Made by a program: the position numbers and the translations under genes
Shown: positions 1 to 64,000 of the stretch, one piece after another
Position numbering within the stretch: the first letter of the stretch is position 1
Layout: each line of letters begins with the position of its first letter
The notes under the pieces: generated by a model
What the model saw: only the letters and a program-made list of their open reading frames with translations
Database searches by the model: none
Told to the model about the DNA's origin: nothing
Source: Pristiophorus japonicus
Lineage: Eukaryota
DNA length: 64,000 nucleotides
Reading direction: 5' to 3'
Assembly: GCF_044704955.1 (NCBI RefSeq)
Contig: NW_027251843.1
Span: 310,001 to 374,000, forward strand

Positions 1-62
1 GCAAAAAACGGGCGTCCAGGTCGGGACTGCGCCGTTCTAGGCGCGGCTCGAAACTTGGGCCC
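1..62. mobile_element. End of a GC-rich non-autonomous DNA transposon (Harbinger-like MITE), truncating retroviral copy A
   Basis: GC-rich stretch ending aaacttgggccc, resembling the inverted form of the gggcccaaatt start at ~24738; retroviral RNase H homology stops here. Confidence 0.3.
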
Positions 63-63
63 A

Positions 64-631
64 TAGTGCCCGAGCAAATCGTGTACGGGGTAGGAAATTT
101 CTCGGGGTGTGTGGCCTCATATACCACCGCGGACAGTTCAGCATGCTGGGCGCTCATGGTGCTGGGGAGTTTAATAGCCAGTGCAATGTTCGCCTCTGGG
201 TCATAGACTCCGCATCTGTGAGTCATTCACCAGCAGTTACTGTGCTCGAACCGTCCACATAGATTTCACGGCCCATGGGGTGTATCCCGACCCGAAAACC
301 TACGTTGACTTCCCATACCCCTTCTACAGAGCACAGGTTGGCTGTCCCCGGGTAGACCATGTTAGCTGCGAGCCTTGGCTCGCAGAGGCCTTTTACCCTT
401 AGGTCCATCTGGGAGAGGAGTAGGGTCCAGCGAGCGATGCGAGCACTGCTCACTGTCCCATCCTTAATCCTCCCATCCAGGAGCATCTGGGAAGGTGTAT
501 GGTGGGTGAGGAGTGTGAGAGGGGGCCCTCCTGTGAAGATTAAAGATCTCTTCACAGCCCAGTGAGTGGCCAGTAAGTGCCTCTCACAGTTGGAATACCC
601 TGTTTCCACATCGGTGAGTATCCTGGAGGAG
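64..631 (-). pseudogene. pol: Copy A pol fragment: end of first RNase H/tether plus second RNase H
   Basis: ORF 223..696 SRILTDVETGYSNCERHLLATHWAVK...RIARWTLLL...IYVDGSS; shifted frame gives SAQHAELSAV...YTICS; homologous to 10700-11290 on plus. Confidence 0.8.
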
Positions 632-636
632 TAAAC

Positions 637-903
637 TTTAAAGTCCTGACCCCACAGTACAGATTTAAACGAGGCACAGGCTGTAGTCAAGGTCACTCTG
701 GACCTGCACCTTTATTTCACAGCTCTCGAGTGCCACACTTGCCTGAGACCTCCTTTATATACCTGTGTGGAACAGGTATGCAGTGACTCCTGCAAGTGCA
801 CCCCTGGTGGTAAAGTATGCTTGTGGTTACAGGTCATATCTAGTTACAGTCATGGAGAGCATGGTAAGATACAGTTATATACAGTAGTGTGTGATACATG
901 ACA
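637..903 (-). repeat. 3' LTR of Gypsy element
   Basis: Direct repeat of 5152-5418, about 19 differences in 267 bp by eye. Confidence 0.95.
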
Positions 904-930
904 TCACCCTCCCCCAAGGTCTTATTGTCT

Positions 931-3900
931 TTATAGATTCAGTCTCTCAGGTGGTCTACGCTCTCTCGTGGAGTGTCTTAGTTGTGGTTCAGTTGTTTGC
1001 CTTGGTGCCTGTTTTTCGTTCAGTGTGATTGCTGGTATCTCGCCTGGGCTGTCTGTTTTGTTCAGTATGTTAGCTGGTATCTCGCCTGGGCTGTCTGTTG
1101 AGACTGCCCTTTCCTCAGGTTGTTCCCTCTGTCTGTCCACCAGGCATGGTGTGAGTTCCACATTGTCGTCTGCTTCTGGTTCTGCAGTGTTGTTGGTGAA
1201 TCTACTTTTTACTTGGTCTACATGCCTCCGGCATGTTTGGCCATTGTCCATTTGTACAACCAGTAGCCTGTTTCCTTCCTTGCCTGTTACTGTCTCTGCA
1301 AGCCATTTGCGACCCCTGCCATAGTTGAGCACAATCACTTTGTCCCCTATCTCATTCCACCTTCCCCTCGAATTTCGGTCATGGTACTCAGTTAGCTTCC
1401 GGCGCTTTGCCTCACAATTTCATGCATGTCTGGGAGGATTAACGAGAGCCTAGTCTTTAAGATCTGTTTCATCAATAGTTGCGCGGGGGGAACCCCAGTC
1501 AACGAATGCAGATGAGATCTGTATGCCAGCAGCAGTCGCGACAGGCGGCTCTGCAGCGTGGGACCTTGGATTCTGAGCAGGCCTTGTTTAACGATTTGCA
1601 CTGCTCGCTCCTCTTGGCCATTGGAGGCCGGCTTGAACGGTGCCGTCTTAACGTGATTTATGCCGTGGTCAACTATAAAATCTTGAAATTCTGCACTGGT
1701 GAAGCACGGACCATTATCACTGACCAATATGTCAGGAATGCCGTGCATTGCAAACATGGTTCTGAGGCTCTCCACAGTGGTGGAGGTGGTGCTCGAGTTT
1801 AAAATGGTGCACTCGATCCACTTTGAAAATGCATCGACGACTACGAGGAACATTTTGCCCATGAATGGGCCCGCATAGTCTCCATGCACCCGCGACCGCG
1901 GTTTGGTGGGCCAGGGCCAGGGGCTCAGGGGGGCCTCCCTGGGGGTATTACTGAGTTGGGCACAAATGGTGCACCGCCGGATGCAGAGCTCCAAGTCCGC
2001 GTCAATGCCAGGCCACCAGTCGTGGGATCTGGCTTCAGCCTTCATAAGGATGATCCCCGGGTGCTCGCGGTGGAGCTCCCGGACAAACGCCTCTCTGCCT
2101 CGCAAGGACATAACTACTCGGCTGCCCCACATTAGGCAGTCTGCCTGCAGTGATAGTTCATGCATGCGCCTATGGAAAGGTTTGATCTCCTCGGGGCAGG
2201 CATCGCGGGCCTCTGCCCAGTCACCAATTAAAACACATCTTTTTACTAAGGATAACGTGGGTCGCTGGTCGTCCAGGCTCTGATTTGAAGAGCTGTCATG
2301 TGCGAACCTGTGGATTCAAAGGCATTGATTGCCATGACCATCTCACAGTCCTGTTCGTCGGCCCCTTCCGTGGTCGCCAGGGGTATCCTGCTAAGCGCAT
2401 CGGCACAGTTGTCTGTGCCTGGTCTGTGCCTTATTGTGTAGTCGGAAGATGCCAGCATGAGTACCCACCGCTGAATGCGTGCCGAGGCTTTGGCGTTTAT
2501 TGCCTTGCACTTGGATAGCAGGACGTGAGGGGTTTGTGGTCAGTTTCTAACGCAAACTTGGCCCCGAAAAGGTATTAGTGCATTTTTTTGACACCGTACA
2601 CGCACGCGAGCGCCTCCTTCTCAACCATACCGTGCCCGCGCTCTGCCCGTGAAAGTGACCTGGAGGCATAAGCAATGGATTGTAATTTACCCACTTCATT
2701 GACATGCTGTAAAGCGCACCTGACCCTGTACGCTGATGCATCACATGTAAGAACTAACTTTTTACCTGGGTCAAAAAAGGCTAAAACACTGCTGGAACAC
2801 AGAAGGTTGCGTGCCTTATTGAAGGCGTGTTCCTGGGCGTCCCCCCAAAACCCATTCCACCCCTTCCTGAGTAGCACGTGGAGAGGCTCCAGCAGCGTGC
2901 TCAAGTTCTGCATAAAGTTCCCAAAGTAATTGAGTATCCCAAGAAAGGCGCGCAGTTCCAAAACATTCCGGGGCCTGGGTGCCAGATGAATTGCTTCGGT
3001 TTTGGATTCTGTTGGGCGGATTCCATCAGCGGCAATCCTTCTGCCCAAAAATTCAACCTCGGGTGCGAGAAACAGACACTTGGATTTCTTAACTCTTAGG
3101 CCTACCCGATCCGATCGACTTAGTACTTCCTCCAAATTGCGGACATGGGAGTCGGTGTCCCTGCCCGTGATAAGTATGTCGTCTTGAAACACAACCGTCC
3201 CCGGGATGGACTTGAGCAGACTCACCATGTTGCTCTGGAATATAGCAGCTGCCGACCTGATGCCGAATGGGCATCGATTGTACATAAAAAGGCCTTGATG
3301 TGTTTTGATGGTGGTGAGTAGCTTAGAATCTTCGATCAGTTCTTGCATCATATATGCAGCTGTGAGATCTAGTTTCGAGAAAAGCTTTCCTCCAGCCATT
3401 GTGGCAAGTAGGTCCTCCACTCTGGGCAGCGGGTATTGGTCCTGTAGGGAGACTTTGTTTATGGTAGACTTGTAATCCCCACAGATTCGTACGAATCCAT
3501 CAGGCTTCATGACGGGGACGATGGGACTTGCCCAGTCGCTAAATTCCACGGGTGAGATAATGCCTTCCCGCAGAAGCCGGTCCAGTTCGTGTACAATCTT
3601 TTCCCTCATCACATAAGGCACAGCTCTAGCCTTGTGATGGACCGGTCTAGCATCCTGTGTGATGTAGATTTTAACTTTAGCCCCTTTGAAGGTGCCCACA
3701 CCTGGCTGAAAGAGATGTTCAAAATGACTGAGAACTGTTGAGCAGGAGGTCTGTTCCTCTGACGACATGGCGTGAACATCATCCCATTTCCAATTTAATT
3801 TTGCCAGCCAGCTTCTCCCCAACAGTGCTGGGAGATCTCCGGGAACAATCCACAGGAAAGTTGGTTCACCGTCCCTTTGTGTGTGACTGAGAGCATGGCG

Positions 3901-5116
3901 CTGCCAAGGACTGGGATGATTTCTTTGGTATAGGTCCTTAGTTTAGTGTCGATCCTTGTGAGTTTTGGTCTGTTGCTTTTGTGCGGCCACAGCTGTTCAA
4001 AGTGTTGGACGCTCATGAGAAATTGACTAGCTCCCGTGTCCAGTTCCATGTTGACGGGTATCCCGTTGAGTAGGACCCTCATCATTATTGGAGGCATCTT
4101 GTTGTAAGAACAGTGGACATTGATCGTGTTGACCCGCTGTACCCCAGCGACCCGGGCACTGTCCCCACCGTCTTTTGGTCCGCGTTCCGACCCTTCCGAT
4201 TCATATACCAGACGAGCTGCTGTTTTTCTGCACATGCGAGCCAGATGCCCTGTATAGTTGCAGTTTCTGCAAACAGCATGCTGAAATCGACACCCCCTTG
4301 TTGAGTGCCTTCCCCCACATCTCCAGCACAGACCACTTCCATTGTTTCCGAAGGATGAGCTGCGTCTGGCTGATCTATTTTGAGCTTCTCTCAGTTTGTA
4401 GTTGATTGCTCGCCTTGTGGGTTGATAAGGTGTGCACGGCCGTTCATGTGGCCCTTGATGGCTTCTGGCGCCACTGCCTACTGTTGAAGGCCTGTTCTTC
4501 TGCCTTTGTCTGTGTGTGGGGGTAGCGGCTTGTTTCACGCTGTGAACCCCTTGTTCCGATGTTTTGTTAGTTGTCGTACCCGCAGTATAAATCAACCTCA
4601 TTTCTTCTTCTCCTACCAAGAATGTCTGTGCGACCAGTGCTGCTGCCTCTAGGGTCACGTTCTTGGTCTCTATAAGCTTTCGGAATATGCCTGCATGGCC
4701 TATTTCTTCAATAAAAAAGTCTCTCAGTACTTCTCTCCTTAGTTCATCGGAGAACTCACATAAACTAGCTAGCCTCCGAAGTTCCGCCACAAAGGCGGGT
4801 ATGCTCTGGCCCACACAGCATTTGTAGTTGCAGAACCTGTGTCTGGCTATGTGTAGGCTGCTCGCTGGCTTCAGGTGGTCTCTTACCAGTGTGCTCAACT
4901 CCTCAAATGACTTGCTTGCTGGTTTCTCGGGTGCCAGCAGGTCCTTCATTAAGGCGCATGTTTTCGAGCCACAGCTAGTCAAGAGATGGGCTCTTCACTT
5001 GTCTGCCTTATCGTCGCCCAACCAGTCATTGGTTAAAAGCTTTGCTGGAGCCTTTCTATAAAGTCCTCCCAATTGTCTCCAGCATTGTATTTCTCATCTG
5101 AGCCGTTGGTAGCCAT
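931..5116 (-). pseudogene. Gypsy gag-pol (two zinc knuckles, LDTGAS protease, RT FQDD, RNase H, integrase), frameshifted
   Basis: ORFs 3795..4982 (CWRC...CRNCNYTGHLARMC, ELDTGAS), 2575..3822 (RT), 1392..2165 (HHCC, VSDNG integrase), 931..1338. Confidence 0.92.
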
Positions 5117-5151
5117 TCTGTGGATTCTGTGATCCCATAACTCGTCGCCAC

Positions 5152-5418
5152 TGTAAAGTCTTGACCCTGCAGTACAGACTTACATGAGGCACATGCTGAA
5201 GTCAAGGTTACTCTGGACCTGCACCTTTATTTCACAGCTCTCGAATGCCACACTTGCCTGAGACCTCCTTTATATACCTGTGTGGAACAGGTATGCAGTG
5301 TCTCCTGAAAGTGTACCCCTGGTGGTCAAGTATGCTTGTGGTTACAGGTTATATCTAGTTACAGTCATGTACAGCATGGTAAGATACAGTTATATACAGT
5401 AGTGTGAGATACATGACA
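5152..5418 (-). repeat. 5' LTR of Gypsy element
   Basis: TGTCATG...TTTACA on minus, AATAAA inside, followed by the PBS. Confidence 0.95.
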
Positions 5419-5423
5419 TAAAC

Positions 5424-6950
5424 CACCAGTCTCAGCTGGCCGTGCCGTTCCTGCAACAGCACTGTGCTCAGACTGTCCCTGCTGGCTGCCATCTCCAGGA
5501 AAAACTCTCTCCCCTGATCAATCGATCCTAGGGCCGGTGTGGTCTGCAGCCTTTCTTTGAGTTGTTTAAATGCTGCCTTGCAACCCTCGTCCCAATCCCA
5601 CTCCACTCCCTTGTGTAGGAGCTGGAGCAGAGGGGCTGCTGTGGCAGCATAATCCTCAATGAAGTCTCTGCAGTATCCTGTTAGCCCCAGAAAAGATCTC
5701 ACTCCCGTTACTGTGTTGGGGGTTGGTAATTCCTGTACTGCCTCCTTTCTAGCCTTGTCAATGGCTCTTTCCCCAGCACGCACCGTCAGTCCTAGGAATT
5801 TGACTTCCTTCTGGCCGATCTGCGCCTTCTTGGGGTTAACTTTAAAACCTGCCTCCCTAAGTAGCTCCAGCAGCTCAGCCAGCAGTGGGCCAAACTCCTC
5901 ACCCTCACCGGTGAATAGGAGCAGGTCGTCCACATACTAGACCAGCTGCCGGGGTCTGCTAAAACCCTTCAAGCAGTTAGCCATGCATTGATGAAAAATG
6001 CTGGGGCTGTTATGAAAACCCTGGGGCAGGCAGTTCCAAGTGTACTGTTGGCCTTTAAATGTAAAAGCGAACTTGTACTGGTCCTCCCTTCGCAAGGGAA
6101 TGGACCAAACCCGTTGGAAACATCCAGCACCGTGAAGGTGGTTGCGGATGCTGGAATACTTCCAATGAGGTCGGCAACAGCTGCGACCGTGGGTACACAG
6201 GTGGGGATATTACGGTTGAGTACCCGGTAATCCACCGTGGCTCTCAGGAATTGTCCGGTTTCTTAACCGGACACAGTGGAGAGTTCACATTGGTGGCTAT
6301 CGGTCTCAATAGCCTCTGTTTAACCAAAGAACTCATGGCCATTTCCATGTCTGCCTCTGCTTCCCTGGGGAAATTGTACTGCTTTTGTGGTCGGGTCATG
6401 GGGTCCCCACTCACACTGACCTCGACTCTGTTTAATCTCCGACAATCATGTTTGTGAGTGGCAAACGTGACGAGGTGTACTCGCACAACAGCCTGGTACT
6501 CCACTGGTGTGTTACTGACCAGTAGTTCAAGGTTGTAACCCTCCTTTGACTTCATTGTACACAGGGTCCCCTTTCCCTGTTTCTCTGGGATGACTGCTAC
6601 CTCACTTTCTTTACTGTTACAGGCTGCCCCCCACAGACAATGGTTTCTTAAATCCACGAGAACCCGGTGACCTATAATAAAGTAGGCACCAGGATTCCTT
6701 TTCCCTCCTGCTCCCACTTCATCAGGACACACGTCCACTTAGTGTGCAGTGTCACTAATTGAATGGACAGTGGGATGGAGAATGAGCCAGCCTGTTCATT
6801 GCCCATGAATCCCATTAGGCTGTACGGGGTCCCGTTTGATAGAGGTGAGGCTGTGGGGTCATCTGCATAGACTGTGGTGCATGATGCTCCAGTGTCCAGC
6901 AAATAAGTCCCCTTTACTCTCTCCACCTCCATCTCGACATACGATTGCAT
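5424..6950 (-). pseudogene. pol: Copy A protease and reverse transcriptase
   Basis: ORFs 6672..6950 (LLDTGAS), 6244..6738 (KQYNFP, NSPLCPVKKPD), 5969..6235, 5355..5933; in-frame TAG just before YVDD. Confidence 0.88.
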
Positions 6951-6993
6951 CGTACACTAGGGGACACAGGTAGACAGGCTGTGCTGGTTTTCG

Positions 6994-8794
6994 TCATAAA
7001 TCTGGGTGAGATGGGGCAGATGGTATCACTGCACCGGTGGCTGTGGCTACCTTCCCCGGACCCATTAGTGCGGTTCGGAGTACAGCCATCACGGTCTCAA
7101 ATGTTTGGGTAGAGACCGACGGCTCGGTCTTTTGGGCTGGGACTGTGGGATTCTTTCCTACCCTGTCCTTCCAGGGATTCCAACAGTCCTTCCTCCAATG
7201 CCCATTCTTCCCACACCCAAAGCAGTTACACTTGGTTTCGGAAGGGTTACCCCCTTCCTGGTGCCACTCTTTCTTTCCCTGACTGGGTTTTAACTCATGT
7301 ACCTTTCCCTTGGGTGGGTGCTCTTCCCCCCTGCAGTTCCGATATGCCATGGTCAGTTGCCTGATCACTGTTTCCTCGGTGGCGTGGGGTCCCTCGGGTC
7401 AAACCAAAGCTCTGCTCTGGCTTTGATCCGGGCCAGGCTATTCGCCACTATGCTCCGGAGCCATTGTGCCCGTTCGCCCGGTGTAAGGTTTGCCCGGTCG
7501 AGAGCCATACTGCAGGCTCGCTGATACACAGGCCACAGCCTGTCAGCGAAAGCCTGAGGGGTATCTCCCACAAGCTGCACTGTCCTCTCCACTCTGGAGA
7601 AGGGACTTCCCTCATTTAGACCCATGGTCTCCAGAACTTCATCCCGGACATCATCATATGTACCCCTGCCCTTTCTGCACGCCGCCAAAAGGGACTGGTA
7701 CAGCTTGCTGTCCAGGGAGAAAAGGAGCAGTTTTACCTGCTCTGAGTCATCACATCCGCTAATCTCGGCTGCCTGTTCCACTTCCATGAAGCGGACGGAG
7801 GGGCCTCCCTTATGTGTAAGCTTACTCAGGTGGCTTACCATAGCCCTCAACTGTTGGGTAGTGTGGGGAACCACGAATTGGCTCTCAAGAACCCCCGGTG
7901 CTCCACCCACAGGCGCGCTGAACTTTTGCTGCCGGACCGGACACATTGGTCCAGGCTTTCAGTTCTGGCTCACCCTTCTCTCCCTGCTGCCAAACTGAGT
8001 TAAACCCCGGCACCACAGGTGGTGGTGGTCCGTACTCCCTGCCTGCCTGAGCAATTGTCCCTTGTCCCTCCTTCCTGCTGCCCAACCGAGTTGTTCCCCG
8101 GCGCCACAGGGGGTGACTGAACAGTTTTCTCCTCCTCTTCCAGGTCTGCCCGGGTCGTACCCGGACTTATGAGGCACACCATGCCTCTTGCCCTGGACAG
8201 AGCGCGGTTTAAACTTTCAATTTGCTGCTGGCAGGGGCTGTGATCTCCCAACTCAAACCCCTTAGTGCTGGTTACTCTGTAGGCTGCCTGGATGTCTTTG
8301 ACGCTCTCCTCCTGCTCTTTCATTTGTCTATTAAGGCGAGTGTTCTCTTCTTGCAGTATCAATTCATTTTTCTTAGCCTCGGTGACCTGACACTGCACAT
8401 AATCCAACCTATTCCTGAACTTCTTCCCTGTGTAAAGCCTTTCCTCGTTGTGCTCATGTAACTCTCTCATTAACCTTTCCCCTATGATTGTTTGTGCACT
8501 AGACTGTTCCTCTGCCTCTTTCAGTTCAGCCATTAGTTTCTCTACTGTGGAATCTAAGAGTTGGACCTGTTTATGCAGACATACTAGCCAAATTGCCTTT
8601 TCCACTGCCTTTTTGTGAGTTTTTCCCTCTGTCCACTGGACTGCAGCGTCCCCTGGATGCTCAGCACGCAACAGATCGCGTACTCACTTCTTTGTTACAT
8701 TCACTCTTTTGACCACATAGGAAGCAATCCTCTCTTCTATTTTACTTCTTTTCTCACAACCAAAGTCTGTCTCCTCACATCACTTTTGCCACAT
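6994..8794 (-). pseudogene. gag: Copy A gag: N-terminal coiled coil, capsid with major homology region, single CCHC knuckle
   Basis: ORFs 8000..8671 (heptad-rich), 7365..7946 (QLVGDTPQAFADRL), 6994..7368 (CFGCGKNGHWRKDC); start codon uncertain. Confidence 0.82.
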
Positions 8795-8811
8795 TCCCTT
8801 CGTGGTCGCCA
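8795..8811 (-). other. Primer binding site, tRNA-Arg(TCG)
   Basis: Plus strand TCCCTTCGTGGTCGCCA matches, from memory, the 3' 17 nt of vertebrate tRNA-Arg(TCG) including CCA; lies between LTR end and gag. Confidence 0.85.
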
Positions 8812-8812
8812 T

Positions 8813-9410
8813 TATGGCTGGTGTTTTGGTCAGGTTTCTCTGACTCCTTGTTGTTTTCGAGGCACCCTACACCCTGGATTCTAGACTGTGGACTGATTTG
8901 GGGGTTGTGAGAAACTGAGACAGAGTTGGGTAAGATGCAAAACTGGTTTTATTGTGTTCAAACAGAGTAAAAGGCACGTTTTTAATAATCACAGTAATCA
9001 GGTACAAATAGGGAGAAATGGCAACTCAAATGATCTATATTTGGGAAGAACACATAACACATATAACAGATTAAAAGAACACAGTCCTCTCACCTCCCAA
9101 AATACTTATGCACTAACCCTGGAAGGGGAAAACACACACGAACATCAACAGGTAGGAACAGTAAGAAAAACCCAACCTCCCAGACCCACTATCTAGCTAG
9201 GTTAGAACTCTGGGGTTTCAGGGACCATGCTCACCAATTCCCTTTTGACAGTTCCCACTCCGGGGTTCGCCTCAGTTGTCCTGATCCTGTTCCAAACTCC
9301 AGGGTTTGCCTTAGTTGTCCTGATCCTGTTCCAAACTCCAGGGTTTGCCTTAGTTGTCCGGGTTCGGTAGTCTGTACCCCGGACCTCATTGGGGATTTCA
9401 ACCTACGGTT
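8813..9410 (-). repeat. Partial 5' LTR (R/U5 side) of copy A
   Basis: AATAAA on minus at 8948-8953; blocks of similarity to solo LTRs 13232-14690 and 14732-16245; internal 39-bp tandem repeat at 9252-9359. Confidence 0.75.
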
Positions 9411-9544
9411 TCCATGAGGTTGGCTCCCTTTTGCCTTTTTCCTTTTACAACTTAGATCTCCACTTGAAAAATCCAAAGCTCATTTTTAACAGTGCAAGAG
9501 GAGCTTTTCTTTACTTTTCAGGGAGAGGGACTCATGGGAATTTT

Positions 9545-12032
9545 TGGGAACCCTTCAATGATGAATCCGAAAAGGAGTTATGATTTAGAAGGATTAGTCG
9601 ATAATATTCTGGCCCAGTATCAAGGTATGTACGGCAGAATATGGATGCGTTTGCAATTCACAAGCACGATTGCGGGAGAGTATCTAGGGTAGAGGTGAAG
9701 ATAGATGGGGATTCGATGACACGACCCCAGAAACAGTATAATTTTCCCCGGGAAGTAGAAAGGGATTTGGAAACTGCTATAAATTCCCTGGTGGATCAAG
9801 GTGTGTTGAGGACCACAGCCACACATGTAAACTCACCCCTATGGCCAGTAAAGAAGCCCGATAACTCATGGAGGGCCACGGTAGATGACCGAATCCTGAA
9901 TAAAAATATTCCAGCCTGTGCGCCCACGGTAGCAGTGGTAGCGGATTTGATCGGGAGTATCCCTGCGGCCACAACAACTTTCACAGTGCTGGACATTTCA
10001 AATGGGTTTTGGTCCATTCCCCTGAGACGGGAGGACCAGTATAAATCTACCTTTACCTTTAAAGGTCAGCAGTATACGTGGACATGTCTTCCACAAGGGT
10101 TTCACAACAGTCCCTCGATCTTCCACCAAAGTATGGCCGAGGCATTAAACAGTTTTAGTCAGCCAGATCGGTTGGTCCAATATGTGGACGACCTGTTGTT
10201 ATTCTCCGAAAGTGCGGAGGACCACGGGCCATTATTGAGTGAATTACTGCATTTGTTGAAAGAAGCAGGTTTTAAAGTAAATCCCCAGAAAGCTCAAATA
10301 GGCAAAGAGGAGGTGCAGTTTCCAGGTTTGACCATTGGGGCAGGAGAAAGGGCCATAGATGGAGCTAAGAGAAAGACAGTCCAGGAACTACCTGTTCCTA
10401 AGGACGTGTCTGGAGTAAGGTCTTTCCTGGGAATAACGGGTTACTGCAGGGAATTCATAGAGGGATATATAACCATGGCAGCTCCTTTGTTGAGGCTTCT
10501 TAGGAAAGGAGTAGAGTGGGAATGGAGTGAGAGTTGTCAGGAAACTTTCATTTGGTTAAAAGCGGTGTTACAGACAGCACCAGCATCGGGAGCAGTAAAT
10601 GGGGACCAGGACTTTAGTCTGGAGGTAGCAGCGACTGGGGACAGTTTGAGTGCAGTGTTACTCCAGGAGCGACACAGCAAGCTGAGACCGGTGGCCTACG
10701 TCTCCCGAGTTCTCACCGAAGTAGAAAAGAGTTTTTTCAAATTGCAAACGACATCTATTTGCAACTTTTTGAGCAGTAAAGCATTTTCGGTCGCTCACAG
10801 GGTTAGCTACAGTAACTTTACTGACCTGTCACACCACGACACAATTGTTACTGGATGGTAGAATGAAAGATGGGACAGTGAGCAGTAACAGGATTGCCCG
10901 CTGGACATTGTTGCTGACTCAGTTAGACCTGAAGGTCGAGAGGCCAGGAGAACCAAAGCTAGCCCCGAACTTGGTTTATCCGGGGGCAGCTCATGTGTGT
11001 TCAGTGGAAGGAGTGTGGGATGTAGATGTGAGATTCTGAGCAGGAGAACACCCGACAGGTAGGGACATCTATGTAGATGGGTCTAGTTCAGTAATAAACA
11101 GAGAGAGAAAGACAAGCTGTGGGATTTACAATCCAGAGGCAGTGATAGAGAAAGCCATAAAATCCCCAACACTTTGAGTATGCAGCAGACCGAGCTAGCA
11201 GCGGTAGCGTATGTAGTCACACACCCGAACGAATTCCCAACTCCCTATACGATATGTTCAGACTCCATGTTCATTTCTAACTGCTGTACAGAGTATTTAG
11301 CCATATTGGCGAGGCGAGGGTTTAAGTCCTCTGACGGAAATCCGTTGGTGTTGACTCCATTGTTAAAAGTCATTTTGGACGTCACGGGTTGGGACCAGAA
11401 GGATTACTACATCCAAAAGGTCAAAGCACAATCTAAGACAGAGCCCAAGTGGGAAGGGAATGAGAAAGCAGACACACTGGCTAAAACAGGGGCAGGAGAA
11501 GGGACACCTTGGGACCCATATCACTGTGGACAGATCACGGCTGTAACAGGCAGAGAGAGGCCCAAAGAAGTCCCATTGTCGCCTGATTTAAAACAGGCTC
11601 AGCTACAGGATGCAGACCTTAGAGCAGCGATTAGGGACAAGATAGATGGGAAGCATGTTGCGGGACCTTTGGGAGCTGCAGACATAGAAGTAAAGCAAGG
11701 AATGTTGTTCAAGGGAGATAGTTGGATCGTGCCAGGACAGTGCAGGGAAGAATTCTTGCAGCTGGTGCATGTGGGTCCAGGAGCTGGACATCCAGGGCCA
11801 GAAACAATGTGGAATAAAGTAGAAGCTGTGGGATGGTGGCCCGGGCTTAGAAGTGATGTCAGGGATTATTGCCAGAATTGTCTGGTATGTGCCACAAACA
11901 ATCCACACCCCCACCGAGGAAGGCTCCGTTGGGACACACGAGGAGTGTAGAGGGGTCATGGCAGTCTATACAGATAGATTTCATTGGGCCACTGTCCACC
12001 TCAGGCAGATGCAATAAATATTCCTTGGTGTT
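9545..12032 (+). pseudogene. pol: Copy B pol: RT, RNase H-like tether, second RNase H, integrase N-terminus
   Basis: ORF 9641..10861 (WTCLPQGFHNSPSIFHQ, YVDD); IYVDGSS at ~11067; ORF 11174..11950 (ELAAV, ICSDS, GNEKADTLAK, H-H-C-C zinc finger); QIDFIGPL then cut by Gypsy LTR. Confidence 0.9.
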
Positions 12033-13231
12033 TGTTATTATTAATGCTTGGAGGTCACCAGACACCAGAGGGCGCCGCGGTCAGAGTTGTACACATGTGG
12101 CAGGTATGCTTGGTCACCTGTATATAAGCTGTGTGTCTTTGTCACGCAGGCACTCTTGGGCTGGAATAAAGACGGATCAGGTTGCACCTGAATGAGTTTA
12201 CAGTAACCAGACTCTTGAGTCATTACAATTGGCGACGAGGTAATTTAAGAACCTTCGCATGCACAATGGGCACTGTTGGAATTTCGGAGAGATTTGTGGA
12301 GGGCGAGGAGTGGGCAGATTTTGGCGACCGCCTGGATCAGTATTTTGTGGCCAACCGCATGGAGGCAGAGGCCTCCACAGTTAAGCACAGGGCAGTTCTC
12401 CTCACCCTTTGTGGTCCGAAAATCTTCTCTCATGAAGAATCTTCTCTCGCCTGTACGTCAGGCGGAAAAAGGGTACGAGGAATTGTGTACGTTGGTGGGT
12501 GACCATCTGAAGCCAAAAGAGGGGATCATCATATCACGCTACCGTTTGTACACGCATGTTCGTGTTGAGGGCCAGGTCGTGTCGGGATTTGTCGCCAACC
12601 TGCGATGTCTTGCTGAGCCGTGTAAGTTTGGGAACTTGCTGGAAGACATGCTGCATGATGTCTTCATGATAGTTATCTGCCATGATGTGATCCTCAGGAA
12701 GCTGTTAGCTGCAGAGACGCTGGATTTGAAAAAGGCCATCGCGACTGCCCAGGCATGCATGACAACGGATGATAATCTGAGGCAGATATCATCGAAGAGT
12801 GGGAGTTCCACGGCAAGTACTGTAAACAAGATGGCGTCGCCTTTGGGCAGAGCTGCTTACGCAAAATGTGCTGCTGCTCAGAGACCGGCAACAGGTTCGA
12901 ACCAGATTTTACCCTGTTGGCGTTGTGGGGGCAATCATTGGCCTCATCAGTGTCGGTTTAGACAATACTGATGCAATGGATGTTCGAAAGTGGGGCATTT
13001 TCACAGGATGTGTCCACAACGGTGCAAGCGTGGTGCGGCTCACTACGTGGTTGATGAGGACCAGTTCAGTGATGGCCCGGATACACAACCTGATGTGGAA
13101 GTGAATGGACTGTATTCTGTGCAAGAGATAGATGATAGTCATTAACGTGAAGCTGAATAGCATGCCTGTATCAATGGAGCTGGACACGGGTGTGAGCCAG
13201 TCGATAATGAGCCAATGGACATTCGACAAGC

Positions 13232-14690
13232 TGTAAGGGGTGGTTTGCAGGGGGTCAGCTATCCCTTCTGACCTTATATGAGCGGTTCCGAATCGCTCCC
13301 ACACCCTTGGTTCTCGACACTGGAATTATGAAGGGACTGTGACAGACTTGGACAGACAATCGGTTTCAAGGTAGGAAGCAGGTATGACTTTATTGTGTTG
13401 AAAAAAGAAGTAAAAGGCACACCTTTAATAACACACACAGACCAATACACACTGAAGGGTACAACACATTGAATAAAATGTCAAATTACAGCCTGTGGGG
13501 AAAAGAATACAGCTTAAACTCTAAATGGGGTAAAGAGGAGAACGCAGATACATTTACACAAGTTATCCCAGCCTCCCCACTCCCAATTCCCCTAACTAAC
13601 TAAGTTATAGCTCTGAGGGTTCAGGGGCCATGCTCACCAATCCCTTTAGACAGTTGCTGGTGAATCGCGGTTTCGGGGTTCGCTACACTTGGCCTTCTAG
13701 GCGAGCCGTACCCCGGACGGAGGAGAGGACTTCGGACTGCGTAGTCTTCAGTTGGGGTGCATCCGTTGATGCGGTAAGTTGCGTTTTGGATGTATGGGGT
13801 AAGTACCCACTTTCTTTGGTTAGGAATAGTTTTAGTTAGTCCCTTTTGGTAATTTCTCCCCCGTTGGGTCGTTCAGAAGTAGATTGTAGAGCGGTTGTCA
13901 ATTTGCTTGCTGACAACCTTCCGTTTCGTGGGCCTCGTGCTCGGTCAGTTCCTGATCAGTTCTGGTAGTTTCCTTCACTATTCCATTTCTTCACTGTAGA
14001 GCAAGCAGGCTGCTTGTTTGTGTTTGTGTTCCAGTCTGTGCGAGTTCCAGTCTGTGTTCTGCTTCTCTCCTGTGTTCTGCTAGTTTCTGTGTTCTGCTAG
14101 ACTTTCTTTGTAAAACTGGGGGATAAATATATACCCCAAAAAAAGGCTCCGTTATCTCCCATCAAATCTCTTGGGCTCTGTTTAAACTGTTCTGTCCATT
14201 GATTTTCAAATGTCTCCTTTATCAGCAGTAACTCGATTAGGGTGTGAGAATGTGCTATCACTGGTTTTGCATTGTTTTAGGATTGTCCAGTTTCTTGACC
14301 ATGATTTCCATTGTGCTTGATTGGGTAATTCGATTATCTCTTAGAGGGTGAACAGCCTGGGGTCCTTAATGCACGAATTTGGCCCCACCTCCTGTATTTG
14401 GTAACTCTTTCTCGCAGCCAAAATGTTGTAGAATATTAAAATTGATATGCTCCTTCCCATAGATGTTTAGGGGATCTCAAGCTTCTGTAATTTAGGTTCA
14501 TTTTGAATTCCCTTTCCTATGAGTCCAAACACTGGGTGGGGTGGGGGGGGTCTGCATGAATGCATTCCCTTTTATCCCCCGCAGGTTCCGTCTGCCCCTT
14601 TAAACTCATTTTAAAAGCCCAGAAAGGGATTCTTCTCCTCTGTAGGGGAAAGGTACCTGGAATCTTTGCGAGATTTTGGTAAATTCTACA
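13232..14690 (-). mobile_element. Solo LTR (1459 bp), related to the copy A LTR
   Basis: TG...CA ends, 4-bp TSD AAGC (13228-13231, 14691-14694), minus AATAAA 13389-13394, TATA-like ~14125-14133. Confidence 0.88.
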
Positions 14691-14731
14691 AAGCTGTGGG
14701 ACACTAAGGCTATGAAACCGAAGCTGAGTCT

Positions 14732-16245
14732 TGTAGCAGGTGCAAAATTCACAACAACCCTCCCCCCCCCGCCCCCGAGTGTTTGGGCTCATTCGAAAGG
14801 AAAGTTAATTTGGGACTATCTACCGAAAGTTTGGAACCCTAAAGTGCTTATTGAAGAAACTACGAACTTTAATAGAATTTTGGATTTTAAAAGACAAATT
14901 CAAGGCTGTAGGTGGACCTAAAGAACTAACAGGAGACAGTCTAACTAAGTGGAGCTACCTGGGTGTGAGGACTAAGTTAACCTGTCTGGAGGGATGAGTA
15001 TTCAAAAATCCTTCCCCCACAAGAAACATTAATGTCACAAAATCACCCAGAAGTAGCTACCGATCAACATGGGTCTGGACAACCATTTCAGCATATACAT
15101 CACAAAGAGACTCAATCCAGCCAGTATGCGAAAGAATAAGCACAAAAGGACATTGCAATTAACAAACTAATATTTCCATCAGGAAACAGTTTTCGAACAT
15201 CAACTCACCCAAAACATATCAACTTTTAATGAGCCCACCAAAATATTACAAAGGTGAACCAAGCCCGCCAAAATTACACAAAGGATTTTAAACAGGTTTT
15301 GTGCCAAGATTAGAAACACTGAAATCATATAACTGGCCCCTGTTTTCAACAGAGGGTATGACACACTTTGCTATACAACCGAGACCAAGTTGTTGTCATC
15401 AAGACAAAGAGAGAAACCAAAGTGACAGTTGTAAACTGACTTCTCCAGCCTTGAAGTCCTGAAGTCCTGAAGGCAGGAAGAACATCACCATCGCGGCAGC
15501 AACCAACCACAGTCAACGTGGTATCAACGGAAAACCACCGCGATCGACCAAACTCGAACAAAACTCCAACGAGGAAAAACTGAAGAATTGAAAAAGTTTC
15601 CACTCTACAATCTAATCCTGACCTACCAACGGGTAAAACATTACCTAAAAGACTGTAGAAACCTATTTCTAATGAAGAAAACCAGGTACTTACCACATAG
15701 ATCCAAAACACACCTTACCGCATCAGCGGACTCAACCCAACTGAAGATTGCACAGCTAGAAGTCTTCTCTGTCATTCGGGGTATGGCAAGCAGAACCTAC
15801 CACATCCAGTGAACCCCAAAACTGTGATCTACCGTTAACTGTCCAAAAGGATTGGTCAGCATAGTCCCTGCCTGCCCTGGAGTCCAACCTAGCTAGGCTT
15901 AGGTATTGGGAGGTGGGAGGTATCATTTTACTGCAACCACCTTTGAATGTGTAGTGTATGGTACTTTATTAGATTGTTTATAAGTACCTTGTACTTTTCC
16001 TTGTATTGTCCTTTATTAGAGTGATTGTAAGTTTGGCCTTGTATTTTCTTACTAGAGTAATAAGCTTGTATAACCTTGACTGTAATAAAACCAAAGTTTC
16101 TTTTTGCATCAAACCAGTGTCCTTTGCACTTTTGACACCCTCCCCAAATAAATCCAGAGTACAGAACCCAAGGGGGTGGGAGCGATTCGAACTGCTCAAG
16201 TTGGTCAGAAGGGAGCCTGACCCCCTCATAGAGAACACCTTTACA
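14732..16245 (+). mobile_element. Solo LTR (1514 bp), related family, opposite orientation
   Basis: TGTAG...TTACA, TSD GTCT/GTCC (14728-14731, 16246-16249), AATAAA 16084-16089; its 3' 100 bp resembles the reverse complement of 13232-13340. Confidence 0.88.
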
Positions 16246-17934
16246 GTCCAGTCAATGCCAGATTGCATACTTACACTAAGGAACTCATACCGGTGCTCGG
16301 CAATGCAGCAATCGAGATGTCATATGACATTGTGGTACACGAGCTACCATTATGGATCACCCCAGGTAATGGTCCAACTGTTCGGCAGGAATTGGCTCGA
16401 GAAAATCAAGCTGAACTGGAATGTTGTCAAGATGTTACCCTTGGTGGATGATACTTCATGTGCTCAAGTATTGAAAAAATGTCCTTCTTTGTTTGAACTG
16501 GGCATTGGTAATTTTATGGGAACCAAGGTGCAGATTCACCTGGACTCCAATGCAAGGCCTGTCTATCACAAAGCTTGGTCTGTTCCATACACGTTGAGGG
16601 AGAAGGTTGAAATTGAGCTTGACAGACTCCAGCATGAAGGGATCATATCACTGGTCAAGTTTAACGAGTGGGCTAGTCCCATTGTTCCTGTGTTGAAGTG
16701 TGATGGCACTGTCAGGATTTTTGGAGACGACAAGGTTGCAATTAACCGGTTTTTGAAACAGGATCAGTATCCATTACCGATGGCTGATGACCTGTTCGCC
16801 ATGTTAGCTGGTGGAAAGTCGTTCACAAAACTGGAACTGACATCGGCCTATATGACCCAGGTGCTTGTCAATACTTTGAAGAAACTCACCTGCATGAACA
16901 CCCATAAAGGACTGTTCATCTACCACAGGTGTCCTTTTGGGATTCGTTTGGCTGCAGCCATATTTCAGAGGAGTATGGAGAGTTTACTGAAGTCCATTCC
17001 TAGAGCTGTCATGTTTCAAGATGACATTCTGGTCACAAGTCACGACACTGCTGAACATCTGAACAATCTTGAAGAAGTCCTACAGCATCTCGACAAAGTG
17101 GGACTCAGGCTGAAACGATCGAAGTGTGTATTCATGGCACCTGAAGTCGAATTTCTCGGGAGGAAGATTACTGCTAGTAGCATTAGGCCCACTGATTTGA
17201 AAACCAAGGCCATCAAAAATGCACCCAGGCCTCAAAATGTGACGGAGCTGCATTCATTCCTTGGGCTACTCAACTACTTTGGCAATTTCTTACCCAGATT
17301 GATCACTTTACTCGGGCCACCGCATGTGTTACTAAGAAAAGGCGACAACTGGGCCTAGGGTGTGTCTCAAGATAGAGCCTTTGAGAAAGCCAAAAATCTG
17401 CTATGTTCAAACAAGTTGCTTGTTCATTATGATCTGTGTGAGCCTCTTGTATTGGTCTGTGATGCTTCATCACATGGGGTTGGCAGTGTACTCCAACAAA
17501 CAAATGAATCGGGCAAACTACAACCTGTTGCATATGCTTTGAGAAGTCTGTCTAAAGCGATAGAAGGCTTACAGTATGGTAGAGAAAGAAGCTTTGGCCT
17601 GTGTGTATGATGTTAAAAAAATGCACCAGTACCTGTTTAGTCTTCGTTTTAAACTAGAAACGGATCACAAGCCACTCATTTCATTGTTTGCGGAAAACAA
17701 AGGTATTAATACCAATGCATCACCCGCATTCAAAGGTGGGCGCTGACATTGTCTGCCTATGATTTTGTCATCCATCATAGACCTGACACTGAGAATTGTG
17801 CCGCTGCACTGAGTCGTCTGCCTTTGCCCACACCTGAGGTGGAGATGCCTCAACCTGCAGATCTACTGTTAGTAATGGATGCTTTTGAGAGTGAAGGGAC
17901 TCTGCTCAACAAGTCAGGATCTGGACCAGCCATC

Positions 17935-18447
17935 TGGACAGGGAGACTAATGAGGACCTCGACCCATATCCTAGCACCAGTCCTGACCGAAACGCAGGTT
18001 AAAGAGGTCACACGGGACAGGTTTGTCAGATCTGTATGGTACTCTGAAGGGGCTGCATTGGGAAGAAGCTCACAATATGGGCAGGCAGCACCAGCAGGAT
18101 AAACTGCTGTGGAACCCCGGGTTACACAGGAATGGAGGGTAGGGGATCAGGTAATGGTCAGGAATTATACCAGAATAGGGGCATTTGAACCACTGTACAA
18201 AGGACCATATAGCATTGTAGACAAGGCAAGCCCTATGGTGTACACGATCCAGTTGCCAAAACATATCAAATGGTTCCATATAAACCAGTGTAAGCTGTAC
18301 AACCCCGGAGAGAAAAGTAAAAAGCGGGCGAAGGCCCCAGGAACAATAATGAGTTTGATCAGTGTAAGCCTCCCACCAATACTGTGGGATGATGAGGATG
18401 GAGAAGTAAGGGACGGAGCAGTAAGGTGGAGTGGTCAGGTACTGTGA
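17935..18447 (+). pseudogene. pol: Retroviral integrase C-terminus (GPY/F module), probably copy B
   Basis: TGRLMRTSTHILAPVL...WRVGDQVMVRNY...EPLYKGPYSIV...WFHINQCKLY. Confidence 0.85.
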
Positions 18448-18635
18448 CCTAGCGTGCCCTGGACACCTCCTCCATCTCCACCCCCGAGCCTCTGTAAGCC
18501 CAAGCATTGGGATAAAAGGAGAGGGAAGCAGTGATTGTAAAAAGGAGTTATGTACATTTGTGAATAACTGAAGGAGGACCTGTGAGGGGGAGGCCCCCCA
18601 GAGCAAAGGTATTTCTTTCATTTTTGTCTTTATAG

Positions 18636-20025
18636 GAGCGAATCGAGCCAAGGGTACGAGAGGAGGTGGACATTGTGGATAGGCCTGTGGATGGCCATTA
18701 TTATTAAAGGATTGGGAGATCGGGGAGACACCGAGACATTCCTTACACACGGGTGTATGGGAGGAACCAGCCCCACTGTAACTCAAGGGGGAGCCATACG
18801 GAGTAACAAGGGCACAAACACCTCTGCTCACACTGGGAGCTGGCCAGGGTGGTTAGGGTCAAATTCGACCAAGTACTCCAGACAAACCGAAGGTAAACTT
18901 GGGGAGGTGTCAGTGTCCTGCCCCAAGCTAAACATCACGACCAGGAATGTACGGGTGAGAGAGGGGAGACGAGTTTGTCTGGAATGTAAAGGGATTACCC
19001 CCATGGGAGGGTGGTGGTGGTTACAGAAAACAGGCAGGGGAAAAGTTAATGCATCGACAGAATGGGAGAAACTGGGTAATAACTCAAACAGGCGGAGCAC
19101 AGGAACAAGAAAAGGGGAAAAATTGTGTTGGGAAAAGTGGTGGAAGGCGGAACAAGGGATTTATGTCTGTGTGGTTGGATCTAGCCACAAGTGCAGGGGA
19201 GGTGTGGCGATTGTTTTTAAATGACAATGGCAGGATTCTGGGTCAGGAATGAATTGGACGCAGGGTTTATTTTCTTGTGTGACCTTGAACCCGCCAAAAA
19301 CAGTCAATGCAACCGAGCTGATCGCGAGCAGATTAAAACCTCTCCCTAAAATGCTGGAGATTCCAATCCAAGAAATTCCATGTCCTGTCCTAAAACCCGG
19401 GCCTAAGAACGGGCTGGTGTTAATCCCAACAGGGAAAATGTTGTATCATACTGTGTATTATGAAGTAGTGTCGGTTATTCTAAATTTTAACAGAGTTACA
19501 AATACCCCGGTGGTGTCCGCCAGAACCAGAAAAGTTACATAAGCGTTTGTTAAAAGAAATATTTAAGCAATTCTATCAGAAGAATTATGGGGACAAAAGT
19601 TAGGTGGAAGCAGACAAACCAATAAGCAACAGCCAGACGGGTTGGGGGAGGCAAAAAAGGGGACTGATGAATGATGTGGGTACGGCATTTAATACAGGTA
19701 CATCGCGCAGTTGAAAGTCCAAGTAAACACCTTCAGGGACTAGTTAAAGAAGTTACTGGAGGAGGGTAGTGACATAGAGGGTAACGAATTACAGGAGGAC
19801 CAGGCAATGACAATCCATTTGAAGGAGATGATAGCTGAGGTGGAGACACACACTCAGACCATCAATGCTTTAATCAAGGAGGGTAGAAACGCGTCAGATC
19901 AAGCTGCTCAGAATGACGGGTGTGTCATGTACTGAGCTTAGTTGCTAAATTAAGGATGCAGTAATTTAGAGGATTTAAAACAAGGCCACGTACCGTCGTG
20001 GGTCAGTGACAAGCATCGAAAGGCT
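18636..20025 (+). pseudogene. env: env: signal peptide, Ig-like domain, class I fusion protein ectodomain (furin site, fusion peptide, heptad repeat); TM portion missing
   Basis: ORFs 18673..19224 and 19249..19542 share a frame across one TGA; +1 slip at 19485-19488; RQKR at 19649-19660 then GLMNDVGTAFNTGTS; many N-glycosylation sequons; splice acceptor at 18612-18635. Confidence 0.78.
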
Positions 20026-20029
20026 TTGA

Positions 20030-20686
20030 GTGTCTATAACAACAGGTTGATACAATCAAGCAATGGAGCCCATGGATTAATTGGCCAGAGGGGAAAATCA
20101 GTCCCTCTGGAGATTCCAAGCCTGTGAAAACCCAGGACATCAAAGGATCCCACAAGGCGTGCATTCTTGGATAACGGGGCACAAAAGATAAGGAGTTATC
20201 TTTTGCCCTGTCGATTCTGTGTGTGAATTGTGGCCATCCGACTAGATCCAGACCCATCATCACAGCCATCGAGACTCAACCAGATGCATTAACTGAAAGG
20301 CAGCCCAGCAGGAGATGTGTAGAATTGAATGGATATTGAATGGATATATCTGTAAGAGCTGAGAACAAGAGCTCAGAGAGAGGAACAACAGGTCGAAGAA
20401 ACACCTCAGACCAGCAGGTCAATGAACAACGGCCACGAAGCAGCAGCGGGGACCCAACACCTTCCCTCGCTCTAAGAGCCGACAATCGACAACAGCAACA
20501 GCAGGCTGGATGGGTGATTGTATGTCTTCGGTCAATCTCTAAGAAGTCTTGTTCCGTACTTTTTAGGGTTTTTTTGTGTAATAAACAAACAGTTGGATTT
20601 TATTCTAAACTTTGCTTTATGTGTGGTACTTCCTGTAATTCCCGAGGTCTATGAATCAGAGTAGAGTGGGAAACCAACACCCTACA
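20030..20686 (+). repeat. 5'-truncated LTR, possibly the 3' LTR of copy B; same family as 48201-49015
   Basis: Long near-identical match to the reverse complement of ~48201-48840; AATAAA at ~20580; ends CCTACA. Confidence 0.8.
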
Positions 20687-22604
20687 CCACATGAGGTCAT
20701 CACCGGGAGGGTTATGTGCACCCAACCCATGTGTTGGTGCCAGTCCTCACAGAAGCTCAGGTCAGGGAGGTAAACCGGGACAGGTTGGTCCAGAATCTGT
20801 TTGAGGTTTTAAAACAGATTCACTGGCAGGCAGCCAGTAACCTGGGGAGCCAGCACCGGGAAACATTGGTTGTTGCTCGAGTCCCGGAGAAGCCACGAGT
20901 GGAAGGTGGGAGACCAGGTAATGTTCAGGAACTGTGCCCGAGTGGGGGCATTCGAGCCACTGTACATGGGGCCTTATAACATCGTAGATAAGGCCAGCCC
21001 CATGGTATATGCAGTCAGACTCCCGAACCGCACAAAATGCTGTCACATCAACCAGTGTAAGTTGTTTAACCCCAAGGGGGTGACGACAAAGGCAAAGAGA
21101 AACCAGGGCACAATAATGAGCCTGGTGGACGCGGGTCTTCCTCCCATGGTGTAGGACGATGATGATGACCCAGATGGCGGGACAGTAAGGAGAAACAGTC
21201 GGATACCACGGCTTAGGGCGCTGTGGACACCTCCTTACTCACCGGCCGCGAGCCGCAAGATTTTAACTGGGGGCACTCGATAACGCAGAACGAACGGAAT
21301 ATATATGTAAATAACGAAAGCCCAACCTGTGGAGGGAAAAACCGCTCACAAAATGGTTGTGCTGTATCTGTCTTAATCAGGAAATCAGAAGAAACGGGAG
21401 CCCGGGTGTAATTGATCAGTTATGGACCCACAATGCACCTCCCGCAGCAGAAGATGACGGAATTCCAGATATTTCCGGTTTTGGTGACAAAATATCATCA
21501 GGGGGATTGTAGCACCAGCTTTCTGGCCATTTCTATCAACAATATTTTAAATCCTTAAATCCAAATCCCCAAGAAAGATCTGTACTGTTTGGCGAGCTTG
21601 TCGGGGTGACACTGAGGTGCATTCATATTCAACCGGATATTTCACACTGACAGGCTGGGTGGCAGGGAACCCAGGCCCATTGATGTCATCACCATCTAAA
21701 GTGATTCCTGGGAACAATATCCCGAGAGGTAACTCAGAGACACTGTGCCTTTGCATTATTAAAGCACAGTCACCACTCAGTCCCAACCCAAACTGGTGCA
21801 AGGCAGGAAATGGCCGGCCCATTGTCTTCCAGGAGATAAGCCGGTTAAGCAAGATCGGTTTGTGATCGAAACCCATTACGGGCTAATGGGGGCCATCAAC
21901 TCAGGAAACGACAGACATCCAGTAATCAGCACCCATTGTCTCTCCAGACGCAAGGCCTGGGAGCGGGAAAACAAAACATCATTTTTCACAAAGATTTCAA
22001 AGACTACGAGCCATTCCAGGCCACAGGGTGGGGAGTCCAGACAGATCACTGGAGTCAATCCATCGGTCAGTATTGGTGGGAGGAAAGGTGATGGGTTTTG
22101 GGGATATAAGGAGCCACTTTGCAACAAGCTCCAGCTCAGGAAGAAGAAAGCTCCGGAAAAAGCCCAGGAAAAAGCTCAGGAAAAATCGCAGGAAAAAGTC
22201 CAGGAGGGAGACGTTCAGGAAGAAGCTGCAAGCAAGACAACGGGCAATCAGGGTGAGCATATTGCCTGCGCCTACACATCCACAAGACCACTTAGCTGTG
22301 TGAGGGGGTGATTGTAAGTCCCAACCAAACCCAAGGGGTTTAGTGCTGGGGGGATCCTGTGTTAGTTTATTTCACGGCAGTGTTCATTTATTAAGCCGTG
22401 GTAACTTAGCACGGCACGGCTTATTGGACAAGCCAGGGTTGTACTGTTTTGCACTGTTTATGAGTGGTGTTGTTAATATTATTAAACACTAATACGGTTC
22501 AGCCCAAAAAATGTGTGTCCGAGTCTGATCTGTCCATATAATCCTATCGTCCAGAACTTGTAGTAGGAGGTGCGTTTTTGGTACGCCCGAGAAAACCACC
22601 TATA
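20687..22604 (+). mobile_element. Retrovirus-like copy C: integrase C-terminus, ~1.1 kb unassigned region, PPT and short putative 3' LTR
   Basis: ORFs 20716..20979 and 20870..21154 are paralogous to 17935-18447; purine tract GAGGGGGTGAT then TGTAAG at 22313; ATTAAA 22481-22486; ends aaaccacctata like the other LTR ends. Confidence 0.65.
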
Positions 22605-23150
22605 GGCAACCTCTCAGTACTGCCCCTCCGACAGTGCAGCGCTCCCTCAGTACTGCCCCTCGGACAGTGCAGCACTCCCTCAGTACTGCCCGTCTGACAG
22701 TGTAGCATTCCCTCAATACTGCCCCTCTGACAATGCGGCACTCCCTCGGTACTGCCCTTCCAACAGTGCGGCAATCCCTCAGTACTGCCCCTCCGACAGT
22801 GTGGCACTCCCTCAGTACTGCCCCTCCGACAGTGCAGCACTCCCTCAGTACTGCCCCTCTGACAGTTCAGCACTCCCTCAGTATTGCCCGTCTGACAGTG
22901 TAGCATTCACTCAATACTGCCAATCTGACAATGTGGCACTCCCTCAGTACTGCACCTCTGACAGTGCAGCACTCCCTCAGTATTGCCCCTCTAACATTGC
23001 AGCACTCCCTCAGTATTGCACCTGTGACAGTGCAGCACTCCCTCAGTATTGCCCCTCTGACAAAGTGGCACTCCCTCAGTACTGCACCTCTGACAGTGCA
23101 GCACCCCCTCAGTACTGCCCCTCTGACAGTGCAGCACTCCCTCAGGACTG
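22605..23150. repeat. 33-bp minisatellite derived from SINE body
   Basis: ~16 copies of ctccctcagtactgcccctccgacagtgcagca; the unit also appears once inside SINEs at ~25365-25395 and ~37470-37500. Confidence 0.9.
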
Positions 23151-23869
23151 CACAGTAGTGTATCTCTTTAGTTTGCATTCAGGTCCCTGGAGTGGGGCTT
23201 GAACCCACGATAAAATATTGCATCACTGGATGCCGCACAGTCTGAGCTGTGAGTCATATCCCGACCTCAGTTGGAACTGCTAACTCAGAACAAACAACAA
23301 CAGCAACTTTTATACAGCACCTTTAACACAGTAAAACTCCCCGAGCGCTTTACAGGAGACTTATAGAATAAAGATTGACAGTGAGCCACGTCAGGAGACA
23401 TTGAAAATTGCAGCTCAGTCAAATTGTGAGGGAAATTGGCAGTGCTGTCTTCATACCAAAAGGGGGCGATGTTGCTTCTGAGAAGACCAAATTTTTTGAC
23501 AATTTCTGTGTCACTCAATTGATTGGTTTGTAAAACCCGTTTGTTCCAAACCTCCAGTCAGGTTTGCAGAATCATTTCCAGTTCCCCACGTGTCATTTGA
23601 TGGTGGATCTCAGCGTGTATCTCCTCGTCCGCTCGTGAGGCGGTGTCTCAGACCGATTGGCCAGTCAGCAGCCACTCCGCACTGCAGCGAGCATTGGCAG
23701 GCCATTCCACTGTGGGAGGCCTCACTGCGGAGCTCGGTGCACGGGGTATATCCACACAGAGACGCTCTGCCACCAGGTACAGCAGCAACAACCTGCATTG
23801 CTATAGCAACTGGAACTTTAGAGCAACATCCCGAGGCAGCTGACAGAGGCGTAATCTGGTCAAAGTGGT

Positions 23870-24060
23870 GCTGAGCCAAAGGGGGAGGGGCTGGGAGGGT
23901 GATCAAAGCCCTCAGTCACAGATTGGGTTTGAAGGGAGGTCTTAAAAGAGGAGAGGGGTGGAGTGGCAGAGAGGTTTAGGGAGCAGGGAGTTCGGGCCAA
24001 GGCAGCTGAAGGCACGGCCCCCAATGGAGGGGGAAGGGAAGGGGGGATGGATAAGAAGCC
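23870..24060 (-). mobile_element. L2 LINE 3' fragment
   Basis: Reverse-complement similarity to 31440-31600. Confidence 0.5.
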
Positions 24061-24224
24061 TGAGCCAGATACAGCAGCCCCTGAACACAACAACAACTTG
24101 CATTTATATAGCGAGTGTTGTGACAATGACAGACAGTGAGAATATAACCCTGATAATGTAACACAGTATTTGCAGCACTTGACACTGTGGGGAAAACTTG
24201 TAATTTTAAATCCATGAACTGTAC

Positions 24225-24535
24225 ATAAGCGAGAGCAGGACCTGTTTGTGGCCGGTGCGGAGATCACCACTTACAGAAGGTAGTTACTGCAGGGAATCCA
24301 GGGCCACAGTGACCTCCTGGACTAGTTTCCATCGCCTCGGGCGGGGGGCGGGGGTCGGAGAGGAGTTTCCCAGATTTATTTCCCCCAATGGGTTTTTTAG
24401 CTGGTTTTTCGCCTCTCCCAGGAGATCAGGTAGCTTTGGGTGGGGTGGAGAGTCTATACTGTGATACACAAGGTATCACAATTGTGTGGGACGGGCTGGA
24501 TGGACCACAGGGTCTTTACCTGTCCGTCACTGTCC
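24225..24535 (+). mobile_element. CR1-type 3' end fragment of a divergent subfamily
   Basis: ggtcggagaggagtttccc...tttttcgcctctcccaggagatc...ctggatggac 3'UTR-like pattern, recognised from memory. Confidence 0.35.
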
Positions 24536-24737
24536 GCGGGTTTGGGTTTCAAAGATGTGGAGCTCAATTGGAAAGAAAGACTTGCATTTATATAGCGCCT
24601 TTCACCATGTCAGGACATCCCAAAGCGCTTTACAGCCAATGAAGTACTTTTGCAGTGTTGTCACTGCGGTAATGGACGAAACACGACAGACAGTTTGTGA
24701 ACAGTAAGCTCCCACATGTGACTATGACCAGATAATG

Positions 24738-25160
24738 GGCCCAAATTGCGTATCGCCCCGGTTATGGCGGTAGCTTTTCCCACACCGAAGTCCCGCCCTG
24801 GAAGCGAAATTGGGGTCACGGCCCCTGACAGGAAGTGGAGCGCAATGTGGTGCGCAGCACTTCCCCTGGGGGTGGGCTCGGGGGCGAATGTCAAGCTGCA
24901 CCTTCATGGCACCGACCCCACCACATCGGCACAGAAAGGCCCGACCGGTAAGTCGGCAAAAACAAATGGCGTGGCGCGGCGGCGCGCGGCTCCCGGTAAG
25001 TTTCACTCCGCGAGCGAAGTGCGGCCCGGTTTTTGACCCGTAGGCCTGGCGCGGACACAACTCACGGAGCGCTATCCATTTCGCTTCTCTGCTAAATCTC
25101 CGAGGGAGCCGGGAGCCACGCCCCCCACCTCCCCAGGGAAAACATTGTCACACCCCATTA
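24738..25160. mobile_element. GC-rich MITE-like insertion splitting a SINE
   Basis: CpG-rich block starting gggcccaaattg, lying between the SINE 3' part (24577-24735) and SINE 5' part (25205-25500). Confidence 0.4.
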
Positions 25161-25204
25161 GCGCCCCCCAGAGGCAGTAATGCAGGTGCACAGCGCAGGA
25201 ATTT

Positions 25205-25500
25205 CGTCCTCAATCTGATTTTGATGTTGATTGAGGGATAGATATTGACCAGGACACTGGGGAGAACTGCCCTGCTCTTCTTCAAAACAGTGGAATGGGA
25301 TCGTTAACGCCCACCTGAGAGAGCAGAGGGGCCTCGGTTTAACCTCTCGCCTGAAAGACGGCCCCTCCAACAGTGCGGCACTCCCTCAGTACTGCACTGG
25401 GACTGTCAGTCTAGATTTCTGAGCTTAGTCTCTGGAGTGGGACTTGAACCCACAACCTTCGGGCTCAGGTGAGTGTGCTGCCCATTGAGCCACAGCTGAC
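25205..25500 (-). mobile_element. tRNA-derived Deu-domain SINE (SacSINE1-like)
   Basis: A/B-box head (gtggctcaatgg...gggttcaagtccc) on minus, plus Deu core aaaccgaggcccc...gaagaagagcaggg. Confidence 0.8.
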
Positions 25501-25669
25501 TGAGTTGAAAACTTAAGGCCCATTAATGGCCCATCGACGGTGTTCGCCCTCAGTGGGGTGAACAAATCCAGAAATTATGGCCTGAATGATGTAGTCCAGG
25601 CCGTTATTTACTTTTTTATACTTTTAAGTTTATTTCTGTTCAGTTAGTTCTCAGTCTATTAAATAGAGG

Positions 25670-28600
25670 CATGGCAGGGCAATTCTGTCCCGTGGAAGCA
25701 CATCCTGTGCCATGTGGGAAGTCCTGGACACTTCTCGTGGCCTGGACGACCACATGTGCAGGAAGTGTCACCAGCTACAGCAACTCGAGCTCCGCGTTTC
25801 GGAGATTGAGCGGCGGCTGGAGTCACTGCGGTGCATCCGCGAGGCTGAGAACTTCGTAGATAACACGTTTCTAGAGGTGGTCACCCTGCAGCTTAAGATT
25901 GTGCAGGCAGAGAGGGAATGGGTGACCACCAGACAGAAGAGGAGGTCCAGGCAGGTAGTGCAGGAGTCCCCTGAGTCCAACTCCATCGCCAACCAATATT
26001 CTGTTCTGAGTACTGGTGGGGGTGATGGTTCCTTTCGGAAGTGCAGCCAGAGCCAAGTCCACGGCACCACGGGTGGCTCAGCTGCACAGGGGGGAGGAAG
26101 AAGAATGGAAGAGCAATAGTGGTAGGGGATTCGATAGTTAGGGGAACAGACAGGCATTTCTGTGGCCACAGATGTGACTTCAGGATGGTATGTTGCCTGC
26201 CTGGTGCCAGGGTCAAGGATGTCACTGAGTGGCTGCAGTACATTCTGAGGGGGGAGGGTGAACAGCCAATGCTTGTGGTCCATATTGGTACCAATGACAT
26301 AGGCAGCAAGAGGGATGAGATCCTACAGGCAGAGATTAGGGAGCAAGGAGACAGATAAAAAAGCAAGACCTCAAAGGTCGTAATCTCCGTATTACTGCCA
26401 GTGCCACGTGCTAGTTGTTATATATGTGGACTTGTATTTACTCTGTACAGCCTCCAGAGGGCTGATCCCCTGGAGTCCCAAGGGATCCCATAATCCCTTG
26501 GGAGCACAGGTATTTAAGGAGGCTTCACAGGTTGGGGAGGCACTCTGGAGACCTGCAATAAAAGACCAATGTCACACTTTATTTTGAGCTCACACCAGAG
26601 ACGACAGAAATAGAAGCACAGAGCAGATGAATACGTGGCTGGAGAGATGGTGCAGGAGGGAGGGCTTTAGTTTGCTGAGGCATTGGGGCCATTTCTGGGT
26701 GAGGTGGGACCTGTACAAGATGGATGGGTTACACCTCAACAGAGCCGGGACCAATATCCTTGTGGGGGGTGTTGTTATTGCTTTTGGGGACGGTTGAAAC
26801 TAGCTTGGCAGGATGATGGGAACCTGAGAATGGATTCAGTGGGGAGAGAAGCAAAGCTGGAATTCGAAAGCAGAACAACAGAAAGTGATTTTGGAAGACA
26901 GAGGAAACAAAGCCTAAAAAATAGACAACAAGGCAGTTTGGCAGTGCTAAATGGTATATACTTCAATGCATGGAGTATAGGGAATAAGGCAGATGAGCTG
27001 AGAGCACAGATAGACACTTGGGAGTACGATATTATAGCTATTACTGAGACATGGCTGAAAGAAGGACAGGTATAGCAGCTCAACATTCCTGGTTGCAGGG
27101 TTTTCAGACGGGATAGAGAGGGGGTAAAAAAGGAGGGGGTCGCAATTCTGAAACAATTGAAAGAAACAATTACAGCTGTGAGGAGGGATGATATGTCGGA
27201 AGGATCATCAAATGAGGCCATATAGGTCGAATTGAAGAACGAAAAAGGGGTAATCTGCTGGGAGTGTACTATAGACCCCCAAACAGTCAGAGGGAAAGAG
27301 AGGAGCATATATGTAGGCACATTTGTGAAAAGTGCAAAAACTATAGGGCAGTAATAGTAGGGGATTTCAACTACCCGAATATTAACTGGGATAAAATTAG
27401 TGTGAAAGGTATAGAGGGTGCGGAATTCCTAAAATGCATTCAGGAGAACTTTTTTAGCCAGTGTGTAACAAACCCAACAAGGGAGGGGACGGTTCTGGAC
27501 TTGGTTTTGGGGAATGAAGAGGGGTAGGTGGAAGGGGTATCAGTGGGAGATTATTTTGGTGCCAGTGATCATAATTCAGTTAGATTTAGTGTAGTTATGG
27601 AAAAGCACAAAGATAGACCAGAAATAAAAGTTCTCAATTGGGGAAAAGCCAATTTTGCTGAGCTGAGATGAGATTTGGCCAAAGTGGACTGGAAACGGCT
27701 ACTTGAAGGTAAATCAGTGTCAGAGCAGTGGGAGGCATTCAAGGAGGAAATCCTGTGGTTTCAGAGTAAGTCTGTTCCCTTAAAGAAAAAGGGTGGGGCT
27801 AATAAATCTAGCGGCCCTGAATGTCAAGTGAAATACAGTGTAGGATAAAGTAAAAAAGGGAGGCTTATGACAGATACCGAGGGCTCAATACTGCAGGAAC
27901 TTTAGAGGGGTATAGAAAGTGCAGGGGTGCAATTAAAAAGGAAATTAGGAAAGCAAAGAGAGAGCATGAAAACATTTTGGCAAGTAAAATCAAGGGAAAC
28001 CCGAAGATGTTTTATAAATACATAAAGAGCAGGAGGATAATTAAAGATAGAGTAGGGCCTATTAGAGACTATAAAGGTAATCTGTGTGTGGAGGCAGAAG
28101 ACGTGGATATGGTTCTTAATGGATACTTTGCATCTGTTTTCACAAAAGAGAGGGGCTATGCAGACATTGTAATCAGGGAGGAGGTGTGTGAAATATTAGA
28201 TGAAATAAACATAGTGAGAGAGGAAGTATTAACGGGCTTAGCAGCTTTGAAAGTGGATAAATCCCCAGGCCGGATTAAATGTATCTCAGGCTGTTAAGAG
28301 AAGCAAAAGAGAAAATAGCAGAGGGTCTGACCATCATTTTCCAATCCTCTCTGGCTACAGTTGTGGTGCCGGAGGACTGGAGGATTGCTAATGTTGTACC
28401 TTTGTTTAAAAAGGGAGAAAGGGATAGACCGAGTAATTACAGGTCAGTCAGCCTAACCTCAGTGGTGGGAAAATTATTGATGAAAATCCTAAGAGACTGG
28501 ATAAATCTTCATTTAGATAGACGGATTAATCAAGAACAGTCAGCATGGATTTGTTAAGGGAAGATCGTGTCTGACTAACTTAATTGAATTAATCGAGGAA

Positions 28601-29160
28601 GTAATAAGGAGGGTCGATGAGGTTACTGCGTTTGATGCAGTGTATATGGATTTTAGCAAGACTTTCAATAAGGTGACACATTGCAGTCTGGTCACGAAAG
28701 TACAAGCCCATGGGATGCAGGGAAAAGTGGAAAGTTGGCTCAGAGGCAGGAAGCAAAGGGTAATGTTTGATGGGTGTTTTTGTGACTGGAAGGCTGTTTC
28801 CAGTGAGGTTCCGCAGGGCTCAGTACTAGGTCCCTTACTTTTTGTGGTATATATCAATGATTTGGACTTGAATGTAGGGGGTATGATTAAGAAGTTTGCA
28901 GATGATACAAAAATTGGCTGTGCGATTGATAGTGAGGAAGAAAGCTGTAGACTGCAGCAAGATATCAGTGGACTGGTCAGGTGGGCAGAACAGTGGCAAA
29001 TGGAATTCAATCCGGAGAACTGTGAAGTAATGCATTTGGAGAGGTCTAACAAGGCAAGGGAATACACATTAAATGGTAGGACACTGAGAGGTGTAGACAA
29101 ACAAAGGGACCTTGGTATGCATGTCCACAGATCCCTGAAGGTAGCAGGCCAGGTAGATGG
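25670..29160 (+). mobile_element. Near full-length CR1-clade LINE, decayed (ORF1 zinc finger and SGNH esterase; ORF2 APE endonuclease and RT)
   Basis: CAMW...CRKC; VVGDSIVRG, CLPGA, VHIGTND; YFNAWS, ITETWL, YYRPP, GDFNYP; PQGSVLGP, FADDTK. Confidence 0.92.
26416..26595 (+). mobile_element. Short truncated solo LTR inside CR1 ORF1
   Basis: Starts TGTTATAT, has TATTTAA and AATAAAA, interrupts the esterase reading frame. Confidence 0.6.
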
Positions 29161-29584
29161 GTTTTTACGACAATCCGTCAGTTTCATGGTCACCATTACT
29201 GATACTAGCTTTTTATTCCAGATTTATTTAATTAACTGAATTTAAATTCCCCAGCTGTCGTGGTGGGATTTGAACTCGTGTCTCTGGATCATTTATCCAG
29301 GCCATAGTAGTCCACAGCTCTTTCAAAGAGCCAGCACAGGTGTGATGGGCCGAATGGCCTCCCTCTGTGCTGTGAGATGCTGTGATTAAGGAGCATGGCT
29401 CCAGCTAGCGTATGTGGGTTCAAGGGTTGAAAGCAGGGGTTTGGGTGGAGCCCATATAGATGTACCACAAGGGGGCGCTACAGCATCGATTGATCCAATT
29501 ATTGGCAGCGGGGAAACCGGAGATGGAAATAGTTTCAATAAAATGTATGCTGCGACTTTTAAAGTGGTCACCACCACCAGCACG

Positions 29585-30375
29585 ATCATAGAATCACTGA
29601 AAATTACAGCACGGAAGGAGGCCATTTCGGCCCATCGTGTTCGCGCCGGCCAACAAAGAGCTATCCAGTCTCATCCCACTTTCCAGCTGTGGGTCCGTAG
29701 CCCTGTGGGTTACGGCACTTTAAGTGCACATCCAAGTACTTTTTAAATGTGGTGAGGGTTTCTGCCTCTACCACCCTTTCAGGCAGTGAGTTCCAGACCC
29801 CCACCACCCTCTGGGTGAAGAATTGTTTCCTCATCTCCCCTCTAAACCTTCCACCAATTACTTTACATCTATGCCCCCTGGTTGTTGACCCCTCTGCTAA
29901 GGGAAATGGGTCTAGTCTATCAACTCTATCTTGGCCCCTCATCATTTTATACACGTCAATAGGGTCTCCCCTCAGCCTCCTCTGTTCCAAGGAAAACACC
30001 CCCAGCAGATCCAATCTTTCCTCATAACTAAAATTCTTCAGTCCCGGCAACATCCTCGTGAATCTCCTCTGTACCCTCTCTCGTGCAATTACATCTTTCC
30101 TGTCATGTGGTGACCAGAACTGCACGCAGTACTCTAAATGTGGTCTAACTAGTACTTTCTACAGTTCAAGCATAACCTCCCTGCTCTTGTACTCTATGCT
30201 TCGGATAATAAAGGCAAGTATTCTGAGTGCCTTTTTAAGCACCTTATCGACCTGGCCTGCTACCTTCAGGGATCTGTGGACATGCACTCCAAGGTCCCTC
30301 CATTCCTCCACCCCTCTCAGTACCCTCCCATTTATTGTGTATTCCCTTGCCTTTTTGCCCCTCCCCAAATGCATT
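29585..30375 (-). mobile_element. CR1 3' fragment
   Basis: ORF 29661..30125 QFWSPH...RRLRGD...FFTQRVVGVWNSLP. Confidence 0.9.
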
Positions 30376-30669
30376 AGAACAAGGCTGCAGTTAGAGCAGC
30401 CTTTCCACCCACTGACAGCACTCACTGAGTCTGATTCATGGCATCGATCAGCTGGACATTGATCTGGAAACACCAGCCCCCTGGTGAGGGAATCAAGGCT
30501 CTGATGCGACTGATAAAAGTCAAGATGAGGTTGCGGAGAGGTACACAGCTGCTGCTGGACACAATGAACAGGAGGAGACCATTCAGCCCCTCGAGCCTGT
30601 TCCCCCATTCAATCAGATCATGGCTCATCTGTATCTGAACTCCATCTACCCGCCTTGGTTCCGCAAGTT

Positions 30670-31075
30670 CCAAGGCCTATACTCTCTAGAGTTTAAAAGA
30701 ATGAGAGGTGATCTCATTGAAACATACAAAGTTCTGACAGGGCTTGACAGGGTAGATGCAGGGCAGATATTTCCTCTGGCTGGGGAGTCTAGAACCAGAG
30801 GTCACAGTCTCAGGATGAGGGGTCGGACATTTAGGACTGAGATGTGGAGAAACTTCTTCACTCAGAGGGTGGTGAATCTCTGGAATTTTCTGCCCCATAG
30901 GGCTGTGGAGGTTCAATCTTTGAGTATATTCAAGACGGAGATCGATAGATTTTTGAATATTAAGGGAATCGAGGGATATGGGGACAGTGCAGGAAAGTGG
31001 AGTTGAGTTAGAAGATCAGCCATGATCTCATTGAATGGCGGAGCAGGCTCGAGCGGCAAAATGGCCTACTCTGGC
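30670..31075 (+). mobile_element. CR1 3' end
   Basis: GLYSLEFKRMRGDLIE...FFTQRVVNLWN plus 3'UTR stem. Confidence 0.88.
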
Positions 31076-31289
31076 TCCAGAGTGCGGAGGGAATGGGAGG
31101 GGGCAGGAGGTGTGTGTGAGGTAGCGGGGCAGAAAGGTGGGGAGCGAGTTTGGGGTGAGGGATTAGGGGGGTTGGGATGGGGGAGGAATGGGGTGTCAGG
31201 AGGGTGGGAGTGAGGGAGGGCTAGGGAGGGAGGTGGGGGAGCGACTTTTGGGGGTGGAGGGAGAATGGCTCGGTGTGGGGAGGGGAAGG

Positions 31290-31725
31290 TAGAGACTGAC
31301 ATCGGCTTCCGGTTAAGCAACACCTCTTTTTTAAAAATTCTCATCCTTGTTTTCAAATCCCTCCATGGCCCGTACCTCCCTATCTCTGTAATCTCCTCCA
31401 GCCCCACAACCCCCCGAGATGTCTGCGCTCCTCCAATTCTGCCCTCCTGAGCATCCCTGATTGTAATCGCTCAACCATTGGTGGCCGTGCCTTCTGTTAC
31501 CGAGACCCCAAGCTCTGGAACTCCCTCCCTAAACCTCTCTGCCTATCTAACTCTCTTTCCTCCTTCAAGACGCTCCTTAAAACATACCTCTTTGGTCACC
31601 GTCACTAATTTCTTCTTATGTGACTCGGTGTCAAATTTTGTATCTCATAATACTCCTGGGAAGTGCCTTGGGACGTTTCACTACGTTAAAGGCGCTATAT
31701 AAATACAGGTTGCTGTTGTTGAATT
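31290..31725 (+). mobile_element. L2 LINE 3' end
   Basis: FKILILVFKSLHG-PYL, LWNSLP-like, ends ggcgctatataaat...gttgttg. Confidence 0.75.
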
Positions 31726-31787
31726 GAGGCAAAATCTGGTATTCTGGATGTCGCCGCTCCTTTTAACGCTCTCTCCAAAGCACGCAC

Positions 31788-32930
31788 AGCAAATGTAACG
31801 CCCTTATTGAAAAAAGGAGGCAGACAGAAAGCAGGAAACTATAGACTAGTTAGTCTAACATCTGTGGTTGGGAAAATGCTGGAGTCCATTATTAAGGAAG
31901 CAGTAGCTGGACATTTGGAAAAGCATTGTTCAATCAAGCAGAGTCAGCATGACTTTATGAAAGGGAAATCATGTTTGACAAATTTGCTGGAATTCTTTGA
32001 GGATGTAACAAGCAAAGTGGATAAAGGGGAACCAGTGGATGCAGTGTATTTGGATTTCCAGAAGACATTCGATAAGGTGCCACATAAAAGGCACAAGATA
32101 AAAGTTCATGGGGTTGGGGGTAATATATTAGCATGGATAGAGGATTGACTAACTAACAGAAAACAGATTCAGTATAAATGGGTAATTTTCTCGTTGGCAA
32201 ACAGTAACTAGGGAGGTGCCACAGGGATTGGTGCTGGGGCCTCAATTATTTACAATCTCTATTAATGACGAAGGGACTGAGTGTAAAGTAGCCAAGTTTG
32301 CTGGGAGGACAGACGCACCAACATTAGTGTCCTCGACCAGGTCAACATTCTCAGCATTGAAGCACTGACCACACTTGATCAGCTCCGCTGGGCAGGCCAC
32401 ATTGTCCACATGCCAGACACGAGACTCCCAAAGCAAGTGCTCTACTCGGAGGTCCTTCACCGCAATCGAGCCAAAGGTGGGCAGAGGAACGTTACAAGGA
32501 CACCCGCAAATCCTTCCTGATAAAGTGCAACATCCCCACTGACATCTGGGAGTCCCTGGTCAAAGACCCTAAGTAGAGGAAGTGTATCCGGCAAGGTGCT
32601 GAGCACCTCGAGTCACATCGCCGAGAGCAAGCAGAAAACAAGCACAGGCAGCAGAAGGAACGTGCAGCAAACCTGTCCCATACCCTCAATGACTATCTGT
32701 CTCAGCTGTGGCAGGGACTGTGGTTCTCGTATTGGACTGTTCAACCAACGAAGGACTCATTCTGAGAGTGGAAGCAAGTCTTCCTCGATTCCAAGGGACT
32801 GCCTCTGATGATGGGTGGGAAAGTAAATTGTGAGGAGGACACAAAAAATCTGCAAATGGATATAGACAGGCTAAGTGAGTGGGCAAAATGTTGGCAGATG
32901 GAGTATAATGTGGGAAAATGTGAGGTTATT
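31788..32930 (+). mobile_element. CR1 RT fragment with an RTE LINE 3' fragment inserted at ~32303-32805
   Basis: CR1 ORF 31807..32148; RTE motifs QLRWAGHIVHMPDTRLPKQVLY and CLSCGRDCGSRIGLFNQRRTH. Confidence 0.85.
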
Positions 32931-33009
32931 ACGCCCCCTGATCCCCCCTCCACCTACCCTACTGTCCCCCGAGCCCCCCCAGGAGCTGGAGCATCCTCAG
33001 GCTGCCATG

Positions 33010-34036
33010 ACAGTCACATACACACACACACACACACACCTACAGACAGTGCTGGCTAACAGTCACACACACACACACACACACACACCTACAGACAGTG
33101 TTGGGTAACAGTCACACACACATACACACACACAACCTACAAACAGTGCTGGGTAACAGTCACACACACACACACACACCTACAGACAGTGCTGGGTAAC
33201 AGTCACACACACACACACACCTACAGACAGTGCTGGCTAACAGTCACACACACACACACCTACAGACAGTGCTGGGTAACAGTCACACACATACACACAC
33301 ACAACCTACAAACAGTGCTGGCTAACAGTCACACACACACACAACCTACAAACAGTGCTGGCTAACAGTCACACACACACACACCTACAGACAGTGTTGG
33401 GTAACAGTCACACACACATACACACACACAACCTACAAACAGTGCTGGGTAACAGTCACACACACACACACACCTACAGACAGTGCTGGGTAACAGTCAC
33501 ACACACATACACACACACAACCTACAAACAGTGCTGGGTAACAGTCACACACACACACACACACACACACCTACAGACAGTGTTGGGTAACAGTCACACA
33601 CACATACACACACACAACCTACAAACAGTGCTGGGTAACAATCACACACACATCTACAGACAGTGCTGGGTAACAGTCACACACATACACACACACACAC
33701 AACCTTCAGACAGTGCTGGCTAACAGTCACACACACACACAACCTACAAACAATGCTGGGTAACAGTCACACACACACACACCTACAGACAGTGCTGGCT
33801 AACAGTCACACACACACACACCTACAGACAGTGTTGGGTAACAGTCACACACACACATACACACACACAACCTACAAACAGTGCTGGGTAACAGTCACAC
33901 ACACACCTACAAACAGTGCTGGGTAACAGTCACACACACACCTACAGACAGTGCTGGGTAACAGTCACACACATATACACACACACACAACCTTCAGACA
34001 GTGCTGGGTAACAGGCAGACACACACAAACACCTAC
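33010..34036. repeat. Minisatellite, ~35-45 bp units with variable (CA)n
   Basis: cctacagacagtgctgggtaacagt(ca)n repeated >20 times; resumes at 35376-35460 after a CR1 insertion. Confidence 0.95.
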
Positions 34037-35378
34037 TGAAGATGAAATAGCAGCGCATTTGGAAATCAGTGACAAGATCAGTCCAAGTCAGCATGGATTT
34101 ATGAAAGGGAAATCAAGCTTGACAAATTTTCTGGAATGTTTGAGGATGTAACGAGTAGAGTGGACAAAGGGGAACCTGTGGATGTGGTGTATTTGGACTT
34201 TCAAAAGACTTTTGACAAGGTCCTACACAAGAGATTGGTGTGCAAAATTAAAGCACGTGGTAATGTGGTGATATACTGACGTGGAGAGAGAACTTGTTGG
34301 CAGACAGGAAGCAGAGAGTCGGGATAAACGGGTCCTTTTCAGAATGGCAGGCAGGGGTGCCGCAGGGCTCAGTGCTGGGACCCCAGCTATTTACAATATA
34401 TATTAATGATTTAGATGAAGGAATTGAGTGTAATATCTCCAAGTTTGCAGATGACACTAAACTGGGTGGCGGTGTGAGCTGTGAGGAGGATGCTAAGAGG
34501 TTGCAGGGTGACTTGGACAGGTTAGTTGAGTGGGCAAATGCATGGCAGAGGCAGTATAATGTGGATAAATGTGAGGTTATCCACTTTGGTGCCAAAAACA
34601 GGAAGGCAGTATATTATCTGAATGGCGGCAGATTAGGAAAAGTGGAGGTGCAACGAGACCTGGATGTCATGGTATTACAGTCATTGAAGGTTAGCAAGCA
34701 GGTACAGCAGGCGGTGAAGAAGGCAAATGGCATGTTGGCCTTCAGAGCTAGGGGATTTGAGTACAGGAGCAGGGAGGTCTTACTGCAGTTGTACAGAGCC
34801 TTGGTGAGACCTCAGCTGCAATATTGTGTTGAGTTTTGTTCTCCTAATCTGAGGAAAGATGTTCTTGCTATTGAGGGAGTGCAGCGAAGGCTCACCAGAC
34901 TGATTCCCGGGATGGCAGGACTGACATATGAGGAGCGATTGGATCAACTGGGCCTGTATTCACTGGAGTTAATAAGAATGAGACGGGATCTCATAGAAAC
35001 ATATAAAATTCTGACAGGACTGGACAGGTTAGATGCAGGAAGAATGTTCCCGATGTTGGGGAAGTCCAGAACCAGGGGTCACAGTCTAAGGATAAGGGGT
35101 AAGCCATTTAGGACAGAGATGAGGAGAATCTTCTTCACTCAGAGAGTTGTGAGCAAATGGAATTCTCTTCCACAGAGAGTTGTTGAGGCTAGTTTGTTAG
35201 ATATATTCAAGAGGGAGTTAGATATGACTCTTACGGCTAAAGGGATCAAGGGATATGGAGAGAAAGCAGGAAAGGGGTACTGAGGGAATGATCAGCCATG
35301 ATCTTATTGAATGATGGTGTAGACGCGAAGGGTCGAATGGCCTTCTCCTGCAGCTATTTTCTGCATTTCTATGTTTCT
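34037..35378 (+). mobile_element. 5'-truncated CR1 inserted into the minisatellite
   Basis: ORF 34294..35283 RT C-half (GVPQGSVLGP, FADDTK); TTTCTATG-type tail. Confidence 0.93.
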
Positions 35379-35399
35379 ACAGGCGGTGCTGGGTAACAG

Positions 35400-35437
<38 letters not shown>

Positions 35438-36058
35438 CTACAGGCAGTGCTGGGTAAGCCACACTAACACTCAGGGACATGTACACGGTGATACACTGAC
35501 TGCTCCTCTCCCGAAGCTGAGGCCTCACTCGGTACAGTTTTGTGCTGCTGCCACGAGCCACACGTTAAGGAGAGAGAATGCAACGTTGTGACTGTGGCCT
35601 CCTGTCCCCAGATTGACCCCAGCAGTCAGCACAGAGTGCACAGTGCGATCCCACCATCGGGGGCTGCCCCAACACCCCCAGTGTGCAGAGTGAGAGCCAA
35701 TGCTCAGACTGGGAGGGTTTAATCCCAGCAGCTTTCAGTGTCTCTGTGTTTAATCTTGTGCACTCCAGGGGCTCGAGGTAAAATTGATCATTTTAAAATG
35801 ATTGATAATTGGCTTTGAATCAAATCTCCTGCTGACGTGCCATTGATTGACAGCCCGCCCAGCCAATCAGGACAGACACTTACTGAAATGCAGCCAATCC
35901 AGCTGAGGGGGAGGTGGGACATTTCCAAAGCACTCGCCAGACACAGACTGAATATTCTTCACATTTATTGCCTTTTACAGATTCACATTTACAGAAACAA
36001 GACTTGAATAAACAGCCCAGCGAGAGCGAGCTGGAGACATTCACAGGGAGAATGCAGC

Positions 36059-36064
36059 TTTATT
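36059..36064 (-). terminator. Candidate polyadenylation signal of the light-chain transcript (alternative at 35964-35969)
   Basis: AATAAA on minus ~500 nt after the C stop codon. Confidence 0.6.
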
Positions 36065-36257
36065 AAAACAGTTGTGAGGATTTTCTCCACACCGTGAGAA
36101 TCCTGTCCCTTTAAACGGGGACAAAACCTTGAATTGAAACAGCAGGGTGAGCAGGGAGGGGATCTGCTTACTGAAGCGGCACTTCGCAGTTTAACATTAG
36201 TTTTACTCTGCTGACAGTCTTCAGCATCTTCGAGAGGTTTTACTTGGCAGCACGAGT

Positions 36258-36402
36258 CAACACTGTCCCATCAAACCCTCCCAGGGCAGGTACAGCACGG
36301 GTTAGATACAGAGTAAAGCTCCCTCTACACTGTCCCATCAAACCCTCCCAGGGCAGGTACAGCACGGGTTGGATACAGAGTAAAGCTCCCTCGACACTGC
36401 CC
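36258..36402. repeat. 66-bp tandem repeat (~2.2 copies) within the putative 3' UTR
   Basis: acactgtcccatcaaaccctcccagggcaggtacagcacgggttagatacagagtaaagctccctct repeated. Confidence 0.85.
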
Positions 36403-36561
36403 CAATAATGTGCCTTATCCCCTGACCCTCAGATGCTTTCTCTGACCCAGTCCCGAGAAGGAAGAGAGTAGAAATGCAGTGCTGACAATGACCTTTGCCC
36501 TCCCGGCTTACCCCCTGTTCTATTTAAAGTTGTGTCTCCCCCGCGGACTGTCCCTGACACA

Positions 36562-36890
36562 CTACGCACATTCTGCTCTCCTGACCCCCTTGCTGAGGGG
36601 AGAGGAGAGGCTCTCGTGGGTGAGGCTGCAGGAGAAGCTGGCGTTGGACTCCCAGTCGGAGCCAGAGAGGGTCAGCAGGCTGCTGACACTGTAGGTGTTG
36701 TCCGAAGCTCGCAGGTAGTCGCTGGTCTGGACCCCGGCCGAAATGGTCGCCCCGTCCTTCTTCCACTCCACCTCCACCGCATCGGGGTAGAAGTGATCGG
36801 CGAGGCACACCAGGGTGGCAGTGCCCTTGGTCGTGACCTCCTCCGGGGAGGGGGGCAGCAGGGTCAGCGTGGGTGTTGTCTTCCCTCGTT
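36562..36890 (-). CDS. IGKC: Ig light chain constant exon, kappa type (shark NS4/type III-like), intact
   Basis: Acceptor ccctttcAG at 36891-36892; (K)RGKTTPTLTLLPPSPEEVTTKGTATLVCLADHFYP...VEWKKDG...YSVSSLLTL...FSCSLTHESLSSPLSKGVRRAECA*; both domain Cys, Trp and penultimate Cys present; phase matches J. Confidence 0.95.
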
Positions 36891-37133
36891 CTGAAAGGGC
36901 GGAGAATGATGTTTAATAGGTGTATATTAGTATGTGTGTGTGTGTGTCACTGTGGGTGTTTCCGTGTGGGGATAATTCACATCTGATAACGGAGACCTGG
37001 GTTAATGAACTCCTGGCTGGTGATTAACCATTAGAGGTGAGCAACACTAATTCTTAATCTTCTTTGCCTCGCTTGATACGTTTAATCTAAATATAAATGC
37101 GTTTGATGTTAAGGTGATTAAAAAAAAAGATAG

Positions 37134-37605
37134 GCTTGCATTTATATAGCGCCCTTCACAACCACCGGACATCTCAAACGCTTTACAGCCAATGAAGTAC
37201 TTTTCGAGTGTAGTCACTGTTGTAATGTGAGAAACACAGCAGCCAATCTGAACACAGCAGCCAATCTGCGCACAACAAGCTCCCACAAACAGCGATGTGA
37301 TAATGACCTGATAATCTTTTCTTTTGTCATATTTGTTGAGGGTTAAATATCAACCAGGACACCGGGGAGAACTCCCCTGCTCTTCTTCGAAATAGTGGCA
37401 TGTGATCTTTTGCATCCACCTCAGAGAGCAGACGGGGCCTCGGTTTAACGTCTCATCTGAAAGACAGGACCTCCGACAGTGCAGTGTCCCCTCAGCACTG
37501 CACTGGAATGTCAGCCTAGATTTTTGTGCTCGAGTCCCTGGAGTGGGATTTGAACCCACAACCATCTGACTCAGAGGCGAGAGTGCAACGCACTGAGCCA
37601 CGGCA
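37134..37605 (-). mobile_element. Full-length Deu-domain SINE (SacSINE1-like) in the J-C intron
   Basis: tRNA head, Deu core and L2-like tail ggcgctatataaatgcaag. Confidence 0.88.
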
Positions 37606-38159
37606 GATACTCAAAATCATATTGGACTATTGTGTAAACATCTGCAGTGCAGGGTTGGCACACATTCAGCACTGAAATGGTTAATTAACAGTAAGGGACG
37701 GGAAAGACAGAGTGTCCCGTTAAGATGCTGTTCACTGGCAGGAAGCTCGAACTGTAGATGGGTGGATACAGGGGAAACAGGCTCAGCAGTGAGAAAGCTC
37801 AGATCACACACAGATCGGGAGAACTTTATCCGGGAATGTTGCGGCACACTTGTATAAACACACTTCAGCAAGGCTTCATGTTGGGGGTCGGTGTAGAAGC
37901 TTCTAGATTGCATTTAAAAGCTTGCTGCCTAGCACTGCGGTGAGGTCAAGGGTGAGGCTACAATTAGCCTCAATGTTCCGGGGTCAGGCAGGGTCACTGC
38001 TCCCAATGATCCCATGACCTCCTGGAAGATCAGAGTGCGCGGACAATGGGCGAGGGTCAGGATCAGGGCCCTCCCACTTCAATGAAAGAAAGCCTTTGAA
38101 TTTATATAGCGCCTTTCGCAACCTCAGGATGTCCCAAGTTGCTTTATAACCAATTGCAC

Positions 38160-41100
38160 ACAGGAAGATTTACGAGGATGTTGCCTGGACTGGAAAATTT
38201 GAGCCATGAGGAAAGATTGGATAGGCTGGGTTTCTTTTCTTTGGAACAGAGGAGGCTGAGGGGAGACCTTATTGAGGTGTATAAACTTATGAGGGGCCTA
38301 GATAGAGCGGATATGAAGGATCTATTTCCATTAGCAGAGGGGTCAACAACCAAGGCATAGATTTAAAGTAATTGGTGGGAGGTTTAGAGGGGATTTGAGG
38401 GGACATGTCTTCACCCAGAGCGTGGTGGGGGTCTGGAACTCACTGCCTGAAAGGGTGGTAGAGGCAGAAACCCTCACCACATTTAAAAAGTACTTGGATA
38501 TGCACGTAAAGTGCCGTAACCCACAGGGCTATGGACCAAGAGCTGGAAAGTGGGATTAGGCTGGATAGATCTTTGTCGGCCGGTGTGGACACGATGGGCC
38601 GAATGGCCTCCTTTCATGCTGTAAATTTATCTGATTCTATGAAGCTCCCAGACTGCAATAAGATCATGATCAGATCATCGGTTTTAACTATGTTGGTTGT
38701 GGGATAAATATTGCCCTTCCAATAGTGATTATGAGATCTTTCATGTCCACCTGAGAGGGCAGACGGGACTTCGGTTTAACGTCTCATCTGAAAGACGGCA
38801 ACTCTGGAGGATATGTTAGAAGGATCATCAAATGAGGCCATATGGGTTAAACTGATAAACATAAAAGGGGCGATCACACTGCTGGGAGTGTACTATAGAC
38901 CCCTCAACAGTCAGAGGGAGATAGAAGAGAAAATATGTCAGCAAATTGCTGAGAAGGTCAAAAACAATCGGGCAGCAATCGTCGGGGATTTCAACTCCCC
39001 TCACATTAACTGGGATGGAATAGAGGGCGCAGAATTCTTCAAATGCATTCAGGAGAACTTTTATAGCCAGTACTTAGCAAGCCCAACAAGGGAGGGGGCG
39101 GTTCTGGGCTTAGTTTTAGGGAATGAAGCTGGGCAGGTGGAAGGGGTATCAGTGGGAGAGCATTTTGATGCTCGTGATCATAATTCAGTTAGATTTAGGG
39201 TAGTTATGGAAAAGGACAAAGATCGAGCAGGAATAAAGGTTCTCAATTGTGGAAAGGCCCATTTTACTCAGCTGAGAGGTGATTTAGCAAAAGTGGGCTG
39301 GAAACAGCTACTTGAAGGTAAATCAGTGTCAGGGCAGTGGGAGGCATTCAAGGGGAAGATAGTGAGGGTTCAGAGCAAGTATGTTCCCACAAAGGAAAAG
39401 GGTGGCACTCCCAAATCTAGAGCCCCCTGGATGTCGAAGGGCATACAGGGTAGGATAAGGCAAAAAAGGGACGCTTATGTCAGATACCCAGAGCTAAATA
39501 CTGCAGAAAGCCCAGAGGTGTATAGAAAGTCCTGGGGTGAAATTGAAAAGGAAATTAGGAATGCAAAGAGAAGGCATGAAAAAATATTGGCAAGTAAAAT
39601 CAAGGAAAACTCAAAGATGTTTTTTAAATACGCAAAGAGCAAGAGGATAACTAGGAAAAGAGTTGGGCCTATTGGAGAACAAAAAGGTAACCTGTGTGTG
39701 GAGGCGGAAAATGTGGGTATGGTTCTTCGTGAATACTTTGCATCTGTCTTCACAGAAGAGAGGGACGATGCAGACATTGTAATTGAGGAGAAGTGTGAAT
39801 ATTAGATGAGATAAACATAGTGAGAGAGGAAGTATTAAGGGGCTTAGCAGCTTTGAAAGTGGATAAATACCAGGCCTGGATGAAATGTATCCCAGGTTGT
39901 TGAGAGAAGCAAGGGAGGAAGTAACGGAGGCTCTGACCATCATTTTCCAATCCTCTCTAGCTACAGGTGTGGTGTCATAAGACTGGAGGACTGTTAACGT
40001 AGTACCTTTGTTTCAAAACGGAGAAAGAGATAGACCGAGTAATTACAGGCCAGTCAGCTCAACCTCAGTGGTGGGAAAATTATTAGAAACAATTCTGAGG
40101 AAGAGGATAAATTGTCAGATAGAAAGGGACGGATTAATCAAGGACAGTCAGCACGGATTTGTTCAGGGAAGGTCGTGCCTGACTAACTTGATTGAATTTT
40201 TTGCGGAGATAACAAGGAGGGTCGATGAGTGTTGCACCTTTGATGTAGTATACATGGATTTTTGCAAGGCTTTTGGCAAAGTCTCACGTGGCAGAAAAGT
40301 AAAAGCCTATGGGATCCAAGGAAAAGTGGAAAGTTGGATCCAAAATTGGCTCAGTGGCAGGAAGCAAAGGGTAATGGTCAACGGGTGTTTTTTGACTGGA
40401 AGGTTGTTTCGAGTGGGGTTCCGCAGGGCTCAGTACTAAGTCCCTTGTTCTTTGTAATATACACCAATGATTTAGGCTTATATTCAATGGAATTTAGAAG
40501 AATGAGAGGGGATCTCATAGAAACATATAAAATTCAGACGGGATTGGACAGGTTAGATGCAGGAAGAATGTTCCCGATGTTGGGGAAGTCCAGAACCAAG
40601 GGTTACAGTCGAAGGATAACGGGTAAGCCATTTAAGACCGAGATGAGGAGAAACTTCTTCACTCAGAGAGTTCTGAGCATGTGGAATTCTCGACCACAGA
40701 AAATTGTTGAGGCCAATTCGTTAGATATATGCAAAAGGGAGTTCGATGTGGCCCTTACGGCTAAAGGGATCAAGGGGTATGGAGAGAAAGCCGGAATGGG
40801 GTACTGAAGTGCATGATCAGCCACGGTCATATTGAATGGTGTTGCAGTCTCGACGGGCCAAATGGCCTACTCCGGCACCTATTTTCAATGTTTATATGTT
40901 TCTACTTCAACGTCGGGGACATGATCCCCTACAAGGTTCCACACAAGAGATTGGTGTGCAAAATCAAAGCACATGGTATGTGGGGTAATATACTGATGTG
41001 GATAGAGAACTGGTTGGCAGACAGGAAGCAGAGAGTTGGGATAAACGGGTCCTTTTCAGAATGACAGGCAGTGACTAGTGGAGTGCCGCAGGGCTCAGTG

Positions 41101-42150
41101 CTGGGACCCCAGCTCTTTACAATGTACATCAATGAGACAAGGGGTATGGAGAGAAAGCAGGAAAGAGATACTGAGGGAATGATCAGCCATGATCTTATTG
41201 AATGGTGTTGCAGGCTCGAAGGGCCGAATGGCCTACTCCTGCACCTATTTTCTATGTTTCTATTTTTCTATGATTAAGAAGTTTGCAGATGATACATAAA
41301 CTGGCCGTGCGGTTGGTAGTGAGGAAGAAAGCTGTGGACAGCAGGAAGATATCAATGGACTGGTCAGGTGGGTAGAACAGTGGCAAATGGAATTCAATCC
41401 AGAGAACTGTGAGGTAATGCATTTGGGGAGGGCTAACAAGGCAAGGGAATAAACATTAAATGGTAGGACACTGAGAAGTGTAGAGGAATAATGGGACACT
41501 GGAATGCAGGTCCACAGATCCTTGAAGGTAGTAGGCCAGGTCGATAAGATGGTTAAGAAGACATACGGAATACTTGACTTTATTAGTCGCGGCATGGAAT
41601 ACAAGAGCAGGGAAGTTATGCTATAATTGTATAAAACACTATTTAGACCAGAGGAAGAGCACTGTGTGCAGTTCTGGTCACCACATTACAGGAAATGTGT
41701 GATTGCACCACAGAGGATACAGAGGAAATTTACAAGAATGTTCCCAGGACTGGAAATTTTTAGCGATGAGGAAAGATTGGATTGGCTGAGGTTATTTTCT
41801 TTGGAGCAGGGGAGGCTGAGGGGAGATTTAATTGAGGTGTATAACATTATGAGGGGCCTAGATAGAGTGGCTAGGATGGACCGATTTCCCTTAATAGAGA
41901 GGTCAACAACCAGGTGATATAGATTTAAGGTGTGGGTAGAGGGAAGTTGAGGAGAAATATTTTCCCCCAGAAGGTGGTGGGGGTCTGGAACTCACTGCCT
42001 GAAAGGGAGGTCGAGGCAGAAACCCTCACCACATTTAAGAAGTACTTGGATGTGCACTTCAAGTGCCGTAACCCACAGGGCTACGGACCAAGAGCTGGAA
42101 AGTGGGATTAGGTTGGATAGCTCTTTGTTGGCCGGCACAGAGGCTAGGCT
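38160..42150 (+). mobile_element. Stack of nested CR1 fragments (EN, RT, several 3' ends) in the J-C intron
   Basis: ORFs 38139..38360, 38813..39805 (YYRP, GDFN), 40008..40439, 40262..40807, 41627..41917. Confidence 0.9.
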
Positions 42151-42164
42151 GAATGGTGTCAGCA

Positions 42165-42445
42165 AGTGGCTCAGTTGGTAGCACCCTCGCTTCTGAGTTA
42201 AAAATTGTGAATTCAAATCCCACTCCGGTGTCCTGGCCAATATTTATTCCTTAATCAACAAAACAAAATCAGTTTATTTTGTCATTATCACATTGCTGTT
42301 TGTGGGAGCTTACTGTGCACAAATTAGCTGCTGCATTTCCTACATTACAACAGTGACTATACTCCAAAAAGTATTTCATTGGCTGTAAAGCATTTTGGGT
42401 AGTCTGGTGGTCATGAAAGGCACTATATAAATGCAAGTCTTTCTT
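42165..42445 (+). mobile_element. Internally deleted Deu SINE
   Basis: gtggctcagttggtagcac head joined to ccggtgtcctggccaatatt and tail. Confidence 0.75.
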
Positions 42446-42511
42446 TTCTCAGAGCCGAGCGTGCTAGTGACTGAGCCACGATTGACACCTCACGGTCGAT
42501 TAGCCTGACAC

Positions 42512-42735
42512 GCTCAGTCTCTGGGCTCACACTGGGACAGTGAGCCCACTTGGGGAGCTCAGTCTCTGGGCTCACACTGGGACAATGAGGCCACTTGGGG
42601 AGCTCAGTCTCTGGGCTCACACTGGGACAATGAGCCCACTTGGGGAGCTCAGTCTCTGGGCTCACACTGGAACAGTGAGCCCACTTGGGGAGCTCAGTCT
42701 CTGGGCTCACACTGGAACAGTGAGCACACTTGGGG
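42512..42735. repeat. 45-bp minisatellite, ~5 copies
   Basis: agctcagtctctgggctcacactgggacagtgagcccacttgggg. Confidence 0.92.
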
Positions 42736-42987
42736 AGGGGAGCTGTGCCCCAGAGGTAGTGCCTTCAGGAGTGAGATGGGGAACAGATCACAGGCAGCCT
42801 GTGGTGTAGAGGGGAGACATTTCACCGGCCGAGGGCAGGTGCTGAGCCCGTTTACCTGTAAGAATGAGGTAAGTGGATGGGGAAAATGGGCCGGGCACTG
42901 AGGTAACGTCCTGTGTTGCTGGTGGAACTCCTGCTGTCTGCTCCGTCACATGTGACAAACACGCAGACACATCAGGCGGACATCTGG

Positions 42988-43445
42988 GATGGGGGATTGT
43001 CCAATGGAGAGATTGAATAGACTAGGCCTATATTCTCTAGTGTTTATAAGAAAGAGAGGGGATCCCATTGAAACGTACAAAATTCTGACAGGGCTTGACA
43101 GTGTAGATGCAGGGAGAATGCTTCCTCTGGCTGGGGAGTCTAGAACCAGGGGTCACAGTCTCAGAATAAGGGGTCGGCCATTCAGGACTGAGATGAGGAG
43201 AAACTTCTTCACTCAGAGGGTGGTGAATCTCTGGAATTCTCTACCCCAGAGGGCTGTGGAGGCTCAGTCCTTGAGAATATTCCAAAGATCGATAGATTTT
43301 TGGATATTAAGGGAATCGAGGGATATGGGGACAGTGCAGGAAAGTGGAGTTGAGGTAGAAGATCAGCCATGATCTCATTGAATGGCGGAGCAGGCTCGAG
43401 GGGCCGAATGGACTCCTCCTGCTCCTAATTCCCATGTTCTTATGG
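42988..43445 (+). mobile_element. CR1 3' end
   Basis: ORF 42989..43372. Confidence 0.88.
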
Positions 43446-43549
43446 AACGTTAGTCCGTGATCTGGGGATTTTCTGCTGGGTCCAGGTTTAATCAGCAGGG
43501 GAATTGTGCGAGTCCCAGTTAATAAAAAGAAAAGAGAAATTAAAGAAAG

Positions 43550-43745
43550 ACCTGCATTTATATAGCGCCTTTCACACCTCAAGATTTTTCAAAGTGCTTC
43601 ACAGCCAATGAAGTACATTTTTGAAGTGCGGTCATTGTTGTAATGTGGGAAACACGGCAACCAATATGTGCACAGCAAGCTCCCACACACAACAATGAGG
43701 TAATTGAGATTTTTAAGCGATGTAGGTTGCGGGATAAATATCGGC
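43550..43745 (-). mobile_element. Deu SINE 3' part
   Basis: Matches 37134-37350. Confidence 0.75.
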
Positions 43746-44269
43746 CTGAACTCGAGCCACAGAAACAGCAACTGAGAGTCTCCCCACAACCCTGGAGCAC
43801 TGCAGCCGCCGGATTGCGAGCCCTGCTGCCCCTGTTTGTGATCAGAAGTTGGACAGGAGGTGAGCGGGGGCTGGACAGATCAGAGTTGGAGCTGGGGGAG
43901 GCGGGACCTCGGGAGTGTCAGTGTGCTGAGGCTGAGCTCAGTTATATCAGAGACTGTGACAGGAGCACAGACTGCCCCCAGCGAGCTCACTCACTCACAC
44001 CCACACTCTGCCTGTGTCTCACACACCGTGTCTGTCACACTGAGACAGGCAGGAGGCTCGGGAGCGATTTCCGGGGATGGTACAGGGATGGGACCGCAGT
44101 GTGCCAACGTCCAGATCTCCTCCACACGGTGGGTAACAGTTCGTTACTTATACTTTGCTGGGTGAAGGGGGAGTGTGGGTAAAGGAACACAGCCGGGCTC
44201 CCTGTCATACACAGCACTCTTCAATTAACCCTTTCATTCACCGCAGCTCCCCACCATATTATATAACCC

Positions 44270-44690
44270 ATACAGAGGCACAGGAGAGGGTGCAGTGAAG
44301 GTTTACAAGGATGGGACCAGAAATGCGAGGGTGTACATATCAGGAAAGGATGAACAGGCTGGGGCTCTTTTCTCTTGAGGCTGAGGGGTGACCTGATCGA
44401 GTTCTTTAACATGAGGAAAGGTTTTGATAGAGTGGATACAGAGAGAGTGTTTCCACTTGTGGGGAAGAGCAGAACTAGAGGCCATCAATATAAGATAGTC
44501 AGCAAGAAATCCAATCGGGAATTCAGGAGAAAATTCTTTACCCAGCGAGTGGTGAGAATGTGGAACTGGCTACCACAGGGAGTGATTGAAGTGAATAGTA
44601 TCGATGTATTTAAGGGGAGGCTAGACAGGGATATGAGGGAGAAGGGAATATGCTGATAGATTTAGATGAGAAAAGACGGGAGGCTCGAGT
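44270..44690 (+). mobile_element. CR1 3' end
   Basis: ORF 44375..44656 RLRGDLIE...FFTQRVVRMWN. Confidence 0.85.
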
Positions 44691-44790
44691 GTAATCATAT
44701 GTAAACTAAAACCTTCGCATATTCAGCATTTGTGTCTTGGAAAGATTCAGTATTTAAAGTGTTAATAACGGAGCATTGGGGTTTACTTAC

Positions 44791-44825
44791 TCAGTCTGAG
44801 CTTGGTTCCTTTACTGAACGTGAGC
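44791..44825 (-). CDS. IGKJ: Ig kappa-type J segment, LTFSKGTKLRL (non-canonical FSKG)
   Basis: Preceded by a 23-RSS, followed by phase-1 donor A|GTAAGT at 44785-44790. Confidence 0.92.
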
Positions 44826-44864
44826 CACAGTGATAGCTTCCAGTGCAGAAGCTGTACAATATCC
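44826..44864 (-). promoter_or_regulatory. J recombination signal sequence, 23-bp spacer
   Basis: Plus-strand reading: CACAGTG 44826-44832, 23 nt, ACAATATCC 44856-44864 (2 mismatches to ACAAAAACC). Confidence 0.9.
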
Positions 44865-44888
44865 TCCGTCCCTGCCTCACTCAATCTC

Positions 44889-45037
44889 NNNNNNNNNNNN
44901 NNNNNNNNNNNNNNNNNNNNNNNNNNNNNNNNNNNNNNNNNNNNNNNNNNNNNNNNNNNNNNNNNNNNNNNNNNNNNNNNNNNNNNNNNNNNNNNNNNNN
45001 NNNNNNNNNNNNNNNNNNNNNNNNNNNNNNNNNNNNN
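44889..45037. other. Assembly gap (149 N) followed by a CT-rich microsatellite to ~45215
   Basis: N run in the sequence. Confidence 1.
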
Positions 45038-45484
45038 GCGTCTCACTCTGTTTCTCTCTCACTCACTTTCCCCCCCCACTTTTTCTCCCTCTCCCTCACT
45101 CATTCACTCATTCTCTCCTTCTCTCACTCTCTCCCTCTCCCTTTCCCTCACTCACTCACTCTCTCTCACTCACTCTCCCTTTCCCTCACAAACACTCTCC
45201 CTCCCTGCCTCTCCAAGTTGCCTGTGGCAGTACCCGGGAAAGTTGGGGATCCGACGTGTTTGGGACAAATCTCCCAGCTGCCCTTCCCGCCCCATCAGAC
45301 GGTAACCCTGGGGCCACGGAATTGCTGGAGAATGAAAGTCCCCCTCACACAGGGCTCACCTCTTTGGGCCCCTTGAACAACGGGCTCGGTCTGCAAGCGA
45401 GATGTTTGTGTTGCTGATACAGGACTTCCTCGGGGATCATTATAAAATAACGAGTTTCAGGGGCTTCAGAAATCTGTTTCCTCA

Positions 45485-45900
45485 GTCCGTGAACCGTGTG
45501 TACGTGGAGTGTGAGAGGATGCAGCCCCTCTTCCACTATTTGAAGGGGCTGCTCCTCAATTTCTGGCTCCACTTCAGTCCCACGCTCCTGGGCCTGGTCA
45601 CCTGGTGCGAGGGGAGCGGGCAGGTCAGAGGGCCTCCCCATGGGCCTGCTCCTGGGTCTGGCCACTCGGTGAGGGGGGAGCGGGCAGGTCGGAGGGCCTC
45701 CCCGTGGGCCTCCCCATGAGCCTGCCCAAGGTGGCCATCCACAGGTCCCAGTTGCACGGAGCCCATGGGCTGGTCGCACTGCCTGCCTGCCTCCCTTCGG
45801 GGGATTTGTCCGCATCTGGGTGGCCCTGGAGACGGAGCCCAGGGTAGACCTGAGGCCTTCTGCGACGAGTGGGCACCGCAGGGCCTGGAGTGTGGGTTGG
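45485..45900 (+). mobile_element. Tx1/L1-clade LINE 3' fragment between J and V
   Basis: VYVECERMQPLFHYLKGLLLNFWLHFSPTLL...GRSEGLPVGLPMSLPKVAIHRS, recognised from memory; internal duplication. Confidence 0.65.
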
Positions 45901-46294
45901 GCAGGGAAAGAGCACGAACATTTCACTTGTTCACTTTCCTTTCATGTTTATGCTTTGGGTTTTATAAGTTGTGGCCCTCTCGATAGTGGGGAGTTTGTGA
46001 GATGATTTGGATTGAGGACACAGGGACCACCCAGTGTCTCTGTGCTGTCTGAATGTACAGAGTAGAGCTGTGAGATTCTCAGTGATGAAGACACAGCCCC
46101 AATTCCTCTCTGACCCACTCCATCCTTTCCCAATTCACTGCAACTTCCAGCTGAATATTCCTGCCGTCACTCCCATCGAGCTGTGTGTCAGTCATGTGTA
46201 AAACCGTACAGGAGGTGGGGCTGTGTGTCCATTATTATATATTATATATAACTGTGGGGTGAGTCAGTACAGGAGGTGGCGCTGTGTATATTGA

Positions 46295-46322
46295 GGTTTT
46301 TGTACGGCTGTGTATCACAGTG
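46295..46322 (-). promoter_or_regulatory. V recombination signal sequence, 12-bp spacer
   Basis: Minus: CACTGTG-atacacagccgt-ACAAAAACC (perfect nonamer). Confidence 0.95.
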
Positions 46323-46621
46323 TAGAGGGGAGCTGTAATATTGCTGACAGTAATAGACTGCGACATCTTCTCTCTGCACGTTGCTGATGCTCAGGGTGTA
46401 CGTGTTGGACTGGTAACTGCCGGTGAAGCGATTGGAGGTTCCAGTGAAACGAGATACTGCATTATAGATCAGCAGAGTGGGTTTCTGCCCGGCTTTCTGC
46501 TGGTACCAATGAACATCATTGCTGGCGGATGCACTGGCGGTATAGGTGATGGTTGCAGTCTGTCCCTCACTCACTGACAGCACCGGGGGAGACTGGGTCA
46601 TGATGACGTCCCCACTGATAC
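46323..46621 (-). CDS. IGKV: Ig kappa-type V exon; open frame but Cys23 replaced by Tyr (possible pseudogene)
   Basis: Acceptor cccctcAG; GISGDVIMTQSPPVLSV...TITY...VHWYQQKAGQKPTLLIY...EDVAVYYCQQYYSSPL. Confidence 0.95.
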
Positions 46622-46808
46622 CTGAGGGGGAAATGGGGAAAGAAAGTGAAGTAAACACTGTCACAGAAAGACGCTGTAAAATGAGAGGTTGCTCGAGACA
46701 CTGAGCTCTTCTCTAGTGTCAGCATTTGCCCTTCAATCACTGGTCAGTAGAGTTGGACAGAAATCGACAGCAGGGAGATATTAAACGTGGAAGGAGAGAG
46801 ATTGGTAC

Positions 46809-46857
46809 CTGCGACGCAGAATGCCAGAGGCCAGATCAGCTGGATGGGTGAAATCAT
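46809..46857 (-). CDS. IGKV: Leader exon MISPIQLIWPLAFCVA(G)
   Basis: accATG, 49 nt, phase-1 donor CAG|GTACC, in frame with the V exon. Confidence 0.93.
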
Positions 46858-46916
46858 GGTGTCTGCTCCTGTCCCTGTGCCTGCTTACTGATAAACTGCC
46901 CTTCACTGGGTTCTGC

Positions 46917-46970
46917 TTTATAAACCTGCAGCCTGAGAGAGTCTCACTGCCCATCTCTCAGTATGTAAAT
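46917..46970 (-). promoter_or_regulatory. V promoter: TATA box and variant octamer
   Basis: TTTATAAA 46917-46924; ATTTACAT (sense) 46963-46970 versus consensus ATTTGCAT. Confidence 0.75.
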
Positions 46971-47621
46971 GTCTTCACCCAGAGAAAGCCACATCAGCAC
47001 ATTTCACTTCCTCTTCTTCTCCCCGTCTGTCTCCCTCCCTCTTCACCTCCCTCTCCCTTCCTCTCTCCATTCCCCCCCTCTCTCTCCATCCCCCCCTCTC
47101 TCTCCATCCCTCCCTCTCTCTCTCCATTACTTCCTCTTTCTCCCTCTCTCTTCCCCACAGACTCCCAGGTGCAATACACTGAAATGCAGAGTAAACCTCC
47201 CTGTGCCCTGCCCCACCAATGGATGTTAACCCTTGACCCCAGACCATACCTTCTCCTGGAGTAAGGCCCCATTCCCCACAGTGGCCATCCCTTGGCCTCT
47301 CTCAGTAAACTAGCTGTTTATTCCCCAGTTAAGGGCCGTTCTGTGCTGTGGCCCTATTCTCAGTGGGGACCGGATTGGACAGAAAGCTCATTTCATGAAG
47401 GCCCAGCAGAGGGAGGAGATCCTCACCCCATCAGTGTGAGCTGGAGCGACAGGACAGGGTCTGACCCACTGCCCCATCCTGTCTGCTCAGAACATCTTCG
47501 ATTCCCTTCCCCTTTCCTTCCCCTTCCATGGCCCCGCTCCGGTTCAGGGTGTTTTTACTGGGATCAGCTGCCGACGATTGCACGTTTACAACAGGAAGGG
47601 TCCGCACTCCATATCCCACTG

Positions 47622-47877
47622 GTCCTCCAATAGGGCCCAGGAAACATGGCTCCTTCCTATTGGTCCCCCAGTAGTGAACAGGAAACCTGGCTCCTTCCTA
47701 TTCGTCCCCGAACAGGGACCAGGAAACATGGATCCTTCCTATTGGTTCTCCAATAGGGAATAGGAAATCGGGCTCCTTCCTATTGGACCTCCAATAGGGC
47801 ACAGGAAACATGGCTCCTTCCCATTGGTTCTCGAATCGGGTCCAGGAAATATGGCTCCTTCCTATTGGTCCTCCAAA
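47622..47877. repeat. ~41-bp minisatellite, ~6 copies, CCAAT-rich
   Basis: ccaatagggcccaggaaacatggctccttcctattggtcct. Confidence 0.88.
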
Positions 47878-47884
47878 GACTGAA

Positions 47885-49570
47885 CTTCGAACCCCACACC
47901 CTCTCTATTGCATCGGCCTCTTATTTCCATCTCCAACATTGCCCATCTCCACCCTACATCAGCCCCTTGATGGAAGAAACCCTTAGCTGAGCTTGTCTCA
48001 TCGCCACATTCAATTATTCCGATGTCCCCTCCCAGCTTCCTTCATCCACTCTCCATAAAACCCAACTTTCCAAAATGCAGTGTCCATACCCTGCCTCACA
48101 CCAAGTGCTGTTCCAATATGACCCCTGACCTCACTGACCTACTACCCCTGACCTCACTGACCTACTACCCCTGACCTCACTGACCTACTACCCCTGACCT
48201 TGTAGGTTGTTGGTTTCCCACTCTTCTCTGATTCATGAACCTCGGGAATTACGGGAAAGACTCCACGTAATGCAAAGTTTAGGCTTAACCCAACTGTTTG
48301 TTTATTACACAAAAACCAAATAAACATTACGCAGCAAGACTTCTTAGAGATTGACCGAAGACATACAATCGCCCTTCCAGCCAGTTGCTGCTGTTGTCGA
48401 TTGTCGGCTCGTGGAGCGAGGGAAGGTGTTGGGTCCCCGCTGCTGCTTCGTGGCCGTTGTTCATAGATATTCTGGTCTGAGGTGTTTCTTCGACCTGTTG
48501 TTCCTCTCTCTGAGTTCTTGTTCTCAGCTCTTACAGATATATCCATTCGATTATACACATCTCCTGCTGGGCTGCCTTTCAATTAATGCAACTGGTTGAG
48601 TCTCGATGGCTGTGATGATGGGTCTGGATATGTTCGGATGGCCACAATTCACACACAGAATCGACAGGGCAAAAGATAACTCCTTATCTTTTGTGCCCCG
48701 TTATCCAAAAATGCACACCTTGTGGGATCCTTTGTTAGCCTGGGTTTTCGCAGACATGGAGTCTCCAGAGGGAACTGGTTTTCCCCTCCGGCTAATTATT
48801 CCATGGGCTCCTCTGCTTGATTGTATCAAACCCTTTGTCTCGATGTTAATCGGGTCTCGTTCCTGACCCCAGGAATCGCACTAATCAGTTATCAGTCACC
48901 ACCTGCCCCTGGCTGGCAATCTTTCTCCCGCCCAACAGTCCCAAAGGTTTCTTTTAAACCATTTCAGTCTGTGGCCTCTTGCTGAGCCTCGATCATGAAA
49001 TGTGTAAACCTTACAACTTCACTGACCTACTACCCCTGACCTTTGACCTACTACCCCTGACCTCACTGACCTACGGCTACTGACCTCACTAACCTACTGC
49101 CACTGACCTACTACCCCAGACCGAATACCTCTCACCCTTGACCTCACTGACCTTCTCCCCATAACCTCACTGACCTACACTGCCTCCCTCAACCCCCAAC
49201 ACATCAAGTTTGAAAGCCTTGTCTCCGATTCCCTCCATGGCCTCTCTCCACCGTACCTCTGTGTCCTGCTGAGCTACACCCCACCCCCACCCCCGCCCCG
49301 GGCCCTTCGGTCTCCTCACTCCAGCCTCTTACCCATCGCTGCTTCGTGCATCCCACTGTTGATGGGCGGAGTCTTCAGACACCTCGTCCCCGATCTCTGA
49401 ACTCCCGGTTTTAATCCCGCCTCCTCTCCAGCTCTCTCTCCTCCATCAAACGCCATCCTTTCACCCAGGCCTTTAATCACCCTTCCTAAAGCCTCCCCAA
49501 CCCCCGCTCCCCCAGTTCTTACAGCAGCGATGTGAAGCGTCTTGAGAGCTTTGGCACATTAAAGGCACCC
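47885..49570 (+). mobile_element. Old L2 LINE 3' fragment with an internal 23-bp tandem expansion (48120-49180) and a solo LTR
   Basis: Degenerate similarity to 31290-31700 (tccctccatggcc, ttaaaggc tail); unit cccctgacctcactgacctacta. Confidence 0.6.
48201..49015 (-). mobile_element. Solo LTR (815 bp)
   Basis: TG...CA ends, 4-bp TSD ACCT/ACTT (48197-48200, 49016-49019), matches 20030-20686. Confidence 0.88.
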
Positions 49571-49937
49571 GATCAATGCAGCCTGTGTGTGGATTTCGGG
49601 TGAGGACAGTGCTGGACACAGTGGTGAGGCCTCCTGCAGTCGGATATCCTGCTGAGAGGGTCCAGGCTTACACACGTGGAATGGGGAAGTGGGTGAGGTT
49701 GGATCGTGCTGTCGGGGCCCATGGAACTGGATCCCAGCATGAAGCCTTCCTCAGGAGAGGAGAGGGAATGTTCAGAGCCCTGGGCTCCATTTCTCACACC
49801 AGGCATTTCCTGTCCCAGTGAAAGAATGAGATGCCAATGTTGTGCCCAGGTTAGGGGCAGTCTCGTGCTGTGGGCTCAGGTCTGCAAGAGGGAATTGGAT
49901 ATATACTTGAAAAGGAACAATTTGCTGGGTTACGGGG

Positions 49938-51562
49938 GCGAGGAACTTAACACAATCACAATCACTAAGGAGGTGGTACTCAGTAAGATAATGGGACTAA
50001 AGGCGGATAAATCCCCTGGACCTGATGGCTTGCATACCAAGGTGTTATGAAAAGTCGTGGCAGGGACAATGGATGCATTGGTTGTAATTTACCAAAATTC
50101 CCTGTATTCTTGGGAGGTCCCAGCAGATTGTAAAACTGCAAATGTAACGCCCCTATTTAAAAAAGGAGGTAGACAAAAAGCAGAAAACTTTCGATCAGTT
50201 CGCCTAACATCTGTGGTTGGGAAAATGTCGGAGTCCATTATTAAAGAAGCAGTAGCAGGACATTTGGATAAGCATAATTTAGTCAGGCACAGTAAGCATG
50301 GATTTATGAAGGGGAAGTCATGTTTGATAAAGTTGCAGAATTCTTTGAGGATGTAACGAGCAGGGTAGATAAAGGGGAACCAGTGGATGTGGTGTATTTG
50401 GACCTCCAGAAGGCATTTGACAAGATGCCACATAAGAGGTTACTGCATAAGATAAAAGGTCACGGGGTTGAGGGTAATATATTAGCATGTATAGACGATT
50501 GGCTAACTAACAGAAAACAGAGAGTCTGCAAAAATGGTTCATTCTCGGGTTGGGAATCAGTAACTAGTGGGGTGCCGCAGGGATCAGTGCTGGGACCCCA
50601 ACTATTTACAATATATATTGACGACTTGGATGATGTAACCGAATATAATGTAGTCAAGTTTCCTGACGATACAACGATGGGAGGAAAAGCAATGTGTGAC
50701 GAGGATACAGAAAACCTGCAAAAGGACGTAGGCAGGCTAAGTGAGTGGGCAAAGATTTGGCAGATGGAGTGTCATGTTGGAAAGTGTGAGATCATGCACT
50801 TTGGCAGAAAAATTCAAAGAGCAAGTTATTATTTAAATGGAGAAAGATTGCAAAGTGCTGTGGTGCAGCGGGTACTTGTGCATGAAACACAAAAAGTTAG
50901 TATGCAGATACAGTAAGTGATCAGAAAGGCCAATGGAATCTTGGCCTTTATTGCAAAGGGGACGGAGTATAAAAGCAGGGAAGTCTTGCTACAGCTATAC
51001 AGGGTATTGATGTGGACACACTAATTTTGGATTCCATGTTTAAGAAAGGATATACTTGCTTTGGAGGCAGGTCAGAGAAGGTTCATTAGGTTGATTCAGG
51101 AGATGAGGATGTTGATTTCTGAGGAAAGGTTAAGTAGGTTGGGTCTCTACTCATTGGAATTCAGAGGAATGAGAGGTGATCTTATCGAAACATATAAGGT
51201 TATGAGGGGGCTTGACACGGTGGATGCAGAGAGGATGTTTCCACTGATGGGGGAGAATAGAACTAGAGGGCACAATCTAAGAATAAGGGGTGCCCCATTT
51301 AAAACAGATGAGGAGGAATTTCTTCTCTCAGTGGGTTGTAAATCTGTGGAATTCGCTGCCTCAGAGAGCTGTGGAAGCTGGGTCATTGAATAAATATAAT
51401 GCAGAGATAGGCAGTTTCTTAACCGACAAGGGAATAAGGGGTTATGGGGAGCGGGGTGGGAAGTGGTCCTGAATCCATGATCGGATCAGCCATGGTCGTA
51501 TTAAATGGCGGAGCAGGCTCAAAGGACCGTGTGGCCGACTCCTGGTCCTATTTCTTACGTTC
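49938..51562 (+). mobile_element. 5'-truncated CR1 (RT to 3' UTR)
   Basis: ORFs 50057..50356, 50320..50916, 51061..51393. Confidence 0.92.
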
Positions 51563-51659
51563 TTTAACAGGGGAGGAGTGGGACTAATTGGGTAAATCTT
51601 TCAAAGAGCCAGCACAGGCACGAATGGCCGAATGGCCTCCTTCTGTGCTGTAAGATTCT

Positions 51660-51890
51660 AGGCTGTGAGTACGGTTCACAGTTTTCTCCCCTGTCATTAA
51701 CAAACGTACAGCTGTGACAACCTTCCTCTTTCATTTCCTCTATGGGTGAAGTTTTATTCTTCCGATCTGACAATATCATCAGTTATTTTTTGCACGGGGG
51801 ATTTCTGCTGTGGTCTGAGTCTTTAATAATAACCGTCCAATCAGGCAGAATAACAGCAGCTCGGACTGGCTAGGACAGCGAACCCAGGCT
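51660..51890. promoter_or_regulatory. Candidate B-cell enhancer, copy 1
   Basis: E-box CAGCTG 51709-51714, EICE GAGGAAATGAAA (minus) 51729-51740, RUNX TGTGGT 51809-51814, MEF2-type TTAATAATAA, CCAAT. Confidence 0.5.
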
Positions 51891-51894
51891 CAGT

Positions 51895-52870
51895 GCTGAC
51901 CCTGCAACATCCTCCTCACCAACATCTGGGGACTTATGTCAAAAGTGGGAGAGCTGTCCCACAGACTAGTCAAGCACCAGCCTGACATAGTCCTACTCAC
52001 AGAATCAGACCTTTCAGCCAATGTCCCTCCCAGTGCAAACAGTCGGGAGGGAGTGGCCCTGGGAGTCCTCAACATTGACTTCGGACCCCATGAAGTCTCA
52101 TGGCATCAGGTCAAACACGGGCAATGAAACCTCCTGCTGATTACCACCTCCCGCCCTCCCTCAGCTGATGAATCAGTACTCCTCCATGTTGAACACCACT
52201 TGGAAGAAGCACTCAGAGGAGCGAGGACACAGAATGTACTCTGGGTGGGGGACTTCACTGTCCATCACCAAGAGTGGCTCGGTAGCACCACTACTGACCG
52301 AACTGGCCGAGAGGGGCGATGCTGACATTGCAATCCCAGGTACTGGAGGACTGGAGGACTGCAAACGTGGTACCTTTGTTTAAAAAGGGAGCAAGGGATA
52401 GATCGAGTCACTACAGGTCAGTCAGCCTAACCTCAGGGGCAGGATTGGAGGAATCTTCATTTAACAAAACACGGATTAATCAAGGACAGTCAGCATGGAT
52501 TTGTTAAGGGAAGGTCGTGTCTGAATAACTTGATTGAATTTTTTGAGGAGATAACAAGGAGAGTCGATGAGAGCAGTGCGTATGATGCAGTGTATATGGA
52601 TTTTAACAAGGCTTTTGTTAAGGTCCCACATGACAGACTGGTCACAAAAGTAATAGCCCATGGGATCCAGGGCAAAGTGACAAGTTGGATCCAAAATTGG
52701 TTCAGAGGCAGTTAGCAAAGGGTAATGGTTGATGGGTGTATTTCTTACTGGAAGCCTGTATCCAGTGTGGTTCCGCAGGGCTCAGTACTGGGTCCCTTGC
52801 TTTTTATTAAATGGCGGAGCAGGCTCGAGGGGCAAAATAGCCTACTCCTGCTCATATTTCTCATGTTCTT
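51895..52870 (+). mobile_element. Mixed CR1-clade fragments (endonuclease and RT)
   Basis: ILLTNIWGL...PDIVLLTES, WVGDF; ORF 52530..52715. Confidence 0.75.
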
Positions 52871-53444
52871 ATAATAAATGCCGGCCTTGTCAGCAGCGCC
52901 CACATTCCATGAATGAATAAAAAACCCATGGGCTGACAGTTCAGGAGAATAGGACACACTTTCCTCTTTCACCCTCAACCATCATCACTGAAACAGATTA
53001 TCAGCTCATTATCACATTGCTGTTTGTGGGATCTTGCTGTGCACAAATTGGCTGCCACGTTACAACAGTGACTACACTTCAAAAAGTACTTCATTGGCTG
53101 TAAAGCGCTTTGTCATCCTGAAGATGTGAAAGGCGCTATATAAATGCATGTCTGTCTTTTTCTTTCTTTCACCCAACCATAATTCCCAAGGTCACGGGGG
53201 AGCGAGTGGAACTCTCCCTAGTTTCATTTTCCTTCAAAATATCAAATACCTGGAATGAGAAAAGGCCTTTTACCCATTAGCTCATTTAATCCCCTCCCAC
53301 ACACCATGTACACCCGACCCTATAATGGACCCTACCACCCATTTAATCCCCTCCCACACACCATGTACACCCGACCCTATCATGGACTCTCCCACCCATT
53401 TAATCCCCTCCCTCACACGGTGCAGAATCTCTATGATCACGGGC

Positions 53445-56400
53445 TCTATGGGGAATAAATTCGATAGGCCCTGCAAATGGGCGCGAGGATCATGATGCGG
53501 GATTAACCCACGCCCGTAGCTCCCGATGCAGGCAGCAAGCTAACGTTGTGCTGCCTGCTAACCTACATGATTGGTGCGTGCACCCAGCACTAACTGTGCT
53601 GTTGAGTGGCTACAGGCCTCAGCGCCCGGGGCCCAAGGTTGTGTGAGGCTGGCACCAGTTAAAGCTGGCCTGCACCTCTTAATGGACAAGTGAAATGTGT
53701 CTGGAGCAGGTGCTGGAAGTGGCTGTGGAAGACATTCTGACCTAGACCAAGACGTACTGATGACACAACAGGGGAGAGAGCCGGCTCCAAGATCCTCCAG
53801 CGCTGCACTGGAGGCCTTGGGGGAGGAGGTGCCGAGGGGGAGAGATGTTCTCTACTCACAGGGGGCAAGGAGGCTTCACCAGACAAACGTTTCGAAGGCA
53901 GTGACTCCAGGATCCGAGGACCGGGATGCAGTGCCGCCAAATGTTCAATGACCTCATGAGGATGGTCAATGTCGGTGAATTCATTTTCAAATGCCGTGTC
54001 CCACCAACTGCTCCACTAGTCTCACACATTGCTCAATGCACCACACCCCCATCACCCACTACCAACAATCTCTAGCAATCAGGACTCATGTACAAGAACA
54101 TAAGGAATAGGAGCAGGAGTGGGCCATACGGCCCCTCGAGCTGGTCCACCATTCAATAAGATCATGGCTGTTTTGATCTTGGCCTCACCTCCACTTTCCT
54201 GCCTGTTCCCCATAACGCAAGAATCTGTCTATCTCAGCCTTAAATATATTCAATGATCCAGCCTCCATAGATCTCTGGGGAAGAGAATTCCAAATATTCA
54301 CGACCCGCCGAGAGAAGAAATTCCTCCTCATCTCCATCTTAAATGGGGACCCCTTATTCTAAGACTATGCCCCCTAGTTCCAGATTCCCTCACGAGGGGA
54401 AACATCCACATTCACAGCTTCACCTCACCCTCACACACTTAGATTCTGCTGGAAGCCTCATGGCCACATCTCACAGCTTGCACATACTGCCAGCTATTCA
54501 ACCATGGCACATCACCCAAACACAGGGCACCACACTCACCGATACACTTCCCTCTCTTGCAGAGCAAGGTGGCCCAGAACCCGAGGCAGCAGGAGCTCAG
54601 TGGCGGGGGGCAGGCGTGCCCAGATGTCCTTACCCCCGTGGAGGAGACGGTGCTCGCCATCATTGGCGTGCCCATCGCTGAGCTCGTGGCCAGTGGCGGG
54701 GCAGAAACATAGAAGATGATGGTATGGCCTACCTAATCCTCCTTCTCACATCCCACGTCCCCCTCAGTCCACAATCCCCTCTGATTTACAAGCTGCAGAT
54801 GGTGTAAAGCATGCCCCTCTTACAGCGACCCCCCCACCACCCTCCCGGCACTGCAACCCTCCCCTTGTACCTTTCTCCTTTCACATACCCAGGGACTGCC
54901 ACTTGGCCAGGCAGTGTTGGAAGAGCAAGAGGTGGAAAAGACAGAAGACATGATGGTGAAGACACACCGTCACTCCATTTCACACTCACAGCCACCAGCT
55001 CAGATACTGACACTGCGTATAATGTAGAGGGTAGTGTGGAGGCACGTGGTGAGACACCGGGCACGAGGGGCCTGCAGCCAGGGCAGGGGGCAAGGATGGC
55101 GCAGGTTCCAGCTCGCCGGAGGGTGATGTCATGTATTCAACCAGCATTGTAACCCATGTATAATCTGGCCAAAGTTGTACACTGTGAGAACAATGACCAC
55201 TAGGTGGGAGACACTCCTAACCTGGGCCTTCAGGTACAAAAGGGGAAGCTCCACCCACCTTCATCACTTGGAGTGCTAAGGAATAAAGGACAGGTCACAG
55301 ACTGACCTTCTCTCAAGCATGGGCCTCGTGTGCATTTATACTGTATAGTAAGGACATATCAGGTGAGGTCACACACGGGTTCTGGTGTAGAGGACTCAGA
55401 TGAGTACTGCGATGGGCGGGCTACAGAAGAAGGCTGATGGGTATGTACAATGAAATGCTTGGTGTATTGGGAAGTCTGCCAGAAAGCCTGCGCTCAATGT
55501 CAAGGAGCACGGAGCAGTCGGGCACCAGCTTGGCACAGGGCTTTGTGCAGAGCTTGGAGCCCATCCTTTCCAGCACGGAATGGTGGCCCACTCCATTGGG
55601 GCCCTTGTGGACCCGGCCATGATGCAGCGTCTGATGGTCGATGTCTCGGCTTCCATTGCAGCACAAGCAGCAGCCACCCAACGCCATGAAATCTCAGACT
55701 GCTGCCATCATGGCTGCAAATTCCAGTGTTCAAAGGGCTTGCAGGGTGTCACAGCAGACCAGTAATCTGTCCCCCAGGAATGATGCGCCCCCTCCCCCCC
55801 AGGGGAGTGGCAGTGGCTCCGTGGTGCACAAACCTACTGCCCTCTCTCAGAATGACAGCATTTCTAATCCCACCACTGCCACTCCACCAGTGTCGATGCT
55901 GTTGTCTGTCAGCCAGCCAGCCCAGACTGCTGCCGCCAAGGCCGAGGTGGTACAGTCCACAGCCGGGCCTTCCAGGCCCAGAGCTGCTCGAGGTCGCTCT
56001 CCAAGGCCATCACCAGTCTCCCCAACTGAAAGTCAGCAGCCTTCCAGCAGCCATGCTGCAGCCCCTGGGGTATCAGTGCATAGGAGCACTCGGACAGGCA
56101 AAGACACACACAAGGCAGACACCAAGGGAATGCACAGGGGGATTAGTGGGCTTTTTGATCTAATATTGGATGCAATGTCGCCCCCACCATCTGGCACCAC
56201 TGCCCACAGAAGTTTCATGCCCTCAGACCACTGGTCAAGGTCAGGTCGAGCATCTTCAAAAGCCGTCTCCTACCAACTGCACCACTAACCTCGCACACTG
56301 CTCAATGTCCGACCCCCTGCCCCCCACAATCGCTCACGTACCAACAATCTGTACCAAACACCAGGCACACCTCCCAGTCCCAGCCTCACCTCACCCCCTT

Positions 56401-57735
56401 GGAGAAGACGCTGTAGGCCATTCTTGGCAGGGGCATGGCTGAGATATAAGATGCTGGTATCCTCGTACGTTATCCTCCTTCTCACGTCCCACTTCCCCCC
56501 TCAGAATTAGAATCGCTTCTAATTTACAAGGTGTGCAGGGTGTAAGCAGGCAGCTCTTGCTTTCCCGCCTCCCCTCACCACAACTCCGCCCTTCCTCATT
56601 TCACACACCCAAATCCAGCCTGCCCAGCCCACGGGTGACCAAGCAGAGCGAGAGGAGAGTGAAGGCACACCATCACTCGATTTCTCACTCCCAGCCACCC
56701 GCTCCTCAAGGTCGACCAGCAAGGCCATCTGCAGTGTCCCCCACTGAAAGTCAGCAGCCTTCCAGCAGCCCTGCTGCAGCCCCTGGGGTAGCACTGCGTG
56801 ACATCAGTACGATAGGCAAAGACACACACAAGACAGTGACTAATGGCGATCAGTTGATCTTTTGATGTATTATTGGATGCAGATATGGATAAAGTTGGAT
56901 TGAAAAGTTTGCTTTGTGGGGGCTTTTATTTCAGCATTGTGGCCAAGAGGACGCTGTGATGGTCAGTAACAGAGGGACGGTAAGGTGTGGGACTAATGCT
57001 GAAAGGGGATTGGGGTTGTGGTCACTGGGACCACAGGCGATGATTCGATCCCAGATATCCCGGCCAGAAAGCGGCTGTCTGGGTTGCCTCCTTCCTTCCA
57101 CTTCCTCCTCCTCCCTTTGCGAGCAGAAGCTGGAAATCTGAAATAAAGGCAGTAAATGCTGGAAATACTCAGCAGGTCAGGCAGCATCTTGAGCTGAAAC
57201 GTTAACTCTGTCTCTCTCCATGGATGCTGCCTGGCCTGCTGAGTATTTCCAGCATTCCTGATCTTTGCAGGGACCTTTCTTTACCACCCAAGGCCTTGAA
57301 CATGTCCAGCAGCACCCCTTGCATTCCCTGCACACTGAAAAAGCATTGAACATTTATTGCACCAAGCCACTACTTCCATAAAATATATTGTTTTAAACAG
57401 TCCAGAGCTTAAATGCCAACATACCTGAAAGATGTGTGGCCCGTTAAGAAGCACCAACAGCATCTGTGCAGGGCTGCTTCACGCCTGCTTTTCTGTGTGT
57501 GCTTAGGGCAGGGCCATATGGTGAGCGCAAATGTCCCAATTAACAGTCATGGCTCGAGCCAGGCATTGGTGTCACCATCTGACAATCCTCATTGTGAGGC
57601 GAGTGCTGCCAACGACAGCGGTAAGGCCCTAACCAAAATGGTGGATGACATGTCCCGGGCCGCAAGCAAGGCGGCTGCGATTATTTCAACAAAACCCTCT
57701 AAATGGCTGGCACCACACCGGGGAAATTCTCGGCT
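53445..57735 (+). mobile_element. Decayed PIF/Harbinger DNA transposon (Myb/SANT-like ORF on plus, transposase tail remnant on minus) with nested CR1 and solo LTR
   Basis: RERAPRSSSAALEALGEEV...RDVLY, RTGMQCRQMFNDLMR at ~53770-53960; acidic EEEEVEGRR...IWDRIIA on minus ~57035-57115; boundaries approximate. Confidence 0.6.
55127..55361 (+). mobile_element. Short Gypsy solo LTR (235 bp)
   Basis: TGTCATG...ATCA, AATAAA, 5-bp TSD GGTGA (55122-55126, 55362-55366). Confidence 0.9.
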
Positions 57736-57744
57736 AAAGAATCA

Positions 57745-59150
57745 TAAGTACATAAGAAATAGGAGCAGGACTAGGCCATTTGGCCCCTCGAGCCTGCTCT
57801 GCCAATTAATAAGATCATGGCTGATCTGATCCTGGGCTCAGCTCCACTTCCCTGCCCGCTCCCCATAATCCTTTACTGCCTTATCGTTCAAAAATCTGTC
57901 TATCTCCAACTTAAATATATTCAATGACACAGCCTCCACAACTCTCTCAGGCAGAGAATTGAACAGATTTACAACCCTCTGAGAGAAGAAATTCCTCCTC
58001 ATCTCAATTCTAAATGGGTGACCTCTTATTCTTAAACTCTGCCCCCGAGTTCTAGATTCCCCTATGAGTGGAAACATCCTCTCTGCATCTACCTTGTCGA
58101 GCCACCTCAGAATCTTACATGTTTCAAGAAGTTCATCTCTCATTCTTCTAAACTCCAAAGAGTATAGGTGGAGCAGGCATGGAAGTGGAGCTGAGTACAT
58201 GATCAGATCAGCCATGATCTTATTGAATGGCGGAGGGGCCTATTTCTTATGTTCTGGTAACTTGCTCAACCTTTCTTCATAAGTCAGCCCCTTCATCTCA
58301 GGAATCAACCTCGTGAACCTTATCTGAACTGCCTCCAGTGCAAATATATCCCTCCTTATAATAAGGGGACCAAAACTGTACACAGTACTCTCGGTGTGGT
58401 CTCACCAATACCCTGTACAGATGTAGCAGGACTTCCCTGCTTTTATACTCCATCCCCCTTGCAATTAAGGCCAACATTCCATTTGCCGTCCTGATTACTT
58501 GCTGTGCTTGCATACTAACTTTTTGTGTTTCATGCGCAAGGACCCCCAGGTCCCTCTGTATTGCAGCATTTTGTAATCTCTCTCCATTTAAATAATAATT
58601 TGCTATTCGATTTTTTACACTCGGTCCCTTCATACAAGTTATTACCATAGATTGTAAATAGTTGAGGCCCCAACACCGATCCCTGTGAAACCCCACTAGT
58701 TACCGTTTGCCTACCAGAAAATGACCCATTTATCCTGACTCCCTGTTTTCTGCGAGTTAACCAATCCTCTATCCATGCTAATATATTAGCACCAAACCCA
58801 TGTTCTCTTATCGTGAGTGGTAATCTTTTATGTGGTATCTTATTGAATCCCTTCTAGAAATCCAAATACACCACATCCACTTGTTCCCCCATAGCCACCC
58901 TGCGTGTTACGTCCTCAAAGAACTCCAACAAATGTGTCAAGCATGATTTCACTTTCATAAAAACAGGCTGACTCTGCTTGATTGAATTCTGCTTTCCCAA
59001 ATGTCCCGCTACTGCTTCCTTGATAATGAACTCCAGCATTTTCCCAACGACAGATGTTAGACTAACTGGTCTATATTCCTGCTTTCTGTCTCCCTTTTTT
59101 AAATAAGGGCGTTATATTTGCGGTTTTCCAATCTGCTGGGACCTCTCCAG
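57745..59150 (-). mobile_element. CR1 fragments
   Basis: ORFs 57838..58215, 58298..58696, 58854..59039. Confidence 0.88.
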
Positions 59151-59157
59151 AATTTGG

Positions 59158-61862
59158 TACATAAGAACATAAGAATATAAGAATTAGGAACAGGAGTAGG
59201 CCATCTCGCCCCTCGAGCCTGCTCCGCCATTCAACAAGATCATGGCTGACCTGGCCGTGGACTCAGCTCCACTTACCCGCCCGCTCCCCATAATCCTTAA
59301 TTCCCTTATTGTTAAAAATCTATCTATCTGTGACTTGAATACATTCAATGAGCTAGCCTCAACTGCTTCCTTGGGCAGAGAATTCCACAGATTCACAACC
59401 CTCTGGGAGAAGAAATTCCTTCTCAACTCGGTTTTAAATTGGCTCCCCCGTATTTTGATGCTGTGCCCCCTAGTTCTAGTCTCCCCAACCAGTGGAAACA
59501 ACCTCTCTGCCTCTATCTTGTCTATCCCTTTCATTATTTTAAATGTTTCTATAAGATCACCCCTCATCCTTCTGAACTCCAACGAGTAAAGACCCAGTCT
59601 ACTCAATCTATCATCATAAGTTAACCCCCTCATCTGCGGAATCAGCCGAGTGAATCGTCTCTGTACCCCCTCCAAAGCTAGTATATACTTCCTTAAGTAT
59701 GGTGACCAAAACTGCACGCAGTACTCCAGGTGCGGCCTCACCAATACCCTATACAGTTGCAGCAGGACCTCCTTGCTTTTGTACTCCATCCCTCTCGCAA
59801 TGAAGGCCAACATTCCATTTGCCTTCCTGATTACCTGCTGCACCTGCAAACTAACATTTTGTGATTCATTCACAAGGACCCCCAGGTCCCTCTGCAACGC
59901 AGCATGTTGTAATTTCTCCTCATTCAAATAATATTCACTTTTACTGTTTTTTTTTCCAAGGTGGATGACCTCACATTTTCCGACATTGTATTCCATCTGC
60001 CAAACCTTAGCCCATTCGCTTAACCTATCTAAATCTCTTTGCAGCCTCTCTGTGTCCTCTACACAACCCGCTTTCCCACTAATCTTTGTGTCATCTGCAA
60101 ATTTTGTTACACTACACTCTGTCCCCTCTTCCAGGTCATCTATGTATATTGTAAACAGTTGTGGCCCCAGCACCAATCCCTGTGGCACACCACTAATCAC
60201 CGATTGCCAACCTGAAAAGGACCCATTTATCCCAACTCTCTGCTTTCTGTTAGTTAGCCAATTCTCTATCCATGCTAATACATTTCCTCTGACTCCGCGT
60301 ACCTTTATTTTCTGCAGTAACCTTTTATGTGGCACCTTGTCGAATGCCTTTTGGAAATCCAAATACTCTACATCCATCGGTACACCTCTATCCACCTTGC
60401 TCATTATATCCTCAAAGAATTCCGGTAAATTAGTTAAACATGATTTCCCCTTCATGAATCCATGTTGCGTCTGCTTGATTGCACTATTCCTATCTAGATG
60501 TCCGGCCATTTCTTCCTTAATGATCGCTTCAAGCATTTTCCCCACTACAGATGTTAAACTATCCGGCCTTTAGTTAACTGCCTTTTGTCTGCCCCCTTTT
60601 TTAAACAGAGTTCAGAGAATTTTGGTAGATTATAACGAATGCATCTGCTATAACTTCCGCCATCTATTTTAATACCCTGGGATGCATTTCATGAGGACCA
60701 GGGGACTTGTCTACCTTGAGTCCCATTAGCCTGTCCAGCACTACCCACCTAGTGATAGTGATTGTCTCAAAGTCCTCACTTCCCACATTCCCATGACCAG
60801 CAATTTTTGGCATGGTTTTTGTGTCTTCCACTTTGAAGACCGAAGCAAAATAATTGTTTAAGGTCTCAGCCATTTCCACATTTCCCATTATTAAATCCCC
60901 CATCTCATCTTCTAAGGGACCAACATTTACATTAGTCACTCTTTTCCGTTTTATATATCGGTAAAAGCTTTTACTATCTGTTTTTATGTTTTGCGCAAGT
61001 TTACTTTGATAATCGATCTTTCCTTTCCTTATTGCTTTCTTAGTCATTCTTTGCTGTCGTTTAAAATTTTCCCAATCTTCTTGTTTCCCACTAACCTTGG
61101 CCACCTTATATGCATTGTTTTTAATTTGATACTCTCCTTTATTTCCTTGGTTATCCATGGCTGGTTATCCCTTCTCTTACCGACCATCTTTTTCACTGGA
61201 ATATATTTTTGTTGAGCACTATGAAAGAGCTCCTTAAAAGTCCTCCACTGTTCCTCAAGTGTGCCACCGTTTAGTCTGTGTTGCCAGTCTACTTTAGCCA
61301 ACTCTGCCCTCATCCCACTGTAGTCCCCTTTGTTTAAGCATAGTATGCTCGTTTGAGACACGACTCCCTCACCCTCAATCTGTATTATAAATTCAACCAT
61401 ACTGTGATCACTCATTCCGAGAGGATCTTTTACAAGGAGATCGTTTATTATTCCTGTCTCATTACACAGGACCAGATCTAAGATAGCTTGCTCCCTTGTA
61501 GGTTCTGTAACATACTGTTCTAAGAAACAATCCCGTATGCATTCTATGAATTCCTCTTCAAGGCTACCCTGTGCGATTTGATTTGACCAATCGGTATGTA
61601 GGTTAAAATCCCCCATGATTACTGCCGTTCCTTTTTCACATGCCTCCATTATTCCCTTGATTATTGTCCGCCCCACCGTGAAGTTATTATTTGGGGGCCT
61701 ATAAATTACGCCCACCAGTGACTTTTTCCCCTGACTATCTCTAATCTCCATCCACAATGATTCAACATTTTGTTTATTAGATCCAATATCATCTCTCACA
61801 ACTGCTCTGATATCATCCTTTATTAACAGAGCTAGCCCACCTCCTTTCCCTTCTTGTCTATC
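59158..61862 (-). mobile_element. Relatively young CR1 ORF2 (EN and RT) with few lesions
   Basis: ORFs 61044..61799 (IYRPP, GDFNL, SDH), 60664..61158, 59184..60545 (453 aa RT); TTCTTATG tail. Confidence 0.95.
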
Positions 61863-62429
61863 TTTTGAAGGGCGGTAAGAGAAGGGATAACCAGGCGTGG
61901 ATAACCAAGGAAATAAAGGAGAGTATCAAATTAAAAACCAATGAGTATAAGGTGGCCAAGGTTAGTGGGAAACTAGAAAATTGGAAAAATTTTAAACGAC
62001 AGCAAAGAATGACTAAGAAGCAATAAAGAAAGGAAAGATAGATTTCAACCAATGCATCCACAATTTATGCATCCACTTCATTGAAGACCCTAGGATGCTG
62101 GCCATCAGGTCCAGGGGACTTGTCCACCTTTAGTTCCATTATTTTACTGAGTACTTTTTCACGAATGGTAGCGATTGTTTTCTCAGCACAGAATCTCTCC
62201 CAGCCAGGATCTCAGAACACACTGTTCTTCAAAAGGGTTCCTGTTTAAGGATTCATGGGATTTTGGGGGCGGAGAGAGGGGGCAGTAGGACATTGGCTGA
62301 AAGGTCTGATTCTGTGAGTAGGACTATGTCAGGCTGGTGCTTGACTAGTCTGTGGGGCAGCTCTCCCACTTTTGGCACAAGTCCTCAGATGTTGGTGAGG
62401 AGGACGTTGCAGGGTCAGCACTGAGCCTG

Positions 62430-62660
62430 GGTCCACTGTCCTAGCCGGTCCGAGCTGCTGTTATTCTGCCTGATTGGACAGTTATTATTAGATGCTCAGA
62501 CCACAGCAGAAATCCTCCATGGAAAAAATAACTGAAGAGACTGTCAGATCGGAAGAATGAAACTTCACCCACAGAGGAAGTGAAAGAGGGAGGTTGTCAC
62601 AGCTGTACGTTTGTTAACGACACGGGAGAAAACTGTGAACCGCGCTCACAGCCTAGAATC
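62430..62660. promoter_or_regulatory. Candidate B-cell enhancer, copy 2 (inverted)
   Basis: EICE GAGGAAGTGAAA 62574-62585, CAGCTG 62600-62605, ACCACA, TTATTATTAG, ATTGG. Confidence 0.5.
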
Positions 62661-62749
62661 TTACAGCACAGAAGGAGGCCATTCAGCCCATCGTGCCTGT
62701 GCCGGCTCTTTGAAAGAATTACCCAATTATTCCCACTCCTCCCCAGTTA

Positions 62750-64000
62750 AAGAACATAAGAAATAGGAGCAGGAGTAGGCCACAGGGCCCCTCGAGCCTG
62801 CTCCACTATTTAATACGATCATGGCCGATCCGATCATGGACTCAGGTTAATTCCCAGCCCGCTCCCCATAACCCCTTATTCCATTGAGTGTTAAGAAACT
62901 ATCTATCTCTGTCTTAAATATCTTCTCTGACCCAGCTTCCACAGCTCTCTCAGGCAGCGAATTCCACAGATTTGCAATCATCTGAGAGAAGAAATTCCTC
63001 CTCATCTCAGTGTCCTCTACTCTAAAGACTGATACAAAATATTTGTTCGGAGTTTCTGCCATCTCCATGTTTTCCATTATTAATTCCCTCGTTTTGTCCT
63101 CTCAGGGACCATCATTTACTTTAGCCACTCTTTTCCTTTTTATATACCTATAGAAACTCTTGCTATCTGTTTTTATATTTTGTGCTAGTTTACTTTCATA
63201 GTCTATCTTCCCTTTCTTAATCACTTTTTTAGTCATTCTTTGCTGGCTTTTAAAAGCTTCCCAATCTTCAGTCCTCCCACTAGTTTGGGACCCTTTGTAT
63301 GCCCTTGTTTTTAATTGGATACCGTCCTTTATTTCTTTAGTTAGCCACAGATGGCTATCTTTTCTTTTACACCATTTCCTCCTCACTGGAATATATTTTT
63401 CTTGAGAGTTGTGAAATATCTCCTTATATGTACGCCACTGTTCATCAGCCGTCCTATACTTTAATCTATTTTCCCAGTCCACTTTAGCCAACTCTGCCCT
63501 CATACCTTTGTAGTCTCCTTTATTTAAGCTTAGTACGCTGGTTAGAGATCCAACTTTCTCACTCCCCCACCCCATCTGAATTTGAAATTGAACCATGTTA
63601 TCATCACTCAGTCCAAGGGGATCCTTTACTAGGAGATTGTTTATTAATCCTGTCTCATTACACAGGACCAGATCTAAGATAGCCTGCCCCCTGTTTGGTT
63701 CCGTTACATACTGCTCAGGGAACCCATCTCTTATGCACTCTATGAACTCTTCCTCAAGACTACCCTGCCTGATTTGATTTATCCAATCAATGTGGAGGTT
63801 AAAATCACCCAGAATTATTGCTGTTCACTTTTTACAAGCCACCACTATTTCTTGCTTTATACTCCGACCAACAGAGTTGCTTCTGCTAGGGGGCCTATAG
63901 ACTACGCCCATCAGTGACTTTTTCCCTTTATTATTCCTTATCTCCATCCAAACTGTTTCAACATCCTGATCATTTGAGCCAATATCATTTCTCACTATTG
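62750..64000 (-). mobile_element. CR1 with internal deletion (3' end joined to endonuclease region)
   Basis: ORFs 62847..63077 and 63102..63596. Confidence 0.9.

Follow-up and report, generated by a model that had tools for sequence, protein, structure and literature searches.

Whether lokiretroviruses have a host among cartilaginous fish was the question raised by the retroviral remnants in a 64,000-nt stretch (the window) of the 5.9-Gb genome of Pristiophorus japonicus. A first-pass annotation had read three diverged copies of one family there and assigned them to the lokiretroviruses or to a new neighbouring lineage. Three related copies are indeed present, degraded and nested: copy A on the minus strand (62-9557), copy B on the plus strand (9560-20684) and copy C on the plus strand (20685-~21400). 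The stretch contains dead copies of a single endogenous retrovirus with multiple subfamilies (Table 1).

Copy A is cut in its tether by Gypsy element 1, and its remainder extends beyond the left edge of the window, where tblastn identified pol 765-1267 with the integrase and env 9-340 and 674-770 (with an internal deletion between them), and where an LTR also lies. Copy B is 5'-truncated and opens at the RT, its integrase is interrupted by Gypsy element 2, and its partial 3' LTR abuts the integrase of copy C. The env gene that had been claimed for the family was found in copy B, the only one within the window, and in copy A to the left of it, while a tblastn search of copy C gave no coding match to env. 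The window sits within a segmental-duplication array: the RT of copy B has 100% duplicates at three other places and 90-95% duplicates at many places on C8:143-148 Mb, and for 21400-22450 the matches were segmental-duplication copies only (40 scored of 571 candidates).

Table 1. Endogenous retrovirus copies, and elements inserted into them, in the window.
Feature	Position	Strand	Evidence
Copy A pol: tether end and start of second RNase H	62..636	-	tblastn pol 528-719, 76-80%
Gypsy element 1, in copy A tether	637..5418	-	LTR pair 92%; TSD TAAAC; RT with Metaviridae outgroup
Copy A pol: protease, RT, tether start; frameshifted	5419..6984	-	
Copy A gag, frameshifted, with coiled coil, MHR-like motif and a single CCHC; approximate start	7000..8760	-	
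Primer-binding site, 17 nt, tRNA-Arg(TCG)	8795..8811	-	
Copy A 5' LTR remnant	8815..9557	-	partial matches to A-like provirus LTR and to sequence left of the window
Copy B pol without its 5' part: RT, tether, RNase H and N-terminus of integrase	9560..12051	+	
Gypsy element 2, in copy B integrase; lacks right LTR; approximate ends	12050..17930	+	
ERV-family solo LTR in Gypsy 2 protease; TSD AAGC/AAGC	13232..14690	-	83-94% to A-like provirus LTR
Second solo LTR, more diverged; TSD GTCT/GTCC	14732..16245	+	
GPY-bearing integrase tail of copy B	17932..18336	+	
Copy B env: codons 7-467 (of 777) with nine stops	18688..20049	+	42% to open natural env
Ig-like part of copy B env	about 18922-19200	+	Ig_3 E 0.018
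Copy B 3' LTR; 5' part deleted along with env end	20047..20684	+	89% to solo LTR 48201-49015
Copy C: integrase tail and pre-env region; end approximate	20685..21400	+	
B-subfamily solo LTR; TSD ACCT/ACTT	48201..49015	-	

For the 17-nt primer-binding site (PBS), assigned by the first-pass annotation to tRNA-Arg(TCG), a check against host tRNAs had been called for; the site matched 17 nt of a host tRNA-Arg(TCG) gene plus CCA, and a second form, matching tRNA-Arg(CCG), was present in three of the six proviruses read. The LTRs of the family have TG...CA termini. The Gypsy 2 protease contains two solo LTRs, one of 1459 bp and one of 1514 bp, with 41 bp between them. Each has a 4-bp target-site duplication (TSD), as do all three young proviruses that were read end to end, in agreement with the earlier description of LTRs of about 1.5 kb with 4-bp TSDs. 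The 5-bp TSDs ascribed to the neighbouring Gypsy elements were confirmed for Gypsy 1; the right end of Gypsy 2 has been lost, so its TSD could not be read. The Repbase classes ERV3 and ERV4, which have a 5-bp TSD, no zinc finger and no GPY/F (PMC4299795 Table 1), were ruled out by the 4-bp TSD and the presence of both CCHC and GPY.

The Gag and Pol features read previously were also borne out. Gag has a coiled-coil region, an MHR-like sequence, QLVGDTPQAFADR, and one CCHC; RT carries the retrovirus-type LPQGFHNSP and YVDD; a degenerate RNase H without the first Asp (the tether) is followed by a full second RNase H; and the integrase tail carries GPY. In the family sequence examined, no separate frame for an smc-like gene was seen, the coiled coil belonging to Gag. 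In three young proviruses and two A-like copies, gag and pol are in the same frame across TGA-CTAG, the context of which resembles a known leaky-stop context. The nearest Pols were those of frog and coelacanth elements (40-45%). The tether and second RNase H also occur in snakehead retrovirus (SnRV) and are thus not diagnostic for a lokiretrovirus.

RT trees were built with reference proteins from database searches, which were labelled by source names and by comparing their motifs with Dataset S3 of PMC7947760; the SnRV reference genome (10,688 nt) was labelled by its RT motifs against the same dataset. The RT set comprised 6-7 lokiretroviruses (one from Labeo rohita), SnRV, an epsilonretrovirus of walleye, several Gypsies and, from the host genome, three foamy-like copies, and contained no class II, ERV-L, Odin or named foamy virus sequences. 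In every tree, the shark sequences formed a clade (100/100) nested in the canonical retroviruses (100/98), separate from the lokiretroviruses (98/97), and a shark-loki grouping was rejected in two AU tests (p 0.044 and 0.006). The RT phylogeny that had been proposed as a check thus gave no grouping with lokiretroviruses. The family has LPQG, the form typical of canonical retroviruses, where the 24 lokiretroviruses listed in Dataset S3 have PFG, and its protease and RT are 137 aa apart, compared to 240-560 aa in three loki Pols. When the host genome was searched with a lamprey-type loki query, identity did not exceed 36% among the 53 matches scored after a stricter initial screen, and the top three loci were the present family.

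A true lokiretrovirus, the first in cartilaginous fish, would account for the integrase and tether, which score nearer to loki than to SnRV, for the whole-Pol BLAST score (565 bits to a loki versus 506 to SnRV), and for an F-type Env that resembles the published loki Env behind the cleavage site, a similarity seen by eye only. The RT topology, the AU tests, the LPQG motif and the short protease-RT distance all oppose it, and Scyliorhinus torazame, which has a 66% Env homologue, was screened as loki-negative in PMC7947760. We consider this reading very improbable, and the claimed extension of the loki host range to cartilaginous fish falls. That these fish were not among the original hosts, as the first-pass annotation had it, agrees with the Fig. 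S1 table of that paper, in which none of the six chondrichthyan genomes was positive.

What stood of the original assignment is that the family is retroviral and not of the Metaviridae: its RT lies outside the Gypsy clades, and it has two RNase H domains rather than a single active one. RT inside the retroviruses, the order LTR-gag-pro-pol-env-LTR and a tRNA PBS, all traits of canonical Retroviridae, were found in the family. A foamy-like ERV (Spumaretrovirinae) was rejected on the separate RT branch, the lack of a PF03408 hit and the presence of the CCHC; foamy virus Gag is not known to have a CCHC. The first-pass annotation had named membership in ordinary Metaviridae or in an already catalogued shark ERV family as grounds for abandoning its reading. 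The former was not found; the latter applies in part, since an SnRV-like shark family with matching Pol motifs, CmiERV lineage I, has been published (Han 2015, PMC4422223).

The RT likely falls within the SnRV-like group (clade Huo, class III), which Xu et al. (PMC6001957) describe as related to SnRV and as occurring in every major vertebrate lineage. The AU test did not reject a shark-SnRV grouping (p 0.148), and SnRV was not the sister in the free trees. The neighbouring lineage of the first-pass annotation survives in a weaker form, as an early-branching SnRV-like lineage with a loki-like Env type and integrase. In the mixture-model RT tree, SnRV, the foamy-like copies and the gamma/epsilon sequences formed a clade (95/91) without the shark and frog rows, and the corresponding grouping in the integrase tree likewise excluded the shark (98/99). 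These groupings, together with the integrase, tether and whole-Pol scores, would fit an early-branching canonical lineage of shark, frog and coelacanth elements outside the SnRV clade, with an ancestral loki-like integrase, a slightly decayed tether and an F-type Env. Against it, the RT node dropped to 75/93 under LG+G4, the foamy branch is long (1.5), the trees are without class II, ERV-L and Odin, and the matching CmiERV lineage I was placed with SnRV by Han. We consider such a separate lineage unlikely. Speaking against a simple SnRV label are the poorly resolved base of the canonical clade and the integrase and tether scores, which are nearer to loki.

The integrase tree also bears on a recombinant origin, in which a canonical RT would have been joined to an env and integrase from a lokiretrovirus. 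Env swaps are known in the group, CmiERV lineage I having matching Pol motifs and, by eye, a gamma-type Env. The shark integrase, while in the same polytomy as the lokiretroviruses, lay outside their clade (100/100; CGIN1 was absent from the set), and no recent loki donor is needed since SnRV has the same Env type. Recombination of this kind appears highly improbable.

The natural open env frame encodes 777 aa, with a hydrophobic N-terminal leader (by eye), an RQRR cleavage site at residue 327, one TM helix around residue 734 and 8 sequons. It has neither CX6CC nor an immunosuppressive motif, and thus does not qualify as a gamma-type Env. The best atlas match of residues 240-760 (the C-terminal 520 aa) was a PF00523 cluster (score 0.93, 206/256 features); a Pfam search of Env gave no PF00523 hit. 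A Foldseek search of the PDB with a low-confidence model of Env ranked the fusion subunit of foamy Env first (E 6e-3), and the other matches were mostly antibody light chains. The shark and SnRV Envs are collinear, with 103/374 residues identical (z 10.9, reached by 0/500 shuffles; control z 0.5). Two other shark subfamilies gave z 8.3 and 5.8 against SnRV Env, and two shorter or decayed stretches 1.7 and 2.0; profile comparisons of the shark and SnRV Envs were not significant. Against the foamy-like Env stretches found in the host genome, z did not exceed 2.0, which is not significant. The atlas score, the collinearity with SnRV and the lack of gamma-type marks uphold the Mononegavirales-type Env suggested earlier, and Env is likely a fusion protein of the paramyxovirus F type. 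Residues 89-171 show an Ig pattern (Cys, Trp, D-x-G-x-Y-x-C), with a Pfam Ig_3 match (E 2e-4) below the cut-off and profile matches to VEGFR3 (0.005) and CRTAM (0.056). The SnRV Env N-terminus has a weak V-set match in the same place (E 0.084; z 4.3 against the shark Ig region). The N-terminus of Env is thus probably an Ig-like domain. Of five dN/dS comparisons between subfamilies, two were unsaturated, with values of 0.14-0.25 in the Ig domain and 0.09-0.10 in the F part; a young pair gave 0.58 and 0.49. A literature search found no paper describing such an Env for SnRV-like viruses.

Elsewhere in the genome, 108 RT matches were scored (187,737 candidates), 30 of them within a 1,423-codon open frame, as were 91 env matches that were 93-100% alike. 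In three young proviruses, the LTR pairs differ at 3/1303, 5/1312 and 7/1307 sites (99.5-99.8% alike), and env is broken in each. If sharks evolve at 2.2e-10, as PMC4422223 assumes, their age is roughly 5-12 million years; it is tenfold less at the mammalian rate. Two A-like copies lack env and have LTRs that are 97.8% and 95.6% alike. The genome thus contains a young subfamily as well as env-less derivatives. Named Env homologues came from cartilaginous fish only: P. japonicus (≤92%), S. torazame (66%) and Rhinoraja longicauda (53%).

Taken together, the family is probably an SnRV-like ERV (clade Huo, class III) with a canonical RT and an F-type Env that is probably Ig-headed. Gag-Pol would be made by stop read-through, and Env would be cut by furin at RQRR. 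The Ig-like head may bind a host receptor, as gamma Env does with its IgV-type domains (bioRxiv 2024.03.17.585361), leaving membrane fusion to the F-like part. Purifying selection on env between subfamilies suggests that copies spread by reinfection while env was present; after its loss, spread would have been by intracellular retrotransposition. The copies in the window presumably decayed later, took Gypsy and solo-LTR insertions and multiplied in the segmental-duplication array.

A lokiretrovirus cannot be recognised by its tether, a second RNase H and an F-like Env. The surprise is limited, since SnRV-like ERVs in cartilaginous fish were already known; what was tested here is the Env-SnRV link and the rejection of the loki assignment. 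Finding the loki and retroviral Envs dissimilar overall, Wang and Han kept four scenarios for their origin. The present family joins an F-type Env to a canonical RT and has this Env type in common with the exogenous SnRV, which favours a common ancestor with an F-type Env; that idea becomes testable with a young family and a virus, SnRV, already grown in fish cells. A paramyxovirus-F-type Env may be the ancestral retroviral one, kept by loki, foamy, SnRV and the early-branching shark lineage, with an Ig domain captured in shark and SnRV and the gamma type replacing it later, as in CmiERV lineage I, a scenario that we consider less likely than not. If it holds, the shark, frog and coelacanth elements would connect loki to the other retroviruses, and sharks would have a young, high-copy member of that group.

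Compared to known systems, the family shares with SnRV a Gag that has a coiled coil and a single CCHC, a stop between gag and pol that leaves both in the same frame, the tether plus RNase H, a TGGCGA-type PBS (which we take to be for tRNA-Arg in SnRV) and a non-gamma, collinear Env that opens with a weak Ig-like part. It differs in that Pol is only 31-32% identical, Env is 777 rather than about 1130 aa and has a signal peptide of its own, encoded within the env frame, the gag-pol junction is TGA-CTAG rather than TAG, and no ATG frame of at least 60 aa follows env in any of the three young copies. CmiERV lineage I of Callorhinchus milii, the PBS of which differs (tRNA-Ser), also has a cartilaginous-fish host. 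By eye, its published sequences (PMC4422223) share HKHDCGR, LDISNGFWSIP, LPQGFHNSP, the FHLEVA tether start, CERHLLA and YIDGSS, but have a gamma-type Env (LQNR motif, CX6CC), which together with the matching Pol points to an env swap, and a shorter LTR.

Lokiretroviruses, as presented in PMC7947760, have the dual RNase H, an F-like Env with an RXK/RR site and a similar integrase and tether; they differ in RT position and motif, some have an smc-like gene, of which no separate frame was seen here, the protease-RT spacer is shorter in the shark family, and an Ig-like domain is not part of the loki Env described there. Foamy virus Env has been reported to share a common core with paramyxovirus F (PMC11468914) and is likewise a retroviral Env related to F, whereas the foamy RT is on a separate branch. 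The Ig-type receptor-binding domains of gamma-type Envs, including the SIRP-like Env-Dbi (bioRxiv 10.1101/2024.03.17.585361), are also N-terminal Ig-like modules, but belong to amniotes, while the shark module belongs to an F-type Env. Odin retrotransposons, the RT of which is sister to loki, combine a dual RNase H with the lack of env, whereas the shark family has an env.

Near-identical young copies of the SnRV-like ERV family carry two forms of primer-binding site, for tRNA-Arg(TCG) or tRNA-Arg(CCG), with the sites of copies L004 (≈2020), L050 and L053 differing from those of L001 and L007. Primers have been switched inside one subfamily.

The paired solo LTRs in the table are separated by 41 bp, and a third subfamily copy, B, likewise lies within another, copy C (L006 region). 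Together, the pair in the Gypsy gene and the B-in-C insertion suggest that the family has a nesting preference.

Features of the window and its left flank
Feature	Coordinates	Remarks
Two related solo LTRs	window 13232-16245	opposite orientations; in one Gypsy protease gene
Array-associated segment	window 21506-22450	not env
Lys/Glu-rich open stretch	window 21763-22311	inside the array-associated segment
Tandem minisatellites; also a single N run	window 22605-23153, 33010-34039, 44889-45037	
LINE-like fragments	window 24-64 kb	numerous
Distinct ERV	L013:6-2930	directly left of the window, contig C1231

A large segmental-duplication array occupies 143-149 Mb of contig C8 and extends to C1231 (the window's contig), C53 and C113. 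Its duplicates vary in their content of Gypsy 2 (the element in the copy B integrase): L014 lacks this element. The array-associated segment of the window recurs along with the array.

Two database gene models, P0002 and P0003, join pieces of the family's env to Niban-like and zinc-finger genes; these fusions may stem from annotation errors or from chimeric transcripts. In the frog Pol gene model P0006, the final part (residues 1190-1331) consists of a stretch resembling a signal peptide and an Ig domain, at the expected position of the env start.

The Pol of the left-flank ERV is 33% identical to that of the window family, and in the RT tree this ERV groups with fish elements that lie nearer the SnRV and foamy-like rows. 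The genome also carries decayed foamy-virus-like ERVs (L043-L049, L056-L063), with 21 matches to the foamy Env family PF03408 and RT motifs resembling those of coelacanth foamy virus.

Follow-up and report, generated by a model that had tools for sequence, protein, structure and literature searches.

A dead retroviral env copy in the genome of the sawshark Pristiophorus japonicus raises the question of what it means for a viral envelope to carry, ahead of a fusion protein, a segment that reads like an immunoglobulin (Ig) domain, and whether the two parts belong to one gene at all. The stretch of DNA analysed, hereafter the window, comprises 64,000 nucleotides (assembly GCF_044704955.1, contig NW_027251843.1, positions 310,001 to 374,000 of the forward strand), and coordinates are counted from its first letter. 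The explanation favoured here, at a probability of roughly 0.62, is that an Ig-like domain, probably of old cellular Ig-superfamily (IgSF) descent, occupies a modular slot at the front of an F-type Env and acts as its attachment head. The features of the provirus are as follows.

9605 to 12035, plus strand: pol, broken, with reverse transcriptase (RT), tether (degenerate RNase H), RNase H and integrase zinc finger (Pfam RVT_1, RT_RNaseH_2, RNase_H, Integrase_H2C2)
12036 to 17936, unstranded: later insertion(s), including Gypsy-type gag and RT, splitting the integrase (Gypsy-like ORFs; copies join 12032-12035 straight to 17937)
17937 to 18447, plus strand: integrase C-terminal part (Pfam SH3_Tf2-1, MLVIN_C and Integrase_p58_C, each below cut-off; tblastn to pol P0045)
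18611 to 18635, plus strand: polypyrimidine tract and AG, probable env splice acceptor, presumed to be used in splicing
18673 to 18717, plus strand: signal-peptide-like hydrophobic stretch (Met at 18691 in 49 of 53 aligned copies)
18718 to 18918, plus strand: G/T/S-rich linker with two N-glycosylation sequons (modelled part of low confidence, with no secondary structure)
18919 to 19221, plus strand: probable Ig-like domain (B-strand Cys105, C-strand Trp116, F-strand Cys166)
19222 to 19224, plus strand: premature stop of the window copy (13 of the 55 dispersed copies aligned here also have a stop)
19225 to 19648, plus strand: linker and F2-like chain, the latter opening at PGPKNGLVL (19396-19422), with a frame break near 19485-19490 and a stop at 19601
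19649 to 19660, plus strand: furin-type cleavage site RQKR (R-x-[KR]-R in 40 of 66 copies)
19661 to 20043, plus strand: shortened fusion peptide, heptads and beginning of the F1-like head, with a further frame break, four stops and a 1.3 kb deletion at the end
20047 to 20686, plus strand: 3' region of the element after env (more divergent among copies; matches dispersed copies ~1.3 kb further along)

Env and the pol at 9605-12035 are parts of one element, because 29 of 40 dispersed env copies carry this pol sequence upstream; the RT of the insertion (16507-17358) is placed outside the ERV group in the tree. At 18634-18635 the AG is present in 55 of the 66 dispersed copies, the others being unaligned (7) or different (4). 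The 3' region recurs inverted at 48201-48829, with 89% identity.

Much of what the original prediction had read from the letters of the window copy is confirmed. Re-reading of the sequence places two env ORFs in the same frame, at 18673-19221 and 19225-19539, with a single TGA between them (19222-19224), and the predicted frame slip, one further stop and RQKR follow near 19485-19490, at 19601 and at 19649-19660. The N-terminus is hydrophobic, as described, its top-scoring hydrophobic 11-mer beginning at residue 1, and Cys105 (18985), Trp116 (19018) and Cys166 (19168) are all in place with 60 residues between the cysteines. A fusion-peptide-like stretch, GLMNDVG...NTGTS (19661-19705), stands directly after RQKR, and LEDLKQGHVPSWV is located at 19966-20004. 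The reported breaks are real, but the damage goes further than had been mentioned, with a second frame break and short loss right after 19705, stops at 19741, 19933, 19939 and 19951, and the absence of ~1.3 kb at 20043/20047, judged against other copies. With this deletion the membrane-anchor end of env is gone; the anchor segment of a skate relative finds a match in 25 of 40 copies and none in the window copy. The Ig-like domain itself, of ca. 100 residues, is free of breaks. The locus is an ordinary dead, deleted env copy of an abundant endogenous retrovirus (ERV) family.

As to the kind of envelope, the predicted class I fusogen layout is borne out and can be refined. Across the family env comprises a signal peptide, RxKR, fusion peptide, heptad and C-terminal anchor (the last missing from the window copy), and its fusion part is likely of the F type seen in lokiretroviruses, foamy viruses and paramyxoviruses, not of the orthoretroviral SU/TM type, with the Ig segment lying ahead of an F2-like chain. 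The assignment draws on a comparison by eye, in which the F2-like chain opens with PGP-x-x-G-x-x-L as in lokiretrovirus Env and the later F1 motifs agree. Pfam scans of copies and homologs gave neither TLV_coat (CXXC in SU, ISD and CX6CC in TM) nor any other retroviral Env family, and no sequence match of the fusion part to PF00523 or a solved F protein was found in Pfam and direct searches. F-like Env is known from lokiretroviruses, foamy viruses and errantiviruses, and links retroviruses to paramyxoviruses. For lokiretrovirus Env, the link to the F protein of paramyxoviruses and pneumoviruses has been made through PF00523 (E=2.2e-7), and the arrangement described there, of signal peptide, RxKR site, fusion peptide, coiled coil and membrane anchor, is shared with the present Env (PMC7947760).

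The two differ at the front. In all 12 lokiretrovirus Envs with a start that were compared (23 are listed in PMC7947760), the signal peptide is followed at once by the F2-like chain, with no N-terminal domain between. A different filling is found in a sister ERV lineage of the same genome, present in at least 150 copies, in which 12 of 12 loci have the F part in common at ~30%, none (0 of 12) matches the Ig segment and all carry a different, unrelated-looking cysteine-rich N-terminal domain, for which the PDB holds no match. The N-terminal slot is modular: empty in lokiretrovirus Env, Ig-like here and occupied by another domain in the sister lineage. Judging by the fewer stops in the matched stretch, the sister lineage looks younger than this env family; the lineage (loci L101-L112) also occurs in Mustelus and Pristiophorus gene models.

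Front modules of this kind have precedents. An Ig-fold module at the front of retroviral Env has been described in the form of the gamma-type RBD-C and of a SIRP-derived IgV receptor-binding domain (RBD), the latter with a canonical B-F disulfide plus an extra disulfide (bioRxiv 10.1101/2024.03.17.585361, preprint). These Hotzel RBDs resemble the present case in being N-terminal Ig folds on Env that are exchanged between lineages, yet they sit on gamma/alpha-type SU/TM in amniotes, and their SIRP donor was found by BLAST whereas none is detectable here. Foamy virus Env likewise combines a retroviral F-like core with its own RBD, although the latter is a large insert of novel fold within SU (residues 217-543) and not an N-terminal Ig domain (PMC11468914).

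In the natural copies and the skate protein Env is a single chain, with the Ig-like domain held between two linkers ahead of the F2-like chain. Its expression would proceed from an env mRNA spliced at the acceptor AG, giving the chain that runs through signal peptide, linker, Ig-like domain, linker, F2-like chain, furin site, fusion peptide with heptads, F1-like head and anchor. Furin would cleave this chain, leaving the Ig-like domain on the F2 side, where it would most likely serve as an attachment head that binds a cell-surface partner, either an IgSF protein or, as the domain is basic (21 K/R versus 7 D/E), glycans. The F core would then drive fusion, and a single-protein F machine would thereby gain receptor binding of its own, as the inserted RBD provides in foamy Env. 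A role in attachment is suggested by the position of the domain, by its exchange between lineages and by the gamma-type and foamy RBD precedents.

It is also conceivable, though we consider it unlikely, that the Ig-like domain is structural or shielding, capping or stabilising the prefusion trimer or masking it as self-like, with receptor binding located in the F head. Lokiretrovirus Env lacks such a domain, so the F core can presumably do without it; sequons flank and cover the Ig-like domain, and two additional cysteine pairs suggest a rigid module. Such a role sits less well with a domain that hangs between two low-complexity linkers and whose place is taken by a different one in the sister lineage, the pattern shown by the receptor-binding modules of gamma-type Env. 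With an attachment head as the preferred reading, the locus bears on how the simplest F-like envelopes attach to cells; an F-like core with an empty, Ig-filled or otherwise filled slot constitutes a natural experiment in fusogens gaining receptor binding.

The Ig nature of the front segment calls for evidence of its own. Domains of the Ig V/I-set are recognised by a B-strand Cys, a C-strand Trp and an F-strand G-x-Y-x-C in this order, with a Cys spacing of 55-75 residues. F proteins possess an Ig-type fold of their own in domain II, which lies after the fusion peptide and for that reason is not the segment in question. The Ig-like segment follows the V/I-set signature in order and spacing, retains it in skate at 43% identity and has four more conserved cysteines (83, 102, 152 and 174). 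As far as these signature residues go, the V/I-set match of the original prediction stands; an Ig fold is probable, judging from sequence searches and a model, and the Pfam match to Ig_3, at about 19 bits (18.5, E=0.003), remains below the curated cut-off of 30. A single-sequence search of the PDB returned 19 matches, all of them Ig V domains, with TCR alpha best (E=0.01). When a divergent profile was run against the PDB, the IgSF supplied 59 of the 60 best matches, all at profile positions 29-149 and headed by contactin-1 (2.3e-4); the narrower profile A2 yielded 0 PDB matches at E<=1. AlphaFold produced a low-confidence, seven-strand all-beta model of the segment, for which Foldseek ranked a shark VNAR first at E=0.061, with 30 of the 43 listed matches IgSF by title, and the fold search of BFVD gave no match at E<=0.001. 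Other weak Pfam matches for this Env (Toxin_cobra-type, Triabin and others) were dismissed as sub-threshold.

The donor of the domain is a separate matter. That the module was captured from a host gene had been proposed earlier, along with a search for the closest IgSF donor; this search did not bear the proposal out, as no host IgSF protein, and no cellular IgSF donor, occurs among the 27 matches in 1.84 billion proteins. In the longer-protein search with the Ig ORF, likewise, not one of 374 candidates scored, and the PDB matches of the divergent profile are scattered over many IgSF families. Capture from a host is plausible, and the Ig-like domain probably descends from an old cellular IgSF domain whose donor can no longer be named after divergence. 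A beta-sandwich evolved within the virus and merely resembling the Ig signature, with no host capture involved, would fit the sub-threshold Ig scores, the empty result of profile A2, a best Foldseek value of only E=0.061 and the missing donor, but it is improbable in view of B-strand Cys, C-strand Trp and F-strand G-x-Y-x-C standing in canonical order and being retained in skate, with the IgSF on top in three different searches (Pfam, single-sequence PDB and divergent profile).

Descent from a cellular IgSF domain and a place on the fusogen are both read from a segment that the window copy separates from the fusion part by a stop, and the other copies in the 5.9 Gb genome, where the env segment has at least 150 matches (best 150 of 7,141 candidates scored), bear on their linkage. 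Set A consists of the 40 best-ranked dispersed copies chosen by the Ig segment, the local duplicated cluster being left out, and set B of 30 copies chosen by the fusion subunit alone (best 150 of 13,467 candidates scored); the sets overlap in four copies and total 66 dispersed copies. As originally proposed for the two ORFs, Ig-like segment and fusion part make up a single env gene, because two natural copies have both the Ig segment and the furin site within one open frame (476 and 345 aa), the stop at 19222 is missing in 42 of 55 aligned dispersed copies and the skate protein has the same layout. A functional stop, from which a secreted Ig decoy and an independent fusogen would result, is largely refuted and highly improbable. 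The stop does recur, in 13 of the 55 dispersed copies and, within the local duplicated cluster, in 22 of 26; yet the remaining dispersed copies and skate have an open frame at this place, other codons are likewise recurrently stops (e.g. 18970 in 8 of 53 copies), the cluster arose by duplication of a few old insertions, its members being 90-100% alike, and the part downstream of the stop lacks a signal peptide and is itself broken. At 19450-19520 the frame spacing of the window copy is unlike that of 53 of the 66 copies.

The Cys and Trp residues of the motif hold up in other copies, C105 in 36, W116 in 38 and C166 in 39 of 40, a set biased by its selection through the Ig segment, and they are also found in skate. 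The reverse test started from the 30 fusion-selected copies, of which 17 span 80% or more of the Ig segment; linkage of Ig segment and env is therefore frequent but, contrary to what an invariable association would give, not universal, since 8 of the 30 share a common deletion junction (18661/19122) at which the signal peptide and most of the Ig segment are gone. All 8 are without the integrase end directly upstream, and 7 have a common, different upstream sequence that is not found in the window. This subfamily (loci L074, L076, L082, L083, L087, L088, L093 and L096) is read as a defective derivative rather than a working Ig-less Env. The remaining five show separate partial losses of the Ig segment. 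Intact copies exist in so far as the two natural copies keep the frame from Ig segment to furin site; a whole env of this family was not seen among the 300 best-scored matches (best 150 each of 7,141 and 13,467), the longest open frame measuring 591 aa against ~770 expected. A look through RNA runs listed no holder of the sequence, which says nothing for or against expression. Differences between the window and the 40 copies in the Ig segment amount to 0.056, 0.114 and 0.128 at the three codon positions, a slight third-position excess as expected under mostly neutral decay.

The affinity of the element was assessed through its pol, which carries RT, tether, RNase H and integrase (Pfam), tether and RNase H being common to all Retroviridae; lokiretrovirus Pol shares the tether plus RNase H with it (PMC7947760). 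In a PDB search with the RT, foamy and gamma RT (1e-49) scored far above Ty3 (1e-33), and in the RT tree the element groups with coelacanth and frog pols, away from Gypsy, the tree holding no labelled row of snakehead retrovirus (SnRV) or lokiretrovirus. The RT motifs LDISNGFWSI, LPQGFH-x-SP-x-IFHQ and QYVDD agree by eye with the SnRV row, and a hand count over ~241 RT positions gives ~108 identities with SnRV (~45%) and ~85 with a lokiretrovirus (~35%). Lokiretrovirus membership was rejected on the RT, where motifs by eye and hand count favour SnRV, and the element looks, from its RT, like a snakehead-retrovirus-like (class III-type) ERV; the likeness to SnRV is one of RT motifs. Viral contigs searched with the RT gave no match. 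The lokiretrovirus survey lists no cartilaginous host, with three Orectolobiformes screened and 0 found (PMC7947760). SnRV-related ERVs are known in elephant shark (PMC4422223) and form clade Huo, in which host switching is frequent (PMC6001957), and the splicing of SnRV is described as complex (PMC6001957, PMC4422223, PMC12193657). An F-type Env would now extend to a SnRV-like pol.

Relatives of this Env occur in other species. The skate gene model has the same domain order, 43% identity over 346 aa and all six cysteines of the Ig segment, and protein searches also match the Ig segment to sawshark and whale shark gene models. Given the frequent host switching in clade Huo, sharing between shark and skate need not date the Ig domain. 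A bamboo-shark relative is auto-named as Ig-like domain-containing in UniRef, and its residues 68-145 weakly match antibody V domains. Ig-like traits are also seen in the N-terminal domain of more distant Envs, those of bamboo shark and two frogs; for one frog Env the motif is present and pairwise z reaches 4.5-5.3, and for the other frog and bamboo shark z lies between -0.4 and 3.2. When hhalign compared profile A2 to the proteins of the frogs and the bamboo shark, it aligned the F part alone and left out the N-terminal domains, and the Mantella protein has no Ig match in the PDB. In the ESM Atlas the bamboo-shark protein found one unnamed chordate cluster at 0.82, which is a lead only, and the natural 476-aa frame found no usable match. 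Sixteen near-identical Env-like gene models of this lineage are present in Mantella (P0028 cluster), pointing to a recent expansion in one frog species. A frog pol model picked by RT alone (P0048) continues beyond the integrase, at ~1190-1300, into a signal peptide and a V-type-looking Ig domain that scores sub-threshold and lacks the canonical cysteines; this tail may represent the start of a related env that gained an Ig domain independently, or a neighbouring host exon. The sawshark gene models P0007 and P0010 fuse env pieces to Niban-like and zinc-finger genes and are probably annotation chimeras, possibly real exonisation.

The original prediction held the architecture to be undescribed. 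An Ig domain at the Env front had already been described (10.1101/2024.03.17.585361), so that this part falls; the combination with an F-type Env was not found in the literature searched, subscription journals being mostly outside its reach. Ig domains on gamma/alpha-type Env and F-like Env are each known, and what is new is a probable Ig-like domain on an Env likely to be of the F type. Crocodilian ERV4, which captured nectin3, is likewise a non-class-I/II ERV carrying IgSF domains, but there a whole host mRNA (~76% identical to the host protein) replaces env and is unfused to a fusogen (PMC4299795). Zebrafish Env38, considered as a relative, is gamma-type and unrelated (PMC10072453). A bolder generalisation, which we hold tentatively and with some doubt, is that SnRV-like retroviruses of cartilaginous fishes and frogs have an F-type Env whose N-terminal attachment slot is exchangeable and has taken up cellular IgSF domains more than once. 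If true, attachment and fusion in one chain would make a third design beside foamy Env and the paramyxovirus pair of H and F, and this deep lineage of retroviruses would have its first receptor in the partner of the Ig domain.

Further repeats surround the locus. The segment 17410-20721 of the window is duplicated at 99-100% in five other places (contigs C8, C53, C113 and C1231 being involved), and a cluster of copies at 90-96% on contig C8, 143-149 Mb, is a segmental duplication of old insertions. On the minus strand, 5355-8683 holds the gag-pro-pol of a related ERV, 55-78% identical to pol P0045, broken and interrupted. A second integrase C-terminus, ~70% identical to the first, lies within 20687-21900 and is followed by a broken ORF that has no match to any Env query. 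At 22540-23265 a minisatellite is present, with a 33-bp unit in ~22 units.

Follow-up and report, generated by a model that had tools for sequence, protein, structure and literature searches.

An inverted repeat upstream of a shark immunoglobulin kappa V gene is probably a small templated insertion within a CR1 element

Upstream of an immunoglobulin light-chain gene of Pristiophorus japonicus, a stretch of DNA recurs in inverted orientation on the far side of several retroelements, and this raises the question of whether the motifs common to the two copies form a B-cell enhancer and whether the second copy announces a sister kappa cluster. Both had been proposed in a sequence-only reading of the window (the whole 64-kb stretch of DNA analysed here). 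The gene context assumed by that reading holds, since one leader, V-RSS12, RSS23-J and a kappa-type C form a shark Ig kappa L-V-J-C cluster beside the repeat (Table 1). Of 30 C-region matches, 23 go under a kappa-like name, and those nearest to this C bear the automatic name 'lambda-1-like'; a PDB search with the C exon returned nothing informative on isotype. The cluster resembles the NS4 / type III kappa genes of cartilaginous fish by this arrangement and by a C resembling shark kappa chains, and the published NS4 primers match here at 17/18 bases for the leader and 17/18 for J (read by eye). It differs from them by the V-J distance (about 1.5 kb with a 149-nt gap included, versus about 0.5 kb in nurse shark) and by substitutions of the V Cys, the J Gly and the octamer. 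The first V Cys, replaced by Tyr here, is present in P0088 and P0092, and the pair of a V with both Cys and an FGxG J required of a functional cluster was not found here. These substitutions suggest that the cluster is defective. Its C region is 97-100% identical to that of three other P. japonicus gene models, from which neighbouring kappa clusters probably exist; sharks have many of them, about 60 in the nurse shark according to parts of PMC5192425.

By self-BLAST of the window, 51306-52026 aligns in inverted orientation with 63007-62288 over 721 columns at 90.6% identity, ranking third among 176 non-self matches. This confirms the recurrence described in the sequence-only reading, and the internal TE junctions that it reported are seen in both copies in the pairwise alignment. 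An assembly duplication is ruled out by the 9.4% divergence between the copies. The copies do not match equally well throughout (identity 0.864, 0.926, 0.898 and 0.958 along the repeat; chi-square p=0.007), the final 59 nt being identical, a pattern that simple drift does not predict and that may reflect later gene conversion. Two CR1-type tails and the start of an APE LINE make up 503/719 nt (about 70%) of the repeat. The segment without recognised repeat exists as described, but its length is at most about 215 bp and not 240 bp, because the LINE homology extends to query residue 73, nt 51876 (P0014). Apart from a 19-bp match at E=0.012, no third copy of 51660-51890 was found in the window, and the promoter, leader, V, J and C have no duplicate elsewhere in the 64 kb. 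A large palindrome around 57.2 kb was rejected, the single-copy stretches between the copies having no mirror partners; the centre of the repeat (57157) adjoins a self-inverted 100-bp element (57155-57256), which we regard as a coincidence. A search of the 64 kb for structured RNA gave 0 Rfam matches at the gathering threshold.

Table 1. Features of the window discussed in the text, in order of position.
Feature	Position	Strand	Remark
Kappa C exon	36562..36888	(-)	Pfam C1-set E=1.4e-24; 30 shark light chains match at 72-100% identity
23-spacer RSS and J segment	44788..44864	(-)	FGxG is FSKG
Kappa V exon, then 12-spacer RSS	46323..46621	(-)	first conserved Cys codon is Tyr
Kappa leader exon	46809..46857	(-)	
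EICE-type 13-mer in V promoter	47002..47014	(-)	upstream of octamer-like variant and TATA-like box
41-bp x 6.3 tandem array, CCAAT and GGAA-core motifs	47620..47876	(-)	upstream of V promoter
Element A, 5'-truncated CR1	49940..51564	(+)	last 257 nt are the start of the duplicated unit
Copy 1, native context (donor or donor's paralogue)	51308..52026	(+)	both flanks continue the elements cut
Element B, 3' end of older CR1-type tail	51565..51659	(+)	in-window tail matches
Segment without recognised repeat	51660..51875	.	contains all five motifs
CAGCTG, copy 1	51709-51714		14 bp from EICE
EICE, copy 1	51729-51738		copy 2 counterpart 62576-62585
Extended EICE-type 13-mer, copy 1	51729..51741	(-)	departs from promoter site
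TGTGGT, copy 1	51809-51814		
YTAWWWWTAR, copy 1	51823-51832		
CCAAT, copy 1	51837-51841		
APE-endonuclease LINE ORF, 5' part	51876..52325	(+)	Pfam matches that miss the curated cut-offs: PF03372 E=0.033, PF14529 E=6.7e-5
Host CR1 C, RT part and own 3' tail	57737..59158	(-)	offsets 1263-1755, 1935-2266, 2277-2705
Element D, second CR1 nested in C	59160..62048	(-)	
Host CR1 C, resumption after copy 2	62039..62178	(-)	55 nt further along reference (60821 then 60765)
Filler, 109 nt, inserted along with copy 2	62179..62287	.	bounded by alignment
Copy 2, derived inverted insertion	62288..63007	(-)	
Extended EICE-type 13-mer, copy 2	62573..62585	(+)	identical to promoter site
Host CR1 C, endonuclease part	63010..64000	(-)	offsets 69-1047 of contiguous CR1 reference

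The left end of copy 1 falls inside element A, which is contiguous there, and on the right the same LINE continues past the copy. Element A, which like the other elements so labelled we take to be a CR1 from its ORF and tail features, separates tail B from its other half (about 49883-49939), and the ORF C-terminus continues across the insertion. The APE LINE, whose ORF has lost about 24 codons internally, immediately past 52028, is dispersed in sharks, with one piece fused to an unrelated gene model of Heterodontus francisci. With their endonuclease and RT ORF fragments, 5' truncation, nesting and short tandem 3' ends, these elements resemble other shark CR1-clade and APE-type LINEs and show nothing unusual relative to them.

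Copy 2 and its filler interrupt element C, a near full-length minus-strand CR1 that extends from past 64000 down to 57737. The parts of this host are collinear and co-oriented when placed on an intact CR1 reference, in the order 69-1047, copy 2, 1140-1242, element D, 1263-1755, 1935-2266 and 2277-2705, which places the interruption in the endonuclease-RT linker with a target loss of at most 55 nt. Element D holds at its 5' end an inverted duplicate of 61006-61188 (at 61867-62048, 170/183 identical). The CR1 tails of the two copies have diagnostic bases in common and agree at 222/256 positions, compared with 77-83% identity to 4 other tails. The tail within copy 2 is not the host's own, retained after an internal deletion, since the tail that belongs to the host lies at 57737-58167. 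An inversion of 49940-63008 splitting one CR1 was entertained since element A starts near the end of the host endonuclease part; it was rejected, A being nested in tail B and the host continuing at 62178. Read by eye, the junctions of copy 2 show about 2 nt of microhomology at the outer end and the filler at the inner end, with neither poly(A) nor target-site duplication, and no other part of the window matches the filler with an E below 0.3. The end of copy 2 falls within 2 nt of the 24-codon deletion point in the LINE of copy 1.

Since copy 2 lies within one collinear host CR1, the reading that we favor as likely is a small, neutral templated insertion. Repair would have started at a broken site or stalled fork in element C, and a template switch through about 2 nt of microhomology would have reached an opposite-strand site about 11 kb away; 720 nt would then have been copied from 51308-52026 and the filler acquired before the ends were rejoined, the copies diverging later by 9.4%. 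FoSTeS/MMBIR-like repair, of the class described in portions of PMC9199198, or ectopic gap repair could be involved, their breakpoints being indistinguishable, and the sequence actually copied may have belonged to a paralogous cluster that lies beyond the window. The short inverted copy of nearby DNA, the extra bases at a junction and the small target loss resemble FoSTeS-MMBIR local inverted duplications; relative to typical cases this one is old (about 9% diverged), with an inner end at a deletion of the putative donor, a coincidence that the model leaves unexplained, and its weak points are the brevity of the microhomology, the filler without a source and the uneven identity.

Alternatively, capture could have occurred at the RNA level, either by template jumps of the RT during the insertion of element C or by transduction of its 3' flank by element A. 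The insert does open with a CR1 tail oriented like the host, but poly(A) and target-site duplication are lacking, target sequence was lost, at least three jumps plus a return within 55 nt would be needed, and CR1 enzymes are thought to depend on their own 3' tail, so that we consider this very unlikely. The remaining proposal, that a large inverted duplication, of which the repeat is what remains, made a head-to-head kappa cluster beyond 64000, is extremely improbable in spite of the many kappa clusters of sharks and the near-identical C regions mentioned above, for homology ends at both 720-nt borders, with none continuing into flanks or Ig genes in the window, the sequences on either side belong to a single host CR1 cut in two, and the inversion would bring the body of A (49940-51307) into 63008-64000, where the host endonuclease is found instead. 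Because copy 2 interrupts one host CR1, the duplicated stretch extends no further than 720 bp and is silent on the sequence past 64000; the sister cluster predicted in the sequence-only reading does not follow from it, and the insertion is uninformative about neighbouring kappa clusters.

The enhancer question concerns the motifs themselves. Each of the five patterns is matched in both copies, as had been claimed, with CAGCTG at the announced spacing from the EICE. The EICE is present in the two copies, in coordinates 2 nt narrower than first given, and its spacer differs between them (A versus G). Its distance is 4809 bp to the TATA-like box and 4872 bp to the ATG of the leader, in agreement with the proposed 4.8 kb, and by the consensus found in excerpts of PMC9454692 it is an Ets-IRF composite element. 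The literature premise is also sound: in the passages available from PMC9454692 and PMC13639285, PU.1 and IRF4 act at the kappa 3' enhancer, and the latter source describes PU.1, E2A and IRF binding at the mouse 3'Ek and Ed as well as the mouse V-region elements E88 and E34.

The conservation attributed to the motifs is another matter. In a comparison that the sequence-only reading had itself named as a possible refutation, and which went against it, motif positions (34/35 identical) were not significantly above non-motif positions (134/151; Fisher p=0.11), a test of low power with two copies only, one of them probably neutral, and the adjoining dead LINE is better conserved than the segment (183/191 versus 158/176, p=0.026). 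The motifs are probably kept through the usual survival of short motifs at 10% divergence, not demonstrably through selection. As for their density, the copies are the top two windows with a 20-motif panel and rank second and third with a 15-motif panel, and on these neutral panels the top window of simulated 64-kb random sequence reaches the score of copy 1 in 7/30 simulations (20-motif) and 50/100 (15-motif); copy 2 beat 30/30 simulations only when PU.1 was counted twice. The five chosen motifs fell within 140 bp in 0/60 simulations, a post hoc result. Loose EICE matches are not enriched (5 observed for 2.94 expected, 15/100 shuffles reaching 5). The 13-mer pattern, whose length was picked after the data were seen, occurs in the window only at the V promoter and in both copies, and 0/100 dinucleotide shuffles have one; its Markov expectation is 0.010-0.016 per window (0.034-0.058 for a 12-mer). 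An 8-mer adjoining both EICEs lies at these sites in 3 of its 6 occurrences across the window, and was not counted as evidence. The five-motif cluster does not appear exceptional, and the signal that survives is the predicted PU.1/IRF-type 13-mer common to the V promoter and the copies; the candidacy of a putative enhancer hinges on this one strong site and not on the cluster.

Two readings of the segment could be considered. It is possible, though somewhat unlikely, that it is repeat-derived, for example from the 5' or inter-ORF region of the APE LINE or from an unrecognised dispersed repeat, its motifs being incidental or belonging to the promoter of the element. The segment runs straight into the N-terminus of the LINE ORF in a repeat-dominated window, and the family is dispersed, as the Heterodontus piece indicates. 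On the other hand, a third copy is absent from the window, 0/61 phmmer hits have a best stretch starting before residue 58, and no convincing match as a LINE upstream ORF emerged from 48 comparisons (upstream parts of 8 relatives x 3 sense frames x both copies), of which a single one, involving a Ser-rich protein that is only distantly related, scored above its 200 shuffles.

The second possibility, which we regard as unlikely but real, is that copy 1, and perhaps copy 2, would be a B-cell cis-element acting on the V promoter, with PU.1/SpiB and IRF4/8 predicted on the EICE and an E-protein on the E-box. Before the insertions of B and A the segment would have been about 1.8 kb nearer to V, joined to 49580-49882. 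This reading does not conflict with copy 2 having arisen by insertion, and it is favored by the restricted 13-mer, by the panel ranks, by the post hoc 140-bp clustering and by the factors bound at the mouse enhancers. It is weakened by the loose EICE count and the random windows, by the post hoc 13-mer length and the lack of excess conservation, by the deviating site in the copy nearer to V, by an AT-rich MEF2 match and a CCAAT that border the LINE boundary, and by the defective appearance of the cluster itself; weak protein-level proxies (one frame or five gene-model extensions) also gave no convincing match to the segment across species. Mammalian kappa 3' and Ed enhancers are located 3' of C. 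The likeness of the segment to these and to the lambda enhancers consists of the EICE consensus match, the nearby E-box and the proximity of a light-chain gene, whereas it stands 5' of V in a single V-J-C cluster, spans about 200 bp between retroelements and is known from its sequence motifs.

The CCAAT/Ets array, 0.8-1.0 kb upstream of V and with a match at a horn-shark kappa locus, is a better candidate regulatory lead than the 51660-51875 segment; its translation against 30 candidates, covering longer proteins only, gave none at E<=10. Each shark kappa cluster may carry its own 5' module made of a promoter EICE, the conserved 41-bp array about 0.9 kb upstream and the distal EICE/E-box segment, the latter having been pushed off by CR1 insertions and duplicated by accident, although we hold this scheme to be quite unlikely. 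The Ig clusters of sharks stand as separate units, and sections of PMC2435157 discuss exclusion among them as probabilistic enhancer activation. Among titles and abstract beginnings of the top-ranked open-access papers, with subscription journals largely excluded, no paper mapping a shark light-chain enhancer was found, and the main texts of PMC2193156, PMC5192425, PMC11223323 and PMC4279169 contain the word 'enhancer' 0 times. The duplication itself belongs to the routine turnover of repeat-rich shark DNA, and motifs common to two copies at 90% identity are evidence of neither selection nor a sister gene. The EICE-type 13-mers and the CCAAT/Ets array are nonetheless concrete candidates, cheap to test. 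If true, the scheme of a 5' module per cluster would amount to a PU.1-IRF light-chain enhancer in cartilaginous fish, upstream of V instead of 3' of C, and would give a handle on how each B cell activates one of its many autonomous clusters.

The inverted duplication proposed in the sequence-only reading was recovered as an alignment of 51306-52026 with 63007-62288, spanning 721 columns at 90.6% identity. Both copies carry the same internal junctions, and all five motifs (EICE, the PU.1-IRF composite element, CAGCTG, TGTGGT, YTAWWWWTAR and CCAAT) were found in each of them, near the positions first reported. The duplicated unit is made of four parts (see table), the LINE ORF being recognised by Pfam matches, which are sub-threshold, and by 61 phmmer homologues; a fragment of this LINE also turns up as a fused part of a gene model in Heterodontus francisci that is otherwise unrelated. 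The name CR1 is given on the basis of ORF and tail features. With the CR1, the older CR1-type tail and the LINE parts identified, 503 of the 719 nt of the repeat are therefore retroelement-derived. A single-copy stretch (49580-49882) adjoined the remaining segment, which carries the motifs, before two CR1 insertions, and the two may belong to the same native block.

Coordinates of the kappa cluster, the duplicated unit and the host CR1
Feature	Position	Strand	Remarks
Leader exon, kappa cluster	46857-46809	minus	
V exon	46621-46323	minus	12-spacer RSS attached
J segment	44788-44825	minus	23-spacer RSS at 44826-44864
C exon	36888-36562	minus	
Duplicated unit, part 1	last 257 nt of element A		element A: 5'-truncated CR1, 49940-51564
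Duplicated unit, part 2	95 nt		older CR1-type tail; its remaining half left of element A
Duplicated unit, part 3	51660 to about 51875		segment without recognised repeat
Duplicated unit, part 4			beginning of APE-endonuclease LINE ORF
Host CR1, offsets 69-1047	63995-63010		then copy 2
Host CR1, offsets 1140-1242	62141-62039		then nested second CR1
Host CR1, offsets 1263-1755, 1935-2266, 2277-2705			own tail ends at 57737

The outer flank of copy 2 (the inverted counterpart) aligns to an intact CR1 reference up to position 60821, and the inner flank rejoins this reference at 60765, 55 nt on, past a filler of 109 nt. When the whole region was mapped, the host CR1 pieces around copy 2 formed one collinear element in a single orientation, which also reads straight across the junction around the nested element. 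Copy 1 runs on into element A at its left and into the remainder of the LINE at its right. Since the host is collinear on both sides of copy 2 and copy 1 is continuous with its flanks, copy 2 is the derived one, an insertion of ~830 nt in a LINE and not the edge of a duplicated cluster. The two CR1 tails of the repeat pair are mutually closest among the 6 tails compared. The head-to-head sister kappa cluster predicted beyond 64000 is not supported: copy 2 interrupts one collinear host CR1, and no part of the promoter, leader, V, J or C occurs a second time within the window. The repeat neither locates nor orients other kappa clusters. In the nested CR1, the 5' end (61867-62048) is an inverted duplicate of an internal stretch (61006-61188; 170/183), an arrangement that resembles a 5'-inverted LINE insertion.

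Copy 2 is a short inverted copy of DNA 11 kb away and would have arisen through template switching or ectopic gap repair. Its inversion fits these processes, as do the filler at one junction, a microhomology of ~2 nt at the second, the loss of target sequence and the absence of poly(A) at the site. Such signatures are described in the excerpt of PMC9199198, according to which breakpoints do not tell FoSTeS and MMBIR apart. The inner end of copy 2 (52026, in the interval 52026-52030; 62287) lies at most 2 nt from a ~24-codon deletion in the LINE of copy 1, relative to homologues, a coincidence that suggests one shared break or a filler formerly present in the donor; no source of the filler was found within the window. 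Identity along the repeat is uneven (p=0.007), perhaps from later conversion. On this reading the duplication is a templated insertion of ordinary kind, placed within a LINE. A self-inverted 100-bp element (57155-57256) close to the symmetry centre of the pair was set aside as a coincidence. Elsewhere, another inverted two-copy repeat (20047-20686 and 48829-48201; 641 columns, 88.9%) is probably LTR-related, and 1-22000 holds several nested and broken LTR retrotransposon ORFs (gag, RT, integrase), presumably Gypsy-like from their motifs.

The window is vertebrate DNA rich in repeats, with one immunoglobulin light-chain cluster. Its C exon shows 72-100% identity to 30 shark light chains, of which 23 bear kappa-like names; gene models of Pristiophorus japonicus come closest. 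The V promoter has, at about 46960-46915, a TATA-like box and an octamer-like site with one mismatch to the consensus; no exact octamer is present in the 64 kb. Gene models of Heterodontus and Chiloscyllium likewise match the proximal part of the promoter. The first cysteine position of V is Tyr, its paralogues having Cys there, and the J motif reads FSKG. Given these two changes and the octamer mismatch, the cluster looks defective and may be a pseudogene. By eye, the nurse-shark NS4 primers quoted in the excerpt of PMC2193156 match leader and J at 17/18 bases each, and NS4/type III is kappa according to the part of PMC5192425 at hand. Between V and J lies an assembly gap of 149 nt (44889-45037), at a distance of 25 nt from the RSS of the latter. 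Intron sequence between V and J (45358-45599) and between J and C (42856-43041) is common to other Pristiophorus kappa gene models, with 53/56 residues shared in one stretch; the paralogous clusters are therefore collinear well beyond the exons. Further kappa clusters very probably exist in this genome.

The segment had been read as a per-cluster light-chain enhancer, with motifs kept in both copies despite substitutions. Motif positions are identical at 34/35 versus 134/151 elsewhere in the segment (p=0.11), no significant excess of conservation, and identity is lower in the segment (158/176) than in the adjoining dead LINE (183/191; p=0.026). The loose EICE occurs 5 times (2.94 expected; 15/100 shuffles reach 5), and the strict 10-mer of this pattern is expected about 0.5 times. 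The 13-mer AGAGGAARTGAAA, a pattern length chosen post hoc, has exactly three occurrences in the window, one at the V promoter (47002-47014) and one in each copy, the promoter's EICE-type 13-mer being the same as that of copy 2; 0/100 shuffles hold any, for a Markov expectation of 0.010-0.016. Motif panels assembled for this analysis from consensus sequences were scored as the best 180-bp window per random 64-kb sequence: copy 1 was equalled in 7/30 simulations and, with a second panel, in 50/100, and copy 2 outscored 30/30 when PU.1 sites were scored in addition to EICE. The five motifs, chosen post hoc, occur together only here (0/60 simulations). Directly 3' of the V RSS, 46110-46300, partly AT-rich simple sequence, scores as high as the segment on the panels. 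The excerpts of PMC9454692 and PMC13639285 document PU.1/IRF4 and E2A for kappa enhancers of mammals; MEF2 has 0 occurrences in the latter paper. Protein-level proxies gave no convincing match to the segment, and the titles and abstract openings of the literature surveyed name no mapped shark light-chain enhancer. As the second copy is probably neutral and the cluster probably defective, the conservation test is weak and leaves the enhancer neither proven nor refuted; a B-cell enhancer is possible, though with rather low probability, on the strength of one site.

An array of 6.3 copies of a 41-bp unit lies at 47620-47876, upstream of the leader ATG by 0.76-1.0 kb. Per 260 bp it holds 8 matches to CCAAT and 11 to the GGAA core, where the rest of the window reaches at most 4 and 7. 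The spurious initial peptide of P0071, a Heterodontus francisci kappa gene model and the only one of 30 kappa models to match, aligns to the array (scores 64, 55 and 47; 0/300 shuffles each) and then enters the kappa leader region; two sharks that are distant from each other thus have the array upstream of their kappa V. A follow-up search yielded no further matches, and the array may still be a more general repeat. The array, a candidate conserved regulatory element, is a better lead than the segment.
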